Origin: an archaeon
GTDB taxonomy: Archaea; Nanobdellota; Nanobdellia; Woesearchaeales; JAADFO01
NCBI GenBank assembly: GCA_043817075.1
Contig: JBDRHG010000017.1
Coordinates: forward strand, 16,492-80,491
Reading direction: 5' to 3'
Length of the DNA stretch: 64,000 nucleotides
Shown here piece after piece: positions 1 through 64,000 of this stretch. How positions within the stretch are numbered: the stretch's first letter is position 1; each line of letters begins with the position of its first letter. A program made the translations under genes and the position numbers. The notes beneath the pieces are model-generated. The model was not told the origin of the DNA, did not search any database, and saw nothing but the letters and a program-made list of their open reading frames with translations.

Positions 1-87
1 CCCGATGATCCTGAGGGTCTCCATGAGGTGACGACAACCCGTCAGACTATTTAAAGCATGGCCATGAGACCATGAGGACCAAAGGAA

Positions 88-98
88 AGATTTAAATA
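88..98 (+). promoter_or_regulatory. putative archaeal BRE/TATA box
   Basis: AGATTTAAATA preceded by purine-rich GGAA, about 45-50 nt upstream of the ATG at 142, with a GGGGTGA SD-like motif near 128-134. Confidence 0.45.
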
Positions 99-141
99 CC
101 GCAATGGCTTTGGTGAATACCATCCTAGGGGTGATAGTACC

Positions 142-420
142 ATGCTCAAGATGAAGAGAATCACATCGGCATATGACATGAAGGTGTTCACGGACTCAGG
201 AGAGTATTTCGGCGATGTGGAGGAATCCATCCTCACTCAGAACAAAGTGTTCGGCTGGCGAGTGCGCAGCACCAAGAACTCATTCCTCAATAAGGTCCTC
301 GGATCGGCCAAGGGCGTCATCGTCCCTCATCAACTGGTCAAGAGCATCGGAGACATCATGATCATCTCCAAGGCCGCCGTCCCGAACTACCATCAGGACG
401 AAGACGACGATATGGATTAG
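142..420 (+). CDS. PRC-barrel domain protein (possibly CdpB-like cell-division accessory)
   Basis: 92 aa; KVFTDSGEYFGDVEE and VIVPHQLVKSIGDIMII match the archaeal single PRC-barrel pattern; SD-like motif upstream. Confidence 0.8.
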   Translation: MLKMKRITSAYDMKVFTDSGEYFGDVEESILTQNKVFGWRVRSTKNSFLNKVLGSAKGVIVPHQLVKSIGDIMIISKAAVPNYHQDEDDDMD

Positions 421-511
421 TCCTTTCAGATATCTTTTCTCAATTTTCTTATAGTATCCTCTTGTTCTGACATCTCGATGATAAAGATAAATGATAGAAA
501 GCGGGTTCGGA

Positions 512-3500
512 TCAGTTCCCGACTGGATAGACGGCGAATCCAGATACGGTGACGCTTCCAGGCCCTTCTTCTCCACAGTTCGTCGGACCGTAGCATCCTT
601 CTTCTGCCACACAGACCTTATCGCACATGGTCTGCTCGCACTCTGTGGCTGACTTCAAGGAAAGTTGATGGCTGCCGGCTGAGAGCTGGAACGAGCCCAA
701 GTATTCCCATCCGCTGGTCACCAACAACGCATCATGGTCATCATCACCCGAGATGGGGCCTCGGGTTCCGCCTATCTCGACGAAGAAGTCCTCATTCGCC
801 TCCTCCTCACAATACATGCTGTTGTGCTCGACCAATGGACAGGTGAACGTATCTGCGAAATACTCCGCCATGTTGGCATAGGTCCTACCGCAGCCAGTCG
901 AATGGTAGTTCCACCAATCAGCATGGCCTGTCTGGGCCGTGAGCTGAGCCTGAGCAGAAGAAGCACAGCCTCCTCGATCGACGAGACCATAGACCTTGTA
1001 GGCTCCTGATGAAGGAACAGAGATGGACATGCCAGCAGTCGCAGGTATCGACTCGCTGCAACCATCACCAGCTACGGTAAGATCCGCTGCTTGGGTGGCT
1101 GGACCATTGAAGACGATCACCTCTATATCGAGAGCGCTAACAGCGTTGTCACCATCCGTGTCTGCGACCATGCAGACCGCAGTATGATCGCCTACATCGG
1201 TGAAGATGTGAGTGGCGGAAACTGACTGTCCAGGTGCCTTGTCCAGGAATTCATCACCTGCCGTACCGTCACTATAGGATATGGTGAAGACCAGTGGTCC
1301 TTCGCCACCCGTAGCCGTGCAGGAGAACATCGCGGTCAGCGGAGCGAACCCTGACTGTACGTTCGAGGAGAACGCGGTGACCACTGGCGCCATGTTCTCG
1401 AACAGACATATCGATGAACAGCCGTCACCATTGGCGACTCCACCGTCATCGCATTCTTCTTCGTCCTGTATCCATCCATCACCGCAATGCGGGCCCGTGA
1501 TGGTGACATCAGTGCAATCATCCTCGCAGTATTCGCAGGTCTCGCCATAACCGGCACTGCACACCAGGCCATTGTATTGGGCCAGGTCGCACTCTTCCTG
1601 GCCCTCGGTCACGCCATTGCCGCAATAGCCGCCGCCGACCGTGGCCACAGCACATTCGTCAGAGCAATAGGTGCAAGAACCCTCATATGAAGGGGTGCAA
1701 GGAACCCCGTTGTCGAACCCTTCATCGCACTCTTCGCCGGCGTCGCGGACACCGTCGCCGCAAAAGACCTCATCAGGTCTCGGGCAATCGGCCCAGAGCC
1801 AATAATTGGAATCTTCAGTGGTGGTCTCGAGCTCATACATGCCCGCGATGTCTGCATCGAATGTGATGAGGACAGAACCGTCGATGTCATCCGGATAGGG
1901 CTGATCATACTCCTCATCGAATATGACGTGTCCTTCGGGATCGGTGATCTCGACCGTCATCTCCCTGTAGTCTATCCCCTGTCCGGGCCTGTTGATGGTG
2001 TACTTGTCGAAGAACACGAAATCGTACGTGTCCGGGATGAGATACATCTCATTCGTCTTATGGCCATCATGGACGATGTCCATGTTGTCGATGTTGTAGG
2101 CGGGATTGTCCTTGTTCTGAGCCAGGAATCCCTGGATGGCGCGTGCCCCGAGGTCCATCCCGCTCCAGGAGAGCGATGCGTCGACAGAGACCTCGGCGCC
2201 ACGGTAGGTGTCGATGGCGCATACCTTGACCCCGAAAGAGTCCTCGAAACTCTTGGGACAGGTGATGGGGACATCCACACCGTCAAGCTGCACTTTAGTA
2301 AACACGGTATCCTTCCGAGAGAAGACCACGAGCTGATCATACCAGACCTTGAAAGTCGTGGCGGCGGGGATGAAGGGATTCGGCGGATTCTGCCGTTGAT
2401 AGAAATACAGATCCCCTTCGCCCTGGCAGGTGCGGAAGGGTAGTGTCTCCTTGACGCAGAGCGCAGAACACCCATCATCATCGATATTATTGCCGTCGTC
2501 GCATTGCTCATAGCCTGTGCCAAATGGGTTGTTAGGCGTAGGCGGTCCTCCGAGTCCTTCGCCGTTGGGCGACTGCATTGTGCCGTCGCCGCATTTGGTG
2601 AACCTACAGGCATCAGAGCACTGGTCGGTCGGATCGCCGTTCTTGCCGTCGTCGCAGTCTTCTCCCGTGTCCACGATGCTGTTTCCGCATCGGGGCTGGT
2701 AGACATGTTTGCATGAGCAGACAGAGAGATCACAGATATCATTGGTGTTGGGGTCTACGTCCGCGCAATCCTCATCGACCGCGCACGCCGCGCCGCACTG
2801 ATCCTTGACGCAGGCATAATCATAATCTGTCTCCTGGCAGCCGCAGGTGGCATCGCAATCGCCGTAGCCATCACGTGCCCCGTATTTCGGACCGTCACAA
2901 TCCTCAGAGGGCTGCGGACAATACTGGTTCAGGGCGGTGCCGGGATACTCACACTCCTCACCCTCATCAAAATCGACCACACCATTATCGCACTGGGGAA
3001 CGTACACATGGTCACAAGAGCAGGTCTCCAGGATACATGCATCATTGGTATTGGGATCAAGATCATCACAATCCCCATCGCCTGCACAGGTGGCACCGCA
3101 AGAGCCGACCACACAGGCATAATCATAATCCGTCAACTGACAGCCGCATGTGGCATCGCAATTGCCATATGCAGGACGGGTGCCGAGCTTGGCAGCATCA
3201 CACTCTTCAGGATCCTGGGGACAATACTGATTCTCGGGCGTGCCAGGATACTCACACTCCTCACCCTCGCTATAATCGACCACACCATTATCGCACACAG
3301 GGACATAGACGTTATCGCAAGAACACGTCGTCAGGCTGCAGGAGTCATCAGTCAGCGGATCCAGGTCATCACAGTCGGCATCCACGGCGCATGCTGCGCC
3401 ACAATTGTCAGCCACGCATGCGAAATCGTAATCGTCTTCCTCGCAACCGCAGGTCTCGGAGCAATCACCATATTGATCACGAGTCGCGGTGAAGACACCC

Positions 3501-6500
3501 TGACAGGTGCTGTTGTCCTGAGGGCAATAATCGTTGTTCCTTGACTCTTTCGGTTCGCACTCCTCGCCAGGATCAAGATAATTGTTGCCGCAGAAGAAAT
3601 CCTCGAACAGGCAGATCTCCTCGACATGCACTTCACCAGACGAGCCTAGATTTTCACAAGTCGATGCGGTGTGCATATACACATCATTGCTTCTTGGGAC
3701 GAAAGAGAATGAGCCGAAGTCCTCATAGCGGATGGAGACTGTGGCCGGGTCGGCATCATCCTCGGAAACAGCGCTCTCCTTATCGTTGACCTCGAGGGTG
3801 AACGCTTGATTGGGCTCTGCGCTCCCTGCCGGGCGATAGGACTTGGCCACGAGCCTGTAGGTCCCGGCGTCGCCGACACCGAAAGTGTCCATGTCCATAA
3901 TCTTTCCAGGATCATGGCATCCCTCTCCATAGACGAACATATTCGTAGGGAATAGATAATCATAATCCGCATTTTCGCACAGGTTGTCCCCGTTCTCGAG
4001 CACAGTGATGAGCACGATTTTGGTGTCCGACAACCCCTTGACATCCGTGACCTCGAATTCGATAGCATACTTGCCGACGTCCGAGAATCCGGTCTGCCAG
4101 GAGAATCGCAAAGCGTCGGGATTGAAGAGGTCACGACGAGGCAGAGCACCGTATCCTTCGACATTGATCGAGTAGTCAGATGAGAATGTCAATGGATCGA
4201 AATCAGGGTCGGTCCCGCTTACCTCGAAAGTGAGCAGCTGGCCTTCCTTGATGGTGTGGGGAGAATCGACATAGATGGTGGGCGCCCTGTTCGTGTAGCC
4301 CACATAGATGTTGACTTCCTGGCTGCAGGAGAGCTGCGGCGGAGGGTTGCCGTCATCCTCTGCTGAAAAGATGACTTGATACACCCCGTAATCGCCGACT
4401 TCTGTCTGCCAGGTCAGCACTTCGCCGTCGAATGAAGCGCCTCTGTTCTGGAGAACGGACGGGAGGTCAGCCTCGTAGGAAAGCACCGGATCATCGGGAT
4501 CGCTGATGAAGTCCATCGCCCGGATAGTGAGTAGCTCACCTTCATCGACATAGAAATCAGGGAAATGGCAGACCGGTGGACCATTGAGCACATATCTGAT
4601 TTGGACATTGTCACCTGCAAGCACTCCGCCATCGGAGATGAAGTCGACCGGCACGAGGCAATTGCCTGCGTGGCAGTCGCAGTCGATGGTGCCCTCGCGG
4701 CAACCTTCAAGATAGCCGTTGACGAGATCGGTGAAGTCAGGCATCGATTCCTGGACACCGTAGTAGCCCTCATAGCTCCATATCTCGGTGCCAGTCACAT
4801 TGACTGAGGGGGTGAAAGGATATCGCGCGTCTGCGCATTCTCCCTGGTTGACGACGTCGTCAGGGTTGTCGCAGCAGGCGCAGTCATCAGCGTTCTCCTC
4901 GTCGGCACAGACGAAGAATTCTTTGGGGTCATCGCCGCAGCAGTAGTTCTGGGTGATGCCCTCGCCGGTTGGACCCCTCAGACCGTTGTCGCCGTTGTCG
5001 TATGTGTTGCCATTGCCAGAGGGTGCCGTAGCCTGTGCGGTCACACCTCGCATCCCGTTGCCGGGGGTGTTGAGTAATCTATTCCCGCCGGGCCCGACCG
5101 TTCCGCTGGCAGTGTCATCACAATAGTCCAGTCCGCCATCTCCCCAGCGATCAGCAGGCTCGCATCGCCACCCGTCTTCTGGCGAGACCCAATCTTTGCC
5201 CCAATAGGTTTCGCAATAGGGATTGCCATCCCGGTTGGAGTCGCCGACATCGGCGTCCATCCATGCTGAGTAGTTGATGAAACCGACGCAGAACTCGAAG
5301 TCCGCCGACTCATCAGAATCGTCAGGAAGCGCATCCTGGATATCCAACATAGCCAAACGTGGATAGCAGGTGGCATTCATCACGCATGACCTGTCCTCCT
5401 CGCAGCACGCGGAATCGGTGGGATTCGTATAGGTGGTGCCACCGCAGTTATTATTCGGCGCGAAGCACACATGGGTATCTGCGGGATCCCAGTCACGGTA
5501 GATAGCGGGATATTCAAACGCATCATCTCCGCAACAGAGATACGTATCGAGGTCGGTCGGATCGAGACCGACATGCACCCAGGCCTGCGGGGGAACATTG
5601 ACGCTATCGTTGTCGTACTCTGCATGGAGCGCACCGACGCAGCACTCCGGTGACCGGATACCACTGAGGTTGACATATTGGTCCGCATCGCACATTCGGT
5701 ACTGTTCCTGGTAAATCAGGTTACTGGCTTGGTCATAGGTATTGAGAGTGATGTCGACGAGAGAAGTCTCGCGGATGCTCTCTTTGATGATGCGGCTGCT
5801 TGTATAGTCATAGAGATAACGGATGTCATAGCCTGCAGCCGACTCCTGGTCGAAAGGGACATAGGAGACTGAGATGAGGCGGTTGAGCGCATCATATCCA
5901 TACACATAGGTCCCGGCGTTGGGATCGAGGCTGTTGCGCGTCTGGAGATTGCCGGCGTCGTCATACGTGTAAGTGAAATAGCCATCCTGCAACAAACGGT
6001 TGGTGCCCGGCTCGATGGTGAATTGAATATCATCGCGACTGATGCGGTTACCTGCCTTGTCATAAGCGAAAGAGACATCGTATGCGCCTCCGGAGGGATC
6101 CGGGACTGGGAGATAGTAGCCTTTGTCATCCACATCCGTGAGCCGGTTGAGATCATCGTATGCAAATCCGGCGCTCGCGCCGGAGAGGGCCTCAGTGATA
6201 CTGAGCAGATTACCAGCAGGGCCGTAGGTATACGTCTCCTTCAAGGTCGACGAATCGATGGACTCGAGATAGTTCCTCGGGGAAAGGCCGAATGTGGCTG
6301 CGACCACGCTGCCCAAGGTCAACGACGAGTAGGCATTGGACGGGTTGTAGTCCACGCTGACCGCATCCTGGATATCGACGGTGCCATCCCCATCGAGATC
6401 GATCGATATCCCGGTAGTCTGATCAAGAAGGTTGTAGGTATAATGGGTATGTCGGTTATCGGGATCGTCGAGCCGAGTCAGACGTCCGCCCTTGTCGTAT

Positions 6501-7276
6501 TGGTAGCTGACGGCATAACCGTTACGCACGAAACGCGTGGCATTGGACCCGACCTCGAGCTGTGCGGCGTCAAGCATGACCTCCTGAGCACTGTGAGAAG
6601 AGAGGAAGAACTGGACGATGATGTGCTTAGTGCCAGATGGAAAGTCTTTGGAGATCTCCTGGCTATAACGCACCCACGACTCATTGACGTTGATGAAGTA
6701 ATGCTTGGTGTCGATGACCGCCTCGGCTGAATCGTTGTAGTAGAGGATCTTGAGCGCGAGATTTCCAGTCCCAGAAAGCCTCTTGGCCGAGAACGACACC
6801 GTGTGCTTCTGCTGTCTATTGGCCGGGATATGCCTCGACATGATGTCATTATAGGTGGGATTGCCCCCGTAAGGCTGAGGAGCGGTGAGCTTGACACAGG
6901 AAGGTCCTTGTACGCAATCCTCGTTGACGAAGACCGTCTCAGGATCCATGACACGCCAGATGGCACGTTCCTGCACATCGAAGCCACCGTCAGGGAGACG
7001 ATTCTTGTAGTTGACCAACTTGATATGCCGTGACAGGTGCCCGCGCATATCATATTCAAGATAGGTCGTCGCGGCAGGGTCGGTGATCATGCAGGGTCGC
7101 CCCATGGAATACATGTGCAGAGGACAGGCGAAATCGTCATCATAGTGGAACTGTACCTGCCCTTCAGCGGCATATGGCATGTCTTGGGCGGCAGCAGGGA
7201 GGGCCAACAGGGTACCGGCTAAGAGGATATAGATTGCGATTCCCAGAATCCTGGTATGTCTATTGCTGCCCATCAT
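512..7276 (-). CDS. secreted 2254-aa multidomain protein: RHS/YD-repeat segment with an inserted CBM4/9-like domain, Cys-rich CCGDD regions, cadherin/Ig-like domains, DUF4215-type Cys repeats, PKD domain, two CBM-like beta domains
   Basis: Signal peptide (LLALPAAA|QD); YD repeats (YDKGGRLT, YDDLNRLT, YDKAGNR, YDDAGNL, YDALNRL); CGNxxxDxGExCDDG repeats; NRAP...DPDFDPLTF Ig-like; APLTAMFSC PKD; no C-terminal TM. Confidence 0.9.
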   Translation of the reverse strand: MMGSNRHTRILGIAIYILLAGTLLALPAAAQDMPYAAEGQVQFHYDDDFACPLHMYSMGRPCMITDPAATTYLEYDMRGHLSRHIKLVNYKNRLPDGGFDVQERAIWRVMDPETVFVNEDCVQGPSCVKLTAPQPYGGNPTYNDIMSRHIPANRQQKHTVSFSAKRLSGTGNLALKILYYNDSAEAVIDTKHYFINVNESWVRYSQEISKDFPSGTKHIIVQFFLSSHSAQEVMLDAAQLEVGSNATRFVRNGYAVSYQYDKGGRLTRLDDPDNRHTHYTYNLLDQTTGISIDLDGDGTVDIQDAVSVDYNPSNAYSSLTLGSVVAATFGLSPRNYLESIDSSTLKETYTYGPAGNLLSITEALSGASAGFAYDDLNRLTDVDDKGYYLPVPDPSGGAYDVSFAYDKAGNRISRDDIQFTIEPGTNRLLQDGYFTYTYDDAGNLQTRNSLDPNAGTYVYGYDALNRLISVSYVPFDQESAAGYDIRYLYDYTSSRIIKESIRETSLVDITLNTYDQASNLIYQEQYRMCDADQYVNLSGIRSPECCVGALHAEYDNDSVNVPPQAWVHVGLDPTDLDTYLCCGDDAFEYPAIYRDWDPADTHVCFAPNNNCGGTTYTNPTDSACCEEDRSCVMNATCYPRLAMLDIQDALPDDSDESADFEFCVGFINYSAWMDADVGDSNRDGNPYCETYWGKDWVSPEDGWRCEPADRWGDGGLDYCDDTASGTVGPGGNRLLNTPGNGMRGVTAQATAPSGNGNTYDNGDNGLRGPTGEGITQNYCCGDDPKEFFVCADEENADDCACCDNPDDVVNQGECADARYPFTPSVNVTGTEIWSYEGYYGVQESMPDFTDLVNGYLEGCREGTIDCDCHAGNCLVPVDFISDGGVLAGDNVQIRYVLNGPPVCHFPDFYVDEGELLTIRAMDFISDPDDPVLSYEADLPSVLQNRGASFDGEVLTWQTEVGDYGVYQVIFSAEDDGNPPPQLSCSQEVNIYVGYTNRAPTIYVDSPHTIKEGQLLTFEVSGTDPDFDPLTFSSDYSINVEGYGALPRRDLFNPDALRFSWQTGFSDVGKYAIEFEVTDVKGLSDTKIVLITVLENGDNLCENADYDYLFPTNMFVYGEGCHDPGKIMDMDTFGVGDAGTYRLVAKSYRPAGSAEPNQAFTLEVNDKESAVSEDDADPATVSIRYEDFGSFSFVPRSNDVYMHTASTCENLGSSGEVHVEEICLFEDFFCGNNYLDPGEECEPKESRNNDYCPQDNSTCQGVFTATRDQYGDCSETCGCEEDDYDFACVADNCGAACAVDADCDDLDPLTDDSCSLTTCSCDNVYVPVCDNGVVDYSEGEECEYPGTPENQYCPQDPEECDAAKLGTRPAYGNCDATCGCQLTDYDYACVVGSCGATCAGDGDCDDLDPNTNDACILETCSCDHVYVPQCDNGVVDFDEGEECEYPGTALNQYCPQPSEDCDGPKYGARDGYGDCDATCGCQETDYDYACVKDQCGAACAVDEDCADVDPNTNDICDLSVCSCKHVYQPRCGNSIVDTGEDCDDGKNGDPTDQCSDACRFTKCGDGTMQSPNGEGLGGPPTPNNPFGTGYEQCDDGNNIDDDGCSALCVKETLPFRTCQGEGDLYFYQRQNPPNPFIPAATTFKVWYDQLVVFSRKDTVFTKVQLDGVDVPITCPKSFEDSFGVKVCAIDTYRGAEVSVDASLSWSGMDLGARAIQGFLAQNKDNPAYNIDNMDIVHDGHKTNEMYLIPDTYDFVFFDKYTINRPGQGIDYREMTVEITDPEGHVIFDEEYDQPYPDDIDGSVLITFDADIAGMYELETTTEDSNYWLWADCPRPDEVFCGDGVRDAGEECDEGFDNGVPCTPSYEGSCTYCSDECAVATVGGGYCGNGVTEGQEECDLAQYNGLVCSAGYGETCEYCEDDCTDVTITGPHCGDGWIQDEEECDDGGVANGDGCSSICLFENMAPVVTAFSSNVQSGFAPLTAMFSCTATGGEGPLVFTISYSDGTAGDEFLDKAPGQSVSATHIFTDVGDHTAVCMVADTDGDNAVSALDIEVIVFNGPATQAADLTVAGDGCSESIPATAGMSISVPSSGAYKVYGLVDRGGCASSAQAQLTAQTGHADWWNYHSTGCGRTYANMAEYFADTFTCPLVEHNSMYCEEEANEDFFVEIGGTRGPISGDDDHDALLVTSGWEYLGSFQLSAGSHQLSLKSATECEQTMCDKVCVAEEGCYGPTNCGEEGPGSVTVSGFAVYPVGN
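2700..3590 (-). repeat. three tandem ~101-aa (303-nt) Cys-rich repeats inside the 2254-aa gene
   Basis: GEECE..NxYCPQ..YGxC..CGC..YDxACV..CGAxCAxDxDCxDxDPxTxD repeated three times; GATACTCACACTCCTCACCCTC occurs at 2944 and 3247. Confidence 0.9.
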
Positions 7277-8387
7277 TCTTGTCTGACCTCTTTTTTACAG
7301 TGTCGAGACCTTCGCGGTCCAACGCATATGTCTCGACGATCTCCCGTCCGATCTTATCGTATTCGTGGGTCACGATATTGCCTTTCTGGTCGACCGATTC
7401 ATTAATCTTCCCGGTGAGCGTATAGGAGAAGGCGGTCCTGCCGCTGTCAGGGGTCATCTTCTCGACCAACCAGCCGGCGGAGTTGTATAGCCAAGTGAAC
7501 ACGGTCCCGATAGGGGTCTCGACCTTGGTCAGCTTCCCGAGCAAGGAGCTTTCGAAACGATGGGTGTTGTCAAAGGTGGCTCCGCAATGTTCACCGGCAT
7601 CGATGACGGCTCCGGAACGTAAGCAGGAGTCCGGACAGACGCATGGGCCTTCACTCTCACAGCCCGAGCACGCAGGAATGGTACCGCCGCAGCTCTGGCT
7701 ACGTGAAACATAAGTCCTTTCGGTCACGGTGCAGCCGTCAGGGCAACGGCAAGGTCCGGTTGCGCTACAATCTATACATGCCTGGTCCGGTCTGATCACC
7801 TTATCACAGCTCAATGGATCCCCAGGGGCAGCGTCGGGATCGCAGCAGCTCTGGATGCTGGTGCCAGACAAAGTCTTGAAGTCGGCGGTCGGACAGCAGA
7901 TGCCCAGACGGGAATCGAAGGTCTCGTCCGAGGAATCCCCGCAACAGCTGAACTCTTCCCGCGTTTGTCCCTCGTATACAGATTCCCCGATGAATATTCC
8001 GCCTTGCAATTGGCAGGCGAACCGATGCTCATCAGGATCATAGCAGCCTCCTACCCTGACATTGCGCTTGTCGAACCATCGTTCGACATAAACCTCTACG
8101 CAGACCTGCCCTTCGCAGCAGGGACAAGGGTTTTCATAACCAGGGAACCAAATCTTGCCATCATCGAGAGTGCTGCACCAAGGCGCTGACCGTTCCCCTG
8201 CCCGATACATCTGGTCAGCGACATTGCCTGAGACGCACTGACCTTCCTTGTTGCAGTCCCATGCAGAGACCGATAGGCTCGACAGTGCCATGAGGATCGG
8301 CAAGGCCAGGAGTATCATGCTTAACGCAGAGACTATGAGCCTACCGGTTGGATGTTGTCTGTGTCCCTTGCTGTCGTACTGTGCCAT
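7260..8387 (-). CDS. secreted Cys-rich protein ending in a short RHS/YD-repeat segment
   Basis: Signal peptide (SSLSVSA|WD); Cys-rich N-part; C-terminal LLGKLTKVETP..YNSAGWLVEKMTPDSGRT..YDKIGREI. Confidence 0.85.
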   Translation of the reverse strand: MAQYDSKGHRQHPTGRLIVSALSMILLALPILMALSSLSVSAWDCNKEGQCVSGNVADQMYRAGERSAPWCSTLDDGKIWFPGYENPCPCCEGQVCVEVYVERWFDKRNVRVGGCYDPDEHRFACQLQGGIFIGESVYEGQTREEFSCCGDSSDETFDSRLGICCPTADFKTLSGTSIQSCCDPDAAPGDPLSCDKVIRPDQACIDCSATGPCRCPDGCTVTERTYVSRSQSCGGTIPACSGCESEGPCVCPDSCLRSGAVIDAGEHCGATFDNTHRFESSLLGKLTKVETPIGTVFTWLYNSAGWLVEKMTPDSGRTAFSYTLTGKINESVDQKGNIVTHEYDKIGREIVETYALDREGLDTVKKRSDKNDGQQ

Positions 8388-8393
8388 GGTGAT

Positions 8394-10235
8394 TCACGGA
8401 GTGAGGTATGCTGGGAAAAGGTCCCCGTAATAACCGTCATATTCCTGCTCTGTGGTGAGAGGATTGCCGAAGAGGTCGAATGTGTGCTTGGCCACCGTGT
8501 TGTTCTCCCCTTTGATCAGGATGACAGGGTTTCCATCAACGCTCGAATAATCGTAGAGCAACACCGAGTCGTCTTCGTTGATGACTCTGAGGAGGCGATG
8601 ATCAGGTGACGTCGAGTACAGATATTCACGGTAATGGATCCCCTTGTCGGCAGGATCATATTCGCTGCCAGAGGCAAAGACTGGAGAATAGTCCCTGAAC
8701 ACTTTCCCGAAAGGATGGTAGGTAAACGTTGAGACTGCGTATTCATCAGAGCCGTCATCCTTCTTCATCCGAGTCTGGAGGAGATGGCCTCTACCATCAT
8801 AGTATTTTATCGTCTCAGTATACACACCGTCCGCGACTTTCCCACGGACGATGACCTGATGAGGTGAGGTTCCTGAGTCCGCGAAATTGAACTCTTTGAC
8901 CTCAGAGGGATCGTCTAGAGTGTCGCCCGGCAGAGCGATCTTGACTAGACGCGCAAGGGAATCATATTGCATCGTAGACTCCATTTTGTTCTCATCAATC
9001 GATTTGCTGACCTTGCCCATGGGATGATATTCCTTTCGCCAGGCAGGATCGCTGGCAGATCCGAACTCCTCATTCCAACCGGAAGTGGGATAGATTTCTC
9101 TGAAGCTCCCGGAGAACGACGTGAACTGTCTGTTGCCGTCCGGGTCGATCGATTCCTTGGGTGTGCCGAACCGGTTGAATGCCACGGTCGTCACGACCGC
9201 GTCGAGATCAGGAGAGGTATAGCCGTTGTTCCATGAGTAGGAATTGTCGAGGTTGAGGTCAATCCAGAGGTGGACTTTGTTGGGACGCCATACTGAAGAT
9301 GCCTGGCAATCGACAGGACAGGTGATGCTGGTCTCCTCTGACTGGCAGACATGGTCGCCGCATTTTGAGGAAGGAGGTGTATGGCTACGAAGTTGCCATT
9401 CCCAGATACCATAGGAATGGATCTTCTTGCACACATAATTGCCGCATGACTTGTCGAGATCGGCATCGTTAGGATCATTGCCACAACATCGCTGGTCCTC
9501 ACATGCGGCAGATTCCTCGTTTATCGATAACCAATCACCCCCTCGATCGCGGCAAGATGAAGGATTGTCTTCACCATAGAACCAATCCGGGGCATCGACT
9601 TGGCATGTGCCGGAGGTATCGCAGGCACCCAAAAAGGTGTCACGTCTGCACGTTTTCGTCCGGCATGCGTAAGCATTCCCTCTGAAGTCGCAATGACGGT
9701 AGCATTCCTGGTCCTCGACCATGTCACAGTCTAACTCATCGATTTCTACGGTGAAGGGCAGGATGTTGTTACTACCATCATCCATCTCTCCCATGAAGGC
9801 ATAGCATCCAGGATCGAGCTGGACGGTCTGGACCTCGTCTGGTCGCATGAAAAGAGTCTCTACTGAATCGGTCCACGTATAGGTGGACGCTATGTCAACG
9901 GAATAGCATTCATGGGCACTGGTTACATCTCTTTGGGCGATTTCGATGAGACCCATGGGATCTTCGTCACGGCTATCGCATTCCCCGTCGCGACAATCAG
10001 ACGCCGTGAAGACCATGACATCCACCACCTCCCCATTCTCTACCCAGACATTGTACGTGCCGCAGGAGTACGCGCCGACGCATTCGAAATTCTGATAGCC
10101 TTGAGCGAATGGCGCCGAATCCCACATCGTGACGCATTGCCCCGCCACCGAAGAGACCGAAGACAGGACGAGGAGCGCGACAGCTGAGGCGAAAAGGATA
10201 CGCAGTCCTAATGTGTCGTGTCTTGCCATATTCAT
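8394..10235 (-). CDS. secreted protein: ~250-aa Cys-rich module followed by an RHS/YD-repeat segment
   Basis: Signal peptide (SSVAG|QC); FNRFGTP..DPDGN, YDSLARLVKI, YYDGRGHLLQT, YHPFGKV, FDLFGNP. Confidence 0.88.
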   Translation of the reverse strand: MNMARHDTLGLRILFASAVALLVLSSVSSVAGQCVTMWDSAPFAQGYQNFECVGAYSCGTYNVWVENGEVVDVMVFTASDCRDGECDSRDEDPMGLIEIAQRDVTSAHECYSVDIASTYTWTDSVETLFMRPDEVQTVQLDPGCYAFMGEMDDGSNNILPFTVEIDELDCDMVEDQECYRHCDFRGNAYACRTKTCRRDTFLGACDTSGTCQVDAPDWFYGEDNPSSCRDRGGDWLSINEESAACEDQRCCGNDPNDADLDKSCGNYVCKKIHSYGIWEWQLRSHTPPSSKCGDHVCQSEETSITCPVDCQASSVWRPNKVHLWIDLNLDNSYSWNNGYTSPDLDAVVTTVAFNRFGTPKESIDPDGNRQFTSFSGSFREIYPTSGWNEEFGSASDPAWRKEYHPMGKVSKSIDENKMESTMQYDSLARLVKIALPGDTLDDPSEVKEFNFADSGTSPHQVIVRGKVADGVYTETIKYYDGRGHLLQTRMKKDDGSDEYAVSTFTYHPFGKVFRDYSPVFASGSEYDPADKGIHYREYLYSTSPDHRLLRVINEDDSVLLYDYSSVDGNPVILIKGENNTVAKHTFDLFGNPLTTEQEYDGYYGDLFPAYLTP

Positions 10236-18631: not shown

Positions 18632-21600
18632 ATGAATAGGTGGTTGAAAAAAGAGGGTGGACTACTTGATGTATTTATACGACCCTCTCTTCTCTGCTTC
18701 TCTGTTGCCATTCTGATTCTGACTTTCGGTATCCCATCGGCCGACGCCCAGAGCATCCTCTGCGAAGACGGCACACTGGTCGCCCCCAATGCTGGCGGCA
18801 CACCTCCTGACTGCACCATCGTAGCTTCCCAGACCTTATCTGTCGACAATGACAACCCACCGACCTATCGCTTCAACACCCTGACAGTCAACACTGACTT
18901 CCAGCTGTGGTTCCGGGATACGGGTGCCGTCGTGTTTTCCATCCGTGGCACTGGTGGTATTGGAGGAAGACACTCTGATGAAGGTGGTGATGGAGGAAGA
19001 GGCGGAAACAGCGGAGTTGCAGGTTCCAGAGGTGGATCCGGAATTAAAGGTGACAATGGTGACGAAGGGGGTACCGGCGGAGGCGGAAGAGTGGGAGGAT
19101 ATGCAGGCGGAATCGTCATAATCGAAGCCACCAACATCATCATAAACGGCAAGATTAGCGTCAACGGCTCAGTTCCGGCATCTCTCTCCGGTGGTACAGG
19201 AACAAAAACCGGAGGCGGAGGCGGAGGCGGCGGAGGCGGAGGCGGCGGAGGAACCATCACCATCCGTGCCAACGACCTTTCCGGAGCCGGCTTTGTCGAA
19301 GCAGGAGGCGGTCGTGGCGGCAATGGTGGAAAAGGTCATAATGATGGTGGATGCCGTCCATGGTTTTGCGACTTTGACGATGACGGTGGTGGAGGCGGAG
19401 GAGGCGGAGGAGGCACTGGCGGTTCAGTCATCATCTCCGCAAGCGTGAATATATTTCCAGATTCCAATATCATTCTAACTGGTGGTCCGTTTGGGAAAGG
19501 CGCCGAGAAAGTCGGAGACGCAAAAAAAGGCCAAGACGGTGATCCTGGTCCTGACGGCGACGACACCCCTGACGAACTGGCCATCGAGGACTGCAACAAC
19601 CGCGTGGACGACGACTGGGACCAGCTCGTCGACATGGGCGATCCTGACTGCTACAATATCTATCCTAATGGCCAGTGCCCTTCAACCAATTACGGCATGT
19701 ATGGCGGCGAAATCGGCGACGGTGAGACCTCGCCTGTGCCGCCGGCGCTCATTTCTGCTCAGGATGGATCCGACGGCTGCTGCGGCGACGATGATTTCAA
19801 CGGCCACTTCAGACTGACAGATGAAGATGATTACGCCCTCGGATGGACTATGGTCCCCATTGACGCGGGCATCACCCTGGATGTCACAGACAACAAACTC
19901 GATTTCAAGGTGTCAACAACTGACCCAGATTTCGTCGATATCTATAGTCCAATCATCGAGATTACCGACCCCAATAGACCATATGTGGTCAGGACGATAT
20001 ATTCTGCAAGGAATATTCCTGAAGAAGGCAACATGGTGCTAAACCTTCGATGGCTAAAGAGAGTCGAAGCAGAGTTCACGCAGGCTAGCCCCGACGAAAT
20101 AGTCACCCATGTCACCGGAGAGATCGACTATGACATGAAAATAGAGAAAGTGTTCGAAGGTGCCGCCCGCGACGGAGCCACTGCCATGCAGATATTCATC
20201 CAGATACGCGGCCTAGAATCGAGAACACAGGACGTAATCTTCACCTTCGACGATATCGAGATCATCCAGACCGGCGACCTTGGCTGGACTAACGCAGACA
20301 GCGAGTTTCTCTGCACTCACGATAGCGGCTGGAACTGGAAGGTATCCCAACTGTATGAGAACACCATCTTGTCACAGGTCGGCAACAGCGACATCGTGTC
20401 CAACGCCGACGGCTGGTTTTCCTGCGACGCAGGCACCGACGACCAGATAGACAAGGTGACGTACGGCGAGCTCGCGGACGACCACTACATCAACAAGTAT
20501 GGCCTCTTCCCGCCGTCGGAAGGTGGTGGGCAATCAGGAGATAACGGGTGGTATCGATGCATAGACTGGTGCGATCAGATCTGGGTTGATGAAATCACAG
20601 ATCCAAACACAGGCAGGGATAATCCTGAAGATCTGCTGTTCAAGGCAAGGAATTTATGTGGGGACGGTAGCGGGTGCGTACCCTATGAAGGTGAATCTTG
20701 TTGTCCTTCGGCACCATCATATCCTGCGAACTGCGACAAAACGATTAACGTTGACTGTTCTGATGGTAATCCACAGAACAATGTTTGTGATGTCTGCGAA
20801 CCGCCAGGTGATGGGGATGGAGGCGAAGAGACCCCTGACGGCATCGTTCCCGAAGATGCTTGTGACGATCCGAATTCAGAGGAGTGCATCGGAGAATCGG
20901 GAGGTACGTCTCATCTGACGTGTGCTGTCATCGCGAATCTGAAAGGTTTCACGTACGACCTCTGCGGCCAGAACGAAGTATGCGCAGACGGTGGCGTCTC
21001 ATTCCAGAGTCTCGACGACGGCTGCTGCATCGGCGGTCGGTGCCGCACACGAGACGAACTGGGCATCCAATGCACCAGCGGACATGTCTGCATAAAAGAC
21101 CTGGAGGTCTGTCCTGAGACGAGCATCATCACAAGCAATGAGAACGAGATCTGTTGCGCTGAACCCTGCAACATCAATCCCGACCTCTTCCTGGGCGGTA
21201 AACCGAACACGGCATTCATCTGCTATGAATTCGGCGAACATGCGTATTGGGCAGAGTGTTGCAGCCCCAATTGCAAGAATAACAATCTGAGGGAGAGCAT
21301 AACACTCTTCGAGAGAGGCAGCCCATTCAATATGCTATACAGCGCTGACTATAGGAACCAAGCTAGGACCAAACTCCTGGGAGGAGCCTTAAGAAGACGG
21401 GATATCTCAAAGAATTCCCGGAGTTTCTTGTTCAATCTGCTCGGCGCGGAGAACAATCTGGTAAGGAAAGGGAAAGGTGACTGGACCGGATTCGATCAGC
21501 TCGAGTTCTCAATCGCCTACACCAAACCTGTCCGTGGTCTAGAGATCAGGGGCTACGAAGAGAACGCAGCACCCATCTGCGACTTCAACAGCATTGATCA

Positions 21601-22426
21601 CTCCATCATAGAGTTCAGCAACAACGGAGACGCCAGCGGCAAATGGCACCACATCACGTTGCCGCTCAGGAATGATATCTGCGATATCGGCGACAATCTT
21701 GTCAAGGAGGTCTACCTCAAAGATCTTGACACCGCATCTCCGGACGAGATGATCAATTACGTCATTGACAATATCTATCTCTCGAATAGTGTTGAGGAGA
21801 GCTATTTCTGCACTGGCGAATATCAGACATGGATCCAAGGAATGGAACCGGAGACCACGGATGGACTGTACGATGAAGAAGACATCCCCTACAAGTATGC
21901 CTGCGAAGAACAACCTGGATACTCCTGGACAGGCGATCAGTGCTGCGGCTCGAAGACAGAAGGGTTTGGAAACGATGCAAAACGCGAATATTATATCGAT
22001 CTCCTAGCCGGTTGCTGGGATGGTGCAGGCGTCTTCAACAACCAACGCGCCAGCGATGCCACCGGACTCTTCCGGTATCGCAATGTGATGTTTACCATGG
22101 ACGAAGTCGAAGAAGGACGCGGCGACTTTTACTATTGCGGCCCGCATGTTGCCGATACCATCGGACTCACCGACATTGATCCTCCAGCAGAAAATTCCCG
22201 TGACCAGGACGCCAAGCTCCTCTTGCAGACCGCAGACACCTGTGAATCCATTGGCCTCCTTTACTGCAGCACCGATGACACCTTCAAGGCAGTGCCAGCA
22301 GGCCTCGAGATCGACGACGGCAACAATCCAGGCGCAGAGCTCTACGAGCCAGGCATCACCATACTCGGCCAGAAACAGCATCCGCCAGGCATGAGTCTAG
22401 TGAAGAATGGGGGGTTTGAGCGATGA
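18632..22426 (+). CDS. secreted Gly-rich/Cys-rich protein with CBM-like beta-sandwich domains
   Basis: Signal peptide (PSADA|QS); GGGGGGG..GGxI repeats; CCGDD; two domains ending FDDIEI and IDNIYL; C-terminus SLVKNGGFER. Confidence 0.88.
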   Translation: MNRWLKKEGGLLDVFIRPSLLCFSVAILILTFGIPSADAQSILCEDGTLVAPNAGGTPPDCTIVASQTLSVDNDNPPTYRFNTLTVNTDFQLWFRDTGAVVFSIRGTGGIGGRHSDEGGDGGRGGNSGVAGSRGGSGIKGDNGDEGGTGGGGRVGGYAGGIVIIEATNIIINGKISVNGSVPASLSGGTGTKTGGGGGGGGGGGGGGTITIRANDLSGAGFVEAGGGRGGNGGKGHNDGGCRPWFCDFDDDGGGGGGGGGGTGGSVIISASVNIFPDSNIILTGGPFGKGAEKVGDAKKGQDGDPGPDGDDTPDELAIEDCNNRVDDDWDQLVDMGDPDCYNIYPNGQCPSTNYGMYGGEIGDGETSPVPPALISAQDGSDGCCGDDDFNGHFRLTDEDDYALGWTMVPIDAGITLDVTDNKLDFKVSTTDPDFVDIYSPIIEITDPNRPYVVRTIYSARNIPEEGNMVLNLRWLKRVEAEFTQASPDEIVTHVTGEIDYDMKIEKVFEGAARDGATAMQIFIQIRGLESRTQDVIFTFDDIEIIQTGDLGWTNADSEFLCTHDSGWNWKVSQLYENTILSQVGNSDIVSNADGWFSCDAGTDDQIDKVTYGELADDHYINKYGLFPPSEGGGQSGDNGWYRCIDWCDQIWVDEITDPNTGRDNPEDLLFKARNLCGDGSGCVPYEGESCCPSAPSYPANCDKTINVDCSDGNPQNNVCDVCEPPGDGDGGEETPDGIVPEDACDDPNSEECIGESGGTSHLTCAVIANLKGFTYDLCGQNEVCADGGVSFQSLDDGCCIGGRCRTRDELGIQCTSGHVCIKDLEVCPETSIITSNENEICCAEPCNINPDLFLGGKPNTAFICYEFGEHAYWAECCSPNCKNNNLRESITLFERGSPFNMLYSADYRNQARTKLLGGALRRRDISKNSRSFLFNLLGAENNLVRKGKGDWTGFDQLEFSIAYTKPVRGLEIRGYEENAAPICDFNSIDHSIIEFSNNGDASGKWHHITLPLRNDICDIGDNLVKEVYLKDLDTASPDEMINYVIDNIYLSNSVEESYFCTGEYQTWIQGMEPETTDGLYDEEDIPYKYACEEQPGYSWTGDQCCGSKTEGFGNDAKREYYIDLLAGCWDGAGVFNNQRASDATGLFRYRNVMFTMDEVEEGRGDFYYCGPHVADTIGLTDIDPPAENSRDQDAKLLLQTADTCESIGLLYCSTDDTFKAVPAGLEIDDGNNPGAELYEPGITILGQKQHPPGMSLVKNGGFER
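18947..19560 (+). repeat. glycine-rich low-complexity coding repeat
   Basis: GGAGGC/GGCGGA runs encoding poly-Gly stretches separated by short beta strands. Confidence 0.8.
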
Positions 22427-25400
22427 TAAGGAATGTCAACGCAAAAAACGGACTCATCCTATTGGCGATAGCCATCGCTCTCCTCATGCTTCCAACGATC
22501 AATGCAGTATGCGGACAGACCTGTATCTGGCAATCCAATCAACAGGTGAATCAATATAATATGTTGAATGAATGGGTTGCCAAGGGCGCGTCTTCGCCAT
22601 ATAATAAGCTCTATAATATCTGGACTGATGCAGACAATACGCTGACTGTATCATTAGATGCAAACTGCCGTGAGGGCATAATGAGCTGCGTAGAGAGTCC
22701 ATATATCGGCGAGGTCATCCAGTATGATGCAACCGATGAGTGGGATTGCTACGCGTATGATTTTGTTGCGGATTTCCAATGGGGTAACAATTTGTTTCGA
22801 TCTTTATACATGGAGCCAGGGGATACCGAAGAGGTGACTCTTACCCCTGGATGCTACGCAGTCATGTTGGAATCAGACGATGAGAGAGGTTATGACGCGA
22901 TGCATCAGTTCACCGTCGACATCAATCTCAACAATGAATACGAAGAGAAACAAGACTGCTTCCTGGAATGTGAATACGAAGGTTCAACTAATACCTGCTC
23001 GAATCTTCCTTGCCTCGGACCACGTGATGACATGATATGCGACGGGAACGGCATTTGCATTGATCAACCATCAGAAGGCAATCCTGAGTTGGATTATGTC
23101 TCCTGTATTAAGTCGGCGAATCCTTCACCGGATTTCCTTTCGACGAGCGAGTATCCTGATAACTGTCTTCGCTGCTGCGGAAATGAAATTGATGATGGGG
23201 GAACGACTTGCGGCCCCTGGACTTGTAACATGATAACTTCTCCTTCCGTTCAGTTATATTGGTCCCGCACATTTTTCGATGACAATGATGGTGACGGATA
23301 CGGCGATCCCACATCTGGTGTGGAAGCGGAAACTCAAGGACTCAGAGTCACAGACAGCACCGACTGCGACGATACAAGAATAGATATCTATCCAGGCGCG
23401 TCAGAATCGACAGAGATCAATTGTACAGATACCATCGACAATAATTGCGATGGAGATATTGACGAGGATGACAGCGAATGCTCGCGTGACTTCTACGATG
23501 ACGATGACGGCGATGGCGTCATCAACCGATACGACTGGTGCCCTGAATCACCAGATAACCCCACTGACGCGAATGGCTGCTCCATCCCACCGACTCATTG
23601 GGAGATTGACTACACATCCATCAAGGACGACCGCTTCACCCTGCTCGAGGTCGAGACGGACGACGAATGCGGACTCGCTCCGCCATGCATCAATCTCAGC
23701 CACGAATTTACCAACACCCTCACACAGACATTCATCGCTCCGGAAGGAACCTATGCGGCCAAGGCCAACATCAAGGGTGAGAACGGCAAGGTGACGTTTT
23801 CCGCTGGGACTCTGATTGCGGAGTTCCACAACGACCAAGGAGACGAGCGGGAATTCGTCAGCGACCCGGTTGTCTTCATCGACGATACCACCGTAACGAT
23901 AACGCTGTCGATTGTCGATCCAGGTCGTAGCAACACTGAAGATTCATACATTGACGATGTCATCTTCGCGAAGATGAATGCCAATAACGATCCCGCGACA
24001 GAGCTGCCCATCCAATCCTATTATGACTACCAATTTTCAGGCTGTTGCCCTGCAGCCTATTGCTGGAACGGCACAGCCTGCATGCCTGCAACTCATTTCG
24101 ACAGCCAAGACGTCTACTACGTCTTCGCCGAGACCGAAAATGACGTCACGGACGAAGAAGGCAACCTCATCATCGAGGAAGGTTATCGTTGCATAGCGGA
24201 CGATGAAAGGAATGCCGACTGGTTGTTGTCGAACAAACAACCAGATTGGTACGGCACATCAGAAGGCTTCTGTGACAGCGAGACGGACTGCTTCGTCAGG
24301 CTCGCGGACGAGACCGATTGCGTCGAGATCCCTGAAGACGCTTGCTTTCTCAACGAGGAGATTCATTGGACAACGTCAGAATTGGTTGGTGAAATCACCA
24401 ATCCTGACGTCAACTGCCTTGCCGACGGCCAGTACATTCGCGACCATTACTGCGACGGAGGAGATTGGACCACTCGTACCGCAATCCTCGCCGCATTGTT
24501 CGAGAGGGTCGTCAAATACTACGGAGAAACAGACGCAGACTACACGCTCCATTGCGACAAAGGAGAACAGTCACTGAATCTATTACCAGATGTGCTCTCC
24601 GACTCAGAATACCTTCAAGAACAGCTGCGGTACTGTGTGCTCACCTTCAGGGACAGCCAAGGCGATGCGGAGAAGACCATCGTCGGCGCTCCAATCTTCA
24701 AGCTCAGCGTGGACATCACCAATCAGGCTAAATTCGATGAATACATGGAAAGTTTTTTCGATATGAATAGGCTAGACCAATTCCAGGCAGAAGAGGTCAT
24801 CAGTACTTGCCCTGACGCTTTCGAAGAAGAGCTCACCGAAACAGAGAAGGACGCTTTCTTCGAATGCGAAATCACATCAGCGAAAGCGGGCGAACTATGG
24901 TATAATCCCCGCCTCAAGATAGCCGTCTATTCCCAACAGCATGACCTGCCGATCCAAGACGCTTACGAGACTACGCAAGCGGAAAACGATGATCCCGATT
25001 TCGACTTCCTCGAATTCATCACCAGGCCTTTCAATGCGCTGTTCGAGCTCGTCCGCAACCTCATCAACGGACCTGAGCAGCTACAGCCAAAGGAGTTCGA
25101 CCAGCTATACGAGAACAAGGCGCATGGACGGTCCGTCGAGGGAATCAGCAGAGATATATGGACCGACACCGGGCTCGCCTTCGACCAGTTCTACATCAAT
25201 TTCGAGGACATCAGCGAGGACCTCTGCGATCCTATCAATCGGGCCGTCGGAGTGAGCTTTGATTCCTCAAGATTCTATGAGGACTGCGTCCGCGACCTCT
25301 CTGCTCAGCAGTCCGATATCGCGACGTACATCCGAGGACCTGGACGTGAACGGTTCTGGCCAGGCATCTCTGGGATGCTGCGCATCCAAGACGACAATAC

Positions 25401-25707
25401 CTGCAGCGAGGACGGCCAAACATGCGGTGACGGCAGGCTCTGCTCAGAAGGGAGGTGCGTCGACATGACGACCGACCGAAAGCACTGCGGCGGATGGGAG
25501 ACTGAATGCATATCGACACAGATCTGCCAGGGAAGCGATTGCGTCGACTGCCCTAACCTCCAGGTCGCATGCGACAACGTCTGCACAGACACGCTCAATG
25601 ATGAGTTGAACTGCGGCATCTGTTTCCATGAATGCGATGACGGCATCGAATGCCGACGTGGCATCTGCGGATCAGGCGGCGGCGGCAATGGCAACAACCT
25701 GCAATGA
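22423..25707 (+). CDS. secreted Cys-rich multidomain protein (shared ~250-aa module, Asp-rich metal-binding motifs, partial CBM-like domain, C-terminal Cys repeats)
   Basis: Signal peptide (PTINA|VC); DNDGDGYGDP..DCDD..IYPGA..DNNCDG; CxDxxxDxxHCG/NCG repeats; ATGA overlap with the upstream gene. Confidence 0.88.
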   Translation: MIRNVNAKNGLILLAIAIALLMLPTINAVCGQTCIWQSNQQVNQYNMLNEWVAKGASSPYNKLYNIWTDADNTLTVSLDANCREGIMSCVESPYIGEVIQYDATDEWDCYAYDFVADFQWGNNLFRSLYMEPGDTEEVTLTPGCYAVMLESDDERGYDAMHQFTVDINLNNEYEEKQDCFLECEYEGSTNTCSNLPCLGPRDDMICDGNGICIDQPSEGNPELDYVSCIKSANPSPDFLSTSEYPDNCLRCCGNEIDDGGTTCGPWTCNMITSPSVQLYWSRTFFDDNDGDGYGDPTSGVEAETQGLRVTDSTDCDDTRIDIYPGASESTEINCTDTIDNNCDGDIDEDDSECSRDFYDDDDGDGVINRYDWCPESPDNPTDANGCSIPPTHWEIDYTSIKDDRFTLLEVETDDECGLAPPCINLSHEFTNTLTQTFIAPEGTYAAKANIKGENGKVTFSAGTLIAEFHNDQGDEREFVSDPVVFIDDTTVTITLSIVDPGRSNTEDSYIDDVIFAKMNANNDPATELPIQSYYDYQFSGCCPAAYCWNGTACMPATHFDSQDVYYVFAETENDVTDEEGNLIIEEGYRCIADDERNADWLLSNKQPDWYGTSEGFCDSETDCFVRLADETDCVEIPEDACFLNEEIHWTTSELVGEITNPDVNCLADGQYIRDHYCDGGDWTTRTAILAALFERVVKYYGETDADYTLHCDKGEQSLNLLPDVLSDSEYLQEQLRYCVLTFRDSQGDAEKTIVGAPIFKLSVDITNQAKFDEYMESFFDMNRLDQFQAEEVISTCPDAFEEELTETEKDAFFECEITSAKAGELWYNPRLKIAVYSQQHDLPIQDAYETTQAENDDPDFDFLEFITRPFNALFELVRNLINGPEQLQPKEFDQLYENKAHGRSVEGISRDIWTDTGLAFDQFYINFEDISEDLCDPINRAVGVSFDSSRFYEDCVRDLSAQQSDIATYIRGPGRERFWPGISGMLRIQDDNTCSEDGQTCGDGRLCSEGRCVDMTTDRKHCGGWETECISTQICQGSDCVDCPNLQVACDNVCTDTLNDELNCGICFHECDDGIECRRGICGSGGGGNGNNLQ

Positions 25708-25726
25708 CCATGAACCGAAACATAAA

Positions 25727-28700
25727 ATGCTCAAGCGCGCCCAGATCACCATCTTCTTCATCATCGCCATAGTCCTCATCATGGCGTTCGCATTCGTCTT
25801 CTACATCACCAATGAGATCCGCAAGGCCAACCTCGAGGATGAAGCGGGCAAAGTGGCGACCGACCTGCTCAAGACAGGGGCCATACGCGAATACATCACC
25901 CAATGCCTGCATGAGACCGCAAAGGAAGGACTTCTTCTCGTCGGCAAGCAAGGTGGATCCATCTATACTTATCAGGCCGGAAGGACCCGCTTTCCCCAGT
26001 TAAGGACCATGACGTTGATGGCGTTCATGCCCTATCCTATACTGCCATACGAACAGGTAGACGCTGAGATCGATTGGCAGTACATGACCTATGGCATAAG
26101 CAGGCTCCGCGACACCGATACGGAACATGATCAGAATACCAGGTTCATCTCTCCACCAGACTACCCCTATCCTGGACCTCTTGTCCAAGACCCTGAAGAT
26201 GTGATCAGCCCGTTCGCCAGCCGGATGGAAGCGATGACACTACCACCGCTATGCATCGATGAAGGATCGAATGCCCGCGAACTGGGAAGCATACTCCATA
26301 TAGATCAAGTGGACAACACGTGTAATTTCTCCTACGGCCCGGACTCCATCCAGGACTATCTGCAAAAGATCGTCAAGAACCGGATGACGGCCTGCCTGGA
26401 ATTGGACTATATAGAAAATCTCGGATACGAGATCACCGAGGAGGAACCGATCAGCAGGGTGGTGTTCGGTGAATATGACGTGGGATTCTCCATAGCGTAT
26501 CCTTTCCGCATCACCGTACGCGGGCACGAACCCATCACCAAGATGGTGGAGTTCTACACAAAACTCCCGGTACGGATGAAAGACATGTATTATTCGGCCC
26601 GCCACATCATCGACACTGAAGGATATGATATCTTCTTCCAGCCCGAGGTGGATTACGCCACAGCCGACAGATGCATCGGCATTGACAGGAAAAAGGTCGA
26701 CTGTGTTCCCGAAGGAATCACGGTGGAACGCTTCGAAGATGCCTGTAGTCCGACGGTCTGCCTCGCGCCGAACTTCAATGACGTGGTGCGGCTCAGCGAC
26801 GATTTCTCCCGCATCGACGACAAGCCCTACATGTTCCAGTTCGGCATGCAGAACCGTCCGCCGGCGCTCGATCTCATCGATCCGAGCCCGCATGAACGTT
26901 TCGACATCATCGCCGATGAGACAGAGCTGGTCACGATCGATCCGCGCGGCATCGATCCCGACGGCGACTACCATGGACTCATCGTCGATGGCATGGACAT
27001 CATGGTCAGCGCCTATTCCTATGGCGGTTGGGGCGAGGAGTGCACGTCGACCTTCGATGCGTCCATCTGCACCGCGGCCGGAGTCAGCCCATTAGAGAAC
27101 CCGTGGCTCTGCACCACGGAGCTGTGCGACCCGCCGAATGTGCCGCCCCCGGACGAACGATGGTCCGGATCGACGGTTTTCCAGGACGATGGCCGCCGTG
27201 CAGCGACCAAGCAGCTGACCCATGACGACCTCGGTGCCCACCGCGTCACCGTGCAGGTCTGCGACAAGGAAGGGCTCTGCGACCACCAGGACGTCACGCT
27301 CTTCGTCTTCGATCTGCCCACCGCCTCACCGACCGGCGGCAATCCATATAATTGGGACCATCTCCCAGAAGCGGATCGGGCAGCCATGCAGGCGCGCGCC
27401 AGCATCGAGGATCCTTATACCCTGGACGGCACCGCATCGTCTGTCGAGCTCGGTGACGATGTCGACGCTTACCAATGGACTCTTATCACCGAACCGACAT
27501 CACCTGAGGTGCTCTATCCCTGGGGACCAGAGGCTACGGTCCAGTATCCGGCAAGCGATCCATCCATCATGGATTCCATTATTGGCTTGGGATTCCAGAG
27601 GGCCGACGAGACCGAGACCGTCAAGCTCGAGGTGCGCGCCGACATAGCTGACATCTCGCGGCAGGATGACCAGTCCTTCAACATCGAGGTCAGGCTCTGC
27701 CTTCCGGTCGTCGTCCCCGGCGAGATTCCGCCATTCCCTTATCATGATGTGCTAGGTACGCGTCCGGCCGCCGACCCGTTCAAGACCGACCATGTCTGCT
27801 GTAAGCCTGACATGACCTATGTTGGGACCGCGACCCCGACCCCGTGTTACGCGAACACGCTCTACGGCTCCATCATCAATAATCTCCCGGATTACGGCGA
27901 TAGCTACGAATTCGGTCCGTACGAGACAGATCAAATCCTTGAGAACATGATACCGGTCAACGGCAAGATCAATGACGTCTATATGCAGGAGTTCACTCGC
28001 AACTGCGCAGAAGACCGTGGCAATGTGTGTTCTGGAGAAGCCACCCACACCTTGACTGTCCAACATACCTGCGACCCGATAGGCGGAGGATTGAGAGAGA
28101 CCTGCAACGGCCCAGACCAAAATTATAAGTGGGACGGCCCACAGACCACCGACGCCTGGGGCTGCGAAGACTACACAGGCACCACTTTTGAACAGGTCTT
28201 CGGCAACGGCGACGGTGTCTGCAGGGAGACCGGATGGACATGCTACCAGGACTATAGGGTAAACCAATGGACTTGTGGAAGCGGCGTGTGCGAAAGCCCA
28301 ATCACAGGCACCGGCGAGAACTGCAATACCAAGTATAATCTCTGCTATAACGCTGCTGGTGTTTCCTCCAGCCAGGATGACCCGGTGAGTTGCATGAACA
28401 GCCCGAAGAAAACATGCACCTTCAGGGACTACACCTGCTCCCAAGCCACCGGTACGGCCCAATGCGTCGTCGATGTGTCCAAACCCGACTTCGACTTCGA
28501 CAAGGATGGCTGGACAGACACATGCGACCAAGCTCCTCAAAACCCATGCCTCCGTTATTCAAAAGATACCAACAACCCTGACGGCTGCGACGATAAAACT
28601 TGCACAGTAGAAAATGCACATACGATGTACTGCGCCTCGTGCGGAGAGAAGGGCAATCCCAATGACGGCACGATAATAGTGGAGGACACAGACCCAATCA

Positions 28701-28843
28701 CTGGTATGTCTCTGTTCTCAGCGTGCTGCGACAGCTCCAATTACTGCGCCAGCAGCATCAATACATGCGTCCCGAATAGCGAGAATCATCCCTCACCCCA
28801 TGCCGATTGGAAATGCATCGGCGGGACCTGGGATGCCCCCTGA
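25727..28843 (+). CDS. large pilin-like protein (class III signal peptide) with Ig/PKD-like and Cys-rich C-terminal domains
   Basis: MLKRA|QITIFFIIAIVLIMAFAFVFYI; start moved from 25628 to the ATG at 25727 to give the class III motif and remove the overlap; NRPPALD..DPDGD; LDGTASS..YQW PKD-like. Confidence 0.85.
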   Translation: MLKRAQITIFFIIAIVLIMAFAFVFYITNEIRKANLEDEAGKVATDLLKTGAIREYITQCLHETAKEGLLLVGKQGGSIYTYQAGRTRFPQLRTMTLMAFMPYPILPYEQVDAEIDWQYMTYGISRLRDTDTEHDQNTRFISPPDYPYPGPLVQDPEDVISPFASRMEAMTLPPLCIDEGSNARELGSILHIDQVDNTCNFSYGPDSIQDYLQKIVKNRMTACLELDYIENLGYEITEEEPISRVVFGEYDVGFSIAYPFRITVRGHEPITKMVEFYTKLPVRMKDMYYSARHIIDTEGYDIFFQPEVDYATADRCIGIDRKKVDCVPEGITVERFEDACSPTVCLAPNFNDVVRLSDDFSRIDDKPYMFQFGMQNRPPALDLIDPSPHERFDIIADETELVTIDPRGIDPDGDYHGLIVDGMDIMVSAYSYGGWGEECTSTFDASICTAAGVSPLENPWLCTTELCDPPNVPPPDERWSGSTVFQDDGRRAATKQLTHDDLGAHRVTVQVCDKEGLCDHQDVTLFVFDLPTASPTGGNPYNWDHLPEADRAAMQARASIEDPYTLDGTASSVELGDDVDAYQWTLITEPTSPEVLYPWGPEATVQYPASDPSIMDSIIGLGFQRADETETVKLEVRADIADISRQDDQSFNIEVRLCLPVVVPGEIPPFPYHDVLGTRPAADPFKTDHVCCKPDMTYVGTATPTPCYANTLYGSIINNLPDYGDSYEFGPYETDQILENMIPVNGKINDVYMQEFTRNCAEDRGNVCSGEATHTLTVQHTCDPIGGGLRETCNGPDQNYKWDGPQTTDAWGCEDYTGTTFEQVFGNGDGVCRETGWTCYQDYRVNQWTCGSGVCESPITGTGENCNTKYNLCYNAAGVSSSQDDPVSCMNSPKKTCTFRDYTCSQATGTAQCVVDVSKPDFDFDKDGWTDTCDQAPQNPCLRYSKDTNNPDGCDDKTCTVENAHTMYCASCGEKGNPNDGTIIVEDTDPITGMSLFSACCDSSNYCASSINTCVPNSENHPSPHADWKCIGGTWDAP

Positions 28844-28986
28844 ACACCCACACCTATCTCTCCTCGATAAAAAGGGAAAATTATTTAAAGGAAGAACTCG
28901 ATTAATTTACCTATTCGAAGGGTGATTTACGGTTTCGACAAGGGCATTGCCTGTGCAGAGACCACCAACTGTATGGCTTTGGTGAA

Positions 28987-31900
28987 TTGATGCAAAAAAG
29001 AGGGAACTTTGTATTCATAGTGCTATCATTAGTAATCGGAGTCATCGCGTTCTCTTCTACCCTCACTGCGCAATCTAACCTCCTTCCTTGTTGTTCCGAT
29101 CCCGATATCGGACCCGCCTATTATTGTTATAAAGCATACGACACCAAACCGGAGCAGATGGACATCAATGACTATCTGACTGTGGATATGTGCTGCGGCG
29201 ATGGGATTACCGCGTGTCCTGCATTCTCCCTCGCGACAGATGGCTGCGACTCTGTCCAGGCATGTCAAGATGCAGGATGCTGCTGCACAGAGAATAGTCC
29301 GCTCGGGACACTGACTTCAGAAGGAGGCTGCTCCGGCGTGATAAAGCATTTCTTCCCCGGCGTCTTCAACACCGGACAATGCAATGGCATCTGCGAAAAA
29401 CAATACGAATGCAGCGACGGAATCGACAATGATAATGATGGGAAGACCGACTACGATCCCGACGGCAACGGCGATCCGCAATGCGACTCTCCCACCCATG
29501 ATTCCGAAGCGGACGGCGGGACATTGGAAGAGGACTGCACCACAGCCGAAGATGAAGACGGCGACGGTTTCGCCTCATGCCTCGACTCAGAATGCCGCCA
29601 GGAATCCTGCGGCACCATATGCAGCGACTACACCGATCATGTCTACAGCAGCGCTGACGACCAGGTTTTCGACCTCTGCTGCGCTGACGGCACTTCCGCT
29701 CAGAGCAATGCTGACGACGCCATCGCACCGCTGGATTGCCTTCTCGACACCCTCGGCGCTGACGTCTGCGCATCTGAATGCCCCACTCCACCGCCGACCT
29801 GCGACGATCTCACTTCTCAAGGCCAAGCTGTCTGCGATACTCAGGACGGCTGCGAATGGTGCGAGAACACCGACCCACAGACCTGCATCGTAGAAGGAGG
29901 CGCCTGCGATCTTCCTGTGCTCCCTTGCGACCAGAGGACGGTCGCCACCTGCAAGGACGGCAATGACGTCAACCAGATCAAATGCTATCTCTGTGATTCA
30001 GCCTCCTGTCTTGAGAGCTGTGCGAATTGCGTCGGCTTCCCGGTGCAGGACGCCAGCGTCTGGGAATGCCAGGCACAAGGCGGCAATGTCTGTGACAATG
30101 TCGAATGCGGGCAGAACGCGGCCTGCGAGACCGGTTCAGGAGTCTGCCGCTGTGACGTGGTCGGAGGCGACCAATATTATGATGAGACGCCTGATTCCTG
30201 CACACCTGAAGGCGATACCATAGTGCCGCCGATGCCTGGCGGTAGGGACTGCATCGCAGAGAACCTATGTTCTGAGTGCGGCAATGGCATACGAGAGGAA
30301 GGGGAGGATTGCGACGACGGCAACGAGATAGACGACGATGATTGCGGTAATGACTGCCGATGGAACATCGTCTCTGCCTGCGAGGACAACGGCGGTAAAT
30401 GCTGCCCAGAGAACACATTGTGCATGGGAGCCGAGGGGCAGGGATTGCCCGGTGGCTGGGATTGCACTGGCGGAGAACTCTGCTATACAGGCTGCACCTC
30501 ATGCGTCATAGCGACAGAAGAGAACTGTCGTGACGGATCCGACGTGGGAGAGGGTAACGACCATGACGGCAAGCCGGATTGCCTGGATTTCGACTGCCAC
30601 GAAGATTCCTGCGGAATGTCCAATTGCCAGAGGACCGAATACGAGAACAATGTATACGACGCGACCGAACCGCCGGACGGCACATTGGACACCTGCTGCT
30701 TCTTCTCATCATGGCTCCGCGACTGCGACGAGGACGGGACGCCCGAGGCCTGCCGGCTGCAGCCTTGCGACTGCGACGACGGAGCCAAGACCCCGATATT
30801 CCCGCCTGCGACACCGCGAGTGGCCTTCGACCACAAGACCGGCGGATCAGACGCCGACCATGCTCCTGAGATCACCATCACCTGGGACTTCCATGAAGGT
30901 GAGTGCGACACCGCGGCGAATTTCAACATCTACCGCTGCGACAAGACCATGTGGGGAGGCGAGGGATGCCAGGAAGGCGATGAAGACATCCTTACCGTGC
31001 CGGCCCGTTTCGACGCCGACGCCCCGCTCAACGAGATCCCGCTTCCCGGCGCTACCCGCTCCTATCTGGAAACCAATGTCGCGGCAGGGAAGGACTACTG
31101 CTACCTGATCGAGGCCAACTACGGTCCGACGAGCATGTTCTCCAAGGTGGTGTGCACCTACACCGGCGACGAGATCTGCTTCATCGAGGACGGACAGTTC
31201 TGTTTCGACCCTGAGGGCTTGGTGCCGACGCGAGGCTACCAATGCAGCGAGGAGAACACATTCACACCGACCTCGACGGATCCTTACGTGAAATCGGATG
31301 ACGAGATCCGCGACTGCAACGAATTTACCGAGGGCGATTACGAGGCCATATGCCGAGAGAAGTCGGACAACACCGTCGACTGCTTCATCTCCGGCCCGTG
31401 CGAGCCATGCAATTTCCCCATGGGCATGTTCTATTCATGGCAGGATAGCATCACTGAGCTGTCCGACGGGGAATGGGATAACTGCCACAAAGCAGAGACC
31501 GGGTGCTTCCTCGAATATTCAATGACGACGGTCGACCAATTCCGTTCCTGCAAGGATATCGACAGCTGTTACGCCTACCGGTCTGAGAAAGCATGCGAAG
31601 GGACTTATGGCTCTCCTTACACCGGCTCTGGTAATCCTTGTCTTGACAACGCCTGCGAATGGGTGCCCATCATGCCTGAATTCGGCGTCGGCGTCTGCCG
31701 CGACACTGAACCGGAGAGACAGGAATGCTCTTGGTGCGACGAAGGCCACTACAACCAGATGTTAGGTTCCTGCACAGAGCAACTGTGCCAGGCCACGGGC
31801 GAGGAATGTTATCTCGACGAAGAGGGAAGCTGCCTGCACGGCAGCACCCTGTCATGTGAGAGCTACGACGACAGAGAGGATTGTCTGGGACGCGGACAGA

Positions 31901-34900
31901 TCAGCGGCATCAAGGTCGATGTCGGCGGTCGAATCGGAGACGGCCGCACCAACGACATCTATGAACGCAGCCAGGATTTCCTCGGCTTCGGCCTCTGCAG
32001 CTGGTCGACTACCGACGAGGAATGCTTCAAGGACGCGAATTATGATGCCAGTAGAGATCCCCATGCCAAGGATCTCTTCCCACCCATCACCCACGTACAG
32101 GTCCCGACCTGGAAACGGCCGCAGGGCGTCTTCCCTGACCAGGACCTCTACCTTGCGGACGAGATCGTCATCAGCGGCGTCGTGACTGACCAATACCCGG
32201 AAGGTGTGCTCTGCAAATGGCCTGACCTCGATGCTCCGAACAATGCCGACAACAAGGACAACTGCACCGGACCGACCAAGCTCTTCTATGCCATCTACTC
32301 GCTCAATCCGCTCAGCCCCGAACGGATCGTCAGACAGATCATGGTCGAACCGACCAATGTATTGGTCAACACGGACGGTACCATCGTCGAGACCACCAAA
32401 GAACTCGAATCAGGCATCTACCAATTGTTCTATTACGCCATGGACAAGGCGGACAACCTCGAGGTCGTCAAGAACCTGACTATCGAGGTGGACAAGACCG
32501 ACCCGGTCATCACCTTCATGGATCCCCCCACCTTCACTCTTGGGACGCCGCCGGATTTCGAGAGCGATGTCCTCATCTTGTTCTCGGTCAGCGAGGAGGT
32601 CACCTGCACTGCGGACCGGCTCACCAAGCTAGACGATCCAGAATGGACGGACCTACCGTTCATCCCAGGAGAATTCCCCAATCTTTATGGTGTGGACTTC
32701 TACGCGCAATTCGAGACGCTCTTGGACGGTTCATACGAATACGAGGTAACCTGCAATGACAGGCTGGGCAACGAGGCTGTCGAGAAGATAGAGTTCCGCA
32801 TCGAGGCCGACCGACGCATCACCACCCCTAAACCAGAGGGTACCATCGACTACTCGACCGAAATCCTGCTCCAGGTCTTCACCGAGAACAATGCGGTCTG
32901 CGAGATCATGAATCATGGCGGCACCGAATGGGAGCTGATGACCACCGTCCCCAATCCTGATGGCACAGGGTATTTCCATGAGAAGACCGTGGCCGACCTC
33001 GGGCCATCACCAGACCGCACGTATATCCATGATGTACGATGCACATTCGAGGTGAGCGGCGATGTCGTGACCGACTCGATCGTGTTCACCGTGGACACCA
33101 CACGTCCTGCCATAAGATTCCTTGACGATTCCGGAAACGACTTCAACTTCGCCGTCTGGTACGGCGAGGATTCCCCGCCATATATGTACATTGAATGCGT
33201 CGACGACGGCTTCGGCTGCGAGGACGACCTCTATTTCTGCACCAGCACCTTCCTCGAAGAGGACTGCGACCCCGAGACAGAGACGGTCCCTGGAGCCAGC
33301 AATGGCCCGGTCCCTTTCCCGATCAGCGAGCTTGCGGGCCATCCGAGCATCGTCAGCCAACGCATCTGTGTCGAGGGTCTTGAACAGAAAAGCCCTGATG
33401 AGACCATGGGCGGCCGCGAGACCGAACCTGCGGTCTGCCACACCATCATGGCTGATCAGGTCGGACCGGAACTCTTCGTCAATGAAGTATGGGTAGAGAG
33501 CGAACCATACCGCACGACCGACCAGACGTCGATCACCTTGACGGGTTCGGTACTCGACTATGGCTATCATGACGATAGCGGAGTGTCTGCAACAGGCGGT
33601 GAGGTCGTGACGATCGAGGACCATACCTTCAGGGAATTCACGCTCAATGCGACGCTGGAGTTCGAAGGGACCAAGGGCGATGTCGTGGTGCGACGGGCGA
33701 GCGATGGTGAGATGGTCGTCGCTCGGATCGACAAGACCAATCCTTTGCCGGACGAGCTCATGCTCATTCATTTCGCCGCGGATGGCTCCATCGTGTCCCA
33801 GCAGCGTGAATCGGTGGCCGATGTCGAGGCCACCATATTCAAAGTCAAAGTTTCAGCTCAAGGAGACGCTTTCGTCTTCGAGGTGGCTGATGTCGGCAGG
33901 GTCACGGCGACATTCCCTGGCGCTCCGGCCTTGGGTGAGATCGGCGTCAGTGCACCGCTCGCAGCAGAGTCGACACCGGTCAAGATAAGCGACATACGCG
34001 TGATTGACGAGGAGATCGACCGCACCAAGAACAAGGTCCGACTCGAGATCACCAATGTCCCAGGCCATATGGTCGAGACCTTCTGCGATGCCAATGGCCA
34101 TTTCGAGGCCACATTGACCGGCTTGCAGGAAGGTGAGAACACCATCCGCATCCGCGGCTTCGACCGCGCCGGCAATGTCGATATCGCGAGTGCCGGAGGC
34201 AACAAGGACCTCTACGGCGTCTTCGTGGACAACTATGGACCGGTCATCAGCGGACCGTTCCGGCTCACTGATGCTGGAGGCAGAGGCATCGAGCACGCGG
34301 AGTACGGCCAACCCGTCATGATCGAGATCGACGTGGACGAGAGCACGCTCAGAGGTCTTGATACAGGCTCGGACAATGCCCAGGTCAATGTCACCAGGGT
34401 CATGGTCGAGATAAACGGCAAGACCTACGAAATGGGATTCCAGGACGACACCGCGGGCCATTGGGAGACCGGCACATGGAACATCACCATCCCTGTTGAA
34501 GACGTCGCGGCCTGGGGTGTCGGCACTTTCATCGTCACCTTCACGGCCGAGGACGAGTTCGGCCATACCGCGACTGCGGAGTTCACCGGTGAGGAGGACG
34601 GCTTCAACGTGAAAGACGAGACCGTCCCGGTCCTCAACACGCTCATCCCGACATTCGAGGTGTACGGCAGCGCCCTTGTCACGAATGCGGAGACCATCGA
34701 TCTGATCGCGACCTATACCGAGCTCAGACCGCTCAACATCAGTGTGCAGATCGTGGGCAAGGATGAGAACGGCGACACCGTATTCACGGTGCTCAAGGAA
34801 GAGGGACTCACCGGCGGTACCGACCAGACGATCACAATCACAGTCCCCCTGTATCCGGGCCAGAACGACATCACCATGCAATTGTGGGATGAATCATATA

Positions 34901-37900
34901 ATGTCAACACCGGTACGCCCGCAGTGTTCTCCAACGGAAAGAATCAGCTCCGGGTGTTCCGCGACATCGTCGCGCCGGACATCACCGAACCCACCATCAA
35001 GGGTGAAGGAAGTGGAATAGGGAAGAAGATAGAATACGGCACGAACGCCACCATCGAGTTCACCGTGGATGATACGCGCTACACCAAACATGTGACCGAA
35101 GTCGCTCTCGTCATCCAACATGAGGACGGTACGGCGCACGGAAGCAGGACCGCGGTCTACACCAATGAAGAAGAGGGACCGGTCAAGATAAAGTACGAGA
35201 TGAACGTGACCGAGACCGGCTATGGCATCTTCGATCTCGAGATCGGCAACTACACCGTCACGGTCACGGCGACAGACGCTTATGGCAACACTGAACCGAC
35301 CGTGGAGGCCATCTTCGAGATCGTCGACACGACACCACCGGAGATCATCTTGGAGATCCAGGAGATGGGAGAGGTCGTCGAGATCATCTCCCGTGGCAAC
35401 AGCAATCGACGAGAATATGACGTCGTGCTCTTCGCCAACGAACCCATCAAGGATATCTCAACCTTCAGCTATCAGTATAATCCACCTTGCGACGATGTCG
35501 CCATACCGGAATTCGCGCAGACATTCGCGCCGCGCACCGACACAGAGGAGAGGGTATGGGAAGGCAAGCTCTGGATCCCCCTGGGCTATGCATGCTACAA
35601 TGACGCAGATGAAGAGGAGATCGACTTCATCATCGAAGGCATCGATCACAATGATTTCCCGTTCTCGATCGCAGAGGGCGACATCACCCCTGAATCTTTC
35701 ATCATGGACAATGTGGGTCCTGCGGCGCCGGTCTTCTATTTCCCGACTGACGACATGTTCCCCAGGGATGCCGACATATCGGATCCTTACTATAGTATAG
35801 AGGAGACAGTGACCGTCTTTGGCTATACTGTAGACAGCGATGAAGATGCTATCGGTGATGTACCGGTCGTCGTGCTCCATTCGCCTGACCAGACCGCCTG
35901 GAGCAACATCCCTGTCCAATCCAGCCAGGAGAGCGCATGCGGAGAGCAGGCCAGGCTGGAGAGCCTCGCCAGCGAGGGCGCGACCGAAGTGTTCGTCAAC
36001 GGCAACTTCGAGCAGTACGGCGCAGGGGGTTTCAACCTCTTCATCGAATATGATCATCGCGCAGACTACACGTATTATCCTATATCCGGCGCCGCATATG
36101 ACGACATCGTCGGCCGTACACGGATCACGCTTTCAGAGCCGCTCGAGAAAGAGGCGAACCAGGGCACCGCGGTGATGCGTTGTCCCTATCCCGAACCGAC
36201 CGGTTATTTCCTGGCCGCCATCCCGCTCGGCGAGGGACGCACGTACATCCGCGCCCGCTCCCAGGACCTATTGAGCAATTGGGGTGAGACCACCGGCGCA
36301 TTCTTGGTGATCAAGGACTTGACCCCGCCGGTGCTCGTCTCCACCACCCCGGACGCTGATTATATCAGCGCCGAACCGATTGATCAGGTCAGGGTAGAGA
36401 TTGAGGATCCAGGCGCAGGCTTCAACTGCTCCTCCTTCAACCTGACCATCGAGATGTATAACATGACCGATGCAGGCGATGAGCCTCGCTACTGCGCCTC
36501 ATGCGATATCGAGACTGAATGCGAGGACGGCGACACCGAAGCGATCTTCATCCTGCTGAGCGACGCTGAGGGTGGCCTGTTCGACAAGGATGGCGAGGAA
36601 GGTCTCGATGAGGGCATCTATTACGGCAGCATCTCGGTCCGTGACCTGGCCGGCAACGAACTCACCCATGAATGGGTGTTCACCACCGACTCCAACTCGA
36701 CCCATATCCCTATGCTCTCCGTCGCGGACGGTTTCACGTATGGGCGGACGCTCTATGTGCCTGACCTCAGACCGGATCTCGTGCTCAACTACGCCTACGA
36801 CAACAATAAACATATCGAGATATTGAGCATGGGCAAGACGCCCGAAGAGAGCCCGCAGCACCAACCGATATACACCCGTATCAACAATACCGCATTCTCT
36901 CTCGCCTTCTCTCAGGACCTCTGGGAAGACTTCGGGCTGGCCACACCCCTCAGTCCGACGACCCTACATCGCCTCCTGGTGGAGTCCAGGAAGGAGTACT
37001 CGTCGGATAACTGGAGCAATGTCGGCAGCCATTCCAGGTTCTTCGTCGTCGACGTCACCGATCCGGTGCTCGATCCCGCCCCGGTCGCGGTCCGGAATGC
37101 GACTCCCGTCGTCAACGGGAGCTGGGACGATCGCAACATCAATTATGTGACTGTCTATGGCGCAGACGTACTGGGCAACTACAATGCCACTCTGGTCGAG
37201 GATGGATACGCAGGGACCTATTCCGTCACCGTACAGCTCAACAATGCCCAGGAGGGTCTCAAGGATATCCTGGTCAGGGCATGGGACAAGGCAGGCAATC
37301 CCAGCGAAGAGATGTCAGCAGAGGTCATGCTCGACTACACGGCTCCTATCGCATCCTGCGGCTACGGACTCTCTGGCACGTGGACCAACCAAGCTCAGAC
37401 CGTGATTCTGACCGGCTCGGACAGCATCTCGTCGGTCGGCCGTATCCTTTACTGCGAAGGCGAAGAATGCAGTCCGACCATCGTGTACGAAGAGCCCATC
37501 CCCTACGATATCGACACCGAAGAGATCGTCCGCTTCCAGGTCTTCGATCTCGCTGACAATCCCTCTGACAACATGACCTGCAGGGTCATGATCGACCTGA
37601 CGCCGCCAACCGTGGACATCAATAAGGATGTGGCAGACGATGCCAGCGTCAACACCGACGCCACTTTCGATTTGACCGCGGACTGCGACATCTCCGGATG
37701 CGCATGGCTGCGCTGGTGCGACGGCGAAGGATGCGACCCTGCGTCAGGGTATGAATACAACGCTCCGGTGACCGTCTCCGCGGAAGGAGGTCACGTGATC
37801 CGGTACGGCGCCCAAGACAATGCAGGGAACCTCGCCGATGTAGGTGAGATCAGGTTCGCCATCGACAAGACGTCGGCGGTCCTGGACCCGGTGACGTTCG

Positions 37901-40900
37901 AGAACGACAACATCTTCCAGCTCGACGAGCTCACATACAGGACGAATAGGGATAACCTCACCATATCAGGCACGATCAGCGAACCCGCCGACGTCGTGAT
38001 ATCGGTCACCGATGCCAGCAAGGTACCGAAGCTCACCGACGTGGAGAGCTTCTCAGAGAATGTCAAGCTTAACGTCCGTGGAAAAGACAATTCCCTCCAT
38101 ACCGTCACCATCGAGATCACCGACCCAGCCGGAAACATCGCGACATATGATTTCATGGTGGAATATGACATGAGAGGCCCGGTCATCAATGTGACATCGC
38201 CTGTGCAGGTCTGCGACCATAGCGGATGCACGTATCATATCAACACGAATACGCCGAGCGTCATCGTGGAGACGGACCGTGACGCGGTCTGCCGTATCGA
38301 CCCGTATCTCTCGGGGACGTTCATCGATATGACTATGGGCGGCACAGAGCATGGATATGACGGCTATGGTGTGCTCATCGAGAACGATTATGGCTTCGCG
38401 GTCGAATGCACAGGAGATCAGTTGGGCAACACCAACACCCAACAATTCACGTTCACCGTCGACACCACCGCACCGGAATTGGTGCTCGGCCTGACAAATG
38501 GCGAATGGGACGAGTCCTTGGGCGAAGAGAATGTCTGGCGCGTCATGCATCGTGAGGACGGATTGATCCAGACCAGGATCAAGGCTGAAGACACGGCGAT
38601 ACCCAAAGACGACATCGTCTGCTGGTATGAGTCCTGCGAGGGATGCACACCTGGGCAGGGCGACCTGGACAACCAGCCGCCGTTCGGCAACGACACCTTG
38701 TACATGGGCAACCAGCAGGAGCGGGTGATCTATCCTGTCGGTACGAACGATGAATACCTTTACACCATCGATTGCCGGGACCGCGCGAGCAATGTGGCGA
38801 CGGGCATGATTCGTGTGATAAACAATGTCCCCAGCCAGATACAGGTGGTGGAGACCTATCCTTCCAATAATGCCTTCATCGGCAGCAACGATTTCACATT
38901 CTACGCCGTGACCAACGAATACGGGGAATGCACCTATAATGATGGTGCTGTCCAGGCTTTGGATGGCGCGGCATACAACCACACCACACGGATCAGGGCA
39001 GAGGACGGATGGTACCGTTACGATATCGTCTGCACATCGTCTGACTCTCCGACGAGCACGAGCTCGACGGTCTCATTCACCGTGGACACAGAACCGCCGT
39101 CCGCACCCACGATCTCAGCAGACATCCCTGAAGGTATCCCTGCGGCCAATGACGCCCCCACATTCCAGTTCCAGAGCGAAGATTCGGCAGGCATCAAGGG
39201 ATTTTCCTATGAGCTGACCGCCCATCCTTCGACCAGACCTGATGAGGAGCAGGACACGGACGGGAATTCGGCCAGCTTCTCAGAGCTGGAGGGAGGGACG
39301 TATTACTTCCATGTGCGCGCCGTGGACAATGCCGGCATCTGGGGAGAGACTGCGCATTACATGATCATCATCGATACTTCGGCCCCTGAAGCGCCGAAGA
39401 TCAAGGTCGATCCTGAATATTCCAGGGACGGACGCATCAACGTCAGCGGCACCACATCATCCGAAGACGAGGTGGTCGACGTCACCATCGAAGTACTGTA
39501 TGACAGCATGGTGCTTGCCGGCAGCTCGGTCACCGTCATCAGTGATGGCAAGTTCTCATCGAGCATCATCCTACCCGGAGACTACGAGCACTACGAGATC
39601 CGTGCCTATGCCTCGGATCGGTTGGGCAATGGCGCGGGCCTGTATTCAAATGTCGTCGATGCATTCCGCATCCAGACCGGACCGTCATTGATCGGCACAA
39701 GGCCATACAATAACGAACGTATATGCGAGGTCAAGGAAGTCATCGCCACGCTCGAGAGCTACGGCGAGATAGAGATCAGCGGCGCTTCGACCATGGTCAT
39801 CGAGGACAGCAACGGTCAGGAGGTCGTCGAGGACAATGGCAATGTCGATGTCAAGATCGACCGGAACGCCGGGACTGCGAAGCTGACCTTCAAGCCGGCC
39901 GAGAATCCCTTGCCGGACGGCGCATACGGGGTCGCCATCTTCGCGTCCGATGTGCTCGGCAACACAGCAGAGTTCTATTCCTATTTCGAGGTCAACCAAT
40001 ACGCGCCGTGCATCGGTTGGAATATCACGCCAAATGTCACACCCCTCGACCAGATCGTCCTCAATCCCATCCAAAGCCCGACCGGCAATCGCATCGTCCA
40101 GATCTCAGGGACGGTGCGGTACACCGACGGCACTCCGGCGGACCAGGCCACGGTCGAGATCCTCGTCAAGAAGGATGACGGCGCCTATGGCCTCATCGAC
40201 ACCATCCGGACGGACGCGTCTGGCGGATTCTTGCGGGAGCACACCTTCCGTGACGGCGAAGGGCCTTACTTCATCAAGGTAGAGGCCCATGACTATACCG
40301 GTTCTTCTGCATCATCGCTCACGACCCAGGTCAACTATGTGTCGTCCGCTCCAGACATGGTGCTGGTCTCTCCGGCAGAAGGCAGCAGGACACGTGAAGC
40401 CGATACGGTGACCTACTATCTCGCGCAGCAGGACGATGCCATCATCGTGTCCCATGACGAGATGCTCATCGAGACCTCCACCGGGAGAAGGATCTCAACG
40501 ACCGTCGAAGAGATCGGCTGTTCAGTGCCTGAATGCACCATCATGAAGCGGCTGATGATCGGAGAAGTGTTACCCGACGGGACCTACGAGGTACGGGTCA
40601 ACGCCGATGATATCCTGGGCAACAGCGAGCTCTTCACACCGACCTTCGAGATCGACACTGACGTCCCCGAGATCGTCTTCGAGACGCCGACGAGCAGAGA
40701 GTTCGAGGACGATACCGTATTTGTCGTCGAGAATTCCCTGAGTGTGCTAGGCCGCATTCAGTCGGATAATCCGCCCTTCACCGGCACATTGCAGGTCAAC
40801 AGCCGTACACCAGAACAGATGGATATCTATGAGTACAGCGGAAGCTGGCGCTTCACGACCCCGATCCGCCTTGAGGACGGCGACAACAGGCTCCGTTACC

Positions 40901-43900
40901 GCATCACCGACGCATCGGGCAATGAGGCTGACGTGACGGTCGTGGCGCACAAGAAGCCGTCAGGTTTCACCCCACAGGTCATCATCACCTCTCCGCAGAG
41001 CGGAGGCACGTTGACCCGGACGAACATCCTCGTCGGCACCTACTCGCATCCAAAGGGCTATCTCGATCGGATGCGGCTCCTGGTCAACGGCCAGCAGGCC
41101 AAGGAGGTCGAATTCGCTTCAGGGACTTTCTCGACCGATGTGACCATCAGCGAAGGGACTGACACCATCACGATAGAGGCGATCGACCGCTGGCAGGACA
41201 CGGTCTCTGACGAGATCACTCTCACATATGGCGGAGCCGAAGTGCCATACACCGTCGTCCTCGATCCCATCACCACGCCGACAAACAATCCAGGCATCAC
41301 CGTCCAGGGAAGGGTGGATGATATCGCATCCGGACTCCCGGCAGGCGGCGTCGATGTCTTGATCGGTGTCGGCAGCACGTCGAGGACGATCACCGCGGAG
41401 ATGGACGGCAGCTTCTCTGAACCGTGGACCTTGCGCGGAGCGAACCAGATGCATATCGTATCCGTATCAGCACTCGCCGGCGACGGCTTCCCCAGTGAGC
41501 CCGCGTTCCAGGAGGTCTGGTATGTCACGGCCATCCCTGGATTCTCAGCCTCGCCGAACAGCCAAGACACATATCATACGGTCGAGACCATCGTGCTCCA
41601 AGCAGAGCAGATCGACGACGCGACCCTCGGCGTATCCAATCCCTCTCTGGTATCAGGGACCAGCAATTACGCTGTGACCGGTCCTTCCCCAGAGTTCTGC
41701 GGCCATCAATGCAGGAGCTTCGTCTTCGCAGTGGATGAGGATCTCGCTGACGGCGACTATGTCTTCTCCTATCGCGTCTCGGACACCCTGCAGGAGACCG
41801 ACCGGGAGACGAGGTTCACCGTAGATAGCGAGGCACCGCTCATCCGTATCACGACCCCGATCGAACTGGAAGATGAATCAGGGGACGCTGCCATCTCAGG
41901 CATCTATGTCGGCCAGGACACTCTCCATGTGGAAGGCATCATCGAAGGCGTCGGCATATCATCATCCGATGATGTGCAGGAGACCAATGCCGACGAGGTC
42001 TTCCCCTGCGGCAACGACGTCTGTTTCAACCACGACATCGATCTCGTCGCTGGTTCCCAGACCATCAGCCTGCATGTGACCGACAGGCAAGGCCGTCGTG
42101 GCACACGGAGCATCATCGTGCATCGTAAGGGTGTCGGCGGCAATTTCATCAGGATTGTCGCGCCTTCGGACGGCGCGACGGTCTTCTTCGAGGATGTCAG
42201 CATCGAGGGTGTCTACGGGGACCCCTACGTCAAGAAGATAGATGTCTACGCCAACGGCGATTTTCAGGAGACCGTCGATTCGTTCTTCGGTTCATCCTTC
42301 ACCGCGAGGGTGGAGCTCGATGAGGGAGAGAACCTCATCAGAGTGGTCGAAGAGGACCATTTCGGAGACACCACCCAGGACGAGATCGTCCTCATCTACT
42401 CATCGTCCGGCCTATCGGCAGGCATCGCCTGCGGAGAGGGACAGAATCCCTGCTACACCAACGCCGGACAGGTCACCGTCTCTGGGACGGTGCCGAGCGC
42501 GCTCGATGTCATCGCGACTCTGACGGTGAAGAACAGCGAAGGAACCCAAGAATATCCCTTGGGGCTCACCGGCGCAGACAACGCCTTCTCACAAACGATA
42601 GTGCTCGAGGCCGGCAGCAACACGCTCAAGATCATCGCAGAGGACGCGCAGGGCAGAGCGGAGTCAGGAGAGCTGGTCATCATCCGGGACAACGACTTGC
42701 CAGAGGTACGCATAGAGTTCCTCCAGAACGCCAAGCCCGCCCCCAACGTCACCGCATCTGATGCCACCGACATCAAGGTCCTGTATACGGAGAAGTATCC
42801 GAGGACGTTGGAATGGCGTCTCAACAGCGGGACCTATGACGGGGTTTTGATCGAATCACCGGCCTTCCCGCGCGAGGATTTCCATCTCGCCGAGGGCCAA
42901 TTGCTCAGGGAGGGAAGCAATCTCGCCGAGGCGACGGTCGAGGACAAGGCAGGCAACAGGAACAGCGCGTCGGCCTCCATCATCCTGGACACCGCCGCAC
43001 CGGAGATCCGCATCACCACGGTCACCGCGCCAGAGCACACCATCTTCCATGATATGGGCAAGTACAAGACCAATGCCGAGAGCGTCATCATCCACGGCAC
43101 CTATGCCGACGATAACTTCAAGGCCGTCTACCTGGAAGGCAAGAGCAAGACGCCTGTTGACGCCATCGGCGGCTCCTTCGAGATCGAGGTCCCAGTGTCG
43201 GCCAAGAAGGGCACTGAAGCGGAATACAATTTCACAGTGGTCGCCGAGGACCAAGGCGGTCTGACAGCTGAAGCGACGGTCACAGTGGTCGTCGACAACG
43301 GTGTTCCGACCGCCGAGATCAGCAACATGGCAACAGAGGGCGGCAAATATTATACTGCGGAAGAAAGACCGCTTATCGATATCCTTGTCAGCGAACAGGC
43401 TGATTGCGAGCTGGTCTACCGGCCCAAGGACTTCACCAGCGACTTCATCCAGCCTTTCACCGACCTGGGCGACCATGATCACCGTGTGCAGCTGCTCAAT
43501 AATCTCGATTTCGCAATCGGTGAGAACACCGGCAATAGCGTGATAGTACAATGCACCGATGTCTTCGGGAATGCAGGGGAATCCCTCAAGACCACTATCG
43601 TCGTCGACAAGGTCGAACCGTCCATCATCTCATTCGGATTGTCTAACGCATTGCTCGAGGAAGAGGAGGAGGACACCAAGCGATATACTGTCGTGACCAA
43701 TCCGTTCACCGAGATATTCGTCGATGAGGCCAGCGAGCCGCTGCGTTGCCGCTACGGCACCTCGCCTGACTTCGACACCATGACCAATCAGTTCGGCGAC
43801 TATCCGTCCTTCAAGCTCAGCACCCTCTCAGGCATCATCGAGCTGGTGGACCAGCAGGAATACACATACTACTTCGGATGCGAGGACCGTGCGTTGCGTC

Positions 43901-46900
43901 AGACCGACATCAAGAGGCTCGAGGCCTTCGTCAATCTCTCGCGTTCCGTCAGGATCATCGATGCCGGTCCGCAAAGGTACGCGACATCGCTCAATCCGGT
44001 GCTCTATGTCGAGACCTTACGTCAGGCGACATGTCAGGTCGACCGCGTCTGGCAGGACGGCAATGCCATCAGCGACTGGATCAGGGACCTCTTCGATCCT
44101 GGACAGGAGATGGTGCCCAATGCTGGCAGGTTCTACAGACAGGAGCTCCAGCTCTTCGGGCTGGAAGAGAGCGCGACATACGCCTTCGACGTCTACTGCG
44201 AGGATGTGGCGGGCGAACTGGAAGGCGCCGAGACGACCATCGAATTCATGGTGGTAGGCCCCCTCGACGTCGAACTGGAGGCGCCCCGTCATGGTGCGTC
44301 GCGATTCCTCCCCTTCCCGATCAAGGTGACGACAAATCGTTTCGCCGAATGCCGTTATGACGCATCAGGCGTCCCTCACAATTTCATCAACAAGAAGCGG
44401 TTCGAGGTGACGGATGCCGACATCCATGTCATCTACAGCTATCCTGGGATCGGACCGTTCAACGTGATGTGCCAAGATGAGTTCAATTACACGGAAGCGA
44501 GGTCCTACATGCTCACCCTGTCACGTGACCAGCCGGTGATCCTCGCTGCCGAGGCCCGCCCCGCGCGAGTCCTCTACCAGGTCGATGACGGCGTGGCAGG
44601 GACGACCGATCTCGAGACGATGGTAGTGGTGGACACGAATGAGGAGACGGTGTGCAGGTACAGCGACAGGACAAGGAATTACCTGGAGATGGAGAAGATG
44701 TTCATGGGTCATGATCCCGAGAACAGAAGCTCGTTCTCCGAGCATCATGAGATGCGGCTCACCAACCTGCCGGACGAGACCGAATTCCTCATCCATGTGG
44801 CTTGCGAAAACCTCGCCGGTCGTTTCTCCGACGCGTCGGATGTGGCGTATGTGACCAACCTCAACGCCCCGCTTGACATCTATTTCAATGAGCCGCGAGA
44901 CAACGGACACTATGCGCAGGGTGATCTGGACATCAACATCTCCACGAATAAGCTGTCCACCTGCTATTATGGGGCATCCGAGGAAAATATCTCTCGGAGC
45001 TTCTCCAAATCGGACGGCCTCCGCCATTTCAACGAGTTGACCGGCGACTTCGATGACGGATCGCATGTGCTCTGGGTCGAATGCGAATTCGGTCAGGAAT
45101 CCTTGAGGACGAGCACGACGTTCTCTGTCGACGGATCGAAACCGGAGGACCCCGTCGTCACCCAGGAGAACGACACCAATAGGCTCGACAGGCTCAAAGC
45201 GTCGTGGTCTGCCGCCGATCCTGAATCCGGCATCGCCCGGTATGAGTACGCGATCGGATCGACCACGACGAAGCAGGACATCGTGGACTGGACTGATGTC
45301 GGTCCTGATACGTCTGACACCGCCTACGGCCTCAGCCTGACGAAAGGAAGGACCTATTATTGGTTCGTCCGCGCAGAGAACGGGGCCGGCATATGGAGCG
45401 ATATCGGAAGGGGAAGCGGCACACGTGTGCTTGAGAGCGCGACGAATTCGACAGGTGCCTGCCATGACGAACTGCATAACGGCCATGAGACCGACACTGA
45501 CTGCGGTGGTCCTGATCCTGATTGCGGCAGGTGCGGCAACGGGAAGGGATGCGACGAGCATGACGATTGCACGAGCGGCTATTGCGGCCCTGACGATTTC
45601 TGCGGAGTGGACATGTGCGAGAATGGATTGCAAGATGATGATACTGACGAGACCGACATCGACTGCGGCGGCGACTGCGAACCCTGCGGGGTGGGTGACA
45701 GCTGTGAAGTCAACGCCGACTGCGGGTCGGCTACCTGTACCGGCGGCATCTGCGTCGAGGCGAGCTGTTCGGATCACCAACGCAACGGTTTCGAGAGCGG
45801 TGTGGATTGCGGCGGACCGACATGCGATATGTGCCCCTCAGGAGAGGGATGTGAGGAGCATGAGGACTGCGAGAGCGGCGTCTGCGACAATCGGTTCTGT
45901 TCAGAGGAATCATGCGATGACGGCGTGAAGAACGGCGACGAGATCGACCGCGATTGCGGCGGCAGCTGCGGAAAATGCGGCGACGGAAAACGATGTGTCA
46001 ATGGCAATGACTGCCTCAGCGGCAATTGCGATGAAGGGTATTGCGAACACGGCACCACCCCGGACAGCACAGGAGGGAATGACGACGACAATGACGGCAT
46101 GCCCAATGAGTGGGAGCTTGCCAACGGACTCAATCCTCAACTCGACGACGCCATGGACGACCGTGACGAGGATGAACTCACTAATTACGAGGAATATGTC
46201 GAAAAGACCGACCCGAGGATGGCAGACACCGACGACGATGGATTCGATGATGTCATCGAGCTTGATGCCGGGACCGATCCTCTGAATCCGGATAGCCATC
46301 CCTCCAAGAGCAGCTTCTTCTCGGTCCTGCTCCTCATCCTGGCCATCATCGCGCTGCTTGCTGGCGGCGGATACCTGGCCTATGAGGAAGTGTACAAGAA
46401 GAGGGCCAAGAAGAGACCTAAGACATTCAGTGGCGATACGCCTTTTGGTAAAGGACCACAGAAACCCCTAGGAACGCCCCCGATCAAGCAGGAAGGTCCT
46501 CCGATATCTGATAAACCTCCTGTGACGAAGACGCAGACGAAACGGAAGGAGCAAGCCGAACAATATCTCAACAGGATGCGGAGGACACCGACAGGGGTGA
46601 CCCCTATGAAAGATGCACCTAAGGATGCCGGCAAGGACTGGCTATCGCTCGAGGAGCTGGCCAAGGATAAGCCGAGGACCGCACCGGCCAAGTCTGTGAC
46701 GAGGACCGGTGACATCTTCGAGGAGCTGGGGAAGAAGACAGGCACAGGTAGCATGACACCGACATCTGTCCCGGTCGTCATGCCCAAGAGAAAGATGGAG
46801 GGAACGGCTGGGTCGACCAAGCATCCTGAGAAGAAGGCCGAAGACAGCATCTTCGATGAACTGGAGAAGAAGACCGGCGGGACGAAGAAGAGGCCGGCCG

Positions 46901-47286
46901 GACCATCACACCCCATATCGGATGACATCTTCGAGGAGCTGGAGAAGAAGACAGGAAAAGGACCGATGAAGTCTGGAATCGCTCCTGTCAAGTCGAAAGC
47001 TAAACCATCACCATCGACGACTAAGGAGAAAGCGGCAGCGAAGAAGAAGACTCCGGTGAAGACACCGGCCCCGACCAAGAGAGCCGCCAAACCCAAAGCG
47101 GCTGCCAAGAAGCCTGCCCAAGAGGATCCGTTCAAGAGACTCAAGGAGAGCGGACTGGTGAGCAAGAGACGGATCGAAGAGCTCGCCGCGTCCAGCGGTA
47201 CGAAAGGCAAGGACGTGTTCAAAGAGCTCGAGACGGATGTCATCGAGAAGGACAACAGGATGAAGGATGCGAGGAAGCGTAAATGA
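28987..47286 (+). CDS. giant 6099-aa membrane-anchored surface protein (Cys-rich head, long Ig/FN3-like array, Cys-rich and Asp-rich juxtamembrane region, TM, Lys/Pro-rich tail)
   Basis: N-terminal signal; many DxTxP / DxAGN Ig-like repeats; CxxGxxxGxExDxDCGG repeats; DDDNDGMPNEWE; TM FFSVLLLILAIIALLAGGGYLAY; start TTG 28987 or ATG 28990. Confidence 0.92.
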   Translation: MMQKRGNFVFIVLSLVIGVIAFSSTLTAQSNLLPCCSDPDIGPAYYCYKAYDTKPEQMDINDYLTVDMCCGDGITACPAFSLATDGCDSVQACQDAGCCCTENSPLGTLTSEGGCSGVIKHFFPGVFNTGQCNGICEKQYECSDGIDNDNDGKTDYDPDGNGDPQCDSPTHDSEADGGTLEEDCTTAEDEDGDGFASCLDSECRQESCGTICSDYTDHVYSSADDQVFDLCCADGTSAQSNADDAIAPLDCLLDTLGADVCASECPTPPPTCDDLTSQGQAVCDTQDGCEWCENTDPQTCIVEGGACDLPVLPCDQRTVATCKDGNDVNQIKCYLCDSASCLESCANCVGFPVQDASVWECQAQGGNVCDNVECGQNAACETGSGVCRCDVVGGDQYYDETPDSCTPEGDTIVPPMPGGRDCIAENLCSECGNGIREEGEDCDDGNEIDDDDCGNDCRWNIVSACEDNGGKCCPENTLCMGAEGQGLPGGWDCTGGELCYTGCTSCVIATEENCRDGSDVGEGNDHDGKPDCLDFDCHEDSCGMSNCQRTEYENNVYDATEPPDGTLDTCCFFSSWLRDCDEDGTPEACRLQPCDCDDGAKTPIFPPATPRVAFDHKTGGSDADHAPEITITWDFHEGECDTAANFNIYRCDKTMWGGEGCQEGDEDILTVPARFDADAPLNEIPLPGATRSYLETNVAAGKDYCYLIEANYGPTSMFSKVVCTYTGDEICFIEDGQFCFDPEGLVPTRGYQCSEENTFTPTSTDPYVKSDDEIRDCNEFTEGDYEAICREKSDNTVDCFISGPCEPCNFPMGMFYSWQDSITELSDGEWDNCHKAETGCFLEYSMTTVDQFRSCKDIDSCYAYRSEKACEGTYGSPYTGSGNPCLDNACEWVPIMPEFGVGVCRDTEPERQECSWCDEGHYNQMLGSCTEQLCQATGEECYLDEEGSCLHGSTLSCESYDDREDCLGRGQISGIKVDVGGRIGDGRTNDIYERSQDFLGFGLCSWSTTDEECFKDANYDASRDPHAKDLFPPITHVQVPTWKRPQGVFPDQDLYLADEIVISGVVTDQYPEGVLCKWPDLDAPNNADNKDNCTGPTKLFYAIYSLNPLSPERIVRQIMVEPTNVLVNTDGTIVETTKELESGIYQLFYYAMDKADNLEVVKNLTIEVDKTDPVITFMDPPTFTLGTPPDFESDVLILFSVSEEVTCTADRLTKLDDPEWTDLPFIPGEFPNLYGVDFYAQFETLLDGSYEYEVTCNDRLGNEAVEKIEFRIEADRRITTPKPEGTIDYSTEILLQVFTENNAVCEIMNHGGTEWELMTTVPNPDGTGYFHEKTVADLGPSPDRTYIHDVRCTFEVSGDVVTDSIVFTVDTTRPAIRFLDDSGNDFNFAVWYGEDSPPYMYIECVDDGFGCEDDLYFCTSTFLEEDCDPETETVPGASNGPVPFPISELAGHPSIVSQRICVEGLEQKSPDETMGGRETEPAVCHTIMADQVGPELFVNEVWVESEPYRTTDQTSITLTGSVLDYGYHDDSGVSATGGEVVTIEDHTFREFTLNATLEFEGTKGDVVVRRASDGEMVVARIDKTNPLPDELMLIHFAADGSIVSQQRESVADVEATIFKVKVSAQGDAFVFEVADVGRVTATFPGAPALGEIGVSAPLAAESTPVKISDIRVIDEEIDRTKNKVRLEITNVPGHMVETFCDANGHFEATLTGLQEGENTIRIRGFDRAGNVDIASAGGNKDLYGVFVDNYGPVISGPFRLTDAGGRGIEHAEYGQPVMIEIDVDESTLRGLDTGSDNAQVNVTRVMVEINGKTYEMGFQDDTAGHWETGTWNITIPVEDVAAWGVGTFIVTFTAEDEFGHTATAEFTGEEDGFNVKDETVPVLNTLIPTFEVYGSALVTNAETIDLIATYTELRPLNISVQIVGKDENGDTVFTVLKEEGLTGGTDQTITITVPLYPGQNDITMQLWDESYNVNTGTPAVFSNGKNQLRVFRDIVAPDITEPTIKGEGSGIGKKIEYGTNATIEFTVDDTRYTKHVTEVALVIQHEDGTAHGSRTAVYTNEEEGPVKIKYEMNVTETGYGIFDLEIGNYTVTVTATDAYGNTEPTVEAIFEIVDTTPPEIILEIQEMGEVVEIISRGNSNRREYDVVLFANEPIKDISTFSYQYNPPCDDVAIPEFAQTFAPRTDTEERVWEGKLWIPLGYACYNDADEEEIDFIIEGIDHNDFPFSIAEGDITPESFIMDNVGPAAPVFYFPTDDMFPRDADISDPYYSIEETVTVFGYTVDSDEDAIGDVPVVVLHSPDQTAWSNIPVQSSQESACGEQARLESLASEGATEVFVNGNFEQYGAGGFNLFIEYDHRADYTYYPISGAAYDDIVGRTRITLSEPLEKEANQGTAVMRCPYPEPTGYFLAAIPLGEGRTYIRARSQDLLSNWGETTGAFLVIKDLTPPVLVSTTPDADYISAEPIDQVRVEIEDPGAGFNCSSFNLTIEMYNMTDAGDEPRYCASCDIETECEDGDTEAIFILLSDAEGGLFDKDGEEGLDEGIYYGSISVRDLAGNELTHEWVFTTDSNSTHIPMLSVADGFTYGRTLYVPDLRPDLVLNYAYDNNKHIEILSMGKTPEESPQHQPIYTRINNTAFSLAFSQDLWEDFGLATPLSPTTLHRLLVESRKEYSSDNWSNVGSHSRFFVVDVTDPVLDPAPVAVRNATPVVNGSWDDRNINYVTVYGADVLGNYNATLVEDGYAGTYSVTVQLNNAQEGLKDILVRAWDKAGNPSEEMSAEVMLDYTAPIASCGYGLSGTWTNQAQTVILTGSDSISSVGRILYCEGEECSPTIVYEEPIPYDIDTEEIVRFQVFDLADNPSDNMTCRVMIDLTPPTVDINKDVADDASVNTDATFDLTADCDISGCAWLRWCDGEGCDPASGYEYNAPVTVSAEGGHVIRYGAQDNAGNLADVGEIRFAIDKTSAVLDPVTFENDNIFQLDELTYRTNRDNLTISGTISEPADVVISVTDASKVPKLTDVESFSENVKLNVRGKDNSLHTVTIEITDPAGNIATYDFMVEYDMRGPVINVTSPVQVCDHSGCTYHINTNTPSVIVETDRDAVCRIDPYLSGTFIDMTMGGTEHGYDGYGVLIENDYGFAVECTGDQLGNTNTQQFTFTVDTTAPELVLGLTNGEWDESLGEENVWRVMHREDGLIQTRIKAEDTAIPKDDIVCWYESCEGCTPGQGDLDNQPPFGNDTLYMGNQQERVIYPVGTNDEYLYTIDCRDRASNVATGMIRVINNVPSQIQVVETYPSNNAFIGSNDFTFYAVTNEYGECTYNDGAVQALDGAAYNHTTRIRAEDGWYRYDIVCTSSDSPTSTSSTVSFTVDTEPPSAPTISADIPEGIPAANDAPTFQFQSEDSAGIKGFSYELTAHPSTRPDEEQDTDGNSASFSELEGGTYYFHVRAVDNAGIWGETAHYMIIIDTSAPEAPKIKVDPEYSRDGRINVSGTTSSEDEVVDVTIEVLYDSMVLAGSSVTVISDGKFSSSIILPGDYEHYEIRAYASDRLGNGAGLYSNVVDAFRIQTGPSLIGTRPYNNERICEVKEVIATLESYGEIEISGASTMVIEDSNGQEVVEDNGNVDVKIDRNAGTAKLTFKPAENPLPDGAYGVAIFASDVLGNTAEFYSYFEVNQYAPCIGWNITPNVTPLDQIVLNPIQSPTGNRIVQISGTVRYTDGTPADQATVEILVKKDDGAYGLIDTIRTDASGGFLREHTFRDGEGPYFIKVEAHDYTGSSASSLTTQVNYVSSAPDMVLVSPAEGSRTREADTVTYYLAQQDDAIIVSHDEMLIETSTGRRISTTVEEIGCSVPECTIMKRLMIGEVLPDGTYEVRVNADDILGNSELFTPTFEIDTDVPEIVFETPTSREFEDDTVFVVENSLSVLGRIQSDNPPFTGTLQVNSRTPEQMDIYEYSGSWRFTTPIRLEDGDNRLRYRITDASGNEADVTVVAHKKPSGFTPQVIITSPQSGGTLTRTNILVGTYSHPKGYLDRMRLLVNGQQAKEVEFASGTFSTDVTISEGTDTITIEAIDRWQDTVSDEITLTYGGAEVPYTVVLDPITTPTNNPGITVQGRVDDIASGLPAGGVDVLIGVGSTSRTITAEMDGSFSEPWTLRGANQMHIVSVSALAGDGFPSEPAFQEVWYVTAIPGFSASPNSQDTYHTVETIVLQAEQIDDATLGVSNPSLVSGTSNYAVTGPSPEFCGHQCRSFVFAVDEDLADGDYVFSYRVSDTLQETDRETRFTVDSEAPLIRITTPIELEDESGDAAISGIYVGQDTLHVEGIIEGVGISSSDDVQETNADEVFPCGNDVCFNHDIDLVAGSQTISLHVTDRQGRRGTRSIIVHRKGVGGNFIRIVAPSDGATVFFEDVSIEGVYGDPYVKKIDVYANGDFQETVDSFFGSSFTARVELDEGENLIRVVEEDHFGDTTQDEIVLIYSSSGLSAGIACGEGQNPCYTNAGQVTVSGTVPSALDVIATLTVKNSEGTQEYPLGLTGADNAFSQTIVLEAGSNTLKIIAEDAQGRAESGELVIIRDNDLPEVRIEFLQNAKPAPNVTASDATDIKVLYTEKYPRTLEWRLNSGTYDGVLIESPAFPREDFHLAEGQLLREGSNLAEATVEDKAGNRNSASASIILDTAAPEIRITTVTAPEHTIFHDMGKYKTNAESVIIHGTYADDNFKAVYLEGKSKTPVDAIGGSFEIEVPVSAKKGTEAEYNFTVVAEDQGGLTAEATVTVVVDNGVPTAEISNMATEGGKYYTAEERPLIDILVSEQADCELVYRPKDFTSDFIQPFTDLGDHDHRVQLLNNLDFAIGENTGNSVIVQCTDVFGNAGESLKTTIVVDKVEPSIISFGLSNALLEEEEEDTKRYTVVTNPFTEIFVDEASEPLRCRYGTSPDFDTMTNQFGDYPSFKLSTLSGIIELVDQQEYTYYFGCEDRALRQTDIKRLEAFVNLSRSVRIIDAGPQRYATSLNPVLYVETLRQATCQVDRVWQDGNAISDWIRDLFDPGQEMVPNAGRFYRQELQLFGLEESATYAFDVYCEDVAGELEGAETTIEFMVVGPLDVELEAPRHGASRFLPFPIKVTTNRFAECRYDASGVPHNFINKKRFEVTDADIHVIYSYPGIGPFNVMCQDEFNYTEARSYMLTLSRDQPVILAAEARPARVLYQVDDGVAGTTDLETMVVVDTNEETVCRYSDRTRNYLEMEKMFMGHDPENRSSFSEHHEMRLTNLPDETEFLIHVACENLAGRFSDASDVAYVTNLNAPLDIYFNEPRDNGHYAQGDLDINISTNKLSTCYYGASEENISRSFSKSDGLRHFNELTGDFDDGSHVLWVECEFGQESLRTSTTFSVDGSKPEDPVVTQENDTNRLDRLKASWSAADPESGIARYEYAIGSTTTKQDIVDWTDVGPDTSDTAYGLSLTKGRTYYWFVRAENGAGIWSDIGRGSGTRVLESATNSTGACHDELHNGHETDTDCGGPDPDCGRCGNGKGCDEHDDCTSGYCGPDDFCGVDMCENGLQDDDTDETDIDCGGDCEPCGVGDSCEVNADCGSATCTGGICVEASCSDHQRNGFESGVDCGGPTCDMCPSGEGCEEHEDCESGVCDNRFCSEESCDDGVKNGDEIDRDCGGSCGKCGDGKRCVNGNDCLSGNCDEGYCEHGTTPDSTGGNDDDNDGMPNEWELANGLNPQLDDAMDDRDEDELTNYEEYVEKTDPRMADTDDDGFDDVIELDAGTDPLNPDSHPSKSSFFSVLLLILAIIALLAGGGYLAYEEVYKKRAKKRPKTFSGDTPFGKGPQKPLGTPPIKQEGPPISDKPPVTKTQTKRKEQAEQYLNRMRRTPTGVTPMKDAPKDAGKDWLSLEELAKDKPRTAPAKSVTRTGDIFEELGKKTGTGSMTPTSVPVVMPKRKMEGTAGSTKHPEKKAEDSIFDELEKKTGGTKKRPAGPSHPISDDIFEELEKKTGKGPMKSGIAPVKSKAKPSPSTTKEKAAAKKKTPVKTPAPTKRAAKPKAAAKKPAQEDPFKRLKESGLVSKRRIEELAASSGTKGKDVFKELETDVIEKDNRMKDARKRK

Positions 47287-47867
47287 GGAGAAGAATGGAG
47301 AAGAGGGCCCAGATTCCGGGTCAGGTCATCATCTATATCTTCGGCGCGGCTGTCGTCATCATGGTCCTGTTCTTCGGCCTGCGGGCGGTCACATCGCTTG
47401 GCCAGCAATCAAAAGACATCGCCAGGGTCAATTTCGAGAAGTCGCTCAACCGTGAGATATCACAGCTCGTGGTCGAATGGGGTTCCATGTCAGAGAAGAC
47501 ATTCTCCCTTCCAGCAGGGGTCAACAGGATCTGCTTCATCGACGCGACCATCGACCCGATGGATCCTTCTGAGATAACAACGGAGAATCTCGCCAAGCTC
47601 AATCCTATCATGGTCAATTACTGGAAAAGCGCCAATGCTGATGAATCGAAAGAGAACGTATTCCTCATCGGCGAGCAGGTCGAGCCCATCTTCATCGGTG
47701 AGGAGCATAGCGGCGAATCGTATTTCCAGGTGGCACCCGTCATAGGATCCGTCCCGCAAGGCGCACTCTGGTTTTCAGGCGTGCTCTGTCCGCCGGTCAC
47801 CGACCGCCGCTTCACCATCACCATCTCCGGCGAGGGCAGATTTGCCAAGATCGATCTTCCTGGGTAA
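47283..47867 (+). CDS. type IV pilin-like protein
   Basis: EKRA|QIPGQVIIYIFGAAVVIMVLFFG; overlaps the giant gene stop. Confidence 0.82.
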   Translation: MRRRMEKRAQIPGQVIIYIFGAAVVIMVLFFGLRAVTSLGQQSKDIARVNFEKSLNREISQLVVEWGSMSEKTFSLPAGVNRICFIDATIDPMDPSEITTENLAKLNPIMVNYWKSANADESKENVFLIGEQVEPIFIGEEHSGESYFQVAPVIGSVPQGALWFSGVLCPPVTDRRFTITISGEGRFAKIDLPG

Positions 47868-47882
47868 TGGGTGGACAGCAAG

Positions 47883-49007
47883 ATGAAGCGTAAATCAGCC
47901 GCAATCTCTATACAGTTCAACTGGATATTCGTGCTCATAGTGGGCGGCCTGATCCTCGGAGGCGTCATCTGGATAGTCAACACCCATAAGGAATCGGCGA
48001 GGACATCGGTGGACCGGGAGATCCGCGCGAAGCTGCAGACCATCCTGACCACAGGGCAGCAGAGCGCGACGACGACCTATTCCATCAAGATTCCGAAAGT
48101 GGAGCTCTATTTCTCATGCGACGGCTTCGCGGTCGGTAAAGAGCAGATCAATCCCGTCCGCTTCAAGCCAGCGTTCTCTCAAGACACCATCGAGACGAAA
48201 TGGTCGCGCATCCTCGTGTTCTCCGGGGATATCAGCAGGCCTTTCCGTATCGGTTCGGCGCTCTATGTCACACCTCCGGACAGGAGATACATCCTACTAC
48301 GGAACAACGATCCCATCGATGAGGATTCTCACAAGTATCTCCTGCAACTGTACGCCAGTGCGACGCATGTCTCCTTGCCTGACAACGTCACCAAGGAAGT
48401 TGCTGACAGCTGCACCATATTGGATGTCAAGGGCCATCCTCAGGTGCAGATCGCGTTCTTCGACAATGGAGATCCTGGGACGTTGAGCAAGTTGCAGGAA
48501 TGCGCGAACAAGTTCTCAGAGATGGACGACGACAAGGTCACTGCGGTGGGCATCCATCTGCATCAGGGCGGTCTGGACGGCTCTGGTTGGCTGACCTTCT
48601 ATGAGAAACGAGATGATCAGTTTGTCCCGGCACCTGGCGCAGAACAGGCCACCTATCTGGGACGGGAGCTCATCCTCGGTGCCATCATCTCTTCGAACAG
48701 AGAGACCTATCTCTGTGGCCTCGAGGATATGCTCGACCGGTTCCAGCTGGTCTCCGAGTTCCAGGAATTACGTACGGCACAGCTCATCGTGGATCACCCT
48801 GATGATAGATGCAATGCCTATTACGATGAAGCATTTACTGATCTGGAAGGACTCAACAACGTGCTTGAGATGGATGATCGGGCCGGCCCTATCAACCGCA
48901 TGCAGCTGACCCAGGTCGAGAATATCAGGGTGTACGCCCAGAACATCGAGGCCCATAACCGGCGTCTCGAATTGAGGAGAGGGATCGACTGCGCATTGCT
49001 CTATTGA
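47883..49007 (+). CDS. pilin-like protein (atypical class III signal)
   Basis: MKRKSAAISIQFNWIFVLIVGGLILGG; start ATG 47883 (GTG 47871 possible). Confidence 0.78.
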   Translation: MKRKSAAISIQFNWIFVLIVGGLILGGVIWIVNTHKESARTSVDREIRAKLQTILTTGQQSATTTYSIKIPKVELYFSCDGFAVGKEQINPVRFKPAFSQDTIETKWSRILVFSGDISRPFRIGSALYVTPPDRRYILLRNNDPIDEDSHKYLLQLYASATHVSLPDNVTKEVADSCTILDVKGHPQVQIAFFDNGDPGTLSKLQECANKFSEMDDDKVTAVGIHLHQGGLDGSGWLTFYEKRDDQFVPAPGAEQATYLGRELILGAIISSNRETYLCGLEDMLDRFQLVSEFQELRTAQLIVDHPDDRCNAYYDEAFTDLEGLNNVLEMDDRAGPINRMQLTQVENIRVYAQNIEAHNRRLELRRGIDCALLY

Positions 49008-49020
49008 TCACGAAAGGACC

Positions 49021-49548
49021 ATGAAGACCGGATACATGAATCGGACAGGGAAACGTGCCCAGATGGAGATGGGTGAGACCATAGCGGTGCTCTTCGTCTT
49101 CATCCTCATCGTCATGATAGGATTCGTGGTGTATGTCCAGTTCCAACTGAAGGGAGAGCAAGAAGCGGTCGAGGAGGCCCGTATCCTCGGCGCGAATGAG
49201 GTGGCGCAACGCGCCTCCTATCTTCCGGAGCTCAGCTGTTCTGCCGGCAACGTGCCGGTGTTCAACTGCTTCGACATCCTCAAGCTCGACGTCAACGAGG
49301 ATGAAGGCGTGATAGCTGGAAAACGCAGCGAATACTATGATCTGTTGAGATATTCGCGGATATCAGTCGAACAGATCTATCCCCCACCTGCTTCTCCTGA
49401 AGGATTCTGGACAATATATGATAATGTGCCAGATGACACGAAATCGAAGAAACAAACGCTCATCCCAGTGTCTTTGCTTAATCCATCCGGTGCGAGGGGA
49501 GAGGAATACTATTTCGGGCTGATGAAGGTGGATACCTATTATCAATAG
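49021..49548 (+). CDS. type IV pilin-like protein
   Basis: GKRA|QMEMGETIAVLFVFILIVMIGFVVY. Confidence 0.82.
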   Translation: MKTGYMNRTGKRAQMEMGETIAVLFVFILIVMIGFVVYVQFQLKGEQEAVEEARILGANEVAQRASYLPELSCSAGNVPVFNCFDILKLDVNEDEGVIAGKRSEYYDLLRYSRISVEQIYPPPASPEGFWTIYDNVPDDTKSKKQTLIPVSLLNPSGARGEEYYFGLMKVDTYYQ

Positions 49549-50062
49549 ACGAAGAAGAGGACAGGGAAAAAAAGGTCAGACCGAGCTGCTCGGATTGGCC
49601 ATCGTCGTGGTGCTCATCACGATAGGATTGTTCTTCGCGCTGGTCTATTTCAGCGGGAACAAGGATTCCACCAGCCGACAGGAGTTCATCCATTCTGAGC
49701 TCGCGCACAAGTTCCTCATGACCTTCTTCAAGACCACGACCTCGACGGACTGCAAGGGACTGACGTTTACGGACCTATACAAGGACTGTGCGAGATCCAT
49801 AGCTGAAGAAGGGGATATCCAATGCATAGATAGCGGAGGGAATGCGCAAGGTTCGTGTGAGTTCATCCGAGGGATCACCGCATCCGCGCTTGAGAATGTC
49901 CTCGAGTACAAGGTATACGGATTCGAGGCCACCACACCGACAAAAGAATTGGTGATGATCAATCCTGATCCCGCCCAACGTTGCACCTCATGGAAGAGCA
50001 AGGTCTATGGCATCCCGCTCAATCCGGGCACCATCGTCATCAAGCTCAAGATATGCGAGTGA
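49538..50062 (+). CDS. type IV pilin-like protein, probable non-AUG start
   Basis: In frame upstream of the TTG at 49595 reads INRRRRGQGKKG|QTELLGLAIVVVLITIGLFF; no ATG/GTG/TTG between the stop at 49523-49525 and KKGQ, so the start position is uncertain. Confidence 0.75.
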   Translation: MINRRRRGQGKKGQTELLGLAIVVVLITIGLFFALVYFSGNKDSTSRQEFIHSELAHKFLMTFFKTTTSTDCKGLTFTDLYKDCARSIAEEGDIQCIDSGGNAQGSCEFIRGITASALENVLEYKVYGFEATTPTKELVMINPDPAQRCTSWKSKVYGIPLNPGTIVIKLKICE

Positions 50063-50100
50063 TGCGCAGAAGTCGGTAGATAGGTGAAGGTCAAATGATG

Positions 50101-50130
50101 AAGAAAAAGAGATAAAAAAAAATTAATTCT
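50101..50130 (-). terminator. putative T-rich archaeal terminator of hppA
   Basis: A-tracts on the plus strand (T-tracts on minus) just downstream of the hppA stop, between convergent genes. Confidence 0.4.
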
Positions 50131-50140
50131 TACTGTGCCT

Positions 50141-52147
50141 TCAGATCAGCCATCCACCGAAAGCCACGATGAGCGGCGCGAACACGAGCGCCACGATGCT
50201 CATCAGCTTGATCAGGATGTTGAGGCTGGGACCGCTGGTGTCCTTGAAGGGATCGCCGACCGTGTCGCCGACGACTGCCGCCTTGTGGGCGTCTGAGCCC
50301 TTGCCGCCGAGATGCCCTGACTCGATATACTTCTTGGCATTGTCCCAGGCACCGCCTGAATTGGCCATCATCACGGCTAATAGGAAGCCTGTCACGATGG
50401 AACCGGCGAGCAGACCGCCCAGCGCCTCTGCTCCGAACAGCAGACCCACGAAGACCGGGATCAGGATGGCCAACAGACTTGGCAGGATCATCTGCATCAG
50501 GGCCGCATGGGTCGATATTTCGACGCAACGTGCGGAGTCAGGCTTGGCTTTTCCTTCCATCAATCCCTTGATCTCACGGAACTGTCTCCTGACCTCCTCG
50601 ACCATCTGGAACGCGGCTTTTCCGACCGCGCTCATGGTCAAGGACGAGAAGACGAACGGCAGCAGGCCACCGATGAAGAGACCCACGATGACCTCAGTCT
50701 TGATGACGTCGATCGCGGAGAGCCCCACAGCCTGAGTGTACCCCACGAAGAGGGCCAACGCGGTCAACGCGGCTGATCCGATGGCGAATCCCTTGCCGAT
50801 CGCGGCGGTGGTGTTACCGACAGCATCGAGCTGTTCAGCGCGCTTGCGGACCTCTTTGCCCAAACCCGCCATCTCGGCGAGACCAGCAGCATTGTCTGCG
50901 ACCGGACCGTAGGTGTCAGTCGCCAGCGTGATGCCGAGCGTAGACAACATACCGACCGCTGCGATCGCGATGCCATAGAGACCACCGAGCTTGAATGAGA
51001 TGAGCATGGCAGCACACACGGCCAACACCGGGATGATGGTCGAGTTCATGCCGAGCGCAAGGCCATGGATGATGTTGGTGGCGGCTCCTGTCTCGGATGC
51101 CTTGGCGATGCCCTGCGCAGGCTTGTTCTGGTCCGAGGTGAAATACTCTGTGGCCTTACCGATGATGATGCCTGCGATGAGGCCTGTGATGGTCGCCCAG
51201 AAGTAGTTGAGCCGGTTGGGTGCATCAATAGCGAAGTTGAAGATGAGGAAAGCGAACACGACCATGACTCCGGACGCGACCCATACGCCGTTGTTGAGCG
51301 CCTTGTGTGGGTCGGATCCCTCGCCGGTCCGCACGAAGAACGTGCCGATTATCGATGCGAGGATTCCTGCGCCCGCCACCAGGAGAGGCAAGATGACACC
51401 TTGCGATGCGGCGAACATGCCCACACCGAGCACCATCGTGACGATGATGCTGTCGACATAGCTCTCGAAGAGGTCTGCGCCCATGCCTGCGACGTCTCCC
51501 ACATTGTCTCCGACATTGTCAGCGATGACAGCCGGATTACGGGGATCATCCTCAGGGATGCCTGCTTCGACCTTGCCTACAAGGTCTGCGCCGACATCTG
51601 CCGCTTTCGTATAGATACCGCCACCGACACGCGCGAAGAGCGCGATGGACGAGGCACCGAAACCGAAACCGTAGATGATCTGCGGGTCGCGGAAGATGGC
51701 ATAGAGTAAGAGAACACCGAGAAGCCCTAGGCCAGTGACGGAAAGACCCATGACCGAACCGCTGTTGAAGGCGACACGAAGGCCGGCATTGAGGCTGGTC
51801 TTGACCGCATGAGCGGTACGGGCATTGGCCATGGTCGCGACACGCATGCCGATATTGCCGGCCAGCGCAGAGAAGAATGCGCCGATGAGGAACGCGATCG
51901 CCAGGCTCCAGTTGAGCAAGAAACCAAGGATGAGGAATACCACCAAGGCGAAGACCGCCAAGATCCGATATTCCTTGTGGAGGAAGGCCATCGCACCATT
52001 ATGGATTTCAGCGCAGAGTTCCTTCATCTTATCAGTGCCCACGGGCTGGCGTCTGATATTGATCGCGGTGAATGCCGCGAACGCCAATGCGAGCACTGCG
52101 ATTATCGGTACGAAAAAAACAGGATCCATGTTGTATTGCACCCCCAA
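50141..52147 (-). CDS. hppA: membrane-bound K+-dependent (probably Na+-translocating) pyrophosphatase
   Basis: [56 protein letters not shown]; GNTTAA (Ala form, K+-dependent); GGAWDNAKK; [10 protein letters not shown]. Confidence 0.96.
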
Positions 52148-52237
52148 AATGCTATTTGTATTCAGATGACGCGTGACCGCGTCGTTATAGACGAGCGCGT
52201 GAGGGGATATTTATAAAGATTTCTGTGGAAAAAGCGC

Positions 52238-52723
52238 TCAGACCTCGTCCTTGAGCTTCGCTGCCAATGCTTCGGCGACCTTGGGACAGACCCATCGTGA
52301 GATATCGCCTCCTTGGCTGCTCAGCTCCTTGAGCATGGAAGAAGAGAGATAGAAATATTGCTTGTCCGTCATGAGGAGGAGCGTCTCGATGCCAGGGAAA
52401 AGCTCGGTGTTGAAGACGGACATCTGGAACTCTGCGTCGAAGTCCGACATGGCACGGAGCGCACGGATGATGATGGCGCAGTCTCTGCTCTTGGCATAGT
52501 CGACCAACAGGCCAGAGAACTGATCGACTTCAACGTTTTCGAGGTGCGCTAGCTCCTCCCTGAGAAGGTCGACGCGGACGTCGACGGGGAGAAGCTGTTT
52601 TTTTCTTGGGTTGTCTCCCACCGCCACGATGACTCGATCGAACAGGCGGGCGGCCCGTTCCACGATGTCGCGGTGGCCGTGGGTCACCGGATCGAAGCTT
52701 CCCGGGTATACTGCGGTTCTCAT
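52238..52723 (-). CDS. coaD: phosphopantetheine adenylyltransferase, bacterial type
   Basis: MRTAVYPGSFDPVTHGHRDIVERA..IRALRAMSDFDAE..SSSMLKE; start set at the ATG at 52723. Confidence 0.93.
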   Translation of the reverse strand: MRTAVYPGSFDPVTHGHRDIVERAARLFDRVIVAVGDNPRKKQLLPVDVRVDLLREELAHLENVEVDQFSGLLVDYAKSRDCAIIIRALRAMSDFDAEFQMSVFNTELFPGIETLLLMTDKQYFYLSSSMLKELSSQGGDISRWVCPKVAEALAAKLKDEV

Positions 52724-53267
52724 TGAGATACCTCCAGATGACAGTCGCCTGGCTCTCCAGGACTTTAATATCATCCACATTGTTGATGGTGAAATCTTTT
52801 CTATCCGGAATCTCTTCGAAGGCCATGCGCCGTGAGATGTCGACAGGAGTAAAGCCATTGGCGAGAAGACGTTTGGCGCGCTCCACCTTAGGCGAGTAGA
52901 CGTAGATGACCTTGTCGAGTTCTATCGTCAGCTTCGAGGCCAACGGGGCTTCGATGACGTTGATGCCTTCATTCTTGAGCAGATGAGGGATCTCTTTATT
53001 GATCTCCGGATGCATGATGCTATTGAGCACCTCGATCTTTGCGGGATGAGAGAACACCACGTCTGCGAGTTTCTTACGGTCGATATGTCCGTTCGCGTCC
53101 TTGACGTCATTGCCAAACGCGTTGAGGATCAGTTTCTTGACAGGGTCTTTCTTGAGCAGGTCATGGCCGATGACATCGGTGTCGATGACATGGGCGCCGA
53201 GTCGTTTGAATGTTGAGGCGACCGAGCCTTTTCCTGCGGCAATCTTGCCGGTTACTGCGATGATCAT
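52530..53267 (-). CDS. coaE: dephospho-CoA kinase, bacterial type, with C-terminal extension overlapping coaD
   Basis: IAVTGKIAAGKGSV..DTDVIGH..IDRKKLADVVF..LNSIMHPEI..EAPL. Confidence 0.9.
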   Translation of the reverse strand: MIIAVTGKIAAGKGSVASTFKRLGAHVIDTDVIGHDLLKKDPVKKLILNAFGNDVKDANGHIDRKKLADVVFSHPAKIEVLNSIMHPEINKEIPHLLKNEGINVIEAPLASKLTIELDKVIYVYSPKVERAKRLLANGFTPVDISRRMAFEEIPDRKDFTINNVDDIKVLESQATVIWRYLNENRSIPGKLRSGDPRPPRHRGTGRPPVRSSHRGGGRQPKKKTASPRRRPRRPSQGGASAPRKR

Positions 53268-53326
53268 TGTTAAGGATAGACCTCTTGGTTATTATTTATA
53301 TAGTTTATCCACAAAAGAATCCTTGA

Positions 53327-53971
53327 TTAGCCCAAAGCCCGCATCGCGGCAATCACTTTCTCGGGTGAATGCCCATCAGCATTCTTGAATATGAACGACC
53401 CTGCCACGAGCACGTTCGCGCCCGCTTTCACACAGAGCTTCCCGGTCTCGAGATTGATGCCACCGTCGACAGCGATATCACCGGAGAAGACCTTGCGGAT
53501 CTCCTTGATCTTAGGAAGCACGTCGCCGATGAATTCTTGGCCTCCGAACCCTGGGAAGACAGACATCACCAGAACCGCGTCCACCAATCCTAACACGTCT
53601 GCTATCCTGTCTTTGGAGGTATCCGGATTCAACGTGATACCGACACCGCAGCCCAGTTTCCTGATCTCGCTGATGAGTACACGGGGATTCTTCGCTGTCT
53701 CGATGTGGAAGGTGATCCGGTCGGATTTCGCCTCTTTGAAGCTCTTGATGTGAATCTCAGGGTTGGTCACCATCAGATGCGAGTCTATGAACAGGTTGGT
53801 CGAGACACATCGTAGGACAGGTGCACCGAAGGTCAGATTTGGCACGAAATGACCGTCCATGACGTCGACATGCAGGACATCCGCGGTCTCTATGCGATCG
53901 ACCTCGTCCTGAAGATGGGCGAAATCGGATGAGAGTATCGATGGCGCGATCTTGATTGTCATGACAACCAC
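53327..53971 (-). CDS. rpe: ribulose-phosphate 3-epimerase
   Basis: IAPSILSSDF..HVDVMDGHFVPNLTFG..DSHLMV..MSVFPGFGGQ..VDGGIN..VAGS. Confidence 0.96.
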   Translation of the reverse strand: MVVMTIKIAPSILSSDFAHLQDEVDRIETADVLHVDVMDGHFVPNLTFGAPVLRCVSTNLFIDSHLMVTNPEIHIKSFKEAKSDRITFHIETAKNPRVLISEIRKLGCGVGITLNPDTSKDRIADVLGLVDAVLVMSVFPGFGGQEFIGDVLPKIKEIRKVFSGDIAVDGGINLETGKLCVKAGANVLVAGSFIFKNADGHSPEKVIAAMRALG

Positions 53972-53985
53972 AAGAGAACTTGAGT

Positions 53986-54528
53986 TTAAATGTCTTTCTT
54001 TAGGGAAGCGAGAAGATTGATGACCAAGGATACCTGATCCCGATCATAGATGACATCAGGGGCGTACCGGGCATCGAAGCCCGCGATGATGCCTTTAAGA
54101 CGGTCAGTGATACCGCCTGACTCGACCAGCACACCGATAGGTTTCTCAAGGGCATAGGCGATGGAGAATTCCTGCAATGTCCCGACACTGCCATGGATGA
54201 AGACGCAGGCATCGCAGCTGCGCACGTTGATCACGTTCCGCCCGACATAGTCCATACCGGTGTAGATGATATGGTCATGATGCTCGACCGGCATGCCATA
54301 TCCTGAGATGTGGTCCTTCCGGTCCTTGGCAGGGCTGATGCCCAGTACCGTCCCACCGGCCTCCTTCGCGCCCCGGGACGCCTCGAACGGCAGACCGGTG
54401 GTGGCTCCGGTGAGCAGGGTGCAACCCGCCTCAGCCACAGCCTTTCCTAACGCAACGGCAAGCCTGACGAGATCGTCAGAGAAGGGCCCTCGGCTGCTGC
54501 CGAAAACGCCGATCACAGGAGCGGTCAT
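53986..54528 (-). CDS. LOG/Rossmann-fold nucleotide-binding family protein
   Basis: IGVFGSS..LLTGATTGLP..GAKEAGG..GISP..RNVINVRSCD..GSVGTLQE. Confidence 0.88.
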   Translation of the reverse strand: MTAPVIGVFGSSRGPFSDDLVRLAVALGKAVAEAGCTLLTGATTGLPFEASRGAKEAGGTVLGISPAKDRKDHISGYGMPVEHHDHIIYTGMDYVGRNVINVRSCDACVFIHGSVGTLQEFSIAYALEKPIGVLVESGGITDRLKGIIAGFDARYAPDVIYDRDQVSLVINLLASLKKDI

Positions 54529-54597
54529 ACTATTGCAGCACGTGCCGACGTATTAATAATTATCGCTCGTGACACTATAGCAACATTGAAATAGAGG

Positions 54598-55317
54598 ATG
54601 TCTTCTCAGGGTATATCGGAGGTTACCATCATGGATTTCAATCAAATGGATTTCAACGCATTCATCGAAGAGAGCGGGGTGTACGGCTTCTTCAAAGAGC
54701 CCATCACGCTCAAGTCGGGGAGAAAATCGCAGTTCTACGCCAATTGGCGGACCGTCGTGGAAGACGTGTTCCTCACCGACGCTCTGGCTGATTTCGTCAT
54801 CGCATTTGCCAAGAGCAGAGGCATCGAGGCCGACACCTTCTACGGTGTGCCGGACGGCGCGACCAAGCTCGGCATCATCACACAGTATAAGTGGGCAAAA
54901 GAATCGGCCAAATATGGAGAAGGCAGCCATGTGCTGGCCATGGGCAGAAAGACACCGAAAGAGCATGGCGATCCAAAAGATAAATATTTCTTGGGCATGC
55001 CGGCCGGCAAGGTGGCCGTCATCGAAGATGTCACGACGACGGGCGGATCGCTCCTCAAGGCGCTCGAAGGTCTCAAGGAGGCAGGTGTCGATATCACGGC
55101 TGTCATCAGCCTCACCAACCGCATGGAGAAACGGGACGACGGCTTGAGCGTGCAGGAAGCGGTCGAGAAGGCGGGTTTCTCATTCTTCAATATGAGCACG
55201 TCTTTGGCGCTGTTGCCCGTGATGTACAAGAGACTCTCTCCAGGAGAGGATATCGCTGAGGGAATCGAGAACGAGTTCAAGGAATACGGCGTCGAAGAGC
55301 TACAGCTTACTAAATGA
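54598..55317 (+). CDS. pyrE: orotate phosphoribosyltransferase
   Basis: TLKSGRKSQFY, RKTPKEHG loop, VAVIEDVTTTGGS PRPP motif; adjacent to pyrF; start may be 54631. Confidence 0.88.
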   Translation: MSSQGISEVTIMDFNQMDFNAFIEESGVYGFFKEPITLKSGRKSQFYANWRTVVEDVFLTDALADFVIAFAKSRGIEADTFYGVPDGATKLGIITQYKWAKESAKYGEGSHVLAMGRKTPKEHGDPKDKYFLGMPAGKVAVIEDVTTTGGSLLKALEGLKEAGVDITAVISLTNRMEKRDDGLSVQEAVEKAGFSFFNMSTSLALLPVMYKRLSPGEDIAEGIENEFKEYGVEELQLTK

Positions 55318-56090
55318 TGATCGAGGGGATTGGCATGGAACTGACTGACAAGGAGAAGATGGCGAGGGAGAAAGTATGCCTGCCGTTGGACGGATTGGAC
55401 ACGCTGGACGAAGTCAGAGAACGGGTCGAGGAGCTCAGCCCGGTCGTCGGCCTTTTCAAAGTCGGCAAGGAGTCGTTCACTCGCTTCGGCCCAGACATCA
55501 TCAGGCTAATCCATGAGAGCGGATCAGAGGTCTTCCTGGACCTCAAATACCATGACATCCCCAATACGGTCAAGGGTGCGGCGAAAGCCGCCTCAGAACT
55601 CGGGGTCGCTATGTTCAATGTGCACGCCTCTGGCGGCCTTGAGATGATGAAGGCTGCATCGCAAGGAGTGGAGGAAGCGGTCAAGAAAGGCGCGAAGAGG
55701 CCCAAGATCCTGGGCGTAACCATCCTGACCAGCATCGACCAGGACATCATGAACAAGGAACTGCACATCGATGGCAACGTGGAGGACCAGGTGTTGCGGC
55801 TCGCCCTACTGACGAAGGAGGCTGGCTTAGACGGCATCGTATGCAGCGCCAGCGACCTACACGCGATCAAGGACAAGCTGCCGGAAGGTTTCCTGTTCGT
55901 GACGCCCGGCATCAAGGGCCCCACCACTGAAGGCGGCGCTGACCAGAAACGGGTGTTCACACCCGGTAACGCAATCGAGGACGGTGCGAGCATCCTGGTC
56001 GTGGGCCGCGCAATCACCGGACCGCCCACAAAAGAAGAGCGGATGCAGGCAGGTCTCGACGTGTTGAAGGACATGAGTCCTCATCTGTAA
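55314..56090 (+). CDS. pyrF: orotidine-5'-phosphate decarboxylase
   Basis: FKVG..VFLDLKYHDIPNTV..NVHASGG..VTILTS..VTPGI..VVGRAIT. Confidence 0.96.
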   Translation: MMIEGIGMELTDKEKMAREKVCLPLDGLDTLDEVRERVEELSPVVGLFKVGKESFTRFGPDIIRLIHESGSEVFLDLKYHDIPNTVKGAAKAASELGVAMFNVHASGGLEMMKAASQGVEEAVKKGAKRPKILGVTILTSIDQDIMNKELHIDGNVEDQVLRLALLTKEAGLDGIVCSASDLHAIKDKLPEGFLFVTPGIKGPTTEGGADQKRVFTPGNAIEDGASILVVGRAITGPPTKEERMQAGLDVLKDMSPHL

Positions 56091-56142
56091 CGCTTTTAAT
56101 TCTAACATTAGATTAATATATCCTGTCCACCGTACACGAATT

Positions 56143-56710
56143 ATGAAACTCATATATGTTCGGCATGGCAAAACCGAGTTCAACAAAGAGGGTCGATTCC
56201 AGGGTCAAATAGACACAGAACTATCTGCTGAAGGATTAGCCCAAGCAGAAAAGATAAGTAGTCGACTAAGGGATGAAAAGATCGATATCATCTACTCGAG
56301 TGACCTTCACAGAGCACAACAGACAACGGAACTCATTGCTCGACATCACTCCAATGTGAAGATCATCACGACGAGAGACCTCACAGAAAGAGATTATGGC
56401 TCCCTTGAAGGAAAAAAGAAGACTGAAGTCCCAAAGGATGCACATCTGACAGTCGATGATGGAGAATCTTTGGATGCGCTCTTCTCACGGGCAGAACAGC
56501 TCCTTGAGAAAACCTATAACGCGCACCCTTCTGAGACCGTCTTATTCAGTTCACACGGAAGACTCGGAAGAGCTCTAGTTTGCGTCATAACTGGGAAAAA
56601 ACCTGAGAACATATACGATGAAAACCTCAAGAATGGCAGCATTTCAATATTTGAGATAAAAAAAGAAAAGGATCATAGGATCCATGTCTTCAACTGCGAT
56701 AAGCACTTGC

Positions 56711-56724
<14 letters not shown>
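56143..56724 (+). CDS. histidine phosphatase / phosphoglycerate mutase family protein
   Basis: VRHGKT..QGQIDTELSAEG..SSDLHRAQQT..ERDYG..GES..SHG. Confidence 0.92.
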
Positions 56725-58107
<1,383 letters not shown>

Positions 58108-58147
58108 TTATATAGGTTACGGTGATCGACCGATAGATGAGTTGTTC

Positions 58148-58621
58148 TCACCGATTGACCAGCAGCAATACCACAAACCCCACCATATTGAGAGCTAGGA
58201 AATGGTGTTCATGGAGCCGGGCTTTGAATTTGCAGGGATTATGCGCCGGCTGGATGAATCCGACTGTGATCTGCTTCTTCGAGAAGGGCGAGAGCGGCCT
58301 GACCCGGTGCATGGTGATATAGTCGATGAAGACATGCGACGCATAGGGTATCAGTACGAGTGCCGCATTGACAGGTGAGATCATCACACCGGCGATGATG
58401 GCGAGCGGGATTCCGATGAATGCGATGCCGAAAGGCTCCTGCAACCAGGTCCGCAGGTCCTTATCCTTATGTTTGAGCGCATAGCGCCTGATGAGGAAAT
58501 CGAGATCCGGCAACACAGCGAAGATGAAGGAGAATATGAGTAGATGGGAGAACGGCATAGAGGGTCCGAAAAGGAGCATCAACAGGTTCATGGAGAAGAG
58601 GAGATGTGATTCGGATCGCAT
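58148..58621 (-). CDS. membrane-bound metal-dependent hydrolase (YdjM-like)
   Basis: N-terminal SH, LPDLD, SHVFID motifs with hydrophobic segments. Confidence 0.75.
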   Translation of the reverse strand: MRSESHLLFSMNLLMLLFGPSMPFSHLLIFSFIFAVLPDLDFLIRRYALKHKDKDLRTWLQEPFGIAFIGIPLAIIAGVMISPVNAALVLIPYASHVFIDYITMHRVRPLSPFSKKQITVGFIQPAHNPCKFKARLHEHHFLALNMVGFVVLLLVNR

Positions 58622-58726
58622 GATACCGATTCAATGTCCGGGATATTAAATGGTTTCCATAAGCGTTTCTCACAACGATATTTCCATTACCTTTTTATAC
58701 CGTTTGGGGCCCCTCTCACTTACCAC

Positions 58727-58854
58727 GCGGGGATGCCGGAGCGGTCAAACGGGACGGACTCAAGCGTCAACTTGAGTGACGAGGCCATAATCGGCCAATG
58801 ACTGAGCAATCCGTTAGCTTAGTGCTTTCGAGGGTTCGAATCCCTCTCCCCGCA
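58727..58854 (+). tRNA. tRNA-Leu(CAA) with 44-nt intron at 37/38 (58765-58808)
   Basis: Acceptor GCGGGGA/TCCCCGC, anticodon stem ACGGA/TCCGT, CAA at 58761-58763, long variable arm, GGTTCGAATCC T-loop; BHB helix CTCA/TGAG with 3-nt bulges; no encoded CCA; T-tract follows. Confidence 0.93.
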
Positions 58855-58911
58855 GCCTTTCTTTTTTCATATAGCTCTAACTAGTAGAGATAAAGATATA
58901 GAAGAAAAGGA

Positions 58912-59343
58912 TCAGACCAGTTTTGAAAGCTGCTTCTCGATGTCGCGGAGCTCATGGTCCAGCTTCTCCATCTCAGTCTGCTGATGCGGCGCTTTCGGAT
59001 GAGGTCTCCGATGGACAGGTTGGGACTTGGTTGCTGCCGTCTCGACAGGCTCAGTCTCAGCCACCTTCTCGGATCCGGTCGTGACCAGATTGAAGACGTG
59101 TTCAGGTACCTGCTCCTTGACCTTGGGCAGCAATAGCTTGAGCTCAGTGTTGAGCCCTTCGATCTCTTTCATGACCGTCTTTATCTTAGCGAGGGTCTCG
59201 GTCTTCTGATACCGCACCGCTTTGAGTGCCTCGAGCTTTTGCAGCGAGTGTATGAGCTGCTTCGACGCTTCAAGGACGTTGCGTTTTATGTCGACAGAGT
59301 CCTTGACAGGCACGTAGTACGGTTCGGGTTTAGTATCAGCCAT
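58912..59343 (-). CDS. hypothetical coiled-coil protein
   Basis: 143 aa; EPYYVPVKD followed by helical heptads; closely spaced with the two upstream genes. Confidence 0.75.
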   Translation of the reverse strand: MADTKPEPYYVPVKDSVDIKRNVLEASKQLIHSLQKLEALKAVRYQKTETLAKIKTVMKEIEGLNTELKLLLPKVKEQVPEHVFNLVTTGSEKVAETEPVETAATKSQPVHRRPHPKAPHQQTEMEKLDHELRDIEKQLSKLV

Positions 59344-59347
59344 TGTA

Positions 59348-59581
59348 TCACTGCTCGAACAGGTTGCCTTCGACAGCCTCCACTCTTCTGCTCACGTCAT
59401 CGAGCTGCTGTTTCCACTCATCGATCGCGGCCTCTTCTTTGGTCTTGAGTTCGCTTAGCTGGTCGAGGAGCTTGTTCGCCTCGTCGACCTTGGATTTCAT
59501 CTGCTTGAGTGTGTCAACGATGTTCTTGAATTCGTCGATCTTGACGAAAAAGGGTCCGTTGTTGGTTTCCATTTGGTTCAC
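59348..59581 (-). CDS. hypothetical small coiled-coil protein
   Basis: 77 aa; GPFFVKIDEF followed by a helical hairpin. Confidence 0.78.
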   Translation of the reverse strand: MNQMETNNGPFFVKIDEFKNIVDTLKQMKSKVDEANKLLDQLSELKTKEEAAIDEWKQQLDDVSRRVEAVEGNLFEQ

Positions 59582-60279
59582 CTGGCTGCGGGAAGCTGCT
59601 TGTTGAGACTGACCGTCTTCTTCAGGGAGAGTTCGACCGCCTTCTGCAGCTTGTCATATGTCCCATGGAGATCGTGATTGGTGAGGGTCGCAGATGATAT
59701 CGCATCATTACCTCTCTTGATTGTGGTCTTGAGCTCGTCGACCTGGTCATGGGCCTTGTTGAGTTTGTCTAGCTGAAGATACAGAGGTTTGGAGAAATCG
59801 TGTTCCGGTTCCTCATGGTATGGTTCGCTCGCCTCTGCCATGGGTTCCGCTTGTGGCGTGGGCTCAGGCATGGGCATAGGCATCGGCGGCTCGCTGGCCG
59901 AAGGCTCCGGCTCTTCAGGCATCGGCTCGGGTTCATGCTTCATGACCGGCTCCTGGAACTCGACAGGCGGAGCAGGATCCAACATCGGTTCGGGAGCGGG
60001 CTCAGCGACAGGGGCCAGAGCAGGAGTCTGAGGCTCATCCATGGGGATACCCTCCTCCCCGAGAGGAGGAAGCGAGATGTCGTAATCAGTGTTCTCTGAT
60101 TTGGGCGGTTCAGGGAAATGCTCCTCGACATCAGACATATAATCGGTAGGCGACGGTGTCGAGGGATGGCTCGATGAATCCATCAACACACTGTCTGGAG
60201 GCGGCGGAGGAACGTCCAATTGGGGTTCACCCGCGAAAGAGTCTTCCTTCTTGCCCTTTTTTAAGAAATTAAATACCAC
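59578..60279 (-). CDS. hypothetical protein, Pro/Glu-rich disordered N-part with coiled-coil C-domain
   Basis: MVFNFLKK amphipathic start, PE-rich linker, KPLYLQLD then helices; ATGA overlap with the next gene. Confidence 0.78.
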   Translation of the reverse strand: MVFNFLKKGKKEDSFAGEPQLDVPPPPPDSVLMDSSSHPSTPSPTDYMSDVEEHFPEPPKSENTDYDISLPPLGEEGIPMDEPQTPALAPVAEPAPEPMLDPAPPVEFQEPVMKHEPEPMPEEPEPSASEPPMPMPMPEPTPQAEPMAEASEPYHEEPEHDFSKPLYLQLDKLNKAHDQVDELKTTIKRGNDAISSATLTNHDLHGTYDKLQKAVELSLKKTVSLNKQLPAAR

Positions 60280-60417
60280 TTTTGTACCACCCTCAAAGAA
60301 CCTGTAAAAGGATTAGTATTAAAAGTTTTATTACTACTTGAAAGAGTCAAAGGGGAAAAAGGCTTTGAATATCACCAAATCCCCGTCAGAAATCACATCT
60401 CGGAAGCAAAGAACTGC

Positions 60418-61377
60418 TTATTCCGGAGCGAAGAACATCTTATGGACCTTGGTGAAGAGAAAGTGTTTGTAATTCTTGATAGCGCCAGGGAACCGGAGGA
60501 TGAGCTCGTCCATGATACGATTAAGCTGTTCGTTACCAGGAAGATGGAACTCGAACTCCAAATCAGCGAAGCCGGCTGACTTGTCGATGTAGATGATGTA
60601 TGGATTGAGCTTGACGTAATTGGTGATTTCTTCCACTTGGCTGTATGACCGGAAATAGAGATCGACCTTGAAGTATTGATAGCCCAGGCGGTTGATATTC
60701 ATATGGGTACGGAAGCCCTGCACCACCCCCAGACGAGAGAGCCGGTCGTAACGATACTTGACCGCCGCAGTCGTGGTCCGGAGCAGCCTGGCGACCTGGG
60801 CCAAGGGGATACGGGCGTCAGGGGCCAACGCATTGAGGACGCTGATGTCGGTGCTGTCCACATTGACGATGTCGCTGCCACCCGTCGTCTCATAGCTGCT
60901 CCGGTCAAATCCCCCGTCGACGAGATATGAGTGCCTGAAGTGGAGCAGCTGGAGATAGATGGAGAAATGCTGCTCCTCGAAATAGATCTGGTACTGGGTC
61001 AATACCTTGTCCCAGAAGCTCTGGAAATCATTGATGTCGCGGACCCACATGATGACCACAAGGTCGAAACGTCCTTCGATGGAACCGACCCAATACGTAT
61101 GCCAATCCCTGATGAAGAAATCGATGATCTCCTGCTCGATCTGCGGTGTGACATCCTGGAAAGTGAGATAGACGCGCAGGCTCATATAACCGAGCCGAGA
61201 CGCATCGATGACCGTGTAGAACCGTTTGATGACACCTGATTGGCGGAGGCGGTTGATCCTGTACGAAACGACAGTCTTGGGTAGCCCTGTCTCCTTCGCT
61301 ATTCTGGAGAGCGGAAGACGGGAATTCCGGTCAAGAATGGTCAGAATCTTTCGGTCCTTGACATCGAGGTGTATCAT
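60418..61377 (-). CDS. tandem-duplicated Lrp/AsnC family transcriptional regulator
   Basis: Two HTH+RAM units: LDVKDRKIL..NSRLPLSRIAK..VSYRINRL and VDSTDISVL..DARIPLAQVAR..VKYRYDRL. Confidence 0.92.
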   Translation of the reverse strand: MIHLDVKDRKILTILDRNSRLPLSRIAKETGLPKTVVSYRINRLRQSGVIKRFYTVIDASRLGYMSLRVYLTFQDVTPQIEQEIIDFFIRDWHTYWVGSIEGRFDLVVIMWVRDINDFQSFWDKVLTQYQIYFEEQHFSIYLQLLHFRHSYLVDGGFDRSSYETTGGSDIVNVDSTDISVLNALAPDARIPLAQVARLLRTTTAAVKYRYDRLSRLGVVQGFRTHMNINRLGYQYFKVDLYFRSYSQVEEITNYVKLNPYIIYIDKSAGFADLEFEFHLPGNEQLNRIMDELILRFPGAIKNYKHFLFTKVHKMFFAPE

Positions 61378-61494
61378 TTGTTGTACAAATTATATTGGAT
61401 ATATAAATATATCTCATAATCGTACAAGAATCAAACATAAAATTTTATATATTTAGCGCAATCATTCCCTATCAATCAATACAGAGGTACTCAA

Positions 61495-62247
61495 ATGAGG
61501 GATTTATCGATCGTGCAGCTTTGGGAAAGATGTCTTGACCGTATCTATCCAGGAGAGCAGAAGGTACGCTATACAGATGCGATCGGTGACCTCCTCAAGA
61601 AGGAAGGTTCAGTCAAGATCAGGGACGCCTCTTGCGGCACCGGCGAGCTCGCGCTCGGATTGCAGCGAAGAGGAATCGCCGTCTCATGCAGCGACTCTTC
61701 CAGACTCATGCTCGAGCAGTTCAAGACCAGGGCAGGTCCGATGGCCCAAGCCGAACGACTCCCCTGGAGCGATCTCGGAGAGAAATATGAAGCTGAGTTC
61801 GACGCGCTCCTCGTGCTCCGCAACTCTTTGCCATATGTCATCAGTTGGGGAAAACCGTCGGTCAATCCTGAGGCCGCCCGGCAGAATATCCGCACGGCCA
61901 TGCGCAATTTCTACAAGGCCCTCAAACCCGGAGGTTTCCTGCTCGTCGACACCCATCTCAAAAACGACGAGCATCGCGAGCTCGGCGAGGTCGATGTCGA
62001 TGGTGAGAAAGAACAATGGACATTGATAAGGAATATCGACAAGCGCAAGAAGATCATGAACTGGGGTTTCCATCGCAAGCATGCTGAGACCGGCGAGACC
62101 CGTCAGAACATATACCAAGGCTACCCTATTGATGCAGAGGAATTGACCTGGATGCTGCAGAACGTCGGCTTCAAGTGGCCAGAAGCCGTCAGGATCCCTG
62201 GAGAGAACAATTATCAGGTATTTTTGGCCAGGAAAGGTCGTATTTAG
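61495..62247 (+). CDS. class I SAM-dependent methyltransferase (glycine/sarcosine N-methyltransferase-like)
   Basis: DASCGTG motif I, SDSSRLML, FDALLVLRNSLPY, LKPGGFLLVD. Confidence 0.85.
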   Translation: MRDLSIVQLWERCLDRIYPGEQKVRYTDAIGDLLKKEGSVKIRDASCGTGELALGLQRRGIAVSCSDSSRLMLEQFKTRAGPMAQAERLPWSDLGEKYEAEFDALLVLRNSLPYVISWGKPSVNPEAARQNIRTAMRNFYKALKPGGFLLVDTHLKNDEHRELGEVDVDGEKEQWTLIRNIDKRKKIMNWGFHRKHAETGETRQNIYQGYPIDAEELTWMLQNVGFKWPEAVRIPGENNYQVFLARKGRI

Positions 62248-62307
62248 ATTATCACCTTTCCACCACCACAAACATTAAATGCCATACTCAGCTTCTCTCC
62301 ATTTTTG

Positions 62308-63390
62308 ATGAACCGTGTCGACGGAAAACTGGTGCTCGAGGATGGCACTGTATTCTCTGGTTTCTCCTTTGGCCATCCTTCCTCAAGGGCAGGAGAGGTC
62401 GTGTTCAACACCGGACTTGTCGGCTATCCGCAGACACTGACCGACCCTAGCTATCGCGGCCAGATTTTGGCGCTCACCTACCCGCTTGTCGGCAATTATG
62501 GCATCCCGAAGACCAAGGGCGGTCTCAAGGACCACTTCGAGAGCGGTGCCATCCACGTGTCAGGCCTCATCATACAGGACTATTCTGATCGGCATAGCCA
62601 TCATGAGGCGGTGCGTTCCCTCGGTGACTGGCTACGCGAGCATCGCATCCCTGCGCTCTGGGGGATCGACACGCGCGCCCTGACCAAGAAGCTCAGAGAA
62701 CGCGGAGTCATGCTCGGCAAGATCGTCATCGGAGACGACATCGAACTCTACGATCCGAACACCGCCAACCTTGTCGCCGAGGTGAGCCCTCGTCAGCAGC
62801 ACACGTACAAAGCAGGGCCGACCAGGGTCGTCCTCGTCGATTGCGGCGCGAAGAACAACATCATCCGCGAGTTCCTCAGCCGGGGCATCACCGTCATCAG
62901 GGTTCCGTTCGACCACCCCTTCGCCGACATCGAGGCGGATGGCATCATGGTGTCCAACGGACCCGGAGATCCCAAGATGTGCACTGGCACCATCGAGAAT
63001 CTCAGGAAGGCCATGGAGAAAGGCACCCCTATCATGGGCATCTGTCTAGGCAACCAACTTCTCGCGCTAGCGGCAGGAGCCGACACCTACAAGCTCAAGT
63101 ACGGACATCGCGGACAGAACCAGCCCTGCCTCATCAAGGGTACGATGCGATGCTTCATCACCAGCCAGAACCATGGCTTTGCCGTCGACGCGAAGACCCT
63201 GCCGAAAGGGTGGGAGGAATGGTTCGTCAACAACAACGACGGCACCAACGAAGGCATCAGGCACAAGACGAGGCCATTCGCGTCGGTGCAGTTCCATCCT
63301 GAGGCCGCGCCCGGTCCGGTGGACACGTCGTTCCTCTTCGACGATTTCCTGAAGACCATCGCGGAGACGAAGAGAGGTGACCGCAGATGA
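62308..63390 (+). CDS. carA: carbamoyl-phosphate synthase small subunit
   Basis: [48 protein letters not shown]. Confidence 0.97.
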
Positions 63391-64000
63391 GCCCGAATAA
63401 AAAGTTGCCCAGAAGAGTCCTTGTGCTCGGGAGCGGCGCGCTGAAGATCGGGGAAGCGGGCGAGTTCGATTACTCAGGATCGCAATGCCTAAAGGCACTC
63501 CGCGAGGAAGGGATCAAGACCGTCCTCATCAATCCAAACATCGCCACCATCCAGACATCCAAGGAGGTGGCCGACCGCATCTATTTCCTGCCCGTCACCC
63601 CTGCCTTCGTCGAGAAGGTCATCGAAAAAGAACGTCCCGACGGCATCATGCTCGCTTTCGGCGGCCAGACCGCGCTCAACTGCGGGCTCGCCCTGCATAA
63701 GAGCGGCGTGCTCGAGAAGCACAAGGTCCGCATCCTCGGCACGCCGGCTGACACCATCGAGATGACCGAGGACAGGAAGCTCTTCGCAGAAGCGCTGCAT
63801 CGCATCGGGGTCAAGACGCCGGAGAGCGTCGCGGTGACCGACGCTGAAGCGGCATACGTCGCTGCCAAGAAACTCGGCTTCCCGGTGATGGTGCGAGCCG
63901 CCTTCGAGCTCGGCGGAAAGGGATCGGGCGTCGCCTTCACAAAAAAAGAGTTCGATCTCCTGGTCAACAAGGCATTCACGCACACCAATCAGCTGCTCAT
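63387..64000 (+). CDS. carB: carbamoyl-phosphate synthase large subunit, 5' part (runs off the window)
   Basis: Own translation from the ATG at 63387: [61 protein letters not shown]; ATGA overlap with carA. Confidence 0.96.

What the first reader, a model, noticed from the sequence alone, without database searches (positions are those of the whole stretch)
9390..23270. The same signal-peptide plus ~250-aa module sits at a domain break in both divergent clusters
Seen: the N-termini of the 613aa (9390-10235, minus) and 1094aa (22423-23270, plus) proteins are clearly homologous. Matching pairs are YNVW/YNIW, CRDG/CREG, CYSVDIASTYTW..LFMRPDEVQTVQLDPGCYAFMGEMDD / CYAYDFVADFQW..LYMEPGDTEEVTLTPGCYAVMLESDD, FTVEI/FTVDI, QECYRHCDFRG/QDCFLECEYEG and RCCGND/RCCGNE. 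Both genes begin with an ATGA overlap on an upstream gene that stops mid-domain (RHS wall in one case, CBM-like in the other), and the interrupted domain appears to resume after the module. The 22423 copy looks more AT-rich than its flanks. Inference: a recurrent cassette that splits giant secreted genes while keeping both halves exportable, or a docking/adhesion domain presented at the split points.
Basis: partly seen in the sequence, partly recalled or inferred. Interest (0 to 1): 0.85.

Follow-up and report, generated by a model that had tools for sequence, protein, structure and literature searches.

The report
Shared orphan head on split surface-protein genes
Two neighbouring genes for secreted archaeal surface proteins carry the same otherwise unknown 250-residue N-terminal domain, but relatives show the gene splits are older than this domain, so it fills a variable slot and did not cause the splits.

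Summary
The N-termini of the 613-aa (8394-10235, minus) and 1094-aa (22423-25707, plus) proteins are homologous: BLASTP E 8e-23, and E 9e-12 with Cys masked. Both genes start with an ATGA overlap, and the plus-strand copy is locally AT-rich.

The "splitting cassette" interpretation does not hold. The module has two copies, both in this genome. It was found in none of 60 relatives, none of 400 genomes of the phylum, no other protein among 1.84 billion representatives, and no viral or metagenome contig.

Orthologous gene pairs are split at the same points without it. One is in a same-genus genome and one in a same-order genome. Each has an unrelated Cys-rich head after its signal peptide.

The splits themselves are real. 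The 1264|1094 pair is one ORF in five other genomes of the order. The YD/RHS operon is cut at different points in different genomes, and each piece starts with a signal peptide plus a variable head.

Best reading: a lineage-specific secreted head domain, a beta-rich part plus a disulfide-rich part. It was duplicated into the variable N-terminal slot of the second gene of two segmented surface-protein operons. Its function, adhesion or docking, is inferred.

The parts
10146..10235 (-). Signal-peptide-like N-terminus of the 613-aa protein (residues 1-30)
   Evidence: Translation. A basic start, a hydrophobic core and ...SVAG|QC were read by eye. No signal-peptide predictor was available.
9390..10145 (-). 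Module copy 1 (residues 31-282 of the 613-aa protein): beta-rich part A plus Cys-rich part B
   Evidence: for homology. AF2 pLDDT 40.8, with strands predicted in part A.
8394..9362 (-). Conserved body of the 613-aa protein (residues 292-613): small Cys motif, RHS repeat, DUF6443-like region
   Evidence: E 1e-33 to the G045 437-aa orthologue. DUF6443 26.1 bits against a cut-off of 27.8, and RHS_repeat 22.6 bits against a cut-off of 22.
10232..14005 (-). Upstream 1257-aa gene, first large segment of the YD/RHS-type operon. Its stop overlaps the next start (ATGA at 10232-10235).
   Evidence: the G045 orthologue ends at the same position; the orthologue is cut into two genes in G259 and G213.
7260..8387 (-). 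375-aa gene: signal peptide, Cys-rich head, RHS repeats (third segment)
   Evidence: orthologue C24_381 in G045.
512..7276 (-). 2254-aa gene: signal peptide, YD/RHS repeats, Ig-like domains, Cys-rich acidic repeats, PKD (fourth segment)
   Evidence: orthologue C24_1733 in G045.
18632..22426 (+). Upstream 1264-aa gene of the plus-strand operon. Its stop overlaps the next start (ATGA at 22423-22426).
22382..22423 (+). Conserved C-terminal tail PPGMSLVKNGGFER of the 1264-aa protein, a candidate orphan first strand of a jelly-roll domain
   Evidence: 11 of 14 residues identical to G001, against 40% identity overall; the motif normally opens a domain in related proteins; weak complex support.
22423..22509 (+). 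Signal-peptide-like N-terminus of the 1094-aa protein (residues 1-29)
   Evidence: Translation, read by eye.
22510..23270 (+). Module copy 2 (residues 30-282 of the 1094-aa protein), the locally AT-rich copy
23302..23559 (+). Asp/Cys-rich MopE-type metal-binding-motif region. Similarity to the G001 orthologue begins here.
   Evidence: Cu-binding_MopE 30.5 bits at residues 314-348; the alignment starts at residue 294.
23560..24057 (+). CBM-like beta-sandwich of the 1094-aa protein (residues about 380-545), followed by the conserved CCPxxYCWNG anchor
   Evidence: AF2 core pLDDT 65-81. Foldseek hits to CBM6, CBM36, CBM35, CBM4-2 and the CDTb receptor-binding domain, E 6e-4 to 4e-3; the anchor.
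25628..28843 (+). 1071-aa third gene of the plus-strand operon. It follows the split pair here and the fused gene in relatives.
   Evidence: The orthologues align from residue 31-36, so the real start is probably the Met at residue 34.

Best explanation
The module is a lineage-specific secreted head domain. It consists of a signal peptide, a beta-rich part of about 135 residues that is probably a sandwich, and a disulfide-rich part of about 110 residues.

It occupies a variable N-terminal slot of the second gene in each of two adjacent, divergently transcribed operons. These operons encode segmented giant surface proteins of a small-genome archaeon.

Shown here:
- The two operons are conserved in relatives.
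- Their large proteins are cut into consecutive genes, often overlapping by ATGA.
- Each downstream piece starts with its own signal-peptide-like segment.
- Between that segment and the conserved body, different genomes carry unrelated heads, mostly Cys-rich, from almost nothing to about 1000 residues.
- The splits exist without the module.

Inferred:
- The head, with its signal peptide, was copied from one slot to the other in this lineage, or arrived twice from an unsampled source. The two copies then diverged to about 30-34% identity.
- The segments are exported separately and reassemble outside the cell through their interrupted beta structures. The head then projects at the junction as an adhesion or partner-binding knob.
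For: Homology of the two copies.

Only two copies anywhere searched:
- Own genome, 2 of 11,647 six-frame ORFs, next best E 1.4.
- 0 of 60 relatives.
- 0 of 400 genomes of the phylum.
- Among 1,835,955,588 representatives, 5 proteins reached E <= 0.001. One is the 1094-aa protein itself. The other four are multi-repeat proteins whose scores are summed over 4-10 weak stretches.
- 0 confirmed of 35 pattern matches in viral contigs and 0 of 465 in metagenome contigs.

Splits without the module: G001 and G045. The module profile does not match those heads or the 375-aa protein's head, hhalign probability below 0.2%.

Operon synteny and variable cutting:
- The whole minus-strand operon is conserved in G045 with the same gene boundaries.
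- In G259 and G213 the 1257-type protein is itself cut in two.
- Heads there range from about 0 to about 1000 residues.
- In G259 three successive junctions overlap by ATGA.

Fission of the plus-strand pair: the 1264-like and 1094-body-like parts lie in one ORF in G002, G045, G042, G009 and G014. That is 5 of the 5 genomes I examined outside the genus, chosen because both queries hit one ORF.

Reassembly of the halves:
- The 1264-aa protein's tail is 11 of 14 identical to G001, against 40% overall.
- The complex prediction of that tail with the 1094-aa protein's jelly roll gave weak support. The score was 0.45 and the best of 3 controls 0.02.
- In the tool's calibration the mark was reached by 58 of 80 solved complexes and 2 of 110 mismatched pairs. 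At 0.60 or under it was reached by only 7 of those 80 and by both mismatches.
- The runs agree in at least 52% of contacts, and the partner's pLDDT is at least 38.
- Halves of a split gene may pass by likeness to solved folds.

Extracellular character: 7-8% Cys in the module against 0-4% in the bodies.
Against: - No structure could be obtained for the module. AF2 gave pLDDT 40.8 and the ESM Atlas gave nothing above 0.78. Its fold and function are therefore unassigned.
- Homology of part B rests on the cysteine pattern, masked E 7.1.
- The direction and date of the duplication cannot be set. The three closest genomes (G001-G003) gave no match to the 1257-aa protein, and they are 85-90% complete.
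- Low GC3 in both copies could instead mean arrival from outside.
- Separate export and reassembly of the segments is inferred. The only test gave weak support.
- The jelly roll of the 1094-aa protein could not be aligned to the insert of the fused G002 protein, apart from the CCP anchor. A cut inside that domain is therefore not proven.
- The signal peptides were judged by eye.
Confidence: 0.6

Rival explanations
1. One reading: a mobile cassette (stop, start, signal peptide, module) inserts into giant secreted genes and splits them while keeping both halves exportable.
For: - The module lies exactly at two split points with ATGA overlaps.
- The plus-strand pair is a real fission.
- Similarity between the copies starts at the signal peptide.
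- The plus-strand copy is locally AT-rich.
Against: - The same splits exist without the module in G001 and G045.
- Only two copies were found anywhere.
- There are no flanking repeats and no DNA-level similarity between the copies.
- No recombinase family appeared in the Pfam scans of the cluster genes.
- The MopE-type region that follows the head is shared with G001, so the split predates the head difference.
Confidence: 0.05
2. The module is a dedicated docking domain. It is needed to re-join the downstream half to its upstream partner, or to tie both complexes to one common anchor.
For: - Both carriers are the second gene of their operon, directly after the large first subunit.
- The same head on two different complexes suggests a common binding partner.
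- The module is Cys-rich and so probably extracellular.
Against: - Orthologous split pairs lack it and carry unrelated heads, so docking of the halves cannot depend on it in general.
- No binding test of the module itself was run.
Confidence: 0.15
3. The two copies are independent acquisitions from an unsampled outside source, not an internal duplication.
For: - GC3 is 0.494 and 0.583, against a mean of 0.69 in the cluster genes.
- The copies are only 30-34% identical.
- The module is absent from G001 of the same genus.
Against: - No donor was found in 1.84 billion representatives, viral contigs or metagenome contigs.
- Part B carries the CCG[DN][DE] motif. Six of its 11 occurrences in the genome lie in five proteins of these clusters, which hints at a home-grown origin.
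- Orthologous surface proteins within this genus are themselves only 28-40% identical. Such divergence therefore does not need a foreign source.
Confidence: 0.15
4. The similarity is a compositional artefact of two Cys-rich secreted N-termini.
For: Part B loses significance when Cys is masked.
Against: - Part A keeps E 5e-12 when masked.
- The whole module keeps E 9e-12 and z 22 when masked.
Confidence: 0.01

Closest known systems
TcB/TcC pair of bacterial Tc toxins (a YD/RHS cocoon built from two polypeptides); recalled from general knowledge, with only abstracts seen in the listing
   Same: A YD/RHS-type structure is encoded by consecutive genes. The first protein has an SpvB-like N-terminus, weak here at 13.2 bits. 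Later pieces carry RHS repeats.
   Different: - Here there are three to five pieces, each with its own signal peptide and a variable head.
- No RHS core or toxin tip was detected.
- The host is an archaeon.
- The cut points differ between genomes.
Single-chain bacterial YD/RHS proteins with DUF6443 (Bacteroidota type)
   Same: - The N-terminal roughly 100 residues of the 1257-aa protein match 68 proteins of 897-2197 aa.
- Five picked ones carry DUF6443 or RHS repeats at residues 875-1226 of the same chain.
- The 613-aa protein's body has DUF6443-like and RHS repeat matches.
   Different: - Those are one polypeptide, while here the parts are separate genes.
- None of the 68 is matched by two different window proteins in BLASTP. 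The parallel is one of architecture, not shown orthology.
- None carries the module.
Split genes of Nanoarchaeota and other DPANN archaea (passages read in PMC6349945)
   Same: One gene elsewhere is two genes here. Close relatives differ in split state.
   Different: - The described cases are cytoplasmic information-processing enzymes.
- Here the products are secreted, each new piece has gained a signal peptide and a head, and the pieces stay adjacent and overlapping.
SpaA/Cna-B prealbumin-like and PKD Ig-like repeats
   Same: The only outside matches of part A are to proteins made of such repeats. They share a V-x-L-x-P-G-x-Y hairpin motif.
   Different: - Pfam finds no such domain in the module at E <= 10.
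- hhalign probability is 5.8% over 33 columns.
- The library scores are sums over many repeats.
Donor-strand complementation in chaperone-usher pili (recalled; an analogy only)
   Same: One protein would supply a beta strand that another protein's incomplete sandwich lacks.
   Different: Nothing here is related in sequence. The strand exchange is a hypothesis resting on a motif, tail conservation and a weak complex score.

Membership tests
YD/RHS-repeat shell proteins (context of copy 1) | RHS/YD repeats above the Pfam cut-off | tested here: met
   - 2254-aa protein: 43 bits.
- 375-aa protein: 28.2 bits.
- 613-aa body: 22.6 bits.
- The cut-off is 22.
- The 1257-aa protein has none.
YD/RHS-repeat shell proteins (context of copy 1) | RHS-associated core with a C-terminal toxin tip | tested here: not met
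   The NCBIfam scan at E <= 1 gave only RHS_core at 14.8 bits, against a cut-off of 2000, on the 375-aa protein. No core or tip model matched any of the four proteins.
YD/RHS-repeat shell proteins (context of copy 1) | SpvB-type N-terminal domain in the first subunit | tested here: inconclusive
   13.2 bits against a cut-off of 22. Homologue P0048 scores 19.2 bits.
DUF6443 (PF20041) | A match above the gathering score in the 613-aa protein's body | tested here: inconclusive
   26.1 bits against 27.8 here. The G045 orthologue scores 34.4 bits.
Mobile cassette or insertion element | Recurrence at several loci or genomes, terminal repeats, an associated recombinase | tested here: not met
   - Two copies, in one genome only.
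- No repeats at the borders.
- No recombinase family in the neighbouring genes.
Gene fission (split gene) | Both halves lie in one ORF in related genomes, in the same order | tested here: met
   - For the 1264|1094 pair this holds in G002, G045, G042, G009 and G014.
- For the 1257|613 pair no fused orthologue was found. There is only a parallel in architecture.
CBM-like jelly roll (residues about 380-545 of the 1094-aa protein) | Recognisable fold or family match | tested here: inconclusive
   - No Pfam match at E <= 10.
- The AF2 core has pLDDT 65-81, with a mean of 51.7.
- Foldseek gives CBM6, CBM36, CBM35 and CBM4-2 at E 6e-4 to 4e-3, with target-normalised TM up to 0.49.
SpaA/Cna-B prealbumin-like fold (part A of the module) | Family match or confident fold | tested here: not met
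   - No Pfam match at E <= 10.
- hhalign probability 5.8%.
- AF2 pLDDT 40.8.

The most novel reading that the evidence does not exclude
In this archaeal order, giant surface proteins are built from separately secreted segments. The segments re-join outside the cell by completing each other's interrupted beta structures. An example would be the conserved NGGFE tail strand of the 1264-aa protein inserting into the 1094-aa protein's jelly roll. The junctions would serve as slots where unrelated Cys-rich heads, including this orphan module, are swapped in and displayed. That would give a modular way to vary host or partner recognition.
Probability: 0.25. Interest if true: 0.7.

Novelty: new variant of a known kind. 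Interest (0 to 1): 0.45.

Why it matters
The module is a new two-member domain family with no detectable relatives, which on its own is a modest finding. The context is more useful.

- It gives a clean, datable case of fission of a secreted giant gene. The downstream half has gained a signal peptide and a head.
- It shows an RHS-type operon cut at different points in different genomes.
- If the pieces do reassemble outside the cell, this bears on how small-genome, probably host-dependent archaea build and vary their large surface structures.
- It also warns annotators that adjacent "truncated" giant genes in such genomes need not be assembly errors.

Tried and rejected
Structure of the module. 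AF2 on the two-row alignment gave pLDDT 40.8, too poor for a fold search, so none was run on it. The ESM Atlas gave no score above 0.78 by features and no TM above 0.46 by structure.

Sequence searches that gave nothing useful.
- Pfam and NCBIfam gave nothing for the module.
- The PDB sequence search gave no match for the 1257-aa protein. For the 613-aa protein it gave only weak immunoglobulin-E hits at E >= 0.004, taken as chance.

Alignments that failed.
- The jelly roll of the 1094-aa protein and the tail of the 1264-aa protein could not be aligned to the insert of the fused G002 protein, apart from the CCP anchor. A direct demonstration that the cut bisects a domain therefore failed.
- BLASTP of all window proteins against the 68 homologues of the 1257-aa protein's N-terminus found none matched by two window proteins.

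Sequencing runs. No RNA holder was listed. One DNA run held two exact 151-nt unitigs inside the plus-strand module. The other matches were to a Gly-codon repeat at about 19210-19252. This says nothing about expression, variants or assembly.

Literature. Three full-text searches and passages of three papers turned up no description of this module. They also turned up no description of secreted split giant genes with heads. Supplementary files were not consulted and may hold relevant gene lists.

Taxon. Only an archaeal SSU rRNA match and the small genome were seen.


Full report
LAYOUT. The window holds two divergently transcribed clusters of very large genes.
- Minus strand: genes of 258, 592, 205 and 359 aa come first. 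They are followed by 1257 aa (10232-14005), 613 aa (8394-10235), 375 aa (7260-8387) and 2254 aa (512-7276).
- Plus strand: 1264 aa (18632-22426), 1094 aa (22423-25707), 1071 aa (25628-28843) and 6099 aa (28987-47286).
- Housekeeping genes follow from about 50 kb.
- The genome is 1.52 Mb in 26 contigs and about 90% complete. Its SSU rRNA fits the archaeal model best.

THE OBSERVATION.
- The 613-aa and 1094-aa proteins align over 265 residues from inside their signal peptides: 30% identity, E 8e-23.
- The mature modules give E 9e-26, and E 9e-12 with all Cys masked. Smith-Waterman z is 34 native and 22 masked against 300 shuffles.
- The beta-rich first part is robust to masking (E 5e-12). The Cys-rich second part is not (6e-10 native, 7.1 masked).
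- Both ATGA overlaps are real.
- The plus-strand copy has GC 0.462 and GC3 0.494, the lowest of 233 windows in the cluster genes. It is only the 10th percentile genome-wide.

HOW WIDESPREAD THE MODULE IS. A profile of the two copies was searched widely.
- In the own genome it finds only those two copies. An hmmsearch --max over 11,647 ORFs gives a next-best E of 1.4.
- It finds nothing in 60 relatives or in 400 genomes of the phylum.
- It finds no confirmed match in viral contigs (0 of 35 pattern matches) or metagenome contigs (0 of 465).
- Among 1.84 billion representatives, five proteins reach E <= 0.001. One is the 1094-aa protein itself. The 613-aa protein was not listed, and I did not find out why.
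- The other four are repeat proteins whose scores sum 4-10 weak stretches. Two are SpaA-type: P0008 by Pfam and P0005 by eye. One is a PKD-repeat protein (P0007). One is a low-complexity repeat protein (P0006, by eye).
- Against one SpaA-repeat protein, hhalign gives 5.8% probability over 33 columns.
- Structure prediction failed, with pLDDT 40.8, and the ESM Atlas gave no lead.
- The module is therefore an orphan with two members.

THE SPLITS ARE OLDER THAN THE MODULE.
- G001 (same genus): the 1264-type gene ends ...PPGMNLVRNGGFEG and overlaps the next gene by ATGA.
- That 865-aa gene matches the 1094-aa protein from residue 294 to 1016, E 6e-82. Its first 182 residues are a signal peptide plus an unrelated Cys-rich stretch.
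- G045 (same order, another family): the whole minus-strand operon is syntenic, gene for gene.
- There the 1257-type gene ends at the same place. The next gene, 437 aa, matches the 613-aa protein from residue 292 to 604, E 1e-33. It has an unrelated 96-residue start.
- The module is therefore not what divides these genes.

THE SPLITS ARE REAL FISSIONS.
- In G002 (same family), G045, G042, G009 and G014, a 1264-like part and a 1094-body-like part lie in one ORF of 1202-2023 aa.
- In G002, G042 and G014 a 1071-like gene follows directly. In G045 it follows after a 290-aa ORF.
- Only the genus of the window (G000, G001) has two genes.
- The cut falls between two conserved anchors, C-x-I-x-G-x-x-Y-C near the end of the 1264-aa protein and CCP-x-x-Y-C-W-x-G in the 1094-aa protein. 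Fused forms have 22 to about 175 unrelated residues there.

THE MINUS-STRAND OPERON IS CUT DIFFERENTLY IN DIFFERENT GENOMES.
- G259 and G213 split the 1257-type protein itself, into 829|452 and 1026|305 aa.
- Every downstream piece starts with a hydrophobic signal-like segment. A head of about 0 to about 1000 residues then precedes the conserved part.
- Three junctions in G259 are ATGA overlaps.
- Homologues of the 613-aa protein's body occur in 31 of 400 genomes of the phylum, mostly inside ORFs of 797-3462 aa.
- The N-terminus of the 1257-aa protein recurs in 68 proteins of 897-2197 aa. Five picked ones carry DUF6443 or RHS repeats further along the same chain. None of the 68 is matched by two window proteins.

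IS THE UPSTREAM GENE CUT MID-DOMAIN?
- For the 1264-aa protein this is plausible. Its last 14 residues are 11 of 14 identical to G001, against 40% overall.
- N-[GP]-x-F-E opens domains in related proteins. In all 3 occurrences in the G213 orthologue a Trp follows 4-13 residues later; the single occurrence in the 6099-aa protein has none.
- The 1094-aa protein has ...PPTHWEI... ahead of a beta sandwich. The sandwich core is modelled at pLDDT 65-81 and weakly resembles CBM6, CBM36, CBM35 and CBM4-2.
- A complex prediction of tail plus sandwich gave weak support. The score was 0.45 and the best of 3 controls 0.02.
- In the tool's calibration, 58 of 80 solved complexes and 2 of 110 mismatched pairs reach the mark. 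At 0.60 or under, only 7 of the 80 and both mismatches do.
- The runs agree in at least 52% of contacts, and the partner's pLDDT is at least 38. Such halves can pass by likeness to solved folds.
- The fused G002 insert is not alignable to this sandwich, so the point is not proven.
- For the 1257-aa protein, Pfam sees no RHS repeat in its last 308 residues.
- The 613-aa protein's body does carry an RHS repeat and a DUF6443-like region.

READING. The module is one of many alternative heads in a permissive slot just after the signal peptide of downstream segments. It was placed in two slots of this genome by duplication, or less likely by two acquisitions.
- Part B shares the CCG[DN][DE] motif with the cluster proteins. 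Six of the 11 genome occurrences are in five of them, which hints at a local origin.
- There is no DNA-level similarity between the copies and no flanking repeats.
- Function is inferred from position, Cys content and context: an exposed, disulfide-stabilised binding or docking knob.

NOVELTY. Split RHS shells (TcB/TcC) and split genes in DPANN archaea are known (passages in PMC6349945; TcB/TcC recalled). Secreted segments that each gained a signal peptide and a swappable head did not turn up in three literature searches. I rate the finding a new variant of a known kind, of moderate interest.

Noticed in passing
window 28987-47286 (+): A 6099-aa ORF with Ig-like families (Big_13, Glucodextran_B, Y_Y_Y, Ig_J and others), probably a giant adhesin. 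It is the fourth gene of the plus-strand cluster. Part of it (residues 607-1429) matches the 2050+-aa ORF that ends the G045 operon.
   Followed up: partly
window 25628-25727 (+): The 1071-aa ORF overlaps the 1094-aa gene by 80 nt as listed. Orthologues align only from residue 31-36, so the real start is probably the Met at residue 34, about 20 nt after the upstream stop.
   Followed up: partly
window 512-47286, several proteins: The motif CCG[DN][DE] occurs 11 times in all six-frame ORFs of the genome. Six of these are in five proteins of the two clusters. It also appears in heads of G259 and G009 proteins. It may mark a shared Cys-rich element.
   Followed up: partly
window 2808-3410 (-) and 30277-30340 (+): A 300-nt tandem duplication lies inside the 2254-aa gene and encodes Cys-rich acidic repeats (myxo_disulf_rpt). 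Short inverted DNA matches show the same repeat type near the start of the 6099-aa gene.
   Followed up: no
window 18980-19420 (+): A Gly-rich low-complexity stretch, with runs of 10-14 Gly, lies in the N-terminal part of the 1264-aa protein. It attracts unrelated metagenome contigs when reads are laid.
   Followed up: no
L031 (G045:C10) and L029 (G045:C24): In G045 the counterparts of both operons lie on the same strand, one after the other: a fused 1298-aa gene, a 970-aa gene, then the RHS-type operon. In the window they are divergent. The two operons therefore travel together.
   Followed up: partly
G000:C3:1263-2648 and G000:C14:100393-101359: The genome holds one complete archaeal SSU rRNA gene and a second partial one at a contig end. 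This could mean two rRNA operons or a binning issue. It was not examined.
   Followed up: no
window 14002-18310 (-): The four smaller genes upstream of the 1257-aa gene (258, 592, 205 and 359 aa) have no Pfam family. The 592-, 205- and 359-aa genes have counterparts in the same order in G045, and the 359-aa gene also in G259 and G213. They may be conserved accessory parts of the RHS-type operon.
   Followed up: partly

Follow-up and report, generated by a model that had tools for sequence, protein, structure and literature searches.

Does a protein domain divided between two neighbouring genes come together again outside the cell, and how did it come to be divided? The question is raised by a gene pair on the forward strand of the archaeal DNA analysed here, a stretch of 64,000 nucleotides (the window, numbered from its first letter). 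The upstream half, or 'A' protein, is P0001, of 1264 aa (18632..22426, +), and the downstream half is P0002, a secreted protein of 1094 aa (22423..25707, +), both defined from open reading frames and their translations. P0001 is acidic and rich in Cys and Gly, has a hydrophobic N-terminus, is read as secreted and matched no Pfam family at E <= 1. A module common to relatives, the A-module, was delimited from BLASTP ranges at aa about 780-1145 (20969..22066, +). Between the end of this module (LLYCSTDDTF) and the C-terminal tail runs a linker of about 32 residues (Pro, Gly and acidic residues; aa 1219-1250; 22286..22381, +), which is poorly conserved when the tails of this genome (G000) and of a second genome of the genus (G001) are aligned. 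The tail itself, PPGMSLVKNGGFER (22382..22423, +), is the candidate donor strand, equivalent to strand 1 of a CBM_4_9-like sandwich. As claimed in the initial annotation, the translation terminates at SLVKNGGFER (22394-22423); the last residues of the protein read ...HPPGMSLVKNGGFER and are followed by TGA and then TAA.

P0002 starts with an ATG at 22423, overlapping the P0001 stop by four bases (ATGA), and opens with a predicted signal peptide, MIRNVNAKNGLILLAIAIALLMLPTINA (22423..22506, +), found by hydrophobicity scan (maximum 12-residue Kyte-Doolittle value of 3.3). Its N-terminal domain (aa 12-278; 22456..23256, +) was recognized by paralogy with a 613-aa protein encoded at 8394-10235 (-), with 34% identity and an E-value of 3e-25 (match G000:C17:25890-26690 (-)). 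A MopE-type Cys/Asp repeat follows at aa 314-348 (23362..23466, +; Pfam PF11617, 30.5 bits for a cutoff of 27), and after it a DxDxDG...CP...GC motif leads into the region of interest, a CBM-like jelly-roll without its own strand 1 (aa about 393-518; 23599..23976, +), the candidate acceptor, placed from models and structural matches. The B-module, again delimited from BLASTP ranges, begins CCPAAYCWNGTAC and extends from aa 541 to about 1000 (24043..25400, +). The C-terminus is a Cys-rich Stig1-like region ending GGGGNGNNLQ, with no tail comparable to that of P0001. A four-base overlap of this kind could also be produced if an assembly or sequencing error had broken one gene, or if read-through or frameshifting yielded one protein. 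However, P0001 ends in two consecutive stop codons, P0002 opens with a signal peptide and about 390 non-sandwich residues, the break and its overlap recur unchanged in the independent assembly G001, and six more genomes have analogous breaks, so that an artefact of this sort is extremely improbable.

The initial annotation had read the P0002 region as the remainder of a domain without its first strand. The segments on which it relied (HWEI, ECGLAPPCINL, LTQTF, GTY and YIDDVIF) were all found at aa 392-515 (nt about 23596-23970), and no N-x-x-x-N-G-x-F motif precedes the Trp, where the sequence runs ...DANGCSIPPTH-W. The combination of N-x-x-x-N-G-x-F-E and G-W in one chain was not found in P0002; the motif stands instead at the C-terminus of P0001. 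It had also been proposed that a 2254-aa RHS-repeat protein of the window (512-7276, -) provides a template, in the form of a complete CBM-like domain. The expected pattern, NRLPDGGFD...W...EDCVQGPSCVKLT...LDAAQLE, is indeed present (aa about 92-245; 6542..7003, -), but its similarity to the P0002 region is insignificant (best relevant BLAST segment, E 4.2), and as far as sequence comparison goes this insert is a template at the pattern level only.

That one domain is divided between two genes is borne out by the relatives. In Rosetta-stone fission/fusion pairs, neighbouring genes are the counterparts of a single gene in related organisms. Here, single open reading frames in five genomes (G002, G009, G014, G025 and G005) align first with P0001 aa about 720-1170 and next with P0002 aa about 516-990 (BLASTP), and the two parts are likewise fused in G012 and G035; the fused homologues that the initial annotation had proposed to look for are therefore found in at least five relatives from other genera. 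The A-module was matched in 12 of 41 related genomes and the B-module in 137 of the 301 genomes of the order, a tally that takes in 4 unpublished genomes. With both parts ordered alike in one reading frame of relatives, P0001 and P0002 are, on this comparison, a Rosetta-stone fission pair. Moreover, some fused relatives hold a complete sandwich at the same position. In G248, G097 and G298 the end of the A-module is followed within one reading frame by VPG[KR]N[LIF][LI][AP]NA.F...W, the sandwich and a CCxxxYCW module. By its Pfam score (35.0 bits against a cutoff of 25.9, covering profile positions 4-133 of 136), the cis sandwich at the junction in G195 is a member of CBM_4_9; its start, INNPDYKGNLDGW, can be aligned with IPNGDFETGNLSGW of CBM 8xmz, whose structure is solved. 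In G195, 19 residues including the strand-1 motif lie between the shared ...GC and the Trp, compared with 4-6 residues in G000, G001 and G068 (SIPPTH, SFPPRG and DLDV). In the hhalign register this Trp is consistent with the canonical Trp to within 3 residues, in alignments of split with cis sandwich profiles that are not significant (E 0.08, and E 0.05 over 21 columns).

The tail that would supply the missing strand is conserved. In the G001 ortholog it ends PPGMNLVRNGGFEG, with 11 of 14 residues identical to those of G000 and 7 synonymous differences among the codons for these 11, between proteins that are 34-39% identical overall. Over the 50 columns of the tail alignment, the first 36 positions hold 5 identities and the last 14 hold 11. 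Because the tail residues have been kept despite synonymous changes while the linker diverged, the constraint lies on the peptide and not on a ribosome-binding site for the downstream gene, and by this pattern the tail is under protein-level purifying selection. The tail fits the canonical strand-1 pattern N-L-V-x-N-G-G-F-E throughout, aromatic and acidic residues among them, and aligns, weakly, to strand 1 of the cis forms. It could be hypothesized that so short a peptide, in a genus of which there are two genomes, is a decaying remnant of the fission without present function. This is very unlikely, given the conservation of the tail next to a diverged linker and the presence of similar tails in 8 of 10 adjacent upstream reading frames from at least four families.

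Within the whole G000 genome, the tail motif occurs in the last 35 residues of one of 2414 open reading frames of at least 150 aa, and that one is P0001. The CCxxxYCW module is likewise present in a single copy, in the P0002 gene, adjoining the tail-bearing gene. Searched across the genome contigs, the DNA pattern LV[KR]NGGFE-x-TGA has a single locus, the G001 contig. Since a loose form of the tail motif would be expected about twice by chance among 2414 tails, weight is placed on the pairing of tail and module and on its recurrence in other genomes. Among 31 open reading frames with the CCxxxYCW module, 10 lie just downstream of the end of a reading frame of 250 aa or more, and in 8 of these cases the upstream frame bears an N[LY][LIV]xN[GS]xF-type tail (G000, G001, G068, G291, G083, G177, G239 and G165; families f1, f66, f81 and f53 at least). 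Downstream genes with a clear start each have their own signal peptide, and they begin at -4, -4, +1 and +1 nt relative to the upstream stop in G000, G001, G291 and G083. Two upstream reading frames lack a tail: in G019 the break falls inside the A-module, and in G015 a masked run is present. Of 20 further loci at which the B-module match starts later in the query, two contain CCxxxYCW and none is a split pair. A B-module tree built by a quick method (31 rows) is too poorly resolved to count whether fission occurred once or several times. Together, the fused relatives, the cis sandwich at the junction, the conservation of the tail and its recurrence in several families mean that the pair, judged from these comparisons, goes back to an old fission of the gene just after strand 1 that has been maintained.

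Whether the tail belongs to the sandwich at all must also be considered. Fused relatives that have no sandwich carry PSGMIRDS, FLYLKDGPY or PQIRNNTK between the end of the A-module and CCxxxYCW, and this junction motif, [AP]P..-hydrophobic-[KR]-[ND], is resembled by the tail motif in its first half (PPGM-x-hydrophobic-K/R-N/D). Part of the tail motif may thus be an element of the A-B junction instead of the sandwich. The tail might then be the conserved stretch that closes the A-module or the junction, packing back on P0001 in cis or serving as a processing or modification site; the break would lie at a domain boundary, the P0002 sandwich would be a variant without strand 1 that folds alone, and any association would use other surfaces. 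Such a role would fit with AF2 models of the P0002 domain alone, which form a sandwich, and with the downstream sandwiches of family f81, which seem to own the strand-1 aromatic although the tail is retained. The junction motifs of sandwich-less relatives, however, mostly lack the aromatic and acidic residues and resemble N-x-S/T sequons, whereas the cis forms have the same motif contiguous with the sandwich. Furthermore, the tail forms the extreme C-terminus, preceded by 25-45 residues of non-conserved linker, and exactly this motif is absent before the Trp in G000, G001 and G068. A purely junctional role is accordingly considered rather unlikely.

The f81 pairs bear on a further possibility. 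In all four, which come from a single genus (G291, G083, G177 and G239), the downstream sandwich starts GW-x7-GW (ININGWN...GW in G177), in register with the strand-1 aromatic of the cis forms; the strand may therefore not be missing there, though the tail is kept. The G165 sandwich may likewise have its own strand (YNEEFTDDW), as read from its sequence. Pairs with a seemingly complete sandwich would be accounted for if the tail contacted the domain as an extra edge strand or displaced a weak resident strand, by strand exchange or augmentation, with no empty slot being filled. Besides the coexistence of tail and GW-x7-GW start in f81, this would agree with G291, where the mature downstream protein would start only two residues before the first GW. 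As a resident strand 1 is unrecognisable in G000, G001 and G068, exchange or augmentation is considered an improbable explanation. For the pair studied here, complementation in trans by the missing strand is still the preferred reading.

The fold of the acceptor has been approached through models and profile searches. Two AF2 models of the P0002 domain alone, the second built on a deeper alignment, have pLDDT values of 57.8 and 64.3 and 10-11 strands, with the N-terminal 25-55 residues below pLDDT 50; in the second, a low-confidence strand (pLDDT below 50) follows the sandwich at aa about 534-540. Foldseek matched the domain to CBM4-2, CBM6 and MAM at E 1e-4 to 1e-3 (TM 0.3-0.4). With VIA, CBM16 scored Z 8.2 over 100 aligned residues (rmsd 2.5) and 8xmz scored Z 7.7, and the best Z in a wide structure search was 7.0, to TmCBM61 and CBM16, which was graded middling. 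The nearest Atlas clusters, as language-model look-alikes, are GH101 domain 5/GalBD-like and CBM_4_9 (0.93). The CBM-like nature proposed for this region in the initial annotation is thus favoured by fold searches and look-alikes (CBM-like or galactose-binding-like jelly-rolls) but is not accompanied by a Pfam CBM hit: CBM_4_9 (PF02018, gathering score 25.9 bits) gave no match at E <= 1 or E <= 10 in P0002, taken whole or as the domain alone. The split domain of G068 reaches 20.4 bits (E 7e-4), under the cutoff. Altogether, aa about 393-518 of P0002 model as a CBM-like jelly-roll with low-to-moderate confidence.

Sequence searches of the PDB gave weak matches, to 8xmz with the G195 cis domain (E 0.005) and to a GH101 sandwich with the split profile (E 1e-3); 'Cake' repeat matches were judged spurious. 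Against 1.84 billion representatives, phmmer with P0002 aa 375-536 found itself and the G001 ortholog only, spurious matches aside; the matches to P0004 and P0005 were to low-complexity or Calx-like repeats and were judged spurious. Homologue searches returned none for P0001 aa 860-1264 and, among longer proteins, none for P0002 aa 530-760. Sandwich, tail, A-module and B-module were found by tblastn in none of 78 metagenome loci picked by patterns of MopE-type Asp/Cys repeats.

A second polypeptide with the matching strand on a flexible extension is present at the locus, as the tail PPGMSLVKNGGFER follows a non-conserved 32-residue linker. The lack of the strand in cis from the acceptor is seen at the level of sequence in G000, G001 and G068, the modelled N-terminal stretch being of low confidence, and f81 sandwiches may keep their own. 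A complex prediction for the P0002 sandwich with the last 50 residues of P0001, made from alignments of 7 rows for each partner, scored 0.21 and 0.20 against a mark of 0.32; with an uncertain partner fold and no controls, it speaks neither for nor against binding. In the proposed pairing, strand 1 would be structurally missing in P0002, and the P0001 tail would bind the P0002 sandwich.

P0001 and P0002 are best explained as halves of one giant surface protein from an uncultured archaeon with a small genome. In most relatives this protein is a single chain composed of A-module, linker, an optional CBM_4_9-type jelly-roll and B-module; in this genus, the gene is broken just after jelly-roll strand 1. 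P0001 retains the strand as a 14-residue tail (PPGMSLVKNGGFE) on its flexible linker of about 32 residues. P0002 has acquired a signal peptide and additional Cys-rich domains at its N-terminus, and bears the rest of the jelly-roll, apparently without strand 1, and then the B-module. After separate export of both by Sec, the P0001 tail would most likely insert extracellularly as the missing strand of the P0002 sandwich (donor-strand complementation), and the A-sandwich-B arrangement would be rebuilt non-covalently. Since that first strand survives as a conserved tail of 14 residues, the halves probably lock onto each other after export. Among the readings of the pair, trans strand complementation ranks first, with a probability of about 0.55. 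More tentatively, and with the odds somewhat against it, the tag (PPGxNLVKNGGFE) and the strand-1-less CBM_4_9-type sandwich could form a specific, chaperone-free lock joining separately exported adhesin halves (>2300 residues), long kept in several families.

Natural gene fissions usually fall between domains, unlike the break in P0001/P0002, which lies inside one. Engineered SpyTag/SpyCatcher-type tags pair a short peptide with a strand-deficient domain; unlike these, no isopeptide chemistry is indicated for P0001/P0002. The fold class of the P0002 region is probably that of CBM_4_9 (PF02018), CBM4-2 (1K42/2Y64), CBM16 (2ZEX), the porphyran CBM (8XMZ) and GH101 domain 5, and the strand-1 motif N-L-V-x-N-G-x-F-E followed by G-W is shared with CBM_4_9; unlike CBM_4_9, the P0002 domain is below the Pfam threshold, has an extra Cys pair (ECGLAPPC) and has its strand 1 encoded by the other gene. 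For donor-strand complementation, jelly-roll examples (TasA, cannulae) and chaperone-free archaeal cases are reported (PMC9674648, PMC12518558, PMC9715654, PMC10151520). As in chaperone-usher Fim/Pap pili, type V pili, Bacillus TasA, archaeal threads and cannulae, a beta-sandwich missing one strand would receive it from a flexible extension on another secreted polypeptide. Unlike these surface fibres, P0001/P0002 would be a 1:1 heterodimer of different giant proteins and not a polymer, and the P0001 donor would copy, at its C-terminus, the opening strand of a CBM_4_9-like domain. The pair arose by fission from a single-chain ancestor whose form is still present in relatives. Chaperone, usher and repeating subunit are not evident among the parts of the locus described here.

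In titles and abstracts of the literature, no description was found of a natural split-domain connector in a CBM_4_9-like jelly-roll with 1:1 pairing of giant archaeal surface proteins. If the tail locks into the sandwich, the locus would provide such a connector, joining two giant archaeal surface proteins, and would show that a gene fission inside a domain can be made good after export through strand complementation. Peptide and domain are both small, and the fused, cis-sandwich and sandwich-less relatives are natural controls; a new peptide-tag/catcher pair of natural, jelly-roll origin could be obtained from them. Such a lock could permit the swapping of partner modules and would offer a way into how DPANN-type archaea construct the huge surface proteins believed to mediate host-cell contact.

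The genes of the two proposed partners overlap: the ORF of the secreted upstream protein P0001 (1264 aa; 18632-22426, + strand) ends in ...GQKQHPPGMSLVKNGGFER, followed by TGA and TAA, and the ATG of the secreted downstream protein P0002 (1094 aa; 22423-25707, + strand) overlaps the P0001 stop (ATGA). The initial annotation proposed that a CBM-like domain is split over these proteins, which would be linked by donor-strand complementation; the strings on which it drew were all found where it had placed them, confirming the observation. P0002 has a clear N-terminal signal peptide, and Pfam recognises just two parts of it, the MopE-type Cys/Asp repeat at aa 314-348 and the C-terminus, which is Cys-rich and Stig1-like; the Pfam search gave no match for P0001. 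The Gly-rich region of P0001 (aa about 100-290; window about 19000-19500), with 14 consecutive Gly and repeated G-G-x-G-G between short hydrophobic strands, is likewise without a Pfam match. The N-terminal domain of P0002 (aa 12-278; 22456-23256, + strand) is paralogous to the N-terminal part of a 613-aa secreted protein (8394-10235, - strand; 34% identity, E 3e-25). The P0002 segment upstream of the sandwich is evidently a variable add-on, because the P0002 ortholog of a same-genus genome (G001) is without this N-terminal domain. The listed start of a 1071-aa ORF overlaps the P0002 end by 80 bases (25628-25707), and a later start, just before a hydrophobic stretch (MLKRAQITIFFI), looks more likely. 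The pair lies among two divergent gene sets (512-17439, - strand; 18632-47286, + strand) whose products are secreted, acidic, rich in Cys and for the most part very large, together spanning about 500-47300; among them are an RHS-repeat/PKD/Ig protein of 2254 aa and an ORF of 6099 aa that has a hydrophobic stretch at its C-terminal end, and housekeeping genes (H+-PPase, pyrimidine synthesis) stand on either side.

In related genomes the same modules occur in one chain. A search for homologs with both genes fused, suggested earlier as a check, was run by querying 41 related genomes with each protein and re-blasting the fetched ORFs, and found at least five single ORFs that match P0001 aa about 720-1170 (A-module) and then P0002 aa about 516-990 (B-module): G002 (2023 aa), G009 (1724 aa), G014 (1477 aa), G025 (2118 aa) and G005 (1854 aa). 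The B-module always opens with CCxxx[YF]CW. Two candidate A-module-only proteins (G012, G035) were ruled out, the B-module being present in both. At E <= 1e-5 the B-module was detected in 137 of 301 genomes of the order, a tally that takes in four unpublished genomes (G207, G123, G246, G185), which entered the analysis at this point alone. Given these fused ORFs and the frequency of the B-module across the order, the one-chain form is the usual one. Between the A-module end, marked by G-x-[YF]-[YF]-C...W, and CCxxxYCW, three architectures were distinguished: a short linker of 36-75 residues without a sandwich (e.g. G009, G213, G269, G124, G131); a complete cis sandwich (G248, G097, G298), with VPG[KR]N[LIF][LI][AP]NA.F...W, then about 130 residues, then CC; and the split form, with a strand-1-like tail and a downstream sandwich in separate ORFs. 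The G002 junction, GENLIKDSRDY followed by a beta-rich stretch, is listed with the cis-sandwich architecture. Linkers of sandwich-less fused relatives (L110, L123, L131, L140, L008 and others) have in common a short motif around R-N-[NT]-[ST]/K, often with N-x-S/T sequons, and this junction may be glycosylated.

A cis counterpart is also found in genome G195 (L141, 1859-2332), where TSP3/MopE-like repeats as in P0002 are followed by a complete CBM_4_9 domain and the B-module in an ORF that runs off the contig. Pfam assigns its sandwich, which immediately precedes CCxxxYCW, to CBM_4_9 (35.0 bits, cutoff 25.9, profile positions 4-133 of 136), and the start of this sandwich (INNPDYKGNLDGW) aligns with IPNGDFETGNLSGW at the N-terminal end of 8xmz, a porphyran-binding CBM of solved structure. 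The motif of the P0001 tail, N-L-V-x-N-G-G-F-E, is the one seen in this first strand. In a profile comparison, too, the tails fell on strand 1 of the cis sandwiches, the shortness of the stretch accounting for a weak score (E 0.015 over 18 columns). The opening half of the tail motif (PPGM-x-hydrophobic-[KR]-[ND]) is similar to a motif at the junction of fused relatives that have no sandwich (PSGMIRDS, PQIRNNTK, FLYLKDGPY), so some of the tail's conservation could reflect the A-B junction itself. On the main rival explanation, which is considered doubtful, the tail belongs in cis to the A-module or the junction, and the sandwich folds alone.

The P0002 sandwich was modelled twice with AlphaFold2, over aa 375-536 (2-row alignment) and aa 382-542 (11-row alignment), giving 10-11 strands, mean pLDDT of 57.8 and 64.3, respectively, and pTM of about 0.6; the N-termini, over the first 55 and 25 residues, were under pLDDT 50. 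Foldseek against the PDB returned CBM4-2, CBM6, MAM, CBM16 and Cry domain III (E 1e-4 to 1e-3, TM 0.3-0.4), VIA-align gave CBM16 (Z 8.2; rmsd 2.5, 100 residues) and 8xmz (Z 7.7), and a Foldseek-independent structure search peaked at Z 7.0 (TmCBM61, CBM16, beta-galactosidase domain), middling by the tool's own grading. Atlas look-alikes fell in GH101 domain 5/GalBD-like and CBM_4_9 clusters (0.93), and a profile from seven split sandwiches weakly matched the GH101 sandwich (E 1e-3). No Pfam CBM matched the P0002 domain, even with E <= 10, and the split domain of G068 scored 20.4 bits against CBM_4_9, under the cutoff. We conclude that, by fold class, the P0002 region is probably a CBM-like jelly-roll, and that these searches did not establish the window's copy as a CBM_4_9 member. 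The domain of the 2254-aa protein, offered as an in-window template, resembles that of P0002 in pattern but in nothing beyond it. An ...[NS]GC motif before the sandwich is common to G195, G000 (the genome carrying the pair), G001 and G068. From this motif to the Trp, G195 has 19 residues including the strand-1 motif, and the other three have SIPPTH, SFPPRG and DLDV; the G000 Trp falls within 3 residues of the canonical G195 Trp, in the only significant-looking local hhalign block. This comparison with G195, the best evidence on the point, suggests that the P0002 sandwich lacks a strand 1.

Selection acts on the tail. In G001 the two genes occur side by side again, with an identical 4-base overlap. 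Overall protein identity is 34-39%; of the final 14 residues, 11 are identical (PPGM[SN]LV[KR]NGGFE), against 5 of the preceding 36. Because 7 of the 11 conserved codons differ synonymously while the residues are kept, the constraint is on the peptide, not on the downstream ribosome-binding site; a vestigial tail is unlikely. In the whole of G000 (1.5 Mb, 26 contigs), of which the window is C17:16492-80491, one of 2414 ORFs has a strand-1-like tail, and the B-module occurs once. Recurrence was scanned in 47 stretches upstream of B-module matches beginning at the CCxxxYCW end of the query; the CCxxxYCW motif was present in 31 ORFs, ten of them directly preceded on their strand by an ORF of 250 aa or more. 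Eight of these ten upstream ORFs carry a strand-1-like tail: G000 (PPGMSLVKNGGFER) and G001 (PPGMNLVRNGGFEG) in family f1, G068 (VGVNYITNGDFDYEVPE) in f66, G291 (PPATELLKNGKFGGDC...), G083 (PPATNLIKNSDFGGEC...), G177 (PPGPNLVKNGGFN) and G239 (PAGNLIFNGNFEVTP) in f81, and G165 (NQLFDGDFNDI) in f53. The other two are G015 (masked bases) and G019 (break inside the A-module). At the G019 locus (L119), an A-like 711-aa ORF stops within the A-module (...GGCWNSLYLEEGELINATY) and the next ORF continues to the B-module, a different break point that may reflect a frameshift or pseudogene. Downstream genes of split pairs encode signal peptides of their own, and no split pair was among 20 further loci chosen from matches that started further into the query. 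That the split is an artefact is very unlikely. A quick tree of the 31 B-modules grouped the four f81 split forms (support 81) and left the remainder without resolution; a single origin of the split may be envisaged, since the tree is poorly resolved beyond f81.

The f81 pairs (n=4) also bear on how the tail would act. Their downstream sandwiches start with GW-x7-GW (G177, GININGWNSNGMQGW), and because the first GW lines up with the aromatic residue of strand 1 in cis sandwiches, these domains may need no strand from elsewhere, though the tail is kept; the G165 downstream sandwich may likewise include a strand 1. What is seen in f81 points to a variant, thought rather improbable, in which the tail would either join a strand already in place or swap with it. 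The upstream tails of G291 (L114) and G083 (L142), both f81, continue past the strand-like motif into additional conserved residues that include a Cys pair (GGDCPPTVCAQQGNNTGN, GGECPITICIEQGNNTQTG), absent in other tails.

The reading preferred here, with a probability of roughly 0.55, is that P0001 and P0002 would be exported separately, after which the P0001 tail, on a flexible linker of about 32 residues, would insert as strand 1 into the P0002 sandwich. This putative binding would rebuild, without a covalent bond, the A-sandwich-B arrangement that is a single chain in relatives. No description of such a split CBM_4_9-like pair was found in the literature at title and abstract level. Donor-strand complementation occurs in chaperone-usher and type V pili, TasA, archaeal threads and cannulae, and the proposed pair would work in a similar manner. 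It would differ in being a 1:1 heterodimer, derived from a giant archaeal surface protein by a gene break within its CBM_4_9-like domain.
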